From positions 28,584,001 through 28,648,000 of the forward strand of contig NC_087245.1 in NCBI RefSeq assembly GCF_037042905.1: a stretch of DNA of 64,000 bases, written 5' to 3'. The notes below the pieces were generated by a model. The model made no database searches, was not told where the DNA came from, and saw nothing but the letters and a program-made list of their open reading frames with translations. The translations under genes were made by a program, and so were the position numbers. Position 1 is the first letter of the stretch; each line of letters opens with the position of its first letter. This document shows positions 1 through 64,000 of the stretch, piece by piece. This DNA comes from Lytechinus pictus (taxonomy: Eukaryota).

Positions 1-1509
1 GGGAGATAGGGTGGGCCGTGGGGATGGTAGTAAATCTGCAGGTATAGTCTGATCCTTGACAGGTACAAGTATGATATCAAATTCCAACTTTATAGTCTAG
101 TTCTAGACCATTTTTAAATTGAATTCTTTATTCACCCAGCGTACGCAAAGCCGACTGAAGCAACCCCAAAAACCTGCACTTCGCATTCACAGTCTGTGAA
201 TAAAGAATTCAATAAAGAGTCAACAATATCTGGAACTCCTAGTCTCGAAACCAAAATTTTTTAACAATCCAGGACTTTGCACATGCTATTTATAATGTAT
301 CGTACTGCAAGATCTAGTATAAATAAACAATTTTTTTCAAACCAATTATGTAAGAGTCATATAAACATGAACAAATATATAAAAAGGAAAGGAGAGTTGT
401 TTCAAATTTATTAGAAATCAATAAACATTCTAAAACTATAATTCATAATAGAAAATTGGTACAAAACTATACACATTTGCATTCACTTTCATTCTTTAAT
501 GAGGTATATCTATTTTCATTTCACATATGCAGTGGGGAATTTTTAAAACCTGTTTAAACTGCCAACCCCCCCCCCCCCATATCTATTAGCTGAACACTGT
601 ACTTTCAATTTCAAAATAAAACAAAAAACGTGTCCTTGTGATCAGGTCATAAAAATCACCCCCTTGCTTGCAGACATCGATGGACATTTGATAGATTATT
701 GACCCCTAGAAAACAATTCCTGCAAACAGCCTTGACTGGAAATATAATGTAAATGTACATGTATTTGCATTTATTCTTCTTTAACAGACATTCATGATAT
801 ATTACTGGTATTGCAGAAGCTATGAATTGGAACAAAAATGTCACTCTGGAATACCGTAACTATTGAAAATTGGTCATTAAATTGTAAATGCAAAGTACTG
901 AAATATAATGAATTTGGTTTATTAACATCTATCTTAGTTATAAAGTCTGATGATTTGCTTTTTAAGCAAGAATTATCCAGATATATATTTATGACACCAA
1001 TGCAGATCATACGTTGTATACCATTACAACACAAGGATTCCAACAATCTATAAAATAAGACACCAACAATTTTTACTTGAATAGGCATAAGACATTTAAT
1101 CTAAAAATTTTCCTTCAAAATAAAGAGGTCGATAATCAGAGATATCAACCTTTTTTGTACTGTGCCCTGTACATGACAATTAATATATTGCTATTAGCGC
1201 CCCCATGAGGACTTTCTAGGCTATGTTTATCATTTGTTTACAGGAGTGTATATAAACTCCTCAACCTACTTGAAAGACTGCTACATACCTGTATTACACA
1301 AATATAAAGCTTACTTAATCCAAAATTACCACTATAAAGTACTGTAGCTGAAAGCATGATATAAGTATCTAAGCTAATTGTGCTTGGTTTTCTAAATTAC
1401 CACTTATCAAGTGATATTCAACATCTCACCCTCCAAATACTTGCATCATACAATCTGAATGTAATCAAATTTGGGTAAATCTGAATACGGGGAAGTGGTA
1501 ATATTTTGC

Positions 1510-1935
1510 CAACATTCCATTTGCTCTCATCCCACATGGTCTGATCCTAGTTCGTCTACAAACGTTTGTCTATTAAGTATTTGGTCTGACTGCCACTAAG
1601 CCATTTCTCATTTTGTCTCATTTCCAATTAGGCTATTACAATTTTGTCAAAAACACTTGGTCTAACAATTTTGTCAAAATACACTTAGTCTAACAATTTT
1701 GTCAAAATACACATGGTCTAACACCACTTAATAATCTACATGATAAGATGATTTTTTTAATGAAGTTTTTAACAACTTTCTACTTGACACCAAGTATGAA
1801 AAAGTAGGCAGACAAAGTGGAAATTAAGGTCATCCAGCCATTAAACCAATTGACATGTGACCAAAGTGAGTAATGACAAAATGATGGTTGGACAAAGTGG
1901 CGAATGGACCAAATTTACAGTAGACCAACTGGGTT
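1510..1935. repeat. Degenerate inverted array of TTGGTCTA / TAGACCAA-like units (old MITE)
   Basis: GGTCTA-type units on the left half and GACCAA/GACAAA units on the right half; a 28-29 bp tandem ACAATTTTGTCAAAA(T)ACAC at 1638-1722. Confidence 0.5.
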
Positions 1936-2565
1936 TAGCCACGATGGTGTAACTTGTAACACAAATTTTCTCCCAAGTCAAATAGGTTTCTGGGGTCCCA
2001 AGAGATTCAACTTTAGGTAATTAACTTTACCCACTTGTCCAGTTCACTTGTAACAAGCTCAATAAGAAAACCTACACTATCAAGGTGAAAATTAATTGAT
2101 TTTATCATGTAACTTAACTCACAACTAGTGGAATATATTACACAATAATCAATGCTTATAATGGGTTCAATGGAAAGAATATTTCACGAGGTGAAAGATG
2201 AAGATCCATTCAACGAGGTGTAGCCAAATGAAGTATTCTGTCCATTGCACGATTGAAAACAAACTTATTTGACTATGCATGATTGCCTGATAAAATATAT
2301 TCGATCATATTGCAAAACTTGGATGGGTAAATTGTCAACTGGAAGTGCCGACAGGAAATCTTGTCTGCATTCCTGAAGTTGCGCAAATTTCAAATAGAAT
2401 GATTGTTTCATCCTCATCCTCCGAACTTAAAAAGTTCATTAAGTTATATAATCAGGAAATGAAACAGTTGAAATAACCCTCTACGATACTAGAATTCAAA
2501 ATTACTCTTTTTTTGACGAGGTAAAATATTACAATTCAAGCTTGATCACCTAATAGCACCTATTA

Positions 2566-2712
2566 GGGCATTGTTTCATCAAGAGTTTACAACTAATGTT
2601 ACTTTGCCATTACCATGGTAACTCGGTAAAGCAGCCAATCAAAATAAAGTTTTCCATGGTAGTTACAATACAGTAATAGCAAAAGGTTGCAGTAGTTTTT
2701 ATGAAATGGGCC
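2566..2712. mobile_element. Short MITE family E (GGGCCCrTTTCAT termini; internal TACCATGGTAAC and CAGCCAATCA)
   Basis: Terminal inverted repeats GGGCATTGTTTCAT / ATGAAATGGGCCC; homologous copies at 39123-39281, 50664-50825 and a partial inverted copy at 63150-63262. Confidence 0.7.
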
Positions 2713-3274
2713 CTAGACTCAATAATCAAACTACACTGAACTTTAATGAAGTTAATTAAGATGGGCAGTGAAGTACTAGATGGCACATCCATATTAATTT
2801 CCCACTCTTTCCTTGCTCATAATAACATCATCGCCAACCATTTGCAGATCATATTCATATTCAAACAAATCCCTTGTCACAAAAGACTACTCTATACATG
2901 AATATAGTGTATGCCATCTATCTATATGAAAGACACAGCTTATATATCATATAGGCAAAGCACGAACCAAGTTTAAACCCTGCTAAAACACCCAAAACTC
3001 AATGCCACATTTGCCCTGGTGACAACTGCATCGCTTCCTCTCAGCTCAAAAGATGATTTATTCCATTACGATAAACAAATAGACATAAGTATTAAACTGG
3101 GTTTGATTAAGACAATTTGGTCCAGAACAGGGTCTGAAAGTAAAGACTTCAATAGTCTTGGAGAAGGAATAGGGAACTTAACAGAGCAAATGCTGTATCC
3201 ACACAATTTTTCTTATCTAGAGCCCAAAACCAGCCTCCTCTAGGTTTTAAATCCACATTGGATGAGGATAGACC

Positions 3275-5950
3275 TCATGAAGTAAACTCTTTCTCACGCT
3301 TAGCCTTCATAGCTTCGGCCATCCAGTCCAGCTGAGCCAGGAGCTTCTCGGCCCCTTTCTCCATGTACTCGTTGAGGGGTTTCCCCTCTTTGCTGATAGC
3401 GTTACCGACGTTGGGGATGCCAAAGATATTGGACACGCTGATGCAGCCCATTTCGCCCAGGAATGCCCTCAGCTGAATGGCGGCCCTCATCCCACCATAA
3501 GGACCTACGGGAATGAGAGAAAAAAAATCAGGTGATGACTTGCTTTGTCATGTGATCATATATCAGACACATGTCAGGTACAGCATGGACCTACTACAGT
3601 ACTCTGTAGGTCCATGGGTAGATCTACAGAGATGCCAACGTTCTTCAACCACAACAACAAAAGTAGAAGGAACAAAAAGGGATGGATGAGAGCAAAGATA
3701 ACCAATTTAATAAATGAAACTTAATACAAATGGTTTATGACACATTTTAATCTTTTTTTATTTATTCTTAGAGAAAATTTCAATTTCACATTTGAGTAAG
3801 ATTTAACACACACTCTGTAATGCTTTATTAATATTTACTCTAATACAGACCCTTTGAACAAATAATTGTTTTAGATTTAGTTCACTAATTAATGTCTGAA
3901 AGTTATATAAGGCTGTATCCTCAAATTTCCTACCTATTAGATGCAAGCGGGTGAAGTTGTGTATCATTTATCGAAAAAGAAAAAATAGTCAAATTATCGA
4001 ACACTCCCTTTCTCTTATCATTGTATTTTTGGCATGATCAAATTAACATTTTCTCTTACGTACCACTTGTTAAGAAACCATTTTTCACACAAATTTATGA
4101 CAAATAATGTTCCTTAGATTCACAACAACTAGACAAGACTTTGAATATTGCATAGATCTGGGGCTGTAACAAAGAGAAATAGCCATGCATAATATTTAAA
4201 ACGATAGTATCTTTTATTTGCACATGGTTGCCAGACTTACAGTTACACACGTTGTACAATTTACTGATTGTATCTTTTCTAAAACAGGCCCCTGGTAAAA
4301 TGAAAAATTACTAATTTGGAAGAATACAGGGAACACCAGTTTACCTGGGGAGTAACATACGATCCCCGAAGGCTTGTAGCTGAAGATAGACGCAGGGAAG
4401 TAATCAAATAGATTGCTAAGACCTGGTGGGATGGAGTGATTGTACTCTCCAGAGACCACAACATAACAATCGGCAGCAACGATCTTTGTCTTTGCTTCCT
4501 GAAGGATAGCAGGGGCTTGCGTCTGGTCCGTGTAGAAGTGCAACGGTTTGGTCAGGATTGGAAGATTCAGTTCCTGTGCATCTGTGGAATTTGAAAGATT
4601 ACAGAAATTGGTTGGAAAGGAGAAAAACAAGCGAGGTTTCAATTCCAGAATATTGTAAAGACACCCCTGTGCAGGTGGGAGATTACTCACAATTTTCACT
4701 TTATGCAAACAAACCAGCTTCTGTGATTGGATTGCTCTCTTTTTTTAAATCAAACAATTACAACACAATGTTATACAATTTGAGCAGATTTTTGTGTTTT
4801 GTACCAAGCCCCTGAAAATTTCTTGAAATCTAACTAAGACAGGAATCTACTGTCAACTCTCATTGTAATCTCATTCAGCTCTGCAGGCCCGGGGGGGGGG
4901 GGGGGGGGCAGTTCCATTGATGAGTGGATACCATGCGTGACCAAAAACATGTAAAAAGGATCTCTCTTCCAATATAGGGCATGTTACATAAGTAACGTAA
5001 TAAGGGTGTCAAAAACTCTCAAATAATGAAAAAAAAGATATTTCGCTAGGAAAACTATATGTGCTTGCGAGGGTATAAAAAGACTAAAATACTCTATAAA
5101 GGATGTACTTTTTGCCCCAACACTACGTGTTTAGGGTCCAAGTTGAGCGAGGTGTGGGGAGGTACTAAACCCAATGAAAGTAAAGGTAAAGCCGACGTCC
5201 ATGATCATGCCCGTGACATAACAATTAGATCTAAGATATCGTTGTACTTGTTTAGGGGGTCGATTCAGGGAATACTTGTCAAGGGTACATTTTTTGTTTC
5301 AAATACACGATAGGGTTTGACATGCCAATACTTTTAAGAGGTGCATTTTTTCAGAACATGGAAAATAATTGTTTAGGATGCTTTTCGAAACCCCATGGTT
5401 ACACATGGTATCTACTCGTCGATGGAAGTGCCCACCCCCACCCCCCCCCCCAGGTCTGCAGGTGTTTGCAAGAAAATATTTGCAATCAATTGCAAATTTC
5501 AGATGCAAATTTACAATACAGATTAATTTTAAATAGTAAAAGTAAAAACAAATAAATTTATTATTGTTGATGCAAGTAGCAGACCATCATAGATCTACCT
5601 ACTACTACTACTACTACCGGTAGTAACTTTAGAAATTATTGATTTGGGGCTAAATTTGACTTACATTGCAACTTTGTAAGTAAAATTTATGCAATGGCAT
5701 TGAGACTAAGAGCAACAACTTAATTGTTCACAAAATGGGCTAAACATATCACTAAGCTATAACTTGAGCTAAGATAGGGCATGAGTATTAGGAATTAGGC
5801 CTCGACTATATTTGTTATACCCATAAAATGCACGTCATGTCCTCTTGCTTTCAGTTGGTTGATCATGAAGTTTGCCACTCGAATCCCGACTCGTCCTTCT
5901 CTGCATGTTCCCAGGAACAGAACTACTTTCAATCCGCTTTGTGTTGCCAT
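3275..5950 (-). CDS. NAD(P)H-dependent FMN reductase / quinone reductase-like flavoprotein (flavodoxin-like FMN_red family), 3 coding exons, 198 aa
   Basis: Exons 5950-5821, 4581-4345 and 3504-3275 have GT-AG boundaries and consistent phase (130+237+230=597 nt). The protein starts MATQSGLKVVLFLGTCREGRVGIRVANFM and contains SGEYNHSIPPGLSNLFDYF, YKPSGIVCYSPGPYGGMRAAIQLR. These match the G(S/T)xRxG FMN phosphate loop, the EYNxSxP motif and the KP..GG.RA motif of the family. Confidence 0.92.
4888..5454. mobile_element. Non-autonomous DNA transposon (MITE family A), intron 1 of the reductase gene
   Basis: TIRs CCCGG(G)n-CAGTTCCATTGATGAGTGGATACCATG / CATGGTATCTACTCGTCGATGGAAGTG(C)nAGG, with 8-bp TSD TCTGCAGG at 4880-4887 and 5455-5462. 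Two more copies lie in the window. Confidence 0.9.
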
Positions 5951-6098
5951 GACCTGATCTGATGTGTCTTTTTTCTAAGCAATTAAGCCAGTGCCAAGTA
6001 AATATATGCTACTAAAGTGAAGTAAAAGTTTTGTCCTCCAACTTAACCATCGAGCGAACGCTGTCAACACGTCGGGCCAGGTCGGGCTTCTTTTGCGA

Positions 6099-6223
6099 TA
6101 GACCAAAAGCTTCAGTCTCTGTATTTTGGTTGTTCCGCTGAACTGCGTTGGCTCCACTCACCTAATGGGGATTAAAGTAAAATGTCAGAAATTGTTGAAT
6201 AAATCCCCAGAAACGACGGTTAT
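6099..6223 (+). repeat. Dispersed repeat D (probable transposon end, TA-GACCAAAAGCTTCAG...)
   Basis: Near-identical inverted copy at 57085-57204 and a diverged copy at about 16003-16066 (shared TTGGTTGTTCCGCTGAACT..GTTGGCTC). Confidence 0.8.
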
Positions 6224-6749
6224 TCCTGTCTACTTTTGCGATTGCAAAGGGATACCGTATCATGCATGCGCAGGCCAGGCGATGTTTCTTCGGTCGTCTT
6301 CTCCAAGCTAGCTTTGCAGCAAATGAGAGTGGCATATATGCTTACCAATGAGTGTGGCATATGCCTACCATGACTAAGCAATTTTCCCCTGATGTTGTGT
6401 GGTCTCCCGCAGCAAGTCAACTGACCTGAAAAGAGCATAGAAATGGCCGGCCATGGAGCGGGGATCGGAAGTAATGCACGTGCACAGCTCACTAAAGTAA
6501 ATAATCAAAGTGGGCGTGGTCGTGGCCGATCCGACACATCTCTTCAATTTTACTTTGACTGTCCCCAACTGTCAGTCTACGCAGTTTTGTCTTTCCATCT
6601 CATAATTTCTCCAAACCAAAAACCTCATGTTCGTCGACTTTTCTCTATCCCTTTACCCGATCATTCTCCAGAAACAAAAATATACAGACAAAACATAGCG
6701 CCGGCAGGCCATTATCTTTAACCGATTTATGATCCATGTAGATTCCTCC

Positions 6750-7150
6750 CCCGGGGGGGGGGGGGGGGCAGTCAAATGTATTGCTGTACACATGCGTGAC
6801 CAAATTACACCCCCTAAACGAGTTTTTCCCTGTGTGGAAAATAACCCCCTATACATTTTTTTTCGCGGGCTGATCATTTACACATTTTGGCCCCGAAACA
6901 AGTTGTCTCCAGAATATGACCCCTAAAAAAGTTTTGTACAATCGGGAACTGCAACCCGAACACTTTAAAAACAAGGAGGAAAAAGCCCTGGGGGAAAAAT
7001 CTTAGGGAAAAAAGCATACCCTAAACACTTTTTTGGCTAGTCTTCAAAAAAAGAAAAAAGCTTTGGGAAAAAAAACCATACCTAATAAACACGTTTGGCT
7101 AGACTTAAAAAAATAAGCTTTAGAAAAAGTAAAGCATATACCCTAAATAT
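6750..7150. mobile_element. MITE family B, 5' half, ending where the family C nest begins
   Basis: Left TIR and interior are collinear with 44943-45200; no right TIR was found after the nest. Confidence 0.75.
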
Positions 7151-7423
7151 ATAAGTATAGGGGAGGGCGGGGTAAGTTGCGCATAGGGGCAAGTTGAGCC
7201 ACCACCCCCAGGCTAAGAATGAATGAGTCAGAAATTGTGGTGGTGTCATGCATTGATGATCCATTACATAACCCTTGACCCCACCACATTGTTTTCAACT
7301 TTGAAACAAAAAGTACCTTTTTAGAGGAAAAATTTCAGCCAAAAAAGTAAAAAAGGGTGTGAAATAGATATGTGCTTTTTACCCACACACGTTTTAAAAT
7401 ATAATAAAGAAATAAGAACAATA

Positions 7424-8408
7424 GGGGAAGGCGGGGTAAGTTGAGCATAGGGGCAAGTTGGGCCACCACCCCCAGGCCAATAATGATTGAGTCAGACATT
7501 ATGGCGGTGTCATGTATTGATGACCCATTACATAACCCTTAACCCCACCACATTTTTTTCAACTTTGAAACAAAAAGTACTTTTTTAGAGGGAAAATACA
7601 AATTTCAGCCAAAAAAGTATAAAAAAAAGGGTGTGAAATAGATAAGTGTTTTTTACAAACACACGTCTTTACATATAAAAAGACATAAGAACAACATTGT
7701 CAGTCCAGGTATGGATCTTAATTCTTGTCACAGTCTTTTACATGATGGATGCATAAGAAATGTGTTGATGCGAAATTATCGCATTAATTTCGGACTGGGG
7801 TAAGTTGAGCCAGCCAACATGGGGCAAGTTGAGCCATGGTAATTCTTATGGTAATGTAAATAAAAAAAACAATCAAACCTTAAAAAGCCATCGATATGCA
7901 GGCAGAAAAGAGCAAATTCACATGACAGTTCTTTTACTTTTAGAGAATGTTAGTATTTATAGAGAATTAGCAAGTGAAAAGACTTTAAATTGGCTGGCAT
8001 GCTGGTTCTTCCCGCATACATTTTGTACATAGTTTTTGTGGCTCAACTTACCCTAGAACAGTAGCGTACCGTGAACCGCAGGAGACAAAGCATTGGGGGG
8101 GCAGTGCATTGTCTGTGAACAATGCTTTGCCCCCCCCCCCCAATGCTTTGTCTCCTCTGAGTCACGGTACGCTACTGCCCTAGAAGGTGGCACAACTTAC
8201 CCCACAGATGGGGCAAGTTGTGCCACTTGACATCGTTTTTTTTTCAAAGGTCACAACGACTTTCAGTGTGGGGGTAGAACGTTATAGGTGAAAAAGATTT
8301 CCCAAGAATCATATTCAAAGGCAAAGTACTTATTTCTACAATATTATTAGTCATATCAATTCTATCATGCAAAATGCAAAAAGTGTCACAACTTACCCCG
8401 TCTTCCCC
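7424..8408. mobile_element. MITE family C, inner copy inserted into the outer copy
   Basis: TIRs GGGGAAGGCGGGGTAAGTTG / CAACTTACCCCGTCTTCCCC with TA duplication at 7422-7423 and 8409-8410. Confidence 0.9.
8059..8177. mobile_element. 119-bp palindromic hAT-like MITE
   Basis: CAGTAGCGTAC...GTACGCTACTG termini, near-complete hairpin and 8-bp TSD CCCTAGAA (8051-8058, 8178-8185). It is absent from the equivalent site of the outer family C copy near 8775. A related terminus occurs at about 20313. Confidence 0.9.
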
Positions 8409-9237
8409 TATTGTTAGTCCAGGTATGGATTCTCATTCTTGTCATAGTCTTTTACATGATGGATGCATAAAAAATGTGTGGATGTGAAAATATCGCATTA
8501 AGTTTGGACTGGGGTAATTTGTGCCAGCCAACATGGGGCAAGTTGAGCCATGGTAATTCTTATGGTAATGTACATGTATAATGAAAAATAAAAAAAAACC
8601 TTAAAAAAGCCATTGATATGCAGGCAGAACGGAGCAAATTCACATGACAGTTCTATTACTTTTAGAGGATGTAATATTTATAGAGAATTAGCAAGTGAAA
8701 AGACTTTAAATAAAAAATTGACATGCCGGTTCTTCCCGCATACATTTTGTACATAGTTTTTGTGGCTCAACTTACCCCAGAAGGTGGCACAACTTACCCC
8801 ACAAATGGGGTAAGTTGAGCCATTTGACACCGTTTTTTCAAAGGTAACAAAGACTTTCAGTGTGGGGGTAGAAAATTATATATAGGTGAAAAATATTTCT
8901 GAAGAAATTCTTCAATATTATTAGTCATATCAATTCTAACATGCAAAATGCAAAAAGTGTCACAACTTACCCCGCCTTCCCCTACACTTAAAATATCTTG
9001 TATTTTTTATGGTCGAAAAGTGTGAAATAAAGATTTAACCAGTTTTCTCAGACATCTTTGGAAAATCCGGCAGCAGAGTCCGTGTCAACATTTATAGACG
9101 TTAAAGAAAGTGAGAGGGATGGTGTGCGTCAGAGACGTTCAGAGAAAACGGAAAAGAGGAATCGAAAGGAAGGAATTAACTTATCCTTTAATTTCTTCTC
9201 ATCATGAATAAGCCCTCAACTAGATTCTTGATTAGTC

Positions 9238-9761
9238 CCCGGTGGGCCACTTACATTGACGAGTGGATACCATGCGCGACAAAAAAAAAAACACGTAATT
9301 GATGTCTTTTTCAAGATAGGGCACGTTACGTACGTAACGTGATAAGGGTGTCAAAAATAATGAAAAAAGGGTATCTATTTCGCTAATAAAGCTACGTGTT
9401 TAGGGTCATATTTGCAGGGATGATAAAACAAAAACAAAAAAAGGATTTAGAGTCCCGATTTGCGCGAGGTGAGGAAGGTGGGGCCGTACTAAACCAAATG
9501 GTGTGTAAATTAGGTAAAACCGACGGACCCGTGACACAACAATAAACATGATAAAATATCGCTGCTTGTTTAGGGGTTCATTTCAGGGAATACTTGCCAA
9601 GAGTATATAGTTTTGTTTCAAATACTTGTTAAGGGTATGGTTAGACTCCAATACTTGTTAAGGGGTGCATTTTCAGAACATGGAAAATACGTGTTTAGAG
9701 TGCTTTTCGAGACCCCGTGGTCGCGCATGGTATCCACTCGTCAATGGAAGTGGCCCCCGGG
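9238..9761. mobile_element. MITE family A copy 2
   Basis: Same TIRs and interior as 4888-5454; 8-bp TSD GATTAGTC at 9230-9237 and 9762-9769. Confidence 0.9.
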
Positions 9762-10017
9762 GATTAGTCTAGCTGCCAATCATGGAGCTGGCATAAGCAA
9801 GTTAATTAAACTATATATCCCATGGAGATTTTTCCACTTTCATATACAAGTTTTTAAGGGAGTGATAATCGCGGCAAAATGAGCCAAACATTTTGTGGGG
9901 GCTAGATATTGCGTATCACGTTACATTTATAAAAAGTTGCATGCGAGCGAGAATCAAAAGTGTGCAAGCAAATGTACGACACATGGCGGGCCCTTGAAGA
10001 ATTTTCAGATAAATGGC

Positions 10018-10215
10018 ATGATCACCATCATTATCATCATGACCATCATCATCGCCACAACCTCATCATTATCCTCACCACCACCAAAATCATTATCATC
10101 ATCATCATCACCATCACCACCTCATCTTTATCATACTCATCTTTATCAGCATCAGCATCATCATCACCAACTCATCCTAATCAACATCACCACCACCTCA
10201 TCACCACCATTCATT
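10018..10215. repeat. (CAT/CAC)n trinucleotide microsatellite
   Basis: Directly visible. Confidence 0.9.
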
Positions 10216-10504
10216 AACTATATTACTGAAGGCCTTCAGTATGATTGGAGTCAAAAGGGCTTACTATAAAAACATTACATTAATTATTAGTTAATTACTA
10301 ACTAAGAATATCATTCAAAGTATCTTCTTTAGGGGCTTGAATAACTGATTGTGCAACTCGTCACAACCACTGCAAATCGTGTGAACAATGTATGGTTACT
10401 GAATGGAACATAACCAGTTGTGAAAGTCCCTCACTACCTGACTGGGCTTGGGACAGGCCCATTTTGTAGCAAAAAAGCACACAGAAATAGGGTACTAGTA
10501 ACAT

Positions 10505-10699
10505 CAGAGCTGCCAATCTGAATAATCCAGTATTTTCAAAGCTGAAAATCAGTATTTTGGTGAGGAAATCAATATTTTCAAAGTAACATAAGACAACACA
10601 TAAAACTGAAACTTTAGAAATCAGTATTTTGCATGAAACCATCAGTATTCTCATTGATCAGTACTAAATACACAAAATCTGTACTACTTGGCAGCTCTG
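10505..10699. mobile_element. Short hAT-like MITE with internal CAGTATTTT repeats
   Basis: Perfect 12-bp TIRs CAGAGCTGCCAA / TTGGCAGCTCTG and several (AT)CAGTATT subterminal repeats; no clear TSD. Confidence 0.7.
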
Positions 10700-11488
10700 T
10701 GATAGCAAATATATTGGAACAAAAAAAGTAAAATACAACAAATCATACTTCCATCTTTTAAAACCACAGTTGGTATTTTGTATAGGCATTTACATCTCCA
10801 CCCAAACACCATCCCTGAGAATAATAGTTATAAAAGTATATTCTTTACAAACAAACAGCTGAAACCCATATTTTTTTCAGTTTTGACTTTTTATTAATAT
10901 CACATCTGAATAATTACCACAGATAAATGCATCACACCTTAAATCCTGGTATTCATGGCACATGGTAAGCATATATATATAATGCCAAATGAGAGCAAAC
11001 TTTCAATAACAGAAAATTCAGTAGTTTCTTCAGAGGGGAAACACAAGATGTTGATGTGTACATTGGGATTCCAAGTGTAGTTGCAATGTTATACATTTCT
11101 ACTTTTAAGTACTCCTACACATATGGACTAATAAAAGTAAAGTGGATTGTGCTTTGAGCATACAACGTAATTTAAGGCAATCAAGATCATTATACACAAA
11201 AATAATAAGAGTATCTAATACTATAACTAATTTCAGATCAATTTGTGACAGAATCGATAAAATAAAATCTTCACTTTAAAATTTGAATGGGCTGGCATGA
11301 AACGAACCCTTTACAAAGTTCAAAAATCTCTTTACGATCAGTGTACCTCACCATTGGTTTCTGAATGAAATACTGATCATAGGATTTATTCTGAAGCAAA
11401 ATGCACCAAATATCTGAGAAAATATCATCTTGCAATACATTATGCTTCACACATCTTGTCATATACAACTGGATAACAACAATTTCAA

Positions 11489-14400
11489 TTAATCACTATC
11501 GCTGCTATGGTCAATTTCTCCCTTTCGCTTCTTTAGCCTATGAATTGCTTCTTCGTGTCTGTTGATCTCTCTCTCGTGTGCCTCAATTTCCTCGTCATGA
11601 TGTTTCTTTAGTGCTTTGAGCTGTTCTGCTTGCTGCATAGAAAGAAAAACAAAAACAAACAAATAATGAAGGAATTGCATTAAACTTGTAGGCTGTATTT
11701 TTTTGTCTTATTGTAACTACAGCTTTGCAAGTGAAACTTATTACAAGGCGGTATGAATCCTAAGAATAAAGTGACTGGCTGAAATTTATTACTCATTGCA
11801 TGTCCAGACACTTGTTTCAGCTAACAGGAATAAGTGCTGCTGACTGGTACTATTGACTTGTTCTATTGACTGGTCTTTGTTTTGAGACAAGGATGGCTTA
11901 TCAAATAACAGGGATCGACATGAACATTTCATGAAATATATAATACACATCATTCTGCTCAGGTATTAGAGTGATTACCCACACTTGCTCCCTTTGAAAA
12001 AGCGCAAAAAACCTTAGCTATATACATTTTGTATGTTAGAACTGTTCTTAAAGTACCTTGTGTCTGTAAGTCTTACTAATGCTCTCGATACCGTGTATCA
12101 TTTGTAAATTATTTACTCAATCTACATTCTTTGGAGGCGCTTTGAAGCATATATGTATACATTGCAGGCCAAAAATTCCTTTTCTTTTTTTTCGGGGCTA
12201 CTTTTCACAACTTTCTGCCTAAATCTGCAACACTGGATACGCTTTCACATTGCAAGGAATGGGGATTTCCATGGCTCCTTTTGAGCAGGGGGGGGGGGGT
12301 AAATTGCCCCCAGCCCGTGTTATTTTTTCCCCTGATACATTGTATATTAATCATTCCATTAATTAAACAGTCACTTTTCTATTACCCTCTTTCAAACTAC
12401 AAAAAGTATCTACTTCCTTCCATAAATATCTCATAAACTTCTTTTTCTATAAAATGGTTGCACTGTCATGTTACACCAACGTAAATGTTATTTAAAAAGA
12501 AAGATATGACATGGAGGGGGTATTGAATATGATATGACTTTAATTTTTTATCTAGATTTGATATATGCAGAGTATACTGTTATTTCTATGGTTCAATCAG
12601 ATGGTGGAGATTTTCCACCCGATTGCTAAGAAAGCATAAATGCTTGTAAGCATGTAACCAGAGGAGCAAAGGCCTAAGGTCCTCTCTAACGGACCTGGTA
12701 AATTGAGGATGCTTTACCAAAGGGCACTAACGTATCGAGTGGGAATCAGACCCAGCCCTACCTGGGTCACTGGAATAAAAAAACGCCTCCTTTTACTCAC
12801 CAATTGCCTGAAATACTGTTCCTCATGTGCAGCTTCCATTTTACCAAAGGCACCTCCAGCATCACGGATAGATCCTCCAGTTCCACCACCCTAGCAACCA
12901 AAAGAAACAATGATAGTAAATACAACATCAATATATTGATATGAAAGTCGGAATCGATACAATTAGATATGCCAACCCCTTAAAAAGAATCAGTATTTTA
13001 ATAGATTTTTAGAGGATTTAGGGAATTAGGTGCAAAGAGTATTTTCATCTTTTTACATAAAGCAAATTGTGTACTATGATTTTTAGAATTTTTTTTTCAT
13101 ACAAAAAATAAAAATGAATATAAATTGGAGACCGGTGGCCTATCAAATGTCATGACTAAAATAAAACTACGTAACAAGCATCCCGTATTATTGACTTAGA
13201 AACCAAGAAAATTGAAACAGACAAATCCTACTTTGAAGGCTAAATAGCAACATAATAATAGGCATTTATATAGTGCCATCTATCTAGAAATATTCTATTC
13301 CGATGCGCACAAGAAAAGAAAGAATGAGAAAGTTTGGATGAGTGTCAACGTGCCAATAACTAATACTGTTAGAAAAGATAAGACTTCAGTTTAGATTTGA
13401 AGGTCTCCAGTGATGGTATAATTCTTAAATTCAATGGCAAATTATACCAGAGAGAAGGTGCTGAGGTAGAGAAAGCTCGCGCACCATATGCTACACGTGT
13501 CTTGGGAGTCTTAAGAAGTTACTGGTGTGATGATCTTAGGCTACGAGCTGGTGTATAAGGCATGACAAGGTCTTGTAGATATTTTGGTGCCATACCATTT
13601 AACACTTTCCAAGTGAGAAGAAGTACTTTAAATTCTATATGCTTCCGGATTGGCAACCAATGTAACTTTTGGAGAATTGGTGAAATGTGTTGATATTTGA
13701 CGTACCAGTTAAAACCCTGGCAGCTATATTCTGAGCATACTAAAGTTTTTTGACATTGCATGAGGTTACATTGAAAAGAAGAGCATTTCCAACATCTAAT
13801 CGAGATAGTACAAATGAGTGTATAACCATAGCAGCAGACTTATGGTCAAGGACTTTCCTAATCTTATATTAATGAGACTTGAAAATATTTGATAGTGTTA
13901 CTTACACTTCCAGATCCAGATCCGTATTCACCTGACATTCTGACTTGACTGAAATAGAAAAGAAAATAGAAAGCTTATTTGGCATCTATTTTTAAATAAT
14001 ATATCAACCCATTTCTTCATTCTCAAATTCACCAGATAACGATGCACACTGATATCTTCCGGGCTGATATTACATCATAAGTAGCTTGTATTGTTGGAAG
14101 AGACTTTGAAAATACAGCTGAAATTCTAGAAAACAATAAACTGGTACATTTTCTTAAATCATACAGCATTAAAGTGTGTTCACATCAACTTTTTTCAATT
14201 ATTTGTCATTTCAATTCTAAAACATGTGACTTTAAGCTAATGATTAAAAGTTATATTTGTGATCTGCTTTCAGCTAAATTTGATTGAAGTCATAACCATA
14301 TATTATTTGACTTTAAAATTATTCAAAAATAGGTATAATGCCCCAAAGAAGCATATTCAACAGACAAGAGCTTTGCAGCAAATTGATTTCCTGAGAGAGA

Positions 14401-17400
14401 ATGCCTGATCATGTGTTGCAGTATTAGTCGTCAGTAAATTTGAAGGATTGCTGATTTTTAAATAACTTGTCAGTCAGGTCATTCATGACAATCTGAAGTT
14501 CATAAAAATGATAAATATAGTAGAGGTGCTGGTCAGAAATAAGGATCACTCCAGTATTCAAGGATTTCTCCACACAAGAAATCTTTCAAATAGTTCATTC
14601 ACCTGTCAAGTGCCGACATCACTTGAGTGTGCTAGTCAGATAAACACATGAGGTTTCCTATCAAGATTATTGGAAGATGTCCAAGTCATAAAAAATAGAC
14701 GGTGATCTGGGGGGACCTGATTTGTTGGTGAATGGATCTATTTTTAGCACTCTCAATCCCTGCAATTGCCGTCTATGTCCCGCAGGGGAAGTGAAAAAAA
14801 AATGTCCTCATAAACAAGGCCAATCTCAGTTTCTGGACTAGCACCTCAACTGAAAGTGTTCAATATTCCTTAATAATAGAGAGTTTACATCCACATTTAA
14901 TTGTGGGTAATTTCAACATAGATCGTGACTTCAAGCTGATTATTGCAAATCCTATTTTGTTCTACATTAAGCTGCAATTAGTTTTCAAATTAAATCCGAT
15001 CTTGAGGCTTGCATTTAATCTTTAAGTGGAATTGTGCCAAATAAGAAATACATAAATATCCTCAATACATGTGAGCTTCACAGCCTACTTCAAAAGTGGT
15101 TTTCTCACAGAATGCCTGATCATGTTAATATTTGCAGAACTGGTAGTCTGTAATAAGTCCCCCAACATACTTGAAAGTTAGAGGGTCTTTGATTAATTAA
15201 ATCACCTTATTTGATCACGAACTTGAAAACAGAACTAGGGTCTAGATCTAGAGTAACCTGCCTACAATTCAACATGTTAAGCTTTTCTGCAATATTTTTT
15301 GTTCTAAAGCATCTTTTCATAAATGAAATTTGCAACAATATTTGTTGAATATAATTTGTCAAATTTTAATTGCAATGTTTATTTTCACCTTACACCTTAA
15401 TATTTAATGAGATCTGGATATGTATTGTCATGTTTTGTGGCCACAATTTGACAGCTCCTGCCCTTCGTTCAGCATAGCACATTGCGGGTTCAAAAGTCAA
15501 TGTGTGAGAGCGTCCGTGCAATGCGCCTCACCACATACAGTATGCAACATGAAGTTGCAGCGGCCATTTGCTCCCAAATCAGGCTCAGACCCCATGTTGA
15601 AAGACGGCCTTGTTGGAAGATACGATCTTAAATTTGCGAGAATATTCACAAACTCGGAATGACACAACAGATTTCTTCAATCTTAGTGCGGTTTTCTGTG
15701 ACCCTGACTAAGCTGCCGCATGCTCTGGAAATATGGCTAAGATTCCACATTTTTAATGATGAATTTTGACTTGTCAGAGGGGATTTTAGAGTTGAAAGCA
15801 GAACTTTCAAGTGGTGAGTGATAGTGTCGTGTATATACATAACTTGTGAAATAACTTTGCCATGTTGATTGGAGGCACATGTCGAAATTCCAGGTGCAGA
15901 CGTCCCTACTGTAGCCTAACGATACAGGCTACGATCTGATTTTGAATTCTGGTTTAAAAATAAAAAAAATTATTTTCAAGGGTCATTGCATTGTCATCCT
16001 TATACCAAAATCTTCGGCCTTCTGTTATATTGGTTGTTCCGCTGAACTCTGTTGGCTCCACTCACCAATTACATAGACCGAAGTTCTACTCGAACTGTAG
16101 TGGGACTCAATGGCCATATGTTTATGTATTAAGTTCAGATAAACCAAGGAAGTGGGAGTTGCGCGACAGCCAGACGTCCCTTATTTCCCGGGATCGTCCC
16201 GTATTTTGCTTTGTCCTGGCGTCCCAATAAACCCTTCCCGGGACGCCTATTTGTCCCGTATTTCTGAATATTGAACGAAACATAATTAATACATAGAAAG
16301 TGACAAAATTTTCATAAAATAACTGGCAAATAACCAACAGATGACTAAGCAGAGACAACAAAATTGATTACTGTAAACTTTCGCATGTTCTGCGGTGATT
16401 TTCTTGCTACACAAGTCTGCATGTAGCCTCCTGCCTTTGTGTGGCAGGCTACTAGCTAGGCGTACGATCAATGGAGCAGATTCTCAATGGTGCAAACAAT
16501 CTCACATGATAAACAGTTTTTCCACCAAAATAATCACAAATCAGCAGGAAATCTTTATAATTATATTATGGATTCTCAGATTACTTTAATATTTAGTGAT
16601 GTAATCGGAGGAGCAAGTTGAGTTTTCATAACTAGATCTAGTTGTTTCAGCTTTCGTTTGAGTATTGTTGTGATCTTGTAATTGAATGAGAGATGCCTGT
16701 GTGTGATGCCGCGATGTTTCATCTAATTTTTTAAGTTTGACAATGTTTAATTTGAAATTTTATTCATTTCTAAAACATTTTAGCTTTCTAACAATGTTTG
16801 AAATATACATGTATTTAAAAAACCCAATATAATTAAGATTTTTGTTAGATGATTAGATCTTTTGATTGCTTGAAGTTTGAAGGTTTTTCCTTCCTTCCTT
16901 CCTTTCTTTTTTTCTTTCTTTTCTATCCTTCTTTCTTCATCCTTCTATCCTTCCTGCTTGCCTTTTTTGTTCCATCTATCTTTATTTTCAATCTTTCTTT
17001 CCTGATCCTTTCTATCCCTCTGTTCATTTATCTTTCTTTCCTTCTTTCTCTTACTTTCCTTTTTTCTAATTTCCTTTTTTATTTCTTTCATTCTTTCTTT
17101 CCTTACATTTGTTTTTCCTTCCTTCTCCCTTCCTCTTCTTTTCATTCTTTTTCTGCTTCCATTATTTTCTGTCTTTTTTCATTCTCTCCTCCCTTCATTC
17201 TTTCTTCCCTCTTTTTAATCCTTTAAATTAATTCTTTATTTTATTTTTTCCTTCTAATTCTTTTCCCTATTCTTTCTTTCTTTTCCTTCCTTCCTGTTTT
17301 TCTTTCTTTCTTTCAAAGAATGAAGGAAACATTTTTTCTTTCCTTCATTCCTTTTTCTTACTTACTTTTTCCTTTTCTCTCCTTTATTTTTTCTTTCACT

Positions 17401-18402
17401 CATCTTCCCTTCCTTTCTTTTTCTTTCTTTCTTTGTTCATTTCGAAGAATGACAGAAACCTTTTTTCTCTCATTTTTATTCTTTCTTTCATCCTTCTTTC
17501 AGTCTAACTTTCTTCCTTTTATTTTTTTTCCCTCTCAATTCATCTCTTTTCTTTCTCTCCTTCATTCTTTCTTTCAATATCCCTACCTTTTCTTTTAAAT
17601 TTTCTAACATTGTGTAGCCTTCTTTTCGATCCGCTCATGCATCGTGCTTTGTTGATCATCCCGTATTTCATTTAGGGGACAGCAAAAGTAAGTCACTGTT
17701 TTTTCTTTTAGTAAGTCACTGTTTTTTCTTTTATTAAGTTTATTTTTTCCCGTTTCGGTGCAATTCACTTTCAAGGCCAAAACGGAATAGGCCAAATACT
17801 AATCTTTATTTAGGTCCAGTTCTTTATATATATTTTTATGAAATAAAGACAAAAATCGATAAGCCCGGTCTGTAGGATTTTGCATTGTTAACCCCCTCAT
17901 GGCGGATGACGGTTGCACGATTGCAAGCTGTCAGAGTCTGTGACTGTACACGTACGACTACATGTACGTCTACGACTACGAGAATTAAAAAAATAAAAAT
18001 GTTAAAAACTCCTTGAAACAGACAGCTGCGGAGCTGCCAGCTGTCTATCATATGCCATCCTTGATGCTCTAGCTACTCATTATTATTTATAGACTTCCAA
18101 ATCACCAAGTTTGAAAAAATCAAATACATGCAACATGCTGGCATTCTGTTCGAGAAATGTTAAACTTTTTTCGGAAAATAAGTAGAACCAAACATTACTC
18201 AGATATCTGCACATGGGACTAGATTTAGCAATTAACATGACGACATCATGATCATCCAGGACACACGCACGAAAACATAGCCAGAGAGGTTAATTCTTGG
18301 TTAAAATTGCAAATACCGTTACATGTTAACTACAATAGATACAAACCTGACTGCTATTACTGGTCGCCAAGCTTTTAGGAAAGATGTACGAGCTAAAGCC
18401 AT
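11489..18402 (-). CDS. ATP5IF1: Mitochondrial ATP synthase inhibitory factor 1 (IF1), 4 coding exons, 110 aa
   Basis: Exons 18402-18347, 13948-13906, 12890-12801 and 11632-11489 (56+43+90+144=333 nt, GT-AG, in phase). They give [98 protein letters not shown]...: a basic targeting peptide, the hallmark GSIR(D/E)AGGAFGKxExAxEExYF motif and a His-containing coiled coil. Confidence 0.95.
12580..12770 (-). mobile_element. Degenerate tRNA-derived SINE-like fragment
   Basis: Minus strand shows a B-box-like GGTCTGATTCCC followed by GTGCCCTTTGGTAAAGCAT, a layout seen in tRNA-SINEs; degenerate. Confidence 0.35.
13250..13865 (-). mobile_element. 5'-truncated L2/CR1-group LINE (ORF2 C-terminus and 3' tail), decayed
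   Basis: The translation HISPILQKLHWLPIRKHIEFKVLLLTWKVLNGMAPKYLQDL...YTPARSLRSS is the typical post-RT C-terminal region of L2/CR1-group elements. The 3' end reads CACTATATAAATGCCTATTATTAT. Confidence 0.85.
16170..17700. repeat. Degenerate element with TCCCGTATTT subterminal repeats enclosing a 700-bp CT-rich tract
   Basis: TCCCGTATTT/TCCCTTATTT units at 16177-16262 and 17660; polypyrimidine low-complexity sequence at 16885-17600. Confidence 0.5.
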
Positions 18403-18481
18403 TGCAGTTTACAAGATAGTCCCAACAAAAAATGGTCGAATAATTTTTCTTTCTCAATTCGGACTTTTCCGATTCAAGCTG

Positions 18482-18490
18482 AAGATGGCG
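18482..18490 (-). promoter_or_regulatory. YY1-type motif (CGCCATCTT on the sense strand) about 80 nt upstream of the IF1 start codon
   Basis: AAGATGGCG on the + strand inside the CpG-rich region 18420-18730. Confidence 0.5.
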
Positions 18491-19699
18491 CTATACCAGA
18501 TATGATACAGGGGGGTGAAACTCCGCTTCTGCATCCGGTCAGAATTGAAGAAAATTTTGGAGGGTCAAAAGTGCACACTGCTCCCATTTTTCGTATACAA
18601 GCCTATGGACACCGCCACTGTTTTGGTACACCAGCGAAATGAAGGCGTGGTCACGGAACGTCCTTCGCGCATAGCGTAAAAATATGTAAATTAGTATTTT
18701 GTCACTAATTAGCATAATGCGCGACCTGATTAATATCGTTTATGGTGTCTGTCAGTGATTACATCATGTCAGATCATTCGTTTTTTTCCTCCTCAGAGTT
18801 TTATTATTCATCTATTTTAATGATCTATTTGTTATTGCTTGTTACGATTATTACTGCATCTTTGCTTTGTTTTAGCTGCAAATGGCCAGGATCTTTGCTA
18901 AAAAATATTACAGAGGAGGTTCCCAAAGAAAATGTTGCCATATACGATGAAATCTCTTTAAGTTTCTGGAGCCCTTTTTTCTTTTTATTGCAGAAAACGA
19001 AATGAACCTCTTTTCATAATATAAACAAAGATAATAACAAATCAAATTCTTTTCCATAATTGTAGTCTCCAATATAAGTCCTATTATGAATAGCAGTCCT
19101 CGGAGCACTTAATTTTAAATGGCGACTTCTATGTCAAACATCAATAATCATGACCTAGGTATATACTATATTTTAGGGGGGAGGGGGTTCTCAAAATTAA
19201 ATAGGCAAGAGAGCAAACCGATCGTAGGCTATTTCTTTTTTATTTTCAACTGAAAATGAATCTGGTGTAATTTTCATTTGGAAAGAAAAAATACATTTTA
19301 TATGCAGGTTTCAAAAATTTGGAGAAATAATTAGCCCCCCCCCCCCCCCGTTACGAACAGTAAGGTCTTATAATTGCTTCTTTCAAAACAAACTGAACTT
19401 TCACCCCCCCCCCATCTCTCTCTCTTTCTGTATGTCTCTCTCTCAGAAACTGACATAGCTATATGCATACAAGCAAATAATTATCCTGTCATTTTACTTT
19501 CTTTCCCACTCTTATCCTTATTTTTCTTAAATAATATTTTAATTGACTGCTGTTTGATCTCATGTAACAGTGGCATCATCACATTCCAGTACAGTGCAAC
19601 ATCTTGTGCCATTTGTGCATAACAGCTCAGAAGCAATACATCATCACAATTAATTGATAAATGAAAATTACCAAGATCAAAAAATTCAATTCAAAATTA

Positions 19700-22400
19700 A
19701 CATGTTTATTAAGGGATCCATTTTCTAAAACATTGACATTAACATAAAAATAATAATTAGCATCTACCAAGCATTAAATTGTATTTTAAAAAATGAAGGC
19801 AATGCATAGCTAAAAAGGGCTGTTACTGGGTAAGGGTAGTATGGGGTGGGTATATAAATGTACAAAAATAGGATTAAGTACATTTTTCTACATTGTACAA
19901 TGTTTGTTAAAATTTCATTCAAAGGATCTCGATGAGCCTATAGTTAATATTCCATAAAAGAGCATAAAAACCTTTGATATTCGTTTATTTTCTTCCACAA
20001 AAGTTTATCACTCAAAAAAATTGGTAAATTCCTTTCAAATTTGCTGACAAGAAATAGTCTTCTGATGTGAGAGCACTCCTCATAAGGGGGGGGGGGGGTG
20101 GGACACAATGCCAGAATCCTAAAGAGTGCCTTCCCCAATCAATACATTAGTGAATCATTAACAAAATTTGATTTGTCTACTGTCACTGTGCTTAGAATTC
20201 AATCTATTTTTAAAATATAGTCTATTTATATATTATTGCAGTGGTAGCCCATTTCACATTTTTTTAAAATGAAGATAACAATAAATGCAACTAAATAATT
20301 TATGAAGACTTGCAGTGGCGTACCGTAGGTCACGGCATCGGGGGGGCACCAGCAAAAATTTTGAGACCGTTTCATATCTCTTCTTGGCACTTATGTTGTG
20401 ATACCAGTACTTAAACAGCTTAGGAAGTGGGAAACCTGCATGGTAAAAAAGAGAAAAGAACATAATAAGCTGTAAATTATTTTTACTCATCTAGTCCAGT
20501 TTAGTAAAAAAAAGATGTAAACTCTATTTTATATCTTCAGTGATAAAACAAGTTTAGCACATGCAGTCACTTTCGTCCCACATCCAGATAAATTCATATA
20601 TCAATATAACTATCTACAGTATGTTTTGAAAATAAAGAGTGAAAATTAATTCAAATATTTATCAGAATTTTGTGATAACTGTTAATATCTTGGGTTTTTT
20701 ATGCAAATGCATGTATAGACAGGAGATATGGATAATTAGTATGCAGTGTTAGAAATGGAAATACTGGTGAATCTGAATTCAAACAAATATTAACTCACAA
20801 TGGAACTTTAACATTACATGATATCGCATCATGTTTCAGCACAATTGGCCATAGCCCACCCCCTCCCAAAAAAGGGGAAATATTCATTTATTTATTTATT
20901 TATTTATTTATTTTTTTTTGGGGGGGGGGGGGGTGATGAGCTTAGATACAGCCTGTATATTATCAAAACAGTAAGCATACCTTGCAATTTTTCCATTCAG
21001 ATATCCTGTTCCTCATTAGATTGTAACTAACACTTGCTAATCGGCATGGTTCTCAATTTTGTACTTCTGACTAGGTGTGAACTGCTAAGAACTTGGTCCC
21101 ACTGGATCTGCAATTGACAATTTAAATTTGAGAGTTTTAGAGATAATAAAATTACCCTTCTTAAACAATATTTTTGAAATTTCCAGCTGCCCATATCCCA
21201 GGTCTATGAATGAATATTCCAAACTAGAACAAAAAAGTTATCTGGACCCGAAACTTCATTCTCTATCACATAGAGGCATAGGCCTACCTCACTCTGTTTA
21301 TAAAAGTAAAATGATTCCAACCACATATTTCTACAGCTGTATATAGCTGAATCTGGTCTATGCTGGGCCTGTATAACTTAAGAATAACATCACATTTGAA
21401 TGAAGTAAACACTAAGAACGTTTTCAAATTACCACCCCAGGCCGGACCCAGGGTATCCTGTTCAAATAGACTTGATTTAGGTCTAGGGTAGGCTACGCCA
21501 TTTCATTCAAATCTAAGACTAAGACAAGTAACACTTAACATAACAGACATTAATGCTAAGTCAATCGTATTTCAACACTGATTATTCTGAAGTAAAGCGT
21601 TCCTGAATAAAAGAAACTGCTGAGAATTATACTTATTCATATGAAGATGAAATAGAGGGGACGGACTAGGCCTAAACTTCAACTTTCAAGCTTGAAGTTT
21701 GGGCCTAGTCCGTCCCCGCTATTTTCATACCCCATGACTACATCGACAATCTCGCTCGGCTAGCACCGGCGATATCAAAGGCCGGATCCCGCTCTGACCA
21801 TATCCCTACATTGACCTAAATTTGAATAGGCCTAAAATCGACAGTTTGTCGTTACTAAAAAACAGGAGGTCGGAAACAAGTCCACATCTACCCCTGATAA
21901 TTGTCTAATCACAATAAAACTAAAATAAATGTTTACTTTGGACCTACATGAAGCATTCCGATGAATGTCTAGATCTACGACAAACTATAGACCCCTAGTC
22001 CTAGATATAGTATTTTTGAGAAACTCAATGATCACACTTATTTGGAAGTCAGGCAAAAGAAATATATTGAAATTGAGGTTTACATACCGTAGTGCGTAAT
22101 ACAGGATGAGCCCCGAACCCCGGCAAACACATTACAATTTGCAAGTGAGATCAAAACATGAAAATGAGCGTAACTTACTTTTATTCCTATGGAATGTCAT
22201 TAGAATAGTATTGATGTTCCCTCCAAGATTTTCCGCTCCAATGAAGTTCACTCAGAAACCATGATTTCGAACATCAATTATATAAACAGATAATTAGTCT
22301 AGCTATTTCGTTTCAGAAACTTCAAATTCGCAGAGTCCAAAAGAACGACACTTCGCACAGATATCGTAGGGAATTGTGGGACGGAAAAAAATGTTTAATG
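19700..22400 (-). ncRNA. Candidate spliced, polyadenylated long non-coding transcript (3 exons)
   Basis: Donor GTAAGT after 22179 (alternative GTATGT after 22088), internal exon 21107-20981 (TGCAG acceptor, GTATGC donor), strong pyrimidine-tract acceptor at 20435 and minus-strand AATAAA at 19705-19710. A CpG-richer promoter-like patch lies at 22330-22620. Only very short ORFs were found across the junctions. The 5' end is approximate. Confidence 0.4.
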
Positions 22401-22462
22401 CATGAGTACATGAATAAAACATTAGCGTTTAATCCAATCATACAAGTGCATTATGCGTATTT

Positions 22463-22534
22463 TGACGTCATTCTCATGAATAAAACATTGACCCTCCAAA
22501 ATCATCCTTCAAATTGTCCGCCGGCAGCCATGTT
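22463..22534. promoter_or_regulatory. Promoter-like patch: perfect CRE (TGACGTCA) and YY1-like GCCATGTT
   Basis: TGACGTCA at 22463-22470 and GCCATGTT at 22527-22534 in a locally CpG-rich region upstream of the candidate lncRNA. Confidence 0.4.
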
Positions 22535-22936
22535 GGCTATGTACAAAACCTATGGGAAATAAAAACGCGCGGAAAGAGTTCCCTCTCTAGCTCCCTTCGG
22601 GAGCTTACGTATACGTAAGATCGTATCTCTGTGATATGATATCGTATCTATGTGATAAAAGCGTTGAATGAAGATGCCAAGTATATTATGGCTCACATGT
22701 TGTTCCGAATTACAGAATTTGCTTTTCCCCGGCAAATATTTTGAAGAGCATTATAATTCATGATTTTTTTAATATATTCCATACAGTCACTGATTCGCTG
22801 AAAGCGTAATTTCTAAGTCCAGTTAAATCTAGTGTAAACTTGAAAAAGCCGTGAGTGACTTGGAGGGCCGGAGGGAGTTAAAAAAAAAAAAAAAACAATG
22901 TCACAAATGAGATCATCAGAATAAGTTAAGAAACTA

Positions 22937-24260
22937 CCCAGGACCAAAATCCAATTGAAACCAGTTGGATTTCCAACTGGTTTCAATTGGTTTCAATTGG
23001 TTTCAACTGGTTTCAATTGGTTTTAACTGGAATATAACAATTTCCAGTTGAAACCAATTGAAACCAGTTGGGCAACTGGAAATCCTAACTGGAACCCGTT
23101 GGGCAACTGGAAATCCTAACTGGAACCAGTTGGGTAACTGGAAATGACTTCCAACTGGAAATGATTTCTAACTGGAACCAGTTGGGTAACTGGAAATCCT
23201 AACTGGAACCAGTTGGGTAACTGGAAATGACTTCCAACTGGAAATGATGTCTAACTGGAACCAGTTGGGTAACTGGAAATCCTAACTGGAACCAGTTGGG
23301 TAACTGGAAATTACTTCCAACTGGAAATGATTTCTAAAGTCTGGAACCAGTTGGGTAACTGGAAATCCTAACTGGAACCAGTTGGGTAACTGGAAATCCT
23401 AACTGGAACCAGTTGGTAACTGGAAATCCTAACTGGATCCAGTTGGGTAACTGGAAATGACTTCCAATTGGTTTCCAATTGGAAATTTTCCAGTTACCCA
23501 ACTGGTTCCAATTGAAACCAGTTAATTTGCATATTATCTGCCAGTGTGCACAGATTAATGTTTTATGTGATTCATCATCATTTAAAATGTATCTATTTAA
23601 TTCTTTTCTATTTCAAGTACCATACTTGTTTCAGATAAGTGTTTAGAATGCTTAGCAGTGAAAACCATGTTCATAAATGGTATAGATTATAATTAAAACA
23701 GATTTTAAGATAATTAGTACACCACTAACTGTTACCAAATTACATCAAATACAAATACATATATTTGAAGATCTTTCATGTAAAAATATATACATTATGA
23801 GAGTTTATTTATCAATGCCCTTTACATTGGTATTATAGACATCTAGCACTGCTTCTTTGTTGGCATGAGCAATAGGTTTTGCAAAATCTAATTAATTTGT
23901 AACTAATTAAGTCATTCCAACTGGAAGTTCCAATTGGATCCAGTAGGAAACCAATTAGTTTCAATTGGTTCCAGTTGAAACCAGTTGCCTCCAATTGGTT
24001 TCAACTGGTTTTAATAGGGAAATTGGAACAACTGGAACCAATTGAAACCAGTTGCCAACTGGTTGCTTAATTGTTTTCAACTGGAACCAATTGAAACCAA
24101 TTGCCAACTGGTTCCAGTTGCCCAATTGGTTTTAACTGGAACCAGTTGGCAACTGGTTTCAATTGGTTCCAGTTGTTCCAATTTCCCTATTGAAACCAGT
24201 TGGCCAACTGGTTTCAATTGGTTTTGCTCTAATTGGTTTCAACTGGATTTTGGTCCTGGG
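22937..24260. mobile_element. Foldback-like element with TIRs and two arrays of short palindromic repeats
   Basis: TIRs CCCAGGACCAAAATCCA / TGGATTTTGGTCCTGGG flanked by TA. Arrays of CCAGTTG/CAACTGG/CAATTG units lie at about 22950-23520 and 23915-24250 and include a 31-bp minisatellite AACTGGAACCAGTTGGGTAACTGGAAATCCT. An AT-rich spacer separates the arrays. Confidence 0.85.
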
Positions 24261-27200
24261 TATTAATAATATCGTTGATAATGTAAAATGTTTTACTAAA
24301 TATGGGGTCTGGTAATGTTAGTTTGCATCCAAGCGCAATAACCGCCTCCTTACATATGAAGTAACCTGTTCAAAAATCGATAACGAAAACGATTAATATT
24401 TGTTGGTGCAGTATGTAAATCCAAAATCGGTGATTGGGAAGAGATCTAGGTTTTTATGGGTTCTTATTTTGCTTAACTAATCACATTTAACCTATAGAAA
24501 ACTTAAAAGAAAAGAAATAAATTAAGAGTCATCGGCAGGAGTCCCAGTCGCGCGACAAGGCCCTCAGGCTGGGAAAAAGGGGGTGCTGCTGAAGCACTCC
24601 CCCAAGATTTTCCTAGGGGGTGCTGCATGTATTATTTATTTTCCATAGGCAGCACCCCTGGAATTTCTGAAATAGGAGGAATGTATGGAAAACGACCAAA
24701 CATTTTTGCTGACACAAAGACCGAGTAAGAACAAGGTACATGGAACACTTCGAATAGCACCCTGCGTACGTGACCCAAAAATTTGTCATTTCCCCGACAA
24801 GCGTCAGTCCAACAGTCCCCTGCGCTTGTAGCGCATTAACTTTGTCGAGTATTTAAATTATGAACTTTAGACAAGTACATTTTTTAAACAATCTGCTGAT
24901 AAGTCATTAAGACATTTATAAATAAATATTCACCTACTATTCTTTTCTTAAAAGGCATTAATCTTATATGAGCAAATATTCATTAGAGGGGTATATATTT
25001 TAGTTTAAAACGAGTCTCGCCGCTGCTCTCTTTTGCAACTTATATTAGTCAACTTATCAATTTGACCTAAATATCTATTCCCCCAAATTTCACAACAGTT
25101 ATCCAATTTGTGTTTGAATGCAAGAGACATAAATATAATAATTTCATAGATGCTTCATCAACATATGGTTTGACTCTTCTGAGCATGGCATGTCCTGCAA
25201 ATATCTTTCTACATAATGTATGTAGTCTACATGATTGCACCATAACAAATTACACCAATACATTTAGAACTATTACACTTTTCAATCAATCAATCAATCA
25301 ATCAACCAATCAATCTATCTATCTTTCATCCTTCCTTTCTTCCTTCCTTTCTTTTTTTAAATTTCTTTCTTTCTCTCCCTCTCTCTTTCTTTCTCTCTCC
25401 CTCCCTCTCCCTCTCTTTCTGAATTCATAAAAAAACTTCACAAACATTGCATTGACCCCTGCACACTTTCCTTCAAAATACATGTAATAATAGACAACAA
25501 GAAGGATATAGATATACATTATTATAATATCCACAATTTATTACATATATCCTACATATCTGATATAAATACTACATTTTGTACACAATTTTTCCTGGAT
25601 TTCTTGGCAATGCTGGTCTTTGTTTTTACAATCAATAACACACAAAATATCCTATCATTATCTGCCTTATAACAAATTTAATCGCCTGGCTTAATTGAGA
25701 GGCACTATTGCCATTTGCAAGTCAGTTTTAGCCTAATTTCATTTATCAGGAGTATCAGTCCTTGTGTAAAGCCTGCACACACTATTATATGACTCCGATA
25801 CAATGCAATTTTTGCATTACATGTGAACTTTCCAAATATATTGTTTTATTTGAAGTTCGGTATAATGCTGGGTGGCTGAAATTGCTTTGCTGCAAGCCTT
25901 GTGGTAAAACCCATACTGGCTTCAACTCTCAGTTGATGTCGTCATTAGGATATATATATGAAATTAAAGTGAATTTGATTTTATTCCTACGGGGAGGTTC
26001 GAAATATAGACTGGAATGTTCATTGCAGTATTTAAACCACTATTCGTAACATTGATCGTTAAGAATTATAGGCTGGATTGTTAATGTCAAATTACAATTT
26101 ATTTGAAAATCGTATGGCAATAATAGATCATGTCGTGTGTGCCAGGCTTAAGTACAGTGCATGGATATACTTCTAACTCTCAAAAGCATGCATGCTAGTA
26201 AAAATACATACCTTGATTTAACAATATTCACATATAACAGTTAGAAGGCTTTCGGGCAAGCTATGTACGGTATAAATGCAAATATACATAACAGGGCAAT
26301 ATAAAAATCGAATTAGTACAAAAAATGCGAGCACAAATGACAGTTTAGTCACTTATTTTAATGTTATTCATCTCTCTTACTTATATTTTTCAGCATCCCT
26401 GTTCTCTCACTCAATATCAATTTTTAAGCGACACCTTTTTTAAGCAACAATGCAATTTGTATAAAGCACATTCAATGTTCATATATCAAAATATAAAAAT
26501 AAGATATTTATATTTCAAGTATGTCTACACTCAGAATATTTTTATAAAATCTTTATTTAACATATAAAAATGTAGAAGATATATATATATATTTTTAATT
26601 TTGTATTTGTTACCCATTTCTTTAAACTCATCTGACTTGTCATGAGAGGGGGGGGGGAGGCAATATCTAAACAGAAATGCAATCTTTGTATTCTATTTCA
26701 CACATATTTCAATTTCTTATCTTGAAAAATATTTGTGAATTATACAACAGCATCTTACCAAAAAGCCAAAAATCCCTTAGAAATTCTGCCTACATTGGCA
26801 ATATGAGATACAAGGATGAAACTTATTTTTGTTCAAATCGATAAGTCATATTAAAGAAAAGAAAGAAATGTGACACCTCTTGTTCTCCACAGCAAAAGTT
26901 GACTATAAAAGAGTGACATGAATCTATTCACTTTGATCCCAGGGAAATAAAAAAAAAAGTAGATATGTTTGATCAAGACTCATTATAATTTTGTGTGTGT
27001 TTGTCAATAATGCGCAAAATGTTTGTTACAAATATAACTGCACTGCATCAGTATAATAGCTATAAGATGCATATTATAATTGTTTTGTCTGTTTTGTTTG
27101 CCTTTATAACACCAAAAAGTAATATAAAGAACCCATTTTCAATGCAAGCAGGAAAAACCAAATTGAATAACAAGCATATGACATAGGAGTAAGTATGTAC

Positions 27201-27345
27201 AGAGTTAGCTCATCGCCATAATTCTTTCAAGATTTTCATTAATTTCTCAGGGTTGTCTTACAGATGATGTACAAAAAAGCTAAAATCAGCTTAAGAGCTG
27301 AACTCTGACACCCATACTAAAGCATTCTGACATTATAAAATGAAA

Positions 27346-27346
<1 letters not shown>

Positions 27347-27385
<39 letters not shown>

Positions 27386-27412
27386 TTTCATCTATATATA
27401 TATATTTATATT
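27347..27412. repeat. (TA)n microsatellite
   Basis: Directly visible. Confidence 0.9.
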
Positions 27413-28409
27413 TATCACCAGCCCAGCTCAACTTAGACAAATTCTGGCCCTATTTTCTCTGTTTTCATTCTGACAAGTACTTCACTGCTTATACGAAACT
27501 TTCATGTAATATTTTCACTTTTTTTTACATATTCTACAGAAATGATCAGGGAAAGTTTCATGAAGATCATTGTCAGTGATTTTCATTGACAGATTTGCTT
27601 TCAACCAATCAGGAACACAGATTTCAATAGCTTATAAAATTTGTTGGTTAAAATCACTTGAACATTGCTTCATGAAATTTTCCTCTGATTTTTTCAATTT
27701 GATCTTTCTTCTCGCTACATGATTCATTTTATCCCTGTCATTGTGCACTTGTTCCGATTTCCTATATATGGGTGCCTGTTTAAACACAGTAAATAATAAA
27801 AATAACTTGTATCAAACTTTTGTTACCATTCTGATTTGTTCTTTCGAAACCCTCATGCGTCATGAACGTTATATTCAGTTTCTCCCTGAATGAAGATACA
27901 AGAGAATGTTCTTTGAAAGACCCCAAACATACTATGTGCATGTGAGACAATAAAAAGTAATTTACCTCAGTATTAAGTCCAATTAATCAAAAACAAAATG
28001 ATATGCTGTGAAATTTATCATCTAACAGTATAATTAATGATCATTTGATATTGACTAGTATGATACAAAATACCCACCTATATTACCCGAGCTGACACCA
28101 ATATTGCTCAAGCTGTAGGCAAGGGCAATATTGGATTTCAGAGCGGAACAGTCTGAGTTGATCAAATATTAGAGGAATGGGCCATTGTGCATTACAAACA
28201 TGTCCCTCAAAATCCCATGTCTAATCGGGGCCTTGTGATATAAAGCTTTGTGACTGATCATGGGGGCTGATTGTTATGAATAATCACACAATGCAATCAA
28301 TCATAGAAATCAGCCTCATTATTAATCACCAAGGTTTAAGTTGACGAAGCCCAGATCATTCTCGTGTCATTGACCAAAAGATGACAAAATCCCAGTACTG
28401 CATTATCAA

Positions 28410-28937
28410 AGGACAAGCCCACCCCAACAAAAAGTTGATTTGAATAAAAAGAGAAAAATCCAACACAGCACTGAAAACTTTATCAAAATCGGTTGGAAAA
28501 TAAAGTTTCACTTAATTTCAAAGAACAGGTATATGCACATCCTGGTCGGTATGCAAATGAGGAAACTGATGACATCACTCACTCACTATCTCCTTTGTAT
28601 TTTATAATATGAAATATTCTTATTATCTCCTCATTGTCCTGTGAAACAAAGTTTTATTTTTCCCTGAACATGTGGAATTAGCTGATTGTTTACCATGTAA
28701 TGGTTAAGTCAAGTTGGTCTTTATTTTCATAAATGTAAAAATTGAAATATTGTGTAATTCAAACAATAAAAACAAAAGAAATAGTGAATGAGGGACATCA
28801 TCAATTCGCTCATTTACATGTGATTAAATTGTGCATATAACTATTTTGCGAAAAACAAGCGAAACTTCAATATATCATAACTTTCTTTTTTTACATCGGA
28901 TTTTGATGACATTTTTAGCATTATGCTTAAATGACCT
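28410..28937. mobile_element. TTAA-flanked MITE (AGG...CCT termini, Kolobok-like) copy 1
   Basis: Starts TCAA-AGGACAAG, ends GACCT-TTAA; collinear with 56138-56690 over about 500 bp. Confidence 0.7.
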
Positions 28938-28989
28938 TTAATATGTCCATTCACATAGCTCTATGCAGACTCTATTGCCCTCAACACAT

Positions 28990-29230
28990 GGTATTATATT
29001 ATTACTCTGGTTGTAGCTGAGCAGTCTAAAACAGGTGCTACAGCTATATCACAGCCATGGCATAATTTGAGGTAAACAGTAGAATTGATTCCTTGAATGC
29101 AGGGAGCACTGAGGATAAAGTGGTAGCTTGGGCTAAACCCAGGGTAATAATAGTTGCACTTTGTATCCTCTGTCAAAAAGTGCTATATAAATCAAGTTAT
29201 TATTATTATTATTATAATCATCATTATTAT
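28990..29230 (+). mobile_element. SINE/LINE-like fragment with L2-type tail
   Basis: Ends AAAGTGCTATATAAATCAAG(TTA)n. Similar tails occur at about 36160-36230 (+) and 33945-33990 (-). Confidence 0.45.
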
Positions 29231-30163
29231 ATGAATAATTCAATAAATAGTTTACTTTAATAGAAACTCTCAAGATTTAAATGCAAAGGTTTCCTGTTTC
29301 TAAGGTGACATCAGGCAGGTTTCTCAAAGAAAATTTAAACCCAAGCAAATAATACAATATATTTCATGAGATTAGATAGATGTGACAAATTGTCAGGCAT
29401 ATCTTTCAGACAAGTCTTATTCCTGAAAAAAAAAAAAAAAAAAAGAAGTTCAGGCATAGCAACAAGCAGTGGGGGATACTAAAAAAATTTGAAAAGCCGG
29501 GCAAAGTTATTGACTTCTGAATGATGATATTACATAAAGTGACACAGCTTTTACACAAGAATTCTAAATATACATAAGTTATGAAAATGTACAAAGTGAT
29601 TTATTATATATCGGATAGACAACGATTCTAGAGGAAATATACATTAAGATATTTATACAAAGGCTTACATGTATGAATAATTCCCATGAATAACAACTAA
29701 ATCAATGCAATAAATACTAGGTAGAAAATGACATAGATCCAACACAAGTATATTGTTGATTATGAATGAGCAGAGTGAATACAGATTTTGGAGAATAGGT
29801 GATTTACACTTCCTTGAATACATCTTCCATAGAAGGCGTGTGTTATGAGGTATATACATATGGAATGATGAGAAAGGATTAGAGGTGGCATGACTGTCAA
29901 TCTGACATTGGAATAGAATAGTACAGAGCAATAAAAGTACACAATGAAGTTTGGAATGTATGAAAAAAAAAAGGTGGAAATAGCAGCAAGCTGTGCTGGA
30001 ATCGAAGGTGACGATGAATGCGGTGGGGAGTCGTAAAGGAAGCGAAGGGAATGGAAAAAAATAGATTATCGCCGAGATAGAACAAGATTGACAGGTATCA
30101 TAGAATTGCATGGTTTATCTTTAAGAAGAGTCTTTTGTTAAGTCTTGTGAACCTGAATGACTA

Positions 30164-33100
30164 TCATGCAGCCACCTCTCCTTCTCTGGCCTCAGGGTCT
30201 GCGGCATTGTCAACATCCTTCAGAGGCACAGATTGTTCATTATCTCTGGATTCTGAGGGATCATTAGGCTGCTCACCCTTGCTTTCAAGTGGAGTGTTTC
30301 TGTCAGCAGGTGACTGGGATGGTTCAGTATCACCTATAGGGGAGGCAGGCTTATTAGGTTCCGATGCTGGAGGTTCAGGGTTTGTAGGGGCACCTTCCGC
30401 AGCTGATGCTGGAGGGTTGGGGCTTGCGGAAGCACCTTTTGTAGCATTGTCCTTTGGAGGAGCAGAAGCACTTTGTGGCCTGGAGTCAGAGTCTTTGATA
30501 GGAGATTGGGCTGATTCAATATTGTCAGGGGGTGTGGGGTCACTCTGGGGTGCAGGTGAGTGGGGACTTGGTGCTGGTTGATCAGCAAGTTGATCATCCC
30601 CACTTTCAGGTGGAATGTCCCTGCTGGCAGGTCTTGAGCTAACATTTTGAGTGGGTGATTGGGCTTGGGCATTGCTTGCTGCAGGAGGTGGCAAATCTTG
30701 CTCCGAGGGTGGAGGTCGAGGAGTTGATGGACCTTCTACATTTTGACCACCCCCACTGACCGGTCTTGGGCTAGCATTCTGAACAGGTGATTGAGTTTGT
30801 CCGTTTTCAACAGGTGGCAAAGGTGGTACATTCGCCTCCAAAGTTGTTTCTACATTTTGACCATCCACACTGCTCGGTCTAGAGGTTTCACCCTGAATAG
30901 GCGACCTTGTTTGTCCATTTTCAACAGCTGGGGATGATGGCACATTCTGCTCTGACTCTACAGGTTTGGGAGTTTCAGTGGCTTCTACATTTTGTTTATC
31001 TTCGATGGGAGGTTGACCGTCCCCAGTGACCGGTTGCAGGTTATTGTTCTCAACGGGTGACTGCGAGTGTCCATTGTCTACAACTGGAGAGGCTGGAGTT
31101 TGCTGAGGTTGAGGCGTGAGTGAGGATTCTTCATTTTGGCCATTTCCACTAACTGGCCTTGGGCTATTGTTCTCAACCGCTGACTGAACCTGTCCACTTT
31201 GCTCAGCGGGGGAGGGTGACGCTTGGGGACTTGGAGCCGAACCTACCACCTCCCCACTCTGACTCTGAGGCCTGCTTTCTACACCATTGCTAACAATCTC
31301 CTTGGGAGTTACACTTCTTTTGCGGCTTCCTGCGGGAGAAGGCGGCACGCTTCGTTTGGACGCCGGTGGGTGAGGGCTCATTCTCGACTGACCCTCCCTG
31401 CTGTGTAATGAACTCTTCCGACTGGATGTCCTTTCATTTTTCACAATAGGAGTATTGACTCTTCCACTGGGGTTGGCGGGGGATGCGGGGGGTAAACTCT
31501 CTTGTTTAAGAGAAGGGGCAGGGCTCTCTGTTGGTTGATCTGGTGGAAATTCCCTGCTCTCTGCATTGTTGCTGTTGTTCTCATTGGGTGATTGTGCTCC
31601 TTTGTTGCTGGCGGGACGGGACACTGGTAGGTCATCATCGGCTCCATTCATGATAGGGGATATCTTGCCAGCGATTTGGTCTTCATTCTGCAAATTGGAA
31701 AGAAATTATGAAAAAAGCCTTTAATAAAAAGTTCACTGAATATCTCAAAATAAGCGTGTCAATCAAAATCAACATGTTGCATGGCCATTACAGATGTCTT
31801 TATGAATTTTTTTTTTAAATCATGAATTCCAATTTGCAAATTATTTCACCTGTAGTTTCAAATCAAATCAAATCAAACTTAAACAAAGCAATGAAAAAAA
31901 AAGGGTTAACTAATTTTGGTGCTGATAAGACAATGATAATACTGATTTTAAGAACATGCATTTGACAGCATTCATAGCTGTGAAATTGTTTTGACCAAGA
32001 TAGTTTAAAGGAAAATACACAATGGCAATCATAATTTCTTTGATAGAATATGCAAACAAAATGAGGAAAATTATGGCATTTTTAATAGTTTGTGCATGAA
32101 GCAATGCAAAACACAGAATGATGAACTGTAATGGTTAATGATACATCATACTCACATGAAGATGATTGTGGACAAAATATGAATTAGTTTAAGATATCAT
32201 TCAAGTCATAATTAAGAACAAGTAATTAGCATCACAGATTAAAACAAAAAGAAAAGAAGAAATGTTAATTAAGCAAAGGAATACAGCATGAAGCAACCTA
32301 CATGTACTAGTAAAAAAGAGAAATATATCTCCCTAAGATGAAAATCATGTTCATTCCAAAAGATCTATTTTGTAAATATACGAATACAAATTTATTGCAA
32401 AGATAAAGAAGTAAAACAGTTTTAAAATCATTAAATTCTAATTCCAAACCTTTCTATGTAGGTAGAGATACCGAAGAATTAAAAAGAATCTTGTAATTCA
32501 ATACTCAGATTTCTATATATATGTATTAGGATTTGGCAAAACTTGTGTTTTGAAACTAGATACATGTATGTAATTGAACAGGTAAAATCCACAGCAATAA
32601 CCCCAAATCAGTCTACATGTATAGCTGGAAAGACATAGATCATATTGGACCCTCTTCTAAAATCTCAATACCAAAGCCTAATATTAGATGTATCAGAAAA
32701 GTAAAGATTATGAACAGTCCCACACATTGAAAATATCCACCTTAAAAATCAGTGGCTATGTAGACTACAGTAAAACATGAAACTCAACGAAAAACAAAAA
32801 AGGATGCAGCCATAAAAACAAGTTCGAAGGAATAGGCAATAATCTGCGCAAATAAGCTTTCGTACATGAAATTACAGAAAAATATGAACATGAAACTGAC
32901 TTTTCCGAACAAACAGTTCGGATTTATCATGCAAGTAGGAACCAACGTTTACTTTGTATAGCAGCACTTGAGGGAATCACACAAATTGGTTCCCTATTTC
33001 CTCCTCCTTTCACTTGGTACACTACTGCACATACAAAGCAACGAGTGGTTCCCAAAACCAAGATTTGGCCAACAATTATAACTATAAACATAGCAGTGCA

Positions 33101-36100
33101 GAAAATTTTTATAGAAAGCAAAAGGTTAAGATAAGACAAAACAATCTGTAAAACATCATCAATTTCTGTATATTTGATTGCGTAAATGAACTGAATTTTC
33201 TGGGCATCCATTAAGATTCAACATAAAAATATATACTTAAGGATCTCCAATAACAGCTAATAATTATTCTTTGTGACCGAAGCCTTATCTGTATGCAATT
33301 ATATTTCTAACATGAGCAAAGTGCAAGAGAATTGATGATTTTCACAAGATTGTTGCTTGAACAGAACATTTCAACCCATGCTCTTAACACCACTTAAATC
33401 TTACACATGGTCTTCATCTGTTTTCAAATATCTTTTAAAATGTGTTTCAGTAAGAAAGATGCACATGAAATGTCACCATGCAATTAAGTCTGGGAAGCTT
33501 TTCATAAACAATTTTGGTCTCACATGTCAAATCTGACAATTTTCATTTTTTTATATATTTCCTGACAAGCACAGTACCTATGGTAACTGTCGAATTAAAA
33601 AATAATTTGTTTCCTTCCATGAAATACTCCCATGGATACCCATAATCAAAACACAGATTTAGACCATGATTTTTAGTTACAACCAAGTTCAGAATAGAGA
33701 TCTAAGAGGTAGGGTTAGTCATTCAGTCACCCACCACACAGCAAATCAACGTCAAAACCAACAAACCACCGAGTCACACCTGTTAGGAGGTTAAAAGCCA
33801 GTAAAATGTTTAAGCGTGGCGTGGCGTCATCATACCGTATTCTCACCTAGGTCATCAGTCAGGAAAGCATTAGGCTGCTTGGAGGGATTGACCGGCCAGG
33901 AAAGAAGGAAAATATCGGCTTTAGTTTAAGACTCATGACAGATCATGATAATAATAATAATAATATGCAACGTTTATATAGTGCTTTAATAACCCAAAGA
34001 GGTAAAACAGATGCTTTTGCAGTTTCTGACTATTCTGAATGCCAGCAATCACATGTCTAATATGGTTAGAGAGAGAAAAATGTACTGAAAATGGATACCA
34101 TTCCAAGTGTAGTGCGTGGTGCTGTTCCTTTAATAATACAAGCCATTTAACTTTAAGAAGATCATCATTGATCATCATTGCACACTTTAAATTGGCAATG
34201 TGATGAAAAAGAAATCTTTAAAAAAATGCAAATTGGCAACTTTTAGGTAAAGTTATTCTTCTATATCAAATTTATGTCATGTATTTTCAAAATGTGAAAA
34301 TAAATAGAATCAATTATCAATAATCATTATTGCCAATTTGAGGAGTACAATATGATTAATTTTGAACTTGTGAAAGCTGTCTACCTCTTTAATTTAATAC
34401 AGATGTTTCTAGATCAAAATAAACTTAAGACTTAAAGGGCAATGTACCATGCAAAGTGAAAAATTTTAAATGCATTTGAGGATAATCAAAGTGCTGATGT
34501 ATGACAAGAGCAAAATCTTTTCTTTGCATGATGGAAAGTTAGATAACATAGGCTGCTGCTGAAGTTGCAATGTTGCTGCATTTGACCAAATTAGGCATTG
34601 AATTTGAACTTAAAAGATAATTGGTAACTTTATGAGGGCTTAACGAAATCTGAGCTGTTTTATCCTTTAACAAGATCACAGAAATACAACTTTGAATCAC
34701 TGAACCCAGAAAAATACAGTTATTAGTGAATCAAGCCTCCATAAAATTAACAATTAAATTGTATAAGTCAGTGCAAATTTTGTTTTGCTAATTTTTTGCA
34801 ATGGAAAAAAAATTACCTGCAAACCGATTGATATTCATAAAAAAATGTGAAGATGATTTCATTTCGAAGTGAAAGAATAATTAATGCATGCAGTAATGGA
34901 TGCGTGTACGACATGCAGGGATAGAACAAAATGGTGCAAAGTGGATAACTTACAATTGAATTGTTTGTTTCTCGTTCACATGAAATATATGGTTCCGTTA
35001 GGTTATCAAATAATATTCAGATGAAATTTGTGTATTTTTTTTTCTTTCATGCATGTTAACAGGTATGATAATGGGATGAATAAAGACTAAACTGATTGAA
35101 TACCTTCGCTGGGTGGAGGAAGGGGGCCATAACGGGGGTCTGTTGCACCCCTAGACCTTTGTTACCTAACAGGATGGTTACAAAGGAACAATTATAATGA
35201 GGTTGCCAAGACAACTAATCTGTTAGATTCACTAAAAGGGGCAAGGGGGTCTACAATATAGTACCTTATCATTTGAAATAGTGAAAACAAATTCTGCTCA
35301 TTTATCACAGGATAAGGATGAAGGTGTTAATAGCTATTATAAGACTTTGAATATACTTTAGTCATCTACATCCATGACAACATTTCAGTGGGTACGACTA
35401 TCAAATAAACGACTTTTTGTTCCAGGACTTGAATTTTTTTTTCATATCTTAAATTAAAAGATTTTTTTTCAACCTCTGAAGTTGAATGGTCAATGTGCAT
35501 AAAATTTGAAGAGACTGTGGAGTTATTGGCCATATTTATAAATTCCATGCGTGGATTTGAATGAATGATTATTTGAGTATATTAGATCAGTGAAGTGATT
35601 GGCAAACTGTTCCCAAACTGTATAAAGCAAAGAATATGGAAAGGGATCTGTTCCCAGGGTCTTTAGAAATGGCAGATGGTGGAAAGGACATGTTTTATGA
35701 CAGGGATAATGGCTGATAATAGGACGGGGAGGAGGAATGAAGATGCCTTAAGAACTGTCCAAAACACCCACCTGGTCCTCCTCCTTTTTCTCCTCCTGGG
35801 CTCCTCCTCTCTCCTGTGCTCCACCTACATTATCATCATCACCACCACGCCCATCATCACCACCATTGACCACCACATTATCATCTTCATTCACAGCGGG
35901 CGGGGCATCGTCTGGGATGGCTTCGGGTACCTCATCATCTTCGAGCATCCTCCCGACCATGTCCTCCTTCTCCTCCGGTGGCTTGGGACTGTCGTTTGAC
36001 TGCTGCTGTGCGGTGTCCTCATTCGCTCCTGGTTCTAGAAAGGACAAATAAAAAAGGGTGGATGTTACTCAAGCCACATGGGGAAGATTAGGTAAAGAAG

Positions 36101-39100
36101 AAAATGAACATAGCGTACACCTGATGGGAATATGCCAGGGTAATAATATCCAAGTCCTTTGGAAGCGCATAGGGACGTTATGACATACTAGTAATGTGAT
36201 ATGCGCTATACAAGGACTGCGTTATTATTAAATGACATGGGTTCTCTGAGCTAACTTGCACCTGAAATGCTCCCCAATAGCTGAATTCATATGACGCTTC
36301 TTTCCAGAGGATACACAACACAACTCTTATCATCGTTGCTTAAGTTTCAATTTGATTCAATTTTATTTTATTTCCATTCCACTCCATATAAAAATAGTAA
36401 CATCAACATAATACAAATATGATTATAAAAGTATAATATATATCACTACAATGATACAGATACAATCACATGATAAAAATGGAAATCGACTGCTTTATAA
36501 AGTCACAATAAAACCCTTTTTTTATTTGAAAAGCAAAATGAAAAATTGACTAAAATACTTACCAAGGTCATCTTCTTCCTCTACTTCTTCAGCAGCGACC
36601 TGGTCGATGGGGAGGTCGATTGCAGTCTCACCGGTCTCTTGGACCTCAGCTGCTCCCTTGGTTTCATTCCGTTCTTCTTTGGCCTTGAAAACACTGTCTG
36701 GATCTACAAGGGCAAGAAGAATCAAAATTAAAATAATTGTGGATGAAGGAATCTGGTGTCTGGCCCCATGCCTGCAAAACTAACATGTATAGCAAGTCTT
36801 GGGGGATTATATTAGATAATTAAATCAAAAACAAAGAGAGAAAAAAATCTATACATGCATATGGGAGGTATATCAGCTGAGCTAATAATAATCTGACACT
36901 CTAGGAATCCATATTCAATATTCAATATAGAGTGGATGCAACACATATCATGAAGAGCCTCGAGTTTGTACTGAATAGATATAAATGCACTTGTAGTCAT
37001 TTACGCATCATTACACATTCTCTTTCAAAATGTGCCAATATCCGCCAGAGATGAAATTAACTACATGTAAGAACAATAAACATGTACATTCTCAAGGTCA
37101 TGTGATTAACAGTACTTGCTCAGTAATTTGTCTGAAAGTCAATTGCTTTCTATCCATTTATTAAACATCTATGTTCTAACAGCATGTCAAGCCACTCAGG
37201 GATGACTGATTAATGATAACGAAGGAGTGACATCTATTGAAATGTTTCCAAACTAAAATTGCATCTCCAAGCAATTAGCGGGACAGACAAAGGGCACGTC
37301 CAGGGAAGCGTATCTTGAAAGTTGCCAGCACTGACTACATTTCGTCAGCTTTGACAATTTAGAAGGAATCCTTGATAAAGATATGATTGCCTGAGAAGCA
37401 CTGGTTTCTGACCGTTACCATGGTAACCTGGTAACTGCATCTATAAACAAAGTGCTTCAAATGGGATAATCACAGGAAACATCATTAGCATAAAATTTCA
37501 ATATTTTCACAGTGAAATAGTATAACCGTTTTATGTAAGCATGCTCTATTAATGATTTGAAGTTTTGCTAACACATGGACACAAATCGCACAAGGAAATT
37601 CTGCAATTTAGCCCCACAAAATAAAAGAAGTGGTCATGTGACACCATTCAACCAATCACGAGGCACAATCTATTCTAGAATACATGAAGCAACCGACTGA
37701 CCACAATCATACATGTAGTTGAATAAATAGTGATCTGCCATGTCCAATAAACTCCTCCTTCAGCTGAAGAAATCGCAAATATGTACAGGTATACATGTAT
37801 GTGCTCTCACACAAAGAGGAAAGAAATATACAATCACACTATTAACACTTTTTGTTTATGCTCTAGAGATGGACATCAGTCATCAACACTCTAATCAAAG
37901 TAGAGATGGATCGAATGACGTTTTGTTGATCAATTTTAAATGAGATTTTATTGAGTGAAATTGGGGGTTTGCTTTGAGTATTTGCAAGACACAACCTCGA
38001 ATGCCATTATCACCCTTGTTTACATAATTAATAAACAATGGAGAACAATATGACGTGATCAACCCAATACCATTTCCATCATCCCCACTTCCACAAGGCC
38101 AATGTCGATTGAACTTCCTACTCGGCAAACGTCATCTTTTTAATGAAACGTTTGAGATTTACAGGACATGCCTAATTATTATGATTGAAAGTGTGAATGG
38201 TGGGGGGGGGAGCAATAACTGTAAAATGAGGAGATGATCGTCAAGCAGCAGGGGTGATTAATGTCATAGCAATAACACCTCCACAAATTACAAAGAAAGG
38301 GTGAACAGAGCTGTATCAATTACCCACTGACGTGACAAATGGGACGGAAATACAAAATATCAATAGAAAGCACATATATGCGAAGCTCAGCAAGGTCATT
38401 CACATTCGGCAAAATAGGCCACTAATCAGCTTAGGACTACGTTTCTAATACATGCAATGTCAACAAACGATCTACATAGCAACAAGGCTGGACAGAGAAC
38501 ATGACTGGGCAACAGAAACGCGCATCTAACAGAGCAATAACTATCATTCTACATGTCGGCATCTACCTTGGGCTAAATGATCGATCTAATAATACAAAGT
38601 CAAAATGTGAGTAGCAGTCATTCAACTTGCAAAAAACACCCCAAAATATATTGTAGAACTTACCAGTTATTGAATTGGATTCTGATTCAGAGGGAATTTT
38701 AAATAGGATTGAAGAATATTTACTACACTTATCATTCAATAGATATCAGAGGGAAATATTACATGGGGGCTCCTGGCGATTTTGCCCTCCAAAATAATTA
38801 TCGTAAAATAAATTTTTCCTGATAGATATAGACAATAGATGTACAGAATACAAGGTCTTAAATTGTTACCCCCAAAGTTTCCAAAACCTGGGGGGAAAGA
38901 TCATTTGTTCATTCATCCTCCAAGTTATGGAATAGCCTCCCCGAAAACATTTAACAGTGCTTGACCTCTGAAACTTACAAACAATACCTTAAAACATTTC
39001 TTTTCAATTCTTCTTAATTTCCTTTATAATTTCCTAAAAAAGCGCCTTGAGCACTCTACAGAGTGGATTTGGTGCAATATAAGTCTAATTATTATTATTA

Positions 39101-42100
39101 TTATTATCATTAAATGCCCTGTGGCCCGTTTCACGAAGAGTCACAACTATGGTTCATGTAACATTGCCATTACGGCAACTACCATGGTAACAGGGCTCCG
39201 CAGCCAATCAAAATCAATGATACCATGCTAGTTACAATAGTGGGAAAGTTAGAAAAGCTGAATGTCTTTATGAAATGGGTCAAAGATGTCTATTTCCACA
39301 TCTACTATAGATGTACATGTATCACATTGTAAATATTGGCCACAAACCACCGATTCTCACAATTTCAAACAGTTCTTTTCTACTCGCCAAGACAGCAGCA
39401 TACAATATGACATTAATCAATCTGCATTCATGGAGCTCTTGATATCCCAAATGCACATTCATTCAAAGCACCATGACATGATGTTTGATTATGTAAATGC
39501 TCCCATCTCATGCAAGTCTATTCATTCTTCATCATAATTTCTTATTTCCTATTGTTATCTCTCACGGACTTCAACCATTTATATGTTTCATGCGGATTTA
39601 CTCCCACATAATCTTGTGGTTAGACAGACTTAGGGGGTGTTGCAAGAAAATATTTGCAATCAATTGCAAAATTTCAGTTGCATATTTACAAGTGATAGAT
39701 CAATTATGAATAAAGAAAATCAATTCATTCTTGATGATGCCAAAAGCATACCCTGTGATCAATAGTAAAGCTTGCAATTTATTACACGACTTATGACTGA
39801 TTTTGGGAACCTAAAATTGGCTTGCAATCGATTACACAAGTTTCTTGCAACACTCTATTACTAATAATAATGAAAATAATAATACTAAAAATAATAATAA
39901 CAATAACAATATGATAATAATAACAATAATAATAATTATGATAATAATAATAATAATAACAACAATATAACAATCATAATAATAATAACAACAACAATAA
40001 CAATAATAATATTTTACCCAGGGTAGCCACTTCTGTTCCAAAAACTGTTCTCCCAGCAGACCCTGCTTAACATGATTATGTTATTATTACCCCAGCTTTA
40101 GCAAGGCTACCTTATCAGTAGCATAACTGACCTTCACTGTAGTCCAATGGACTCTCTTTCTGCTGATCTCTCTCTCTGCTTCTCTTCACTATGGTGGGTT
40201 TGTGATGGAACACCTCTTCCGCTTCCTTCTGCTCCGGGCTCTTCTCCTTCTTGATCTTTGGCGGGGTCGGCTTGGAGGGCTTGGAGGGCTTTGAAGGTTT
40301 GGAGGGCTTCGATGTTTTCTGCTCCTGAAAGACACAGATATTCAATACAGTAAAATTCTAATTGTTTAATGGAACAAGATCAGTAAAATTCTTCTTCTTA
40401 TAGAAGGGGGTATGAAATGATGCGTTTGATGATATATCTCTACACAAATAACATCACTTTCAATTTCATTTATGAGAAAATGGTATTTAGGGAATTAATG
40501 GCCCAAATTCACAAAGATGGTTTTGAAAACCATCGGTTGAACCTATGGTTTATGCAGATTTCCTGTATAAATTGCGCTTTTAATAATCAACCACCTTTAT
40601 AAAACAAGTGGAATGCCTCTGGCCGTCTCACCTGCATCACGCGATTCAATATAGCAGCAGTGCTGATTTTGAAAACTACTATAACTCGCACAAGATGTTC
40701 AGTGATACTTGGTTACTCTTATTTCCACGTTTTATGAACTAGACCAATACACTTATAGAGATATGATGGCAAGTCAACAAATACCCCCAACGTGGCCAAA
40801 GTTCTTTGACCTTACATGACCTTTGACCTTGATCATGTGACCTGAAACTCGCACAGGATGTTCAGTGATACTTGATTACTATTATGTCCAAGTTTTATGA
40901 ACTAGACCAACACACTTTCAAATTTATGGCTGTAATTCAACAAATACCCCAATTTGGCCAAAGTTCATTGACCCTAAATGACCTTTGACCTTGATCATGT
41001 GACCTGAAACTTGCACAGGATGTTCAGTAATACTTGATTACTATTATGTCCAAGTTTCATGAATCAGATCCATAAACTTTCAAAGTTATGATGGTAATTC
41101 AACAGATACCCCCAATTCGGCCAAAGTTCATTGACCCTAAATGACCTTTGACCTTGGTCATGTGATGTGAAACTCATGCAGGATGTTCAGTGATACTTGA
41201 TTAACCTTATGTATAAGTTTCATGAACTAGGTCCATATATTTTCTAAGTTATGATGACATTTCAAAAACTTAACCTTAGGTTAAGATTTTGATGTTGATT
41301 CCCCCAACATGGTCTAAGTTCATTGACCCTAAATGACCTTTGACCTTGGTCATGTGACATGAAACTCAGGCAGGATGTTCAGTAATACTTGATTAACCTT
41401 ATGGCCAAGTTTCATGAACTAGGTCCATATACTTTCTAAGTTATGCTGTCATTTCAAAAACTTAACCTCAGGTTAAGATTTGGTGTTGACGCCGCCGCCG
41501 CCGTCGCCGTCGCCGCCGCCGCCGCCGTCGCCGCCGCCGCCGCCGTCGCCGTCGGAAAAGCGGCGCCTATAGTCTCACTCTGCTATGCAGGTGAGACAAA
41601 AATGTACAATGCTCACGTGCGCTTTCATCACAATACGCTATTTTATTCATGAGTCCACTATTAAAAAATATTGGACTCGTGAAAAAAAGTGTGCTTTCAC
41701 CACGGCAACAGAAATTAATTGGCACACTGTGACAAATGCACATTTTCAAACTTTGTTTCTGTTGCATGGCAATGCAGCTCATCTTGACTTACTGTTTGAG
41801 AGGGTTTTGATGCTTTTGATTCTTTGGATGCTTTAGATTCTTTTGATCCTTTGGACAATCTTGTTACTCTTCTCCTGACTTGGGCAGGCCTATGGAAGAT
41901 AAAGAGGGGCAGGAGGAGTAGGGAAAAAGTAGGGTAGCAAAAGGAGTAGGGGCAGGAGGAAGATCGGGAACAAAGGCAGCAGGAGGAATAGGAAGTCCAG
42001 AAGTAAGTAAGAAGAAACAAAGTGTAGAAATTCACACTTAATACCCAGAAGAATTTATAAAAACAACACTCTTACATGTAAATACTGTAGTATTAACTTT

Positions 42101-45100
42101 AAAGTGTTTAACAACACATATTTATTTAAGCCACGATACATGTTCATTGTTTAAATTACTGAAGGTTATTGTTGAAAGTATTGTCACAGTCACACAGAGG
42201 AAATCGACTCCACACTGACCAAAGATATTACATTATTTCCAATGTTGGTGTGGAGTCGGTTTTTGTTGAAGTGACTGTAGAATTAACATTAAATTCTACA
42301 CTTAACAGTAAACATACAAAGATAAACAAAAATAATAAATGGTAACTGAGAGAGCAATGACTGTCAAAGTTACACTTTTTGTTATTTAATATAAAATAAC
42401 TATAATAATAATAATAATGATAATAACAATAATAATAATAATAATACTACTACTAATACTACTACTACTAATAATAATAATAATATAATAATGATAATAA
42501 TAATACTAATAATACTAATACTACTACTAATAATAATAATACTAATAATAATAACAATAATATAATAATAATAATAATAACAATGATAATAATAATATAA
42601 TAATAATAATAATGATGATAATAATGATAATAATGATAATGACAATTAAAAAATAAACTTCAGCAACTTCTACTACAACAACAACAAACGACTTCTACTA
42701 CTAACTCTTGATCACATATAATGTCACCAACTACCAACTAAACCTCCCAAAATGATATCAGACTACAAAGAGTCTCTTACCTTGTTATTCTTGGTGATAT
42801 GATGACACCATCTCTGGGGTATGGCACCTTCTTGAAGGCTTCTCTGCCAGCAGCAACATAGAATTCATGGTCTTCAAGTTCTTCTGGTCCTTGTAACTCC
42901 CTACCGTTGAGTGAAAGTAACCTAGAAGAAGAAGTAAGCAGATGGAGACTATGAGATTATGGCAAAATGATGGAGGTCAAAAAATGAAGACAATGATGAT
43001 ACCAAAATGAGAAATAAAGGGTGAATTAGAATAAATTACATGGAGGGATAGAAAGAGACACAATGACACATAAAGAAGAAGAAAATAGAAATAGAAGAAG
43101 AACACTGAAGGGATACTTGATACTTAAAATACAAATCAGCATTCCCTACAAATAATATTCAAAGGGTGTTAATCATTCCAAGTTTCCTTTTGTTTTCTAA
43201 AAGATCAATTTGTGTATTTCATAATAAATATGCCTATTAAAGTTGCTCCCTTACTAATTCTAATTCAAACTATAAACCCCATTCAAACACCTTTGTTTTC
43301 CTGAGATCTAACAGATGGAGTTACTTATTAATAACCCTTATTCATCCCTGCACTTGGGATTTATTTTAATCTTTTTCTTTTCAATTCTTACTGCGGCCCA
43401 TGTTATCTTGTGGGTCTTATGGCCTCTCGTGATAATGAATGTTTGTTGAAAATGTATCAAGAAATGCATGGATTATAATTCACTTTTTACCTATTAAATG
43501 AATAATGGATCTTGAAATCTCACAGCAAAGTAAGTACAAAAGTTGTGCCTTCTTCCATGCAGGCAAGACAACGCCCATTACTAAATTCCTTTTTACCATT
43601 TATTTTTCTTCCACTATACTGTTTGCCCCATTGTCTTGGCAACCGATTAATAAGAAATGAGAGAGTGAATACCAAATTGCCCTTGTGATATAATTAGCTG
43701 CATCAATCATAGCAACTACAACAGTCGAGAACTAGCAAAGAAAGATGGAAGGAGGTGAAACAGCCCTCATGCAAGAATCATTTTCAATAGCACTTAGGGC
43801 TCCCATTCAAATGCCTCCGCTGAGCAGGTGGACGGAACTTCCGTTCTAAGGAACCAACGCGGGGATGACTTGTGGGGGGAAAAGGCAGGATGACCTAGGT
43901 GCGAGGCAATCATCCAGTTTGTTTGCGAGATGTGGCACATTCACCACTCCCCAGCCCTGCACCAGCTGATCAAACCAATTTTCTATTTCCTATCATTTTC
44001 CTTCCTTTTCTCACTCCTCTAGTGTTAAATCTGGGTTATAAATTCCCTCTGGAATTTTGCTCATTGATATCATCATACAGTAACATACTGTATATCCTTT
44101 TTAAAGAAATGAAACAAGTCATGAATAAACAAGATTTATATATAGAAAGGGAGAGAGAGACCGAGAGACAGAGACATTGACAGAGAAAGAAAGAAGAAGA
44201 TGAGGATTTAAATCATACACAAGGTACAAATTGACAAGACATCAGAAAAATAATCTTGGATATACATTATGTATCCACACAAATATAACAATGAGGTAAA
44301 AGAAAAAAAGGTAATGTAGGAGACTTTCGATAGCATCCATGGGAATAAAGTGTCTTTGTAAAACACTGCTTTATCAAGCAAAATGTATGGAAATTCAAAA
44401 CTAGAAAAATGTATATGTTTACACTATAAATGGAACATCTTAAATGAATGTTTGATGAGATGACAAGCATGTTAAGGTTGCAACTGCATCAAATTATGTT
44501 CAAATTGACTTTCTACTAAGATTAAAAAACTTACTTCCAAACAACTCCTGTCATCATATTGACCTTCCGCGTGACCTCGTTTAAGACCACATCATAGTTT
44601 TTTAGCATGAACTTGGTGAAGAGGATTTTGATAGCTGGATTGTTGGCATCTCCATTCCGAAACACGCTGTATGATGAGGAGGAAAAGAATACACATGTAG
44701 ATGTTTATAATCATTTTCATAAATTTAGTTCTGACTCATTTCCTTCCATCCATCCATCCATCCCTCTACCTATCCATCTATCTATCTATCCATCCATGAT
44801 ACATCCATCCATTCATTCATTCACTCAATCATTTATCCATAAAATGCATCCATCCATTCGTTCAAATTTTAAGTAAATAATTTCGTTACACAAATAATAC
44901 CTCAAAATGTATGACAATCTGTGTTCATTGAAATAGAGATATCTGGGGGGAGGCAGTCAAATGTATTGCTGTACACATGCGTGACCAAATTACTTCCAAA
45001 CAACCCCAAAGGAATTTTTCTCTGTGTGCAAAATAACCCCCTAAAAAAAGTTTTTCGCGGCTTTATTTGCAAAATTTGGCCCCTAAACAAGTTGTCGCCA

Positions 45101-48100
45101 GAATATGACCTCAGGGAAAAAGCTTGGGAAAAAACATACCCTAAACACGTTTGGATAGTCTTAAAAAAAAGCTTTGGAAGAAAAAATACCCTAAATACAT
45201 GTACGTTTGACCCCGTGATTGACCATTGACCAGTCTTTCAAAACCACCCTTTTTCTTGAAAATCTGTGTTTTTGATACCCTTAACCAATGAACGCGCGGC
45301 CCGCGTCCACAACTGAAAAAAACTCCCCTTTAAACATGTTTTTGGGTCACGCATGTGTACAGCAATATATTTGACTGCCCCCCCCCCAGGAAAGATATAT
45401 GATTAATGTACTTACTAGATGACTTTGCTTCCAATGGATATAGCTGCTCTTTTACATCTTGCTGAAACTTTGAGTCGACTGTGTTGAACGGGTTTGATGA
45501 TGGGTGGAAGCTGCATATGAAAGAACAAAAGGCAATATTTTCAATAATAAAAGATGATGACTTTCAAGCCCATTTTTCAAGATGCTACGTAAACAAAACT
45601 TGCAAACGTTATTGCTACATGTATGTATGCAGATGGTCCCTTTCTAATGTCCATTGGAACAGAATAAAAGGTTCTATGACTGGAAAACTGACATAATTAA
45701 AACTATCAATTACATAATTAATAAGTGCAGAAACTATTCAACAAGGTATACATGTACATGTATATTCTACTGCGCTATATGAAACTCTTGATATGCTTGT
45801 TATATATTTAAAAGATTGTATTGAGATTTGATTTGATGTCATTTATGGACAGTGTTTTCCTGACTTAAGCAAATGTAACATTTTGTAAAGGAATCCATTA
45901 ATCCAAGCAATCATTGATGACCAATCGTCATTTTTTTTCTTTGCTTGTTATCATGCTGATCATGAAATCAATTTAAACACTTAATTATGACAAAAAAAGA
46001 TGTGTATTGTATTATGTTTCTATTAAAACTATTGATTAAATGAAATTAATGTTGATAATAACAAAATAACTGATAAAACAAATTACTAAACATACTATGT
46101 AGATCTACAGTATTTTTTTTTTTAAACATTCAATTCTTTCCCCATTGCATACAGATGGATTTCAGGACATTTTCATAGACTTTGGCACAAAATGTGGAAA
46201 AGGGAATTTATAAAACACTACATGTGTTTCTGACCATAAGCAACCAAAATGACCTCACACAAAGTAAAAGATAATTCAAATTTCCAGAGAGAAGGACTTA
46301 AGAATTGTACACACAAACACCTCACATACACAGTAAACAAAAGTACAGTAGATCAATCACAAAATAAAAATAAATACATGTTTAACAACATCAATAAACT
46401 ACATAATTGTACATTACAGTACATCAACATGTAGATTCTTAGAATTAACACACATCAAAAGCTTCCCGTCTCATATAAAATAAATCCACGTCGATTCATC
46501 AGTCAATCTCTAATTCTCTTAGCCATTCTTAGAGTGCTCATTAAGGCTGCAATTATCATCCTGATATGATTTAACAGCAATCATGGCACTATCCAGTGTC
46601 AAGCCCATTTGCTCAACAATTCACTGGATAATTGCCAATTAATTTACCTATTAACGATCTGACCAAACCCCAGGTCACCTCATTATTTGTATTTCTATCA
46701 TCTATCAGCTATGAGCATTTTCTATTTTTTCTTGTTTATGTCCATTCATATGAAAAGAAAACAAACCCTTAACCTCTTTGTATATCTGTATACATGTACA
46801 ATGCCAGAACAATATAAAAACAAATTATACACAAATGCATGAGAGAATGAATCAATGCATGAATTAAGGGAGCTGAAATGCAAAAAAATAATAAATAAAT
46901 TTAAATTTAAATAAATAAAAAAATGACGATTAAGGACAACAATTTTCCTTTTACTAGTAAATATAAACAGAAAATCTGTTTTGGTTCTTTACTTTTAAAA
47001 ACTCATTGAATTTACATGTACCTTTGCAAAATGGAATTCAGGTATTTGCTGTGTACATGTATATGGCAATGAAAAAAAAATCAATTTTAGATCCAGTTTG
47101 AAATGGAATTACACGTTTTCAGAAACGGAAAAGACATTTTATTGAAACAGCAAATCACTGTCCCAATATTTTTGTGGCTGAAAGCTAAAAATGGGCCCAT
47201 TGGAGAAGACTCAGTTTCAATCCAGTAGTTCATCATCTCAATATAATATGCCACTTTCAAAAAAACTTTTAAAAACCTATAAACATTTCACAAGAAGAAG
47301 ATGTATCTTCTGCACATCAAGTTCAGAGACAGAGACCTTGCCCATATCAACAATGAAACCACCTGCCATTCTAATCCTTTCAATATTGAAAAGGTTAATT
47401 CCAATATGGTATAGATGCAGAGCTATATTCAGGTTACCATCATATTGTTAAAAAGTTTTTTGTTGTATTTCAAATCAATTCATAGATAAAAAAAATGAGC
47501 TGACTTTATTTTATCTATTAATTTCTATCTGGACCCTACCTCTATCCCTCTGTTCACAAATCACATATCATTATTTATGGAAATTATGAAAAGGTAAATG
47601 TGACAATTCTCTTGATTGGTCAGATAATTTATTAAATGTGTCAAAAGATCAGAAATGCAAAGACATGTACAATTCTGTAACACCCCCTGCTGCAAGGCTA
47701 ACTTTTAACATAAAATATGTATGTATGAAATTAAAATAATAAAAATGCATAATACTCAATTCCTCAGTGTTAACAGGAAAGTGCAAGATACAAACCTTTA
47801 ATTGATTTTAGACTATGTAGATTATCTTGTTATTTATTTCAGAGACAGACTCTCTATTCAGTAGATTAAAATAGAAAACATCTAGGAATACTCTATTACA
47901 CATACATGTACATCTACAGTACACGTAGCTAGAGTCAATGAAAAGTCATGAACAGAACAGAGGCATACCCTACCAATGCTTTTCTTGAGGCAGAGCACAT
48001 ATATCTGTTGAGTGTAGTCATGTCAACAAAAACAAAATATCTGTACATAACATATTATTACTAATGACTGGAATCATAATGCGGTTGCTAAGCCTATCAT

Positions 48101-51100
48101 TAAAAGGATTAATTACACTTAGCATTAACAAATTTAAGGTGCCAACTCATGTCTTCTTTCTATGATTATCTGTTTTGTAAATCATCAAAACCCCATTTGT
48201 ATATATATTGCAATCATCCTAATGGAAATGAAGTGATATTTGCAGCAGTCATATGGCCTTCAATACCATATTCAATTTTAATATCAGTGTTAAACGTGCT
48301 GGTCTTTGCAGGATGCTGAGTTTGATCTATCAGGTGTACATATACGTACATGCACACATATACATGTAATTTTATCCTACAAGACTCCAAAACCATAAGA
48401 AATTTTTTACGAACTTATCTGTCTTTACTGTACATGTAATACAACAACTTAACAAAGAACTAAATAAAGAATGAGAAAAAAAGAGGGAAAGTTATTCAGA
48501 TCTAAAAACATCAACCTTTCTCTATCAACTTGCACTTACATGGAGACTAACAGAAAAGCTATCGGAGGCAATACAGTGCTGACATTTATGGGAATATTGA
48601 TTGATTATTGATCTAATAATTGATTAACTACTGCTCAGTGAAATCCATATTAACAGTCAAGCCTTGAATAAAGTTGGAATAAAATATTTATTGATATCAA
48701 TTTCAATTGTGATGCATTTTTCTGCTTAATAACACAGCAATAAAATTATGCTTCTCATCCTGAATGCAATATTGATTTTAAATAAGGACGGTTTGATTTA
48801 TCTCAAGCTTTGATAGTAGAGTGTATACCGAATGAAAAGATCTTATCATGTGAGAATAATAATTTTTCAAATTTGTAATTTGTCAGTACTCAGTAATAAA
48901 CTTTTTAAGCAATAATCAGGGGCTGTATTTTGAACATTGTCTTTTCTCAGAGATAAGACAGAATTGGTATTCTGGTGGATGTCATAACTTATGTCATAAA
49001 TTTTGTCTCTCCTCTTTAGCACACACCAAAAACACACGATTCAAAAGCACACAATCCAAATATACAAGCAAAAGATGATACCATAGTACGATAGTATCTT
49101 GATACCATGCAAACTATATGTCAATCATACAGTGATCATATTATTATTCAGATTAGATTGTTGTATAAGTTTCATTCATCATCCATGACTATTTTCAGAA
49201 ATATTTTTTTTCATGCTACAAGTTGTTAGGCAATAGATATTAATTTCTCTTTACTTTCTGTTTTTCCTTTCTTTCAATCTCTCTCTAAGGTCTGAAGATC
49301 CTTCTCAGCTCCATATATCTCTCTTCCCCGGCCACTTACATTGACGAGTGGATACCATGCGCGACCAAAAAAACACGTAAAAAGGATGTCTTATTCAAGA
49401 TTGGGCACGTTACGTACGTAACGTGATAAGGGTGTCAAAAACACAAAAATAATGGAAAAAGGGTATCTATTTCGCTAGGAAAGTTACGTGTTTAGGGTCA
49501 AATTTGCGGGGATGATGAAACAAAATTAAAATGTTTTATAAAGGATGTCCTCTTTGCCCCAACAATACGTGTTTAGAGTCCGATTTGCGCGAGGTGTGGA
49601 AGGTGGGGCCGTGCACCAAATGGTGTGTAAAGGTAAAACCGACGGCCGACGGACCCGTGAGATAACAAATATCGCTGTACTTGTTTAGGGGTTCATTTCA
49701 GGGAATACTTGCCAAGAGTGTTGTTTTGTTTCCAATACTTGTTAAGGGTAGGGTTTCAGACGCTAATACTTGTTAAGGGGTGCATTTTCAGAATATGGAA
49801 AATACGTGTTTAGGGTGCTTTTCTAGACCCCATGGTCGCGCATGGTATCCACTCGTCAATGGAAGTGGCCCCCCCAGGCTCTCTTCGCAATTAAGCGCAC
49901 CAACATACGCGCAGTTGTGTGATGCCAGCTACTATATTGAGGATACGCCGATGCGCTACCAGGCCTAACTATTGGTTAGAAGGGCTCCCACTCAGATCTA
50001 ACTGTGATTTTGATTAGTTTGCTTTCGAAAAGATGCGGGGAAATTATACGAAAGGGAAAATACAATGTTCAGAAGACAGGTTTGTGACAATCATAGTGAT
50101 TGTCATAGCGATTTCGGAGAGAAAGACAAGATTTATTACGAAAGTTATGACAGTGTTCCAGACTACCACCCATGCATGGTCATCAAAATATTTGGAATGA
50201 AGAATCTATCAAAAGATTAAAAGATAAAACTTTTCAGAGGCTTTTGAAACATAACAACAAAGTGATTGATGAGTACAGTGTAGATTCAAGTATTGCTGTA
50301 CATGTACTACATGTACATTGTTGAGAACATTATTGGAATAGCATTACAGAGTATCCAGGCAACAGAGTATCAGTTTAATATTAACAGATTTGTTCTTAAT
50401 ATATGCACACATGCATACCACATTGTGTTTGTTTGTACAATTTGCAATTTATTTTCAGTCAGAAAGTGAAAAAGCGTATCGTGTTCAAAAACTTACGCTA
50501 CCTTGTTTTCCATCCCCTAGGGCACATGACTTGATATTTTGTGGTTTTGTTTAGTCTTTGCGACAATTTTTTAAACAGGCCTACATAGAAATGACAATTA
50601 TTGACTGAGTTTCAATTATAAAACGTGTTACAAGATCCAATCCCTAAAACAAACAAAAATCAGTGGCCCATAAAGTGTTAAAAACTTTAATAAGGAACTT
50701 TGTCATTATGGCCACTACCATAGTAACTGGGATTATCAGCCAATCACAATATAGCCTGCTGATGTAGTTACAATAACACCAAAGTTACCATGCATGTAAT
50801 TGTAACTCTTTATGAAACAGGCCCCTTGTAGCAAACAATATTAAATAAAAGTAAAATAAAAATGTAAGAATTAAATGTAAGCAGCACATGGATGACTTCT
50901 CTTTCATCTAGACTCATGTGTTTTTCACAATCCATAACCAAGGTACACCATGTTATTCTGAGCACCCATATTTATAACTTAAAGATCAATAATGATACAA
51001 AGGGGCATAGCAAGCTGCAGCAATCAGGGTATTATGGCTGTATAAGAGAGAGCAGACAATGCTGGGGGAAGAAGTGGGTTCATTCAAAATAATGGCTGTA

Positions 51101-54100
51101 GGAGGAAAAAATCGATAACACCTTAGTGACCAAGATACTACAGGGATGTAAAGGGGATTAACAATGCTAACTGGTCCCTGTACTGCTGCATACTGGCCAG
51201 CTCATGAGGGGAAGCTCCCCCCCCCACCTATTCCCCTTTTCCATAATTTCTTTTTCTTCAATAACATGCCATTCTCTCTCTTTTTTCCCCACAAATTGAG
51301 TAATTTCTTGGAACATCTATTCTTATTAAGTTATTCCATTATTTAATGCTGAATTCTTTTATCTTATCCCAATCTCTCTCTCTCTCTTCTCAATTTCTTG
51401 TAACAACTAACATGTATCTTAATATCCTAACGTCTCTCTCTTCTCAATTTCTTATTTCATGTTATCATACTATCATTTTTTTCTGGGATTACTTTTTATC
51501 TTATAAATGCCAATCTCCCTTTTTTGTAATTTCATTTTCTATCTTATGATATTCTCTGAAGTCTTTCACCCATCCACCTCCTTTTAATTTGTGTGTCCTA
51601 AAATACACTGCAGGTTTTTATGAAAAATGGTTCTTCAACAAAAATGTGTAGAACTGCAGCCAAAGTCTACAGTATAGTACAAGGTGTATGTAGGTCAAAA
51701 TTTACAAATATTCTTTCAGGGTCCACTTTTCACATTCTACTCCTGAACATTGGATAAGCGTTATTCATTGCAAAGAATGGGATATTTCTTTTATCATTTC
51801 GGGGATGAAATCGCCCAGAGTCCCTGTGTATCCCCCCCCCCCTCCCTCTCTGAATATCTTTCAGAGTATTGAAATAATTTGTATTTTAGAAGTCTTGAAC
51901 AACAACAAAATATCCAGAATCTCTAGTTCCCTACACACTCAAGGTGGGTTTTGAACCATGGATGTGCATACATGTACATGTATTTGCTTTACATGAATGT
52001 GCATCTGCTATTCTGCTTCATTAATATCAAATGTACTACAATTACACCTCCAATACTTGACAAATTGCAATATTGATTTTTATATTGAAAGTTTGATGCG
52101 TTAACATTTTTGATATGGCATTTTGGCCCCAGTACTGGAAAAATACAGAAGTATACCTAAGCTGTATTGTATGTGTGTACATGGGTCTTTCCATGAAGCT
52201 GGGGCATAAATTGTGACATTTCAACACAAGTTAAAAATCACAATTTATACATTCATTTGTAAAGACCATACAGATTTAGAATAATTTTTTAATGAAGTTA
52301 TTGAGCAAAGTAGCATCAGGATAATTACATTTGGTCAAAAAAGTCATATTATGGCAATTGGGTTTTCCAAAATTTGATACAATACAAGTACTACATGTGT
52401 ATGCACGAACCTCAGATTTCCTATGCAAACTGATATTTCAAAAAGAAATCTGAAAAACTTTCATTATGCTAGCAGGTGTAGCATAAAACTCTATGGTCTA
52501 AAGTATATGTAAATAATAAATGCATTTTAGTATTGAGTTATGCTGAAATGTCACTATCTACACACGCAGCCCAACTTCATGGAAAGACCAACAATGAAAA
52601 CTCTTACATGTACATGTAATTCCTTCATTAATTAATTAAAAAGGTGACAACAAAGACATTTACAAAAACATCAACATCCCACAACCCAGTTTTATATATT
52701 TTCTTGGTTTAAAATGAAAGTACAAGTTTAGATTGATTTTCTCATCAATCTTGCTGACTGAAATTATTCATAACTTTACTTATGGTGGTCTTCCTCAGCA
52801 GCACGAGCTAGAAAAGCCAATGTACAATATTGACAATGTACACAGATTCATTTCAGCTGTGGCATTGTACATATCGATACCCCCCACGAACAGATTGAAT
52901 AAACTTGAAGATCAAAGATATATTTCTAACCAAACAATAATGGGACGTTTTAGCAAATCGCACTGTTTACACGTCACCAGGCAACAAGGTTCAGGTATCT
53001 AGCTAAACGGTGAATGGATGAGTGCTAGCGCTGTTTGAATAGGAGATATGAAGAGAAATGGCATGGATAATGTACAAAGGTGAATTTATATTTGACAGTC
53101 AAGTGCACAATATGAGGCATGAGTTTACTTGTGTTTATTGGCTCTTTCATGAAAATGGGGGTGAAGTACATGTAAGTAGACATTGGGTGATTTCTTGTTG
53201 ATGCTGGTTCTGGTTTTGTTAGATTTTGGGGATTGTAGCTCCAACACTCTCCTGTATTTTATCGAGCTGACAAAAAAAATTCACATTTTGATGGCTCGAT
53301 GTAGCAAAAGTCATTCCAATATCAGCTTCATATGATTTGTTTCCGTGCTAGCTGATGTATGTAAACAGAAACACTGTGGTCCGTGTTCTCAAAAGAAGTT
53401 TCATTGTATCCTGGTAGAAAACCATGGACTATGCCGATTTCTTGCATAATCGCGCTTTCTTAGTACCCTTTGCCAAAAGATTATGCGATGAAATAAGCGT
53501 AATTATCAGCATATTAGTTCAAGGTTTGTACCATGATACAACTGACATCTCTTTCGAGAATAAGGGCCCAAACACCAAACTTGAAATCACCCAATTGGTG
53601 ATATGACTATGTGGCAACATTTAATGAGGACAGAATGCACTGGCAGGAGTTAAAACTTGGCAACAACACCCAAAGCATTTATTCTATATTTGACAGCTTA
53701 ATGAGTGTATTAATGTTCCATTCACCAAACATGAAGACAACTTTAAACATACCTTTACAGCTGGGTCTAGTGGGTCAGTCTGCAAACAATTAATTACATC
53801 ATGTAAATTAAATCTTGGTGTTATATTTAGGTTAGAACTTCCATAATAATGGAAACATCGTTTGTTCAAAATCATAAATAAATTAAATATCAAATGTTTC
53901 AATAGATTGAATTTTAATCTGGTCCAGCATATGTATGTACCCAACATTAGACAAAGGATTTTTGGACCTACAAAAGCAAGTACAAGTGTACAAGTTACAT
54001 AAATAAGATTCCTCCTCAATCAATATGGAAAATACACAGTATGATGTTCTTTTTTTTTCTATATCAAAAGCTGCAAATGTCATGCATGAAATAAAAATAA

Positions 54101-57100
54101 TCATGTGTGTTTGAAAGAAAGTGACATGCTTTCCATTCTTTCATGAATACAGCATACATGTACACGTACATAGTTCGATTGACAAAATTTTTCATGTAGG
54201 CACACTTACCGATAATCTTGTCTTTTGTGGAGTTAATGTTTGAATTTTATTGTACCTGGTTGGGAAAAAAGGAAGAAGAAATGGAAGGAATGAATTACAC
54301 ATTGTCATAATTGACAATTTATAACATAAATCTAATGACATTGACAAGTTGATTTGAATAAAAAGAAAATATATTCATTACATCAAATAAAGTTTTGCTC
54401 AATGTGACAAAAGAGAGTATATGAAGAAGGGTGATACATTAAAATGAAGGTGACGATGACAACAACACTCTTTTCTTCTTAACTTCATATGAAATATGAG
54501 ATATTTCAAACCTTAATCCTATTGGCTCAAACTTGAAAAACATCCAAGTACATGTACCATTACTCTTATTGTAGCTTTTTCAAAAATGAGCTTAAATTAA
54601 AAAATTTCATAAATTTAAAAGCAAAAAAACCAAACAAACATGTAACATCATATGCTTTCTCAGCTCCGAATCCCCTGTTGTGTTGGGTGAAATTAATAGG
54701 CAAAACTAACATGAATTTCTAATTTACAGATCTATCTGATTCATGAAATAATCAGTGTTATCCCTGTGTGATTTTTCCGTTTATTCAATTCATCATAAGT
54801 TGCGAGTGGATACTTGATTTAGTAAAAAAAAAAATATTCTGGAGCTCTAGGGAATCATTTTTTGGCAATTGTGACTGGCAGGGAAAGGGGAATTGTCGTT
54901 GCAAGCTTGATAATCAATGAAATAAAGGTGAGCTGTGGATCAGTGGATTTTGATTTATTCATGTGAACTGAATGACAGTCAGGGGATTGAATCCCACCAT
55001 GGTATTAAACTGTTAATCCACTTGTTCAACAAGGTTACAACTTACAAGCAGAACCTACATTTAATTCTCAGATCGCCAAATAACTAAAAACTTAAACCCA
55101 CTTGATTAACTATCAATTAGGTCTAATGGCCATTTGGTCTAAAAACATCACTTGGCCTAGTACTAGTAGATGGTCTAATTTCCACTTAATATACTTTGCA
55201 TTGTGCAAAACAAACACTACCGGTACTTGTACTTGTAGTTCATTTAACCACACACTAAATGGACATTAGACTTGGTGTGTTTGCTGGTCACATTTACTGC
55301 AACATCTCATCAAAAGTGATCATACAGTATGTGGAAAATCTCTACTTACATGTACTATAGTTTCTGAATTACCGGTAATAACTTTGTGTTTGTGGATGCA
55401 TATGTGCTGCCCATGATTACATAAATTATTTAAGATATATATCCCGTAAGTGAAGAAAACACTTGTTCTCTTGCAATACTTAGAGCTTAAATGGTGAACC
55501 ATGTGTAAACTGTCTGTGTGCATGCATGGGCGGCAGGGATATTTGATTAGAACATTTTTCGTAGGTGATTTTCAGAGCAATGACATTTCTATATTGGAAA
55601 TATGAGTGTGGTAAGGATGGATCTTAACTTTTTCCAATTTCCTATCACATTAGGGATATTCATAAAAGAGCCACATAATCTTTATCAATGAGTTGTAGGC
55701 CTATACAGTACATTTCATACAATCTGATTCTATTGACTTTCCTAGTTTCCTTACAGTTGTTTAAACAAACTTTAAATAAATGTTTTACAAATTCAACTTT
55801 AAATATCAATTTTCATGCAATGGATATTAATAATTCAACATGGTTGTTTAGCTTTAAATGTCAAAAGCTTTGTTTACAAAAATATTTATAGAATTCCTGA
55901 TCAATTCAGATAAAGTAAAAAAACAAGTTGCATCTTACATGTAAGACTTTTTCTTTTTGCTGTAGAGTATATCCACACGAAGCAAGATCTTTGACAGTAT
56001 TATGATACACACAGCTCCACAAAATTCTAAATGAACTTGCTAAACTTGATAAAGTTTCAATAATTTACTTCATGTACAACCTGGGTGAAAAGGCCTGCTG
56101 CTCTGCAGTGATTAATTCTAATCCAAATCACGTTTAAAGGATAAGTCCATCCCAACAAGAAGTTGATTTGAATAGAGAAAATCCAACGAGCATGACAATG
56201 AAAATTTCATCAAAATCATAAATAGGAAAACTAAGGCATATTATAGTTTTGCTTAATTTCGTAAAAAAGAAATAGGCACACCCTGATCTGTACGCAAATT
56301 GATGAAAGGACGGATGACATCACTTGAGACTATTCATTTGTATTTTAATATATGAAATATTCAAATTTTCTCCTTATTGTCCTGTGAAACAAAGTTTCAT
56401 TCCTAACTGAACATGTGGATTTACCATTGTTTTAATATTATGGTTCAATCACTTTGAAATGATGAAATATTACAAACAATAAAAAAACAAAGAGATACAT
56501 GTAGTGAGGGACATCATCGACTCTCATTTGCATGTCAATTAGTTGTGTGTATATACATCCATGTACATAAATGTTTTGCGAAAAATAGACAAACCTTCTT
56601 ACATGTAACACCCGATTTCGATGAAATTCTCAGCGTTATACTTCCTTTACTTTGATTTCTCTGTCAACAAAAAGGTTGTCTAGAAGTCCAATCATAAATA
56701 TCAGATCTAGTAGATATGTTTTCTTGTCAAAACTGGAAATGAAATATTCTCTCACTCCCCCCCCCCCCCAAAAAAAAGGATTTAAGGTAAACACCATAAA
56801 ATCATTAAAACTTTAAGCATGTTTGTTGCAATGTCATTATGCCTTCATGAAATAAAGATTTATAGATCTAGGTAGACCTAGATCTACTCTTCTCGTCATT
56901 CTTTAAGATTAGATCATCTGTAGTATTCTAGATCTACACATACAGTATAGCTAACAGTAACACCTTAGATTTGCTCCAATCTAGATTCTAGACTAGAGTC
57001 TCTACACAAAAACAGCCTAACATGCCACTGCCATTGGACACTACACACAAGTTCTTTTTCATTATCAAACATAAACATACCGGTAACCATCATTTCTGGG

Positions 57101-59029
57101 GATTTATTTAACAATTTCTGACATTTTACTACATGTATAATCCCCAGTGAGCCAACGCAGTTCAGCGGAACAACCAAAATACAGAGACTGAAGCTTTTGG
57201 TCTAAATCAAACATTGCAATGATGAACTAAATCTACACGCTGGCCTAGCTTAGTCTTGAGGACTCCATGATGATGTCTTTTTTAAATACTTTGACATATA
57301 TATACTTCTTCATCATTGGAGTCTTGAACCGCTTTTCCCTAGGAAATCCATCTTTTAATATAAAAATCATGTAAATTGTTGTGATTTTATTAATCTCTAC
57401 ACCTTCCTATGCCTAATGCGTAGGAAAGTTTAATAAAATGGCCAATTAAAATGTTCAAGAATGAAGGTTTCTTACCAGACCGATGTCGTGTAGATCCCTC
57501 GATCCAAATGTACACAACGCAAATACAATAGGGTCGACCCTTGAACCGCTTGTGTATGACGTACATCCGGTTAGCGATGCCATTTTGAAGAACAATTTAT
57601 AGATAAAAATTATTATTTCACAAATACTAAATTTATTACGTGATTATAAATAATTAGTATAATACTGCTAATTATTCATAATTACGTAATAAATTTTAGT
57701 ATTCAAAACGGCATCGCTAGTAACCGGATGTACATGTACGTCATACATAAGCGGTTCAAGGGTCGACCCTATTGTATTTGCGTTGTGTACATTTGGATCG
57801 AGGGATCTACACGACATCGGTCTGGTAAGAAACTTCATTTTTGAACATTTTAATTGACAATTTTTTTAAACCTTCCTACGCATTAGGCGTAGGAAGGTGT
57901 AGAGATTAATAAAATCACAACAATTTACATGATTTTTATATTAAAAGATGGATTTCCTAGGGAAATTCATCTTTGTTTACATGTGTCTCTTAAACACATA
58001 CCGTAAGGGTACTAGTATTCAACCCGTTTGGAGAGTTTCCTCAAATATATAGAAATATAGAATTTACCTGAATTTCAGACCCGTCTTATTTCCAAGAGCA
58101 AATGCTGGTTATTCTTTTTCCGTTATTTTTTTCTTCAACCAGTTGACTGTGTGCGCGGGCGATCGAATTATACGGCGACGGATTTTAGTACTAGTATTCA
58201 ACCCGTCGGTACTAGTATTCAACCTAGCGATGAAAGATAGCCCTGTCTCTCTATCTGCCCTTGTCCCATCCGACTAAGGACTAGACCATTTGAGATGAGA
58301 CCAAACAGGGAATTAATCAAGGCCAGAGACTTACATAGATCTAGATCTAATTTAGCAATCTAAACCCTTTTGAGATTTGCTATCAATCCTCACTAGGTTG
58401 AATACTAGTACCATTCAGTGCAAAAGGCCATCGCCGCATAATTCGACCCTCCGCGAATACAGTCGACAGATTGACAAAGAAAATATCGACAACAGATTAC
58501 CCTGGAAATAACAAAGGTGTGAAATTAAGATAAATTCCCCATTTCTAAATACTTTGGGGAATATGTCAAAATCTTTGAATTATGCCGGGTTGAATACTAG
58601 TACCCATACGGTATATGAAAGGCGGTTCAAGACTCCAATGATGAAGAAGTATATGTCAAACTCAAAGTATTTTAAAAAGACATAGGGCCTAGACATCATC
58701 ATGGAGTCCTCAAGACTAGGCCTAAAGTTACATGTAGCTACTTACTGATGTCTCTTGAATCCTTCACTGCCAGCTGCAACATAGAAATGGTTATTTTCAA
58801 TGCCTCCCAAATCTGAAACTGCAGTCCTGCCAGATGGTGTATATACCCGTCGTACAACACCACCAGTTTTTGTCTTCACTCTTAATGTGACAAGTTCAAT
58901 AAAAGCGTCCCAGTTTTTAACTTGTCGTGGATTGACGACAACCTTTTTACACTGAAAGTTTGTATCTCCATTCCGATAAACAAAAATACTTTTGGCCGGC
59001 GTTGATTGAAGAGTTGTTCCGGATGCCAT
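30164..59029 (-). CDS. DCDC2: Doublecortin domain-containing protein 2-like (two DCX domains plus long disordered C-terminus), 10 coding exons, 971 aa
   Basis: Exons 59029-58746, 54255-54210, 45510-45416, 44666-44535, 42921-42781, 41889-41793, 40324-40132, 36703-36563, 36034-35772 and 31687-30164 all have GT-AG boundaries and join in frame (2916 nt). DCX1 reads AKSIFVYRNGD...YVAAGSEGFK and DCX2 reads IYVFRNGD...YVAAGREAFKKVPY. The DCDC2-like segment SVFKA...GAAEVQE...IDLPIDQVAAEEVEEE is present. Extra small alternative exons are possible. Confidence 0.9.
38865..39110 (+). mobile_element. L2-like LINE 3' end fragment
   Basis: Encodes PKVSKTWGERSFVHSSSKLWNSLP, followed by an AAGCGCCTTGAG...GGTGCAATATAAGT stem and an (ATT)n tail. 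Confidence 0.75.
39123..39281. mobile_element. MITE family E copy
   Basis: GGCCCGTTTCACGAAG...TACCATGGTAAC...GCAGCCAATCAAAAT...CTTTATGAAATGGGTC. Confidence 0.7.
39858..40012. repeat. (TAA/CAA)n microsatellite
   Basis: Directly visible. Confidence 0.9.
40603..41600 (+). mobile_element. Helentron-associated non-autonomous element (HINE / DINE-1 / pearl-type) with internal tandem array
   Basis: Subterminal inverted repeats GTCTCACCTGCAT (40625) / ATGCAGGTGAGAC (about 41586). The tandem units have periods of 163, 162, 163 and 192 bp plus a partial unit. A (GCC/GTC)n microsatellite lies at 41488-41553, followed by a 3' hairpin; both flanks are A-rich. Confidence 0.85.
42400..42705. repeat. (TAA/TAC/TGA)n microsatellite
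   Basis: Directly visible. Confidence 0.9.
44742..44862. repeat. (TCCA/TCTA/TTCA)n tetranucleotide repeat
   Basis: Directly visible. Confidence 0.85.
44943..45390. mobile_element. MITE family B (G-tract termini, related in architecture to family A), full copy
   Basis: TIRs (G)n-GGCAGTCAAATGTATTGCTGTACACATGCGTGACC / GGTCACGCATGTGTACAGCAATATATTTGACTG(C)nAGG; flanks AGAGATAT / AAAGATAT (7/8 TSD match). Confidence 0.85.
49327..49878. mobile_element. MITE family A copy 3
   Basis: Same TIRs and interior; 8-bp TSD CTCTCTTC at 49319-49326 and 49879-49886. Confidence 0.9.
50664..50825. mobile_element. MITE family E copy
   Basis: TACCATAGTAAC...CAGCCAATCAC...CTTTATGAAACAGGCCCC. Confidence 0.6.
56138..56690. 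mobile_element. TTAA-flanked MITE copy 2 (diverged; right end approximate)
   Basis: TTAA-AGGATAAGTCCATCCCAACAAGAAGTTGATTTGAATA..., homologous to 28410-28937. Confidence 0.65.
57085..57204 (-). repeat. Dispersed repeat D, inverted copy
   Basis: Reverse complement of 6099-6223 with small indels. Confidence 0.8.
57251..58718. mobile_element. Large foldback element in DCDC2 intron 1
   Basis: Outer arms 57251-57334 and 58618-58718 (TAGTCTTGAGGACTCCATGATGATG / CATCATCATGGAGTCCTCAAGACTA); inner near-perfect palindrome 57335-57964 centred near 57660. Confidence 0.9.
58001..58611. mobile_element. TA-flanked MITE inserted in the right arm of the foldback
   Basis: TIRs CCGTAAGGGTACTAGTATTCAACCCG / CGGGTTGAATACTAGTACCCATACGG with TA on both sides, and internal repeats of GTACTAGTATTCAACC. 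Confidence 0.85.
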
Positions 59030-59460
59030 GGTGAAACAAAAGTCTGATCGACCAATAATTTGGCCGATCGGAAATTGTTAAAGAAGTTGTCCTAAACGTA
59101 TGCCGCCGACTCACATGCAGCTGCAATCACCACCTTACTACGGCGAGGCTCTGATCGATCCAGCGGCAATCAATGAACTACGCTCCCCGGGAGTGCAGGG
59201 TCTCATAACAGCTCACTCTCGCTACTCTAGATTCCGAAGACGGGAACACCTCCGCAAACATTGTTTAACTTTCAGAGAACATCTTGACACTTGATTTCAA
59301 CTTGCTGCTTCGAAACTGATTAGTCTAAACTTGTTTTTCCATAGAAGTTACAGCGTAAATAGTATGTTTGTACTTTCTTGTTTGCCACAAATTTCAGAAG
59401 TTTGTTTAATGAAGATGATACCGATTTTTTGCAGTGCATGCAGTGCATGATGGGACGACT

Positions 59461-59505
59461 TGTTTACAAAGCGTGTGTGTCAACATCTATGTTGTCCATA
59501 GTTAC
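59461..59505. promoter_or_regulatory. Forkhead motif and RFX X-box-like motif upstream of the DCDC2-like gene
   Basis: TGTTTAC at 59461-59467 and GTTGTCCATAGTTAC at 59491-59505, about 460 nt upstream of the ATG. Confidence 0.5.
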
Positions 59506-59897
59506 CGCATATAGAGCTTGCGGAAGATTCTTCCAGCTTCGTACAATTTCATTCAACCTTGCAACAATAGGGTTTTATTAGGAATTGCATTGTCTTACAA
59601 GTTCATTTTTGTTTGTCTTCTCGTTGAAGGGCAGAAATCATGCAATGATTTTACTCATTCGTAGGTTTAAATTTAGCTCCCCTCCCCTTGGCGCTCTAAA
59701 TAATTGCATTATTTGGCGAGTGCATGATGCCTAAAGTTTTGTCCAATTTCATATTTATAAACCCTTTTTTTCTTAAACAAATGCCGCTAAAACGAGTTTG
59801 AAATATCATAAATATCAACTGAAATAACATCAAAACATCAGCAGCAACGATTCAAAGGACAAGTTATTATGATAACCATCTCATCAAGTTTATGGAT

Positions 59898-60022
59898 ATT
59901 ATGATAATAATAATAATGATGATGATGATGATGATAATAATAATAATAAATAATAATATTAGTAGTGTTAATAATTATCATTATTATTATTATCATTGAA
60001 ATAATAACATCAATAATAATAA
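59898..60022. repeat. (TAA/TGA)n microsatellite
   Basis: Directly visible. Confidence 0.85.
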
Positions 60023-61009
60023 AAAGATATTTTAAAGATGATGAACAAAGGACTCTTAAGCGGCCAATTATTTACTTATTCTACTTATTAACTACAAATT
60101 GATGGCAGTCAGAAGCACTACAAAAAGGAGAAGGGGACTTAAAGCACCATCACAGGAGTGCAATTAGGAGGAAGAAATAAAAAGATAGAATCAGACTAAG
60201 AGAAAGAAATCAAGAAAGGGGAAAGAAGAATTAAGAAGGCGTGAAAGCGTTTTCAAAATATTCGATAAAAGTTGCCTATAAAAGAAAACTGTGTAATCGA
60301 ACTGCAAAATGAATGTCATGCACATGCGATATGAAAGCTAAAAAAGCGAGAGATTTTACATTATACCCAGTTGTTGTGTGTCCGGACAGGTTGTGTGTCC
60401 GGAGAATCAATTTTAGAAAGTCATTTGGAAAAAAATGAAAGCGAAGTTTCATAAATTTTTAGTACAAAATGTTAGGAAATAAAATAAAAGATGATTACAA
60501 GTATTGAATTCATATTTTTAGTGTAATCCAAAGACAAAGAAGAAGGCTTCAAAAATATAAAGTGTCCGGACACCCGACCCCCCATCCTACATTACAGTGG
60601 ATACACATTTTGATCGACCATTGTTTTGTTTTGGTTTGTTGTTGTTCTTAAAAGTTCGTTCAACCCTGTAAAACAAGCGCGTCGAGGCAAGCGCGTAATA
60701 GCTCCAGACCAAAGACCTTATAATATATTACTAGACCGAAAGCTGCGTGCGCGTTCAGCACAAAACAAATGAGATTAGGCTCCGCCTACCGCGATCATTT
60801 GAAGACAAAAATAAGCCCTCATTGACATTCATGAGCATGAAGATATTCATAATCCGGCCTTTTCATTGGCTAAGAGCGTCATTAATACGCGATTTCCCCG
60901 ATTCTTTGTCATCGATACTAGTGGTATCGTGTTACAGAAATAATTATTCATTTGACCTCATTACGTCATCTAATTTATTCATTCTGAAACTTTTCTTTCC
61001 ACACACAAA

Positions 61010-61029
61010 ATGGACCTACGAACACTCCG
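61010..61029 (+). CDS. Possible first coding micro-exon (MDLRTL..) of a divergently oriented gene continuing beyond the window
   Basis: ACAAAATGG start context followed after 20 nt by a consensus CG|GTGAGT donor. It lies downstream of a CpG-rich patch (60670-60970) with ATTGG (CCAAT) and TTACGTCA motifs. No downstream exon was identified. Confidence 0.35.
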
Positions 61030-62496
61030 GTGAGTACGTATAAATTGATATAACCACATTAATTCAGTGGACTATTTACACATTTCACACTGTATTTTGT
61101 GGTCTTAGGTTATTTCTTTAACAAATTAGAGAGTTTGCTATCATTCTTCTGTTAAAGGAAAGCAGAATTTGGTCTTTGAAATTGAAGTTAGATTGTCATC
61201 GTCGCCCAGTGCAGCCTGTATGTTGCTTGTAGTGTATTTTGTACGGGCTCCTAGCCGGCTGGGAATCGAGAGATAATCGGGCTGGTTTGGTTCACCTCAA
61301 ACAAGGACCAACCCACGATTGATTAAAACAAGAAGAATGAGGCTTCTTTTTGTACACTGTAACGTTAGATCTACAGGGAGATCTGCATCTATCTTCAGTA
61401 GATCGAGACTCAGTCAGGAATAAACTGTGAAGCGGAGTGTGGATGAAAATACGCCTGTCATTGTGTCACTGTCAGGCCTCACTTTGTTTCAGATATCAAA
61501 TTTATTTTGCATAACTTCAGGCTTCTGCATTTAGCCCCCACCATTTTAACTCTTATTGTTAATGTTATTCATAAATATATAGACTCGGTCTTAGAAATAA
61601 CATGCTGCTCTGCATGTTTGTCTTATTATCAATACATCTATGACCTAAATCTTCTTAATCCTAGGCCCTACTTACTTTATACTTAGATCTAGGCTACCGT
61701 ACCGTACTTTACTTTTATTTATTCATTGATGCTATCAAGAGCTAGGCCTACCTAAATAAAATCTAGGCCTAGTCTAACTTATACTTTCCCAACCCTCGAT
61801 ACTTACCCCCAGGGCTTCTGATCTAGGACTAGGTCTGTAATTTAGGCCTAGATCTAGGTCTGGGCCTAAACGACTCCATTTACATGTACGAGTATGACTG
61901 TCAGTGGACCAAGGAGTCGGACTAGATCTAGATCTACTCTCGGTCAATAATGGCAATGAAGTCTTAGCCAGGAATAAAAGTCAAAGTCAGACATCAAAAA
62001 TTTCTAAACCGATATAGGGTTTAGAACCGAAGCTTTACTTTCTTGGTCTAGATAGATCGAGAGTCCATCGTTAGTCTAGATCTATGACCTAATTTAGATA
62101 CATGAACGAGACTCAATGCTGTGCGACAGCATTGAGTCTCATTGGACTAGATCTATACTTTCTTACAAATAGATCTAGACCTAGTGCATGAGATTATGAA
62201 ATTATGTTAAAATCTAATGAAATAAGATTCGGAAATAAAAAGATCCAGATTTTTTTTTTTTTTGGGGGGGGGGCAGACGTACATGTAAAAAAATTTAGAG
62301 AAACCTAAAATTCAGAAAGCGAGGGCCAGAAGCGACCAATATTACCTAGGGCCGTTAAATGCATTTCCTAAAGTAAAATTGAAGGATGTCATTAGGAGTG
62401 GGCTATACATGGGTCAAATATACTTTTTTTGTAATTTCAATATGACAACAGTTTTTTTTTATTCCTTGTAATGTATCTCAACATGAAATGACAATA

Positions 62497-64000
62497 TTTT
62501 TTGTCTCGGGTCCGAGAAAAAAGTGTGCCGGGCCAAAATCCAAAATGGCCGCCAAAACCCCCCAAAATCACAGTTTTGGCCACAACTTTTTTATTTGGTC
62601 GTCAATTTCTCTGGTTTTGGTGTCTATTCATATGTTTTGGGGGGCAGGCAATTTGTTTTTTCTATAATTAGTACTTTTAAACCATTATTTGTTGAGTTAA
62701 AAGGTAATTATACCAAAATTTTCCCATTTTTGTAGCCCTTTTTCAGCCGAAAAGTAGGTTTTATCATCCTGGGGTTCTGGGATATTAAATGGTACGAGGT
62801 CGACAATAGCAAATCGCTTCATATAGCTATATTGCTTTTATTCCTCCACTTTGGGTTTTACGGATATTTGTGAAATATATCTTAGTAAATAAAAAAATGT
62901 CAATTATCCATTGGGGCTATACATATGTACAATGTACTGTACATACATATTGCACTGCATAAATGCATTGGCCACCATGACAGATAACAAGGCTTGTATA
63001 AACTATAGTGTCATAGCAATGAGCTCTCAGGTTTAGAATTAGATGCCTCAGAAATTGAAGATATGTTTTGTCTCAGAAATTGAGGACATGTTTTGTCAAA
63101 TATGCTAATTCAGGGGGCGGAGAGAGGTAATTTACACTGTAGCTATTCTGGGCCCCGTTGCATAAAAATTTACCATTATGTTAACTTAACTTAATGGTAA
63201 CTTGCATGCAGTCCTTTATTCTGATTGGCTGTTGATCAGCGTTACCATGATACTAGTAGTTACCTGACCCCATAAACATAGGCCAGTTAGACACTAGAAC
63301 CAGGTTTTTAAAAAGCCTCCAAATGAAGAAGATATGGCTAAAAATGTGATGTACGTATATATACATGTATGTGATATTTACATGTCAGTGTAATTTACGT
63401 TGCTGGTTTCACCTTGTACATCAGCTGAGAAGGAATCAAATTCACAATCTAATTCTAAACCTTTGAAGCTCATTTCTATGACACTATAGTTTATATACAG
63501 GCCTTGTCATATGCCATGGTGGTCAATGCATGGATATATGCAGTGTAGTATGTACAGTGCATTGTACACCGTATAGCCCCTATGGATAAATGACATTTTC
63601 TTTTATTTGATAAGATATATTTCACAAATATCCGTAAAACCCAAAGTGGAGGAATAAAAGCAATATAGCTACATGAAGCTGCTTGCTATTGTTGACCTCG
63701 TACCATCTAATATCCCAGAACCCCAGGATGATAAAACCCACTTTTTTACTGAAAAAAGGCTACAAAAATGGGAAAATTTAGGTATAATTACCTTTTAACT
63801 CTACAAATAATGGTTTAAAAGTACTAATTATAGGAAAAACAAATTGCCTGCCCCCCAAAACATATGAATAGACACCAAAACCAGAGAAAATGACCACCAA
63901 ATAAAAAAGTTGTGGCCAAAAATGTGATTTTGGGGGGGGGTTTTGGCGGCCATTTTGGATTTTGGCCCGGCACACTTTTTTCTCGGACCCGAGACAAAAA
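62497..64000. mobile_element. Foldback element with long (>500 bp) inverted arms, running off the window end
   Basis: 62497 to about 63045 is the reverse complement of about 63445-64000 at high identity. The mirror ORFs 62523-62735 (+) and 63778-63975 (-) show this. True termini lie outside the matched region. Confidence 0.9.

Follow-up and report, generated by a model that had tools for sequence, protein, structure and literature searches.

Cut-and-paste excisions are normally hard to count, because the scars that they leave vary or get erased. In Caenorhabditis elegans, the transposons Tc1 and Tc3 are cut with a 2-base stagger (10.1101/659086), and 78% of somatic Tc1 footprints read TACATA/TATGTA (PMC12632400). 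The palindromic octamer TACATGTA is named as a Tc1 footprint, and called rare, in PMC3520976, which cites Eide and Anderson 1988 for it. For Sleeping Beauty, footprints of the form TACAGTA/TACTGTA and the non-canonical TAGTA/TACTA are reported (10.1101/659086). According to PMC2577343, Tc1 inserts at the consensus CAYATATRTG and Sleeping Beauty at RCAYATATRTGY.

Here we describe a 64,000-base stretch of sea urchin DNA (the window) in which TACATGTA is strongly over-represented. With a probability of roughly 0.6, we interpret these octamers as fixed germline scars, that is, excision footprints, of a Tc1/mariner-type element with CA...TG ends, formed by repair that kept both 2-base overhangs. 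The mechanism proposed is already known; the unusual part is the density and uniformity of the scars. A literature search, mainly of open-access papers, listed no description of this octamer pattern in sea urchins. With a fixed eight-letter scar as dense as one per kb in places, germline excision rates, target choice and the repair pathway would be legible from sequence alone.

Abundance and form of the octamer

The window contains 43 copies of TACATGTA in 40 clusters, compared with 2.6, 3.75 and 8.8 expected from Markov backgrounds of order 2, 3 and 4, respectively, and with 2.2–2.6 when the octamers were taken out of the background. An earlier, sequence-only reading of this DNA had called the octamer very frequent, and the count against a Markov background within the window (43 versus about 2–4) bears this out. 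The hexamer ACATGT has T before it and A after it at 43 sites (86 counting both strands), and the other 15 flank pairs reach at most 9 each on both strands. Among the 16 palindromic TA-N4-TA words, strong enrichment was seen for the cores CATG (43), GATC (20), CTAG (11), GGCC (8) and CCGG (4), besides TATATATA, with the remaining 10 at counts close to expectation; microsatellite words aside, the most enriched TA-N4-TA words are palindromes. This palindromic form is what inverted element ends predict. The counts of TACTAGTA (11) and TAGGCCTA (8) include words that belong to element arms, so that the raw figures overstate their excess.

The palindrome ends sharply at 8 bases, the next pair being complementary in 13 of the 40 clusters compared with 29% at background TA sites. 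Two candidate origins were rejected: fold-back of arbitrary length, because the palindrome does not grow outwards, and CpG decay from TACGCGTA or TACACGTA, because these precursors occur 0 and 3 times and the sister product TATGCATA once. One-mismatch neighbours of TACATGTA are also in excess (75 versus 47–51 expected), which fits gains over a long period, some of them recent; any age derived for the gains is very rough, and we place no weight on the figure.

Neither the main Tc1/Tc3 footprint TACATA/TATGTA (72 versus 56–66 expected, barely raised) nor the Sleeping Beauty form TACAGTA/TACTGTA (23 versus 10 expected, twofold) is the leading word in the window, where the octamer stands at 43 versus 2–3. 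Expressed as excess copies, this amounts to about 38–40 for the 8-mer, about 13 for the 7-mers and 6–16 for the 6-mers.

Gains at TA sites in repeat copies

From six comparisons of repeat copies, the sequence-only reading had proposed that the octamer derives from a plain TA by a 6-bp insertion. Copy-specific gains at TA are indeed present, but only some are exactly +6, with 7 bases, +2 or an extra substitution elsewhere. Thus, the observation is real overall but was overstated case by case.

The strongest of the six is the octamer at 45196..45203 in repeat family B. In 4 of 4 public sequencing runs (5, 5, 32 and 33 contigs), other family B copies lack exactly 6 letters here, although the comparison row reads the same for TA and CA in the short form. 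The sister copy within the window (6760-7150) ends just past the TA at which the other family B copy has the octamer.

Two further gains are carried by foldback element F (57334..57965, arms of about 270 bases), which is nested in the left arm of a larger element E. The octamer at 57731..57738 in its right arm is a real gain of 6 bases over the left arm (TA at 57562-57563), of ambiguous mechanism: the gain equally amounts to an exact tandem duplication of ATGTAC, so that this site alone cannot separate a footprint from slippage. TAGTA at 57718..57722 is a 3-base gain relative to the left-arm TA at 57572-57573, and the GTA insertion claimed at 57720-57722 is therefore genuine. Among the 12 of 546 indel rows listed for the public runs, none has a +6 gain at the left-arm TA of foldback F, and rows with 18–29 contigs lie nearby; this hints weakly that most family members have the short form at that TA.

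The remaining comparisons are less clean. In repeat D, the octamer at 57130..57137 shows a net gain of 6 bases over the copy near 6174, but with one additional substitution, the short copy having AA where TA was predicted. The octamer at 8571..8578, in the outer copy of element C, is a real gain over the inner copy, but of 7 bases rather than 6. At 56496..56503, in a TTAA-flanked MITE, the octamer is absent from the sister copy at 28782, but the net gain over that copy and over the family is only +2, so a second event is needed; in public-run contigs the MITE family shows two 1-base gaps here, and its loose-end consensus resembles the 28782 copy. Finally, TACCGGTA at 57078..57085 sits at the limit of repeat D homology with the copy at 6099-6222 and so fails as an example of insertion.

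All five octamers that lie within aligned repeats are missing from the sister copy, and none is common to both; four lie in the longer copy, and the sister of 45196 ends there. A duplicated TA with net gain, a feature of Tc1/mariner footprints, was found at 57731 (+6), 45196 (+6) and 57130 (+6 with a substitution), and imperfectly at 8571 and 56496. A census across 15 repeat pairs counted 43 gaps of at least 3 bases, of which 3 create an octamer, compared with about 0.4 expected (p about 0.008, a rough value for sites that the sequence-only reading had already selected). That the octamers are insertion-like gains at TA sites is thus well supported.

The duplication at 57731 bears on an account without a transposon, in which the palindrome is made from near-matches, ATGTA or GTAC for example, by templated repair on the spot (slippage, template switch or synthesis-dependent end joining), after which the TACATG unit expands. 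Besides this exact tandem duplication, the three doubled octamers found among the clusters speak for it, as do bases next to the octamer: C follows in 23 of 80 flanks versus 14 expected, and CAT in 6 versus 2.1, while the flanks of TAGATCTA likewise lean towards continuing its period (G in 15 of 36 versus 5.6 expected). Perfect 12-base hexamer repeats are present in only 4 of the 40 clusters, however, so that simple duplication is possible in only these 4, and 17 of the 43 octamers lack any periodic extension. The flank bias remains when flanks starting with CA are removed, the palindrome lacks outward growth, and neither TATGCATA (1 copy) nor TAAGCTTA (0) is enriched. We therefore regard templated repair as quite unlikely.

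That assembly or sequencing errors made the octamers has a negligible probability. Our comparison with contigs from public runs covered 12.8 kb of the window and 4 of 11 runs, its output being mostly high-copy repeats. Of the 24 octamers in the compared stretch, 7 keep their length in contigs of two other runs (X8 and X10), which have too few gap letters for a 6-base loss, if the gap column counts letters. This retention in independent contigs argues against an artefact, and we found no point in favour of one. No filled allele, with an element at the octamer TA, appears among the rows listed in this comparison, which include 12 of 546 indel rows; a further 897 joint and 6053 loose-end rows lie outside the listing. 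For organism A, which is more distant, differences in net length are too ambiguous and were left out. When exact motifs taken from repeat family A and from foldback F were looked for in metagenome contigs, each had 0 matches.

Gene setting, flanking bases and resident elements

A doublecortin-domain (DCDC2-like) gene on the minus strand spans 30164..59029 according to tblastn exon mapping and a splice-site scan, its lower end lying at about 30164; the exon at 58748-59029 has its best matches in Diadema proteins (72–73% identity). This gene holds 31 of the 40 clusters (1.07 per kb), compared with 6 across the other 32 kb (0.19 per kb) and 3 in the last 3 kb, past a probable first exon at 61010 that was read by eye. 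None falls in the nine exon ranges tested, and clusters in this gene are intronic; a coding position considered for 53167 was ruled out because exon 2 lies at 54255-54210. A tandem array of 163–192-base units occupies 40683-41489 in an intron of the same gene. The FMN-reductase gene near 800-4700 has almost no octamers, which shows that a gene body alone is insufficient. Exons of this NADPH-dependent FMN reductase gene (PF03358) were located at 3275-4744 on the minus strand.

The other palindromes are distributed differently. The median CpG observed/expected ratio is 0.62 around TAGATCTA, TAGGCCTA and the mixed words TAGACCTA/TAGGTCTA, compared with 0.40 around TACATGTA (p 5e-4, an optimistic value because the sites are clustered). 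Many of these words border divergent gene starts at 59–61 kb, a split between gene body and promoter that rests on one window. Dense clusters of TAGATCTA and TAGGCCTA lie at 56860-56940, 58336-58349 and 61366-62180, up to about 3 kb from two divergent gene starts, and their flanks favour C before and G after. Positions 59029 and 61010 probably mark a head-to-head gene pair in a CpG-rich region (observed/expected about 1.0 at 57–60 kb).

The concentration of clusters in one gene body could also reflect selection for a protein-binding motif of Irx or MYB type in regulatory introns; in PMC3520976, TACATGTA is read as a site for a transcription factor in Phytophthora and, by citation, as the preferred Irx site. 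We consider this origin very improbable, because TACATGTA arises by insertion inside transposon copies, with 0 of 5 sister pairs sharing it, and because selection explains neither the gain in length nor the parallel palindromes. Selection could have acted later on some octamers.

Flanking bases point to a preferred target. Across 80 pooled flanks of TACATGTA, C at position 1 (23 versus 14), G at position 2 (24 versus 13) and T at position 3 (42 versus 27) are over-represented, the bias at positions 2 and 3 surviving removal of flanks that start with CA. Even with CAT left out, TAT, TGT and CGT together make up 14 of the 80 flanks versus 4.4 expected (p 1e-4), for a Y-R-T pattern that was picked post hoc from the same data. 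The resulting TA-Y-R-T context resembles the published Tc1 and Sleeping Beauty targets, and an empty-site preference of this kind is a feature of Tc1/mariner footprints; position 4, G in the Tc1 target, is not significantly biased (16 of 80 versus 13 expected).

Several TA-flanked elements reside in the window. Element E (57246..58724) is palindromic with GG...CC ends, TA on both sides and a decayed left end; its arms contain 5 of the 11 TACTAGTA words and one TAGGCCTA, which are parts of the arms and not scars. A separate CC-ended element at 57999-58613 was dropped, because this segment belongs to the arms of element E. The two arms differ by 13 bases at 58680-58700, where a 7-base core between 6-base direct repeats contains TA-GGCCC-TA, possibly another type of scar. 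Element C (7158..8984) consists of two nested TA-flanked copies with GG...CC ends, the inner one at 7422-8410, such that the element was inserted at a TA of another copy of itself; a scar of element C that kept both overhangs would read TAGGCCTA. The inner copy contains, at 8051-8185, a 117-base palindromic element (8059-8177) that has CAG...CTG ends and is bordered by a perfect 8-base target duplication, its empty site being visible in the outer copy; from the length of the duplication we take it to be hAT-like. An inverted-repeat element at 22935..24262 is TA-flanked with CC...GG ends and would correspondingly leave TACCGGTA, and a GA end is possible for a short palindrome at 21653. At the far edge of the window, a large foldback element (62498-64000, arms of at least 550 bases with 91% identity) runs off the end.

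By contrast, an inverted-repeat scan of the window (16-base arms, at most 2 mismatches, up to 4 kb) returned no TA-flanked CA...TG element, its sole CA row being a chance match between two octamers. Thus, candidate makers reside in the window for the minor words but not for the main one. The source with CA...TG ends that the sequence-only reading had proposed gains from the presence of GG- and CC-ended elements flanked by TA, but itself has no representative in these 64 kb. This imbalance, with about 38 excess scars and no CA...TG resident in 64 kb but few scars for the GG/CC-ended residents, raises the prospect of a TA-specific cut-and-repair process by which a fixed CATG core is added with no element ever resident, for example through abortive integration, re-excision straight after insertion or a nuclease whose cuts have 4-base self-complementary ends. 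Two further observations would suit such a process: the product is more uniform than the published Tc1, Tc3 and Sleeping Beauty spectra, and TACATGTA is also abundant upstream of Phytophthora genes (PMC3520976). We know of no such TA-specific process that adds CATG, however, a low-copy active element could look alike, and the flanks are biased in the manner of a transposase target. On balance, we judge it unlikely.

An excision model and its described relatives

The reading that we favour, excision of a Tc1/mariner-type element, draws on the copy-specific gains at TA, the palindrome that stops at 8 bases and the Tc1-like flanks; set against it are the absence of a CA...TG element from the scan of the window and main footprints that differ from those of Tc1/Tc3. 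In the first step, a CA...TG element would insert at TA and duplicate it, as is known for the Tc1/mariner family; TA is doubled at the octamer sites here. Given the observed flank bias, the element would prefer a TA in Y-R-T context. Each end would then be cut 2 bases inside, as is known for Tc1/Tc3, so that both donor ends carry CA as a 3' overhang. These non-complementary overhangs would be joined tip to tip and filled in to give TA-CA-TG-TA, a net gain of 6. The scar presents TA followed by CAT, a favoured context, and could therefore be hit again, which may account for the three double scars. Alternative joins of CA overhangs would yield TACATA or TATGTA by full overlap and 7-mers by one-base overlap; because the excess of 8-mers is larger than that of 7-mers or 6-mers, the model needs a repair bias towards keeping both overhangs, just as it supposes that the element exists. 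The words TAGGCCTA, TACCGGTA and TAGATCTA would be the corresponding scars of families with other ends.

More tentatively, germline repair in this sea urchin might usually keep both 2-base overhangs, such that each TA-targeting family leaves its own palindromic octamer, with families sorted by chromatin, gene bodies poor in CpG receiving the CA-ended scars (about one per kb) and the surroundings of CpG-rich gene starts the GA/GG-type words. If true, germline excisions could be counted, dated and assigned to families from the genome, and many small insertions and new TACATGTA binding sites would trace back to excision as a leading source.

Compared with C. elegans Tc1/Tc3, the scars described here share the TA duplication plus what would be terminal CA/TG bases, a Y-R-T target consensus and TACATGTA as a recorded product, and the 2-base stagger of Tc1/Tc3 is the one that we infer for them. 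They differ in that the 8-mer dominates, fixed in the germline at up to about one per kb, whereas for Tc1 TACATA/TATGTA prevails (78%) and TACATGTA is rare. Sleeping Beauty likewise leaves TA-bounded scars from its element ends and has a similar target consensus, its 7-mers are twofold enriched here, and TAGTA at 57718 is one of its listed non-canonical footprints (10.1101/659086). Unlike the scars here, however, it has a 3-base stagger with a 7-mer as the main product, and TACATG was not found in the text reporting it (10.1101/659086).

The Phytophthora motif-1 (PMC3520976) is the same word, TACATGTA, is very abundant, and had a footprint origin raised for it. Its authors rejected that idea in favour of a transcription-factor site in upstream regions, whereas the octamers here are intronic and copy-specific in repeats. 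If the octamers are scars, TACATGTA 'motifs' obtained by motif discovery, as in Phytophthora, may be mutational in origin. In rice, DNA-transposon excisions, Mariner elements included, were likewise read from scars by genome comparison (PMC4423477). Those scars are heterogeneous, with deletions and filler and only 8 of 94 excisions perfect, which makes scars as uniform as the ones here, dominated by one fixed word, unusual. Taken together, the octamers work like Tc1/mariner footprints and are putative members of that class, with a spectrum that differs from that of the elements studied so far.

Follow-up and report, generated by a model that had tools for sequence, protein, structure and literature searches.

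The closest described systems are the excision footprints of Tc1/mariner transposons, in which a duplicated TA encloses a few letters of the element ends. As far as the accessible parts of the published reports go, footprints measure 0-6 bp (PMC7913693, PMC9976928, PMC10992017), with 0-3 bp for ZB (PMC7913693), 0-4 bp for Passer (PMC9976928) and 6 bp for Minos (PMC10992017), and the +4 footprint of Tc1 (TATGTA/TACATA) is the commonest somatic one in C. elegans (PMC12632400). Akin to these footprints, the palindromic words described here consist of a duplicated TA around what may be a few element-end letters, with a putative net gain of five or six bases and, for the word TACATGTA, an A at position -3 of the flank. 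They differ from them, in so far as these partial sources describe them, in being natural and fixed, in their density of about 1.3 per kb, in their apparently uniform +6 and in the several putative families that occur together; moreover, the Tc1 +4 type is not enriched here and a GA-ended donor was not found in our window.

Footprints of Stowaway elements, together with re-insertion at an existing footprint, are described from intron 4 of Triticeae beta-amylase (available text of PMC1925063). As in that case, we deal with candidate historical scars read from alignments and with a new element seated at the TA of an apparently older scar (here at 58717), but the Stowaway case concerns one site and one family, whereas here there are many sites, chains of mixed words and a split in position. 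Family-specific integration bias is known, again from the accessible portions of the sources, for Passer (pogo) and ZB versus Sleeping Beauty (PMC9976928, PMC7913693), and excision that is enhanced by methylation is known for IR/DR elements (PMC3680223). Like these transposons and the IR/DR elements, the families considered here would differ in their bias to gene 5' ends, open chromatin and compact DNA; the published biases were measured on engineered-vector insertions in cultured human cells, whereas ours would be recorded in natural genomic scars. A literature search that covered few subscription papers returned no work that treats these words as natural scars or deals with where they lie. 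While excision footprints are textbook material, the position split between putative scar types, as drawn from four anchors in one window, is apparently new.

Palindromic TA-bounded words and the unit that holds their cluster

The window (the whole stretch of DNA that was analysed, 64 kb) is AT-rich (GC ~35%) with patchy CpG depletion, and contains FMN-reductase, mitochondrial ATPase-inhibitor and DCX-domain genes on the minus strand; when the DCX exon was compared with longer proteins, the three matches were all from Diadema sea urchins (71-72% identity). Over the whole window, five of the 16 possible TA-NN-N'N'-TA palindromes occur 14-20 times more often than a Markov-2 model predicts, the counts being 20 for TAGATCTA, 8 for TAGGCCTA, 43 for TACATGTA, 4 for TACCGGTA and 11 for TACTAGTA. 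Simple repeats aside, strong enrichment is confined to palindromic TA-N4-TA words, and all enriched words have the form TA..TA; TACATA/TATGTA shows no enrichment in the window (O/E 1.0). Not every occurrence is a scar: the element at 58001 has five TACTAGTA as internal motifs, a point variant within an element arm accounts for the TAGGCCTA at 21667, and the TACCGTA at 57999 forms the end of an element. TACATGTA is patchily distributed: ~25 copies lie along the DCX-domain gene body in its 5' half (45000-57200), as against just 4 in the first 25 kb of the window.

A sequence-only reading of this DNA had pointed to a dense cluster of such words at 61640..62290, and the counts bear it out. This interval contains 12 palindromic 8-mers, the five kinds summed (7 TAGATCTA, 3 TAGGCCTA and 2 TACATGTA, with 0 copies of TACCGGTA), whereas 2000 dinucleotide shuffles yielded 0.14 on average and never more than 3. 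It also holds five 7-mers (TACCGTA twice, TAGGCTA once and TAGTCTA twice) where 0.57 are expected, and the imperfect variants TAGACCTA, TAGGACTA and TAGGCCCTA. When the window's 28 copies of TAGATCTA and TAGGCCTA (hereafter GA/GG words) were placed at random in 3000 trials, 651 bp never received more than 7, compared to the 10 seen in the cluster. The three chains that the same reading had reported were all recovered (starts 61683, 61842 and 61922; Table 1), and in the cluster as in other chains the members overlap by exactly one TA. As the chain at 61684 mixes different units, single-unit slippage cannot produce it. The proposal that chaining results from repeated re-insertion fared less clearly: 8 of the 10 cluster words are chained compared to 4.0 in a simulation of random re-insertion at any local TA, but this excess is only modest (P=0.022).

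Table 1. Coordinates of words, chains, insertions, candidate donor elements and the amplified unit (window positions)
Feature	Position	Strand	Remark
TAGATCTA (three copies) and TACCGGTA, downstream of FMN-reductase first donor ~6048 (minus)	3619..5622	.	
TA-flanked elements, GGGGA ends	7160..8982	.	candidate source class for TAGGCCTA
GA/GG words downstream of putative first-exon donor ~22176 (minus)	21279..22003	.	word at 21667 in element arm
TACATGTA as 6-base insertion relative to paralogous repeat at ~6170	57130..57137	.	no tandem duplication
TA-flanked inverted-repeat element, GTC ends	57253..58716	.	empty site reads TAGGCCTA
TACATGTA as TA plus 6 bases relative to opposite arm of own element	57731..57738	.	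also perfect tandem duplication; cleanest site
TA-flanked element, CCGTA ends	58001..58611	.	candidate source of TACCGTA and TACCGGTA
CpG-rich putative promoter, ATG ~61010, GTGAGT donor ~61030	60670..61035	+	promoter predicted
Multi-copy unit with putative promoter and cluster	60709..62370	.	left edge ~60709-60728
Chain TAACGTTA + TAGATCTA	61360..61373	.	upstream of the 61640..62290 range
Cluster of TA-bounded words	61640..62290	.	inside putative first intron
Mixed chain, 4 TA-sharing units (GATC, GGC, CCG, CCG)	about 61684..61706	.	
TAGGACTA, 6 bases extra in window	61824..61831	.	plain TA in X1, X7 and X12 contigs
Mixed chain TAGGCCTA + TAGATCTA	about 61843..61856	.	
Like-unit chain, TAGATCTA twice	about 61923..61936	.	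footprint re-use or slippage both fit

The cluster was compared over 60060-62370 with contigs of four (X1, X5, X7 and X12) out of 15 candidate sequencing runs, which contain just 6-31% of words and none of which is shown to be from the window's own species. In contigs of all four runs the 3-base loop (62123-62125) of a 33-bp hairpin at 62108-62140 is reverse-complemented, a difference that is a micro-inversion between inverted repeats. The CpG-rich patch that had been noted beside the cluster is present (CpG o/e 1.28 in the 500-bp window at 60501 and 1.03 in that at 60751). What had been called a gene start is a putative promoter that lies in a unit of ~95 copies in organism A (both samples, X1 and X5) and few in organism B (X7), and is the 5' part of that amplified unit. 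Contig depth over 60700-62370 reaches 3229 in X1 and 6574 in X5, as opposed to 35 and 68 in the neighbouring flank. Two X7 contigs depart from the window at 60709 and 60728, the right edge of the unit was not found in the four runs, and the unit has diverged paralogues of ~90% identity. Among the X1 and X5 matches listed, no pile-up of loose ends of several contigs was seen at the unit edge, so that a tandem or segmental family is more likely than dispersed element ends. Most words in the unit probably predate its amplification.

The unit had no match in viral or metagenome contigs, Rfam had none in 54000-64000, and Pfam gave no credible match for the 44 ORFs of 59000-64000 (two weak matches fell below the cut-off). 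Low-depth X1 and X5 contigs depart from the window at 62355, adjoining TTAA, and 62498-64000 belongs to a large inverted-repeat element (arms >500 bp, 91% alike) that extends past the window end.

Insertions at TA, flanks and candidate donors

Comparison with a paralogue or an opposite element arm was possible for four TACATGTA sites (8571, 56496, 57130 and 57731), and at all four the word is a 6-7 base insertion at TA; one of these is at the same time a perfect tandem duplication, a mismatch or indel lies close to three of them, and the insertion at 56496 is not a tandem duplication. The sole paralogous test of TAGATCTA in the window, at 5226, gave an ambiguous alignment. TAGGGCCTA at 58683 belongs to a difference of 13 bases that is flanked by a repeat of 5-6 bases and is not centred on TA; there (58683-58691), the GTC element has 13 bases in one arm that the other lacks, in the form of a 5-6 base duplication round a short GGCCC core, possibly a scar of a different kind.

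Between runs, the 6-base indel of TAGGACTA is resolved to TA in three of the four, although an imperfect tandem duplication is also a possible reading. None of the 12 indels listed, out of 117 in the four runs, exactly removes TAGATCTA or TAGGCCTA. Alignments between runs show more gaps in the cluster than in the promoter region, and gap totals (counted on contig pieces that overlap, one duplicate allele being left out) are divisible by six in 7 of 13 non-zero cases within the cluster compared to 0 of 14 outside (Fisher P=0.002). This count may be inflated, since a 6-base insertion in the cluster at 61898 (organism A) is not a word. Individual contigs are missing 18 bases with 0 added (X7 record 30), 12 bases with 0 added (X12 record 15), or 6 bases with 12 added (X7 record 32). 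The view that the words are recent insertions can hold for a minority at most: in one organism B contig (X7 record 30) no more than 3 of the 8 spanned words are missing, and most cluster words are shared by relatives, being common to organisms B and C. At another locus, X1 and X5 contigs show a 5-base difference, with TAGGCTA extending TAGGCCTA, that could be due to slippage or imperfect tandem duplication.

A perfect tandem duplication of flanks is possible for just 5 of 20 TAGATCTA, 0 of 8 TAGGCCTA and 7 of 43 TACATGTA. The flanks themselves differ by word, with A at -3 in 42 of 78 half-sites of TACATGTA compared to 35% (P=0.0005, uncorrected) and in only 11 of 30 half-sites of TAGATCTA. Sleeping Beauty prefers ANNTANNT as target, according to the accessible part of PMC2756404; the flanks of TACATGTA agree with this preference and those of TAGATCTA do not, as expected if a different enzyme was involved.

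Several other sources were considered and rejected. CpG decay of TACGCGTA, which should yield its sibling words in equal numbers, is at odds with the siblings found (1 TATGCATA, 3 TACACATA and 0 TATGTGTA versus 43 TACATGTA), and RIP (CA-to-TA), which should remove nearly all CA/TG, with the CA/TG o/e of the cluster (0.66/0.72, compared to 0.05/0.04 in the RIP-like locus L092). Academ-type (TAG...CTA-ended) remnants are expected to have a 3-4 bp direct repeat flanking the word, and inspection by eye of the first 8 TAGATCTA listed revealed none.

The inner letters of the words had also been matched to element ends in the window. This stands for the elements at 58001 and 22937, which start with TA followed by CCG and CCC, respectively, and fails for the family (C) and the repeat (D) that had been named with them. 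As GG donor, family C was rejected because the target duplications of the three copies taken as family C are 8 bp long and not TA; as GA donor, a dispersed repeat starting TA-GA (~6099/57204) was rejected because its other end differs and it has no terminal inverted repeat. The TA-flanked inverted-repeat elements observed start CCG (58001), CCC (22937), GGG (7160-8982) and GTC (57253-58716); the 64-kb window contains no GA-ended one, though TAGATCTA is the commonest cluster word, and no CA-ended donor was identified in it. GA-ended families may already be in published repeat libraries. No transposase domain was detected in the 129 window ORFs scanned, which span parts of the window. We take the element at 58001..58611 to be Tc2-like. 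In light of its empty site (Table 1), the GTC element sits on the TA of a word and would be a live intermediate of chain growth, and its excision with a 3-nt stagger would yield TAGTCTA/TAGACTA.

Two repeat families have additional features. One (4890-5453, 9238-9762 and 49330-49875) has CCCGG/CCTGG ends followed by G-runs of a length that varies by copy, and 8-bp target duplications. The other, the dispersed repeat of ~130 bp (6099-6222, 15983-16058 and 57084-57222), adjoins three CpG-rich patches; its copy at 6099 overlies the FMN-reductase 5' region and contains a GTGAGT donor-like site, and its first letters resemble those at ~60731.

The mixed chain was also found in viral contigs (62 loci, 3 with at least 4 words) and in metagenomes (at least 129 stretches). 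Most chain-bearing contig loci are AT-rich without CA/TG, were read as fungal RIP repeats and were dropped; among the pairwise alignments listed for the 53 remaining loci, no informative word indel was seen. RIP-like JAABU* contigs (L063-L141), AT-rich with almost no CA/TG and a CpG o/e >2, hold the chain in repeats 4.2-7.4 kb apart, and the words can thus form without scars. On an animal-like contig (L102, 1-2000), 18 TAGATCTA lie among TAC/TAG triplet runs and thin out away from a CCAAT-bearing left end. On a GC-rich eukaryotic contig (L113, 1654-1680), a chain of TACATGTA, two TAGATCTA and TAGGCCTA is located just past a stop codon, which places the word set outside animals.

Position of the words relative to first exons

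The cluster words had been said to concentrate near gene starts, unlike TACATGTA, and this split holds in the window even when the cluster is left out. As anchors we used four first-exon donors placed from the sequence, at 6048, 22176 and 58742 (minus) and at 61030 (plus), which were picked after the words had been seen, with 22176 unconfirmed and n small. The 2.5 kb downstream of these donors (16% of the window) contain 24 of 28 GA/GG words compared to 8 of 43 TACATGTA, and the 1.5 kb upstream contain 0 GA/GG words. For the cluster-free count, everything beyond 60600 was left out, the words at 21667 and 58717, which lie in or at elements, were dropped and clumps were merged. With the three donors then remaining, GA/GG and TACATGTA events lie downstream in 6/12 versus 1/34 cases within 1 kb (circular-shift P 0.006), 6/12 versus 2/34 within 1.5 kb (circular-shift P 0.014) and 8/12 versus 5/34 within 2.5 kb (Fisher P=0.0015; circular-shift P=0.005). 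GA/GG words outside these zones are at 15243, 16633, 46100 and 55696; the IF1 first exon, sought as a blind fifth anchor, gave no candidate, and 15243 and 16633 remain unexplained.

The surroundings of the words differ as well, with a mean CpG o/e of 0.43 for TACATGTA and 0.59/0.61 for TAGATCTA/TAGGCCTA, against a background of 0.48. Since 6-base intronic insertions should be alike to selection, and since CpG is absent from TAGATCTA, TAGGCCTA and TACATGTA, we infer that the split stems from neither selection nor decay. For TACCGGTA and TACCGTA, CpG survival alone could explain the position.

How the words may have arisen

Taken together, our results make it fairly probable that the words are footprints accumulated through excision of several TA-targeting transposon families, with chromatin-dependent insertion or excision as the likely cause of their split in position. 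The families would be cut-and-paste transposons of the IS630-Tc1-mariner type. Insertion of an element at TA would duplicate the TA, and a staggered cut on excision would leave a few end letters on each flank; end-joining that keeps four letters would then give TA-XY-Y'X'-TA (net +6), while three letters with a central mismatch would give the 7-mers (net +5). Three-letter overhangs can supply both, as annealing of the last two letters produces 8-mers and a central mismatch 7-mers; 8-mers would also result if a pair of end letters were retained on either flank. Every scar brings a new TA as a target for the next insertion, hence mixed chains. Scars of G-ended families would accumulate within the first 1-2.5 kb behind first exons and those of CA-ended families would not, the likely cause being that families differ in how chromatin affects insertion, excision or both, in CpG-rich promoter-proximal DNA versus the CpG-poor gene body.

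As a scar requires insertion as well as excision, the split can be read equally well in two ways, one of them being that open chromatin is targeted. The other, a sub-case of the footprint explanation that is opposed only to its wording as targeting, is that position shows where families excise, not where they insert: G-ended elements would leave unmethylated promoter-proximal DNA, and CA-ended ones methylated compact DNA as well or better. The low CpG around TACATGTA fits this, as does the report, in the part of PMC3680223 that is accessible, that CpG methylation boosts excision/transposition of Sleeping Beauty, Frog Prince and Minos and not of Tc1, Himar1 and Hsmar1. We regard it as possible but doubtful, because the flank preferences differ by word, so that target selection probably differs too, and because GTC- and CCG-ended elements are still in place within a first intron. 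It is quite unlikely, and about equally so, that the cluster is a quirk of a single amplified unit, be it a mobile element or the 5' end of a multigene family, and uninformative on host promoters, or that no transposon was involved at all. The former would account for the copy number in organism A, for the X7 contigs that leave the window at the unit edge and for a word density in the cluster 2-3 times that of the other three zones; yet the bias is also seen behind the first exons of the FMN-reductase and DCX-domain genes, outside the unit, and on L102 (one locus, selected by pattern) the words fall off as 9, 4, 3, 2, 0 and 0 per 500 bp. In the latter case the words would grow in unmethylated, CTAG-rich first introns by slippage or by templated repair through short duplications and fold-backs, a view favoured by like-unit chains at 58336, 61923, 45749, 51969 and 52605, by the perfect duplication at 57731 and the imperfect one at 61823, and by a C or G adjoining TA in 19 of 30 TAGATCTA half-sites. 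CTAG is indeed denser in the zones (words collapsed, 4.1/kb versus 1.6/kb elsewhere), but this 2.6-fold excess is far below the ~24-fold excess of words (20 in 6 kb versus 8 in 58 kb); besides, most words match their flanks at fewer than four letters, and mixed chains require different units.

Two remaining explanations appear less plausible still. In hAT hairpin footprints the flanking target duplication serves as template for the inserted letters, and TAGATCTA might be such a footprint at TCTAGA-centred 8-bp targets, with the target duplicated and its inner letters trimmed. TAG-centred 8-bp target duplications do occur in the window (family C copy ~9238; element ~8060) and 9 of 20 TAGATCTA match one flank at two or more letters, but the other 11 and all 8 TAGGCCTA are without the required two-letter match, so that hAT footprints were rejected as a general cause and could account for a minority at most. 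Marginally less credible again is the idea that selection maintains the words as transcription-factor sites within a first-intron enhancer. Their proximity to promoters and the sharing of most of them between organisms B and C would suit this, and the NACC1 BEN domain has been crystallised on an oligo containing TACATGTA (available portion of PMC11472053). Against it, the cluster varies more in length between runs than the promoter does, words also lie inside and at the edges of transposons, the five palindromes have only their TA frame in common, and the overlap in chains is exactly TA.

If the words are excision footprints, they have a practical bearing on such genomes, where promoter-proximal palindromes returned by motif searches may be neutral scars, not factor sites. 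Excision normally leaves no countable trace; were the words scars, the insertion-and-excision history of each family could be mapped by k-mers against chromatin, and family-specific target or excision bias could be tested in natural germlines, not only in cell culture. More tentatively, TAGATCTA and TAGGCCTA might mark the first kilobases of germline-open promoters and TACATGTA methylated gene bodies, a family-coded fossil chromatin map that we consider conceivable, with the balance of likelihood against it. If it is true, the ratio of TAGATCTA/TAGGCCTA to TACATGTA could find germline-active promoters of sea urchins and other invertebrates from sequence alone.
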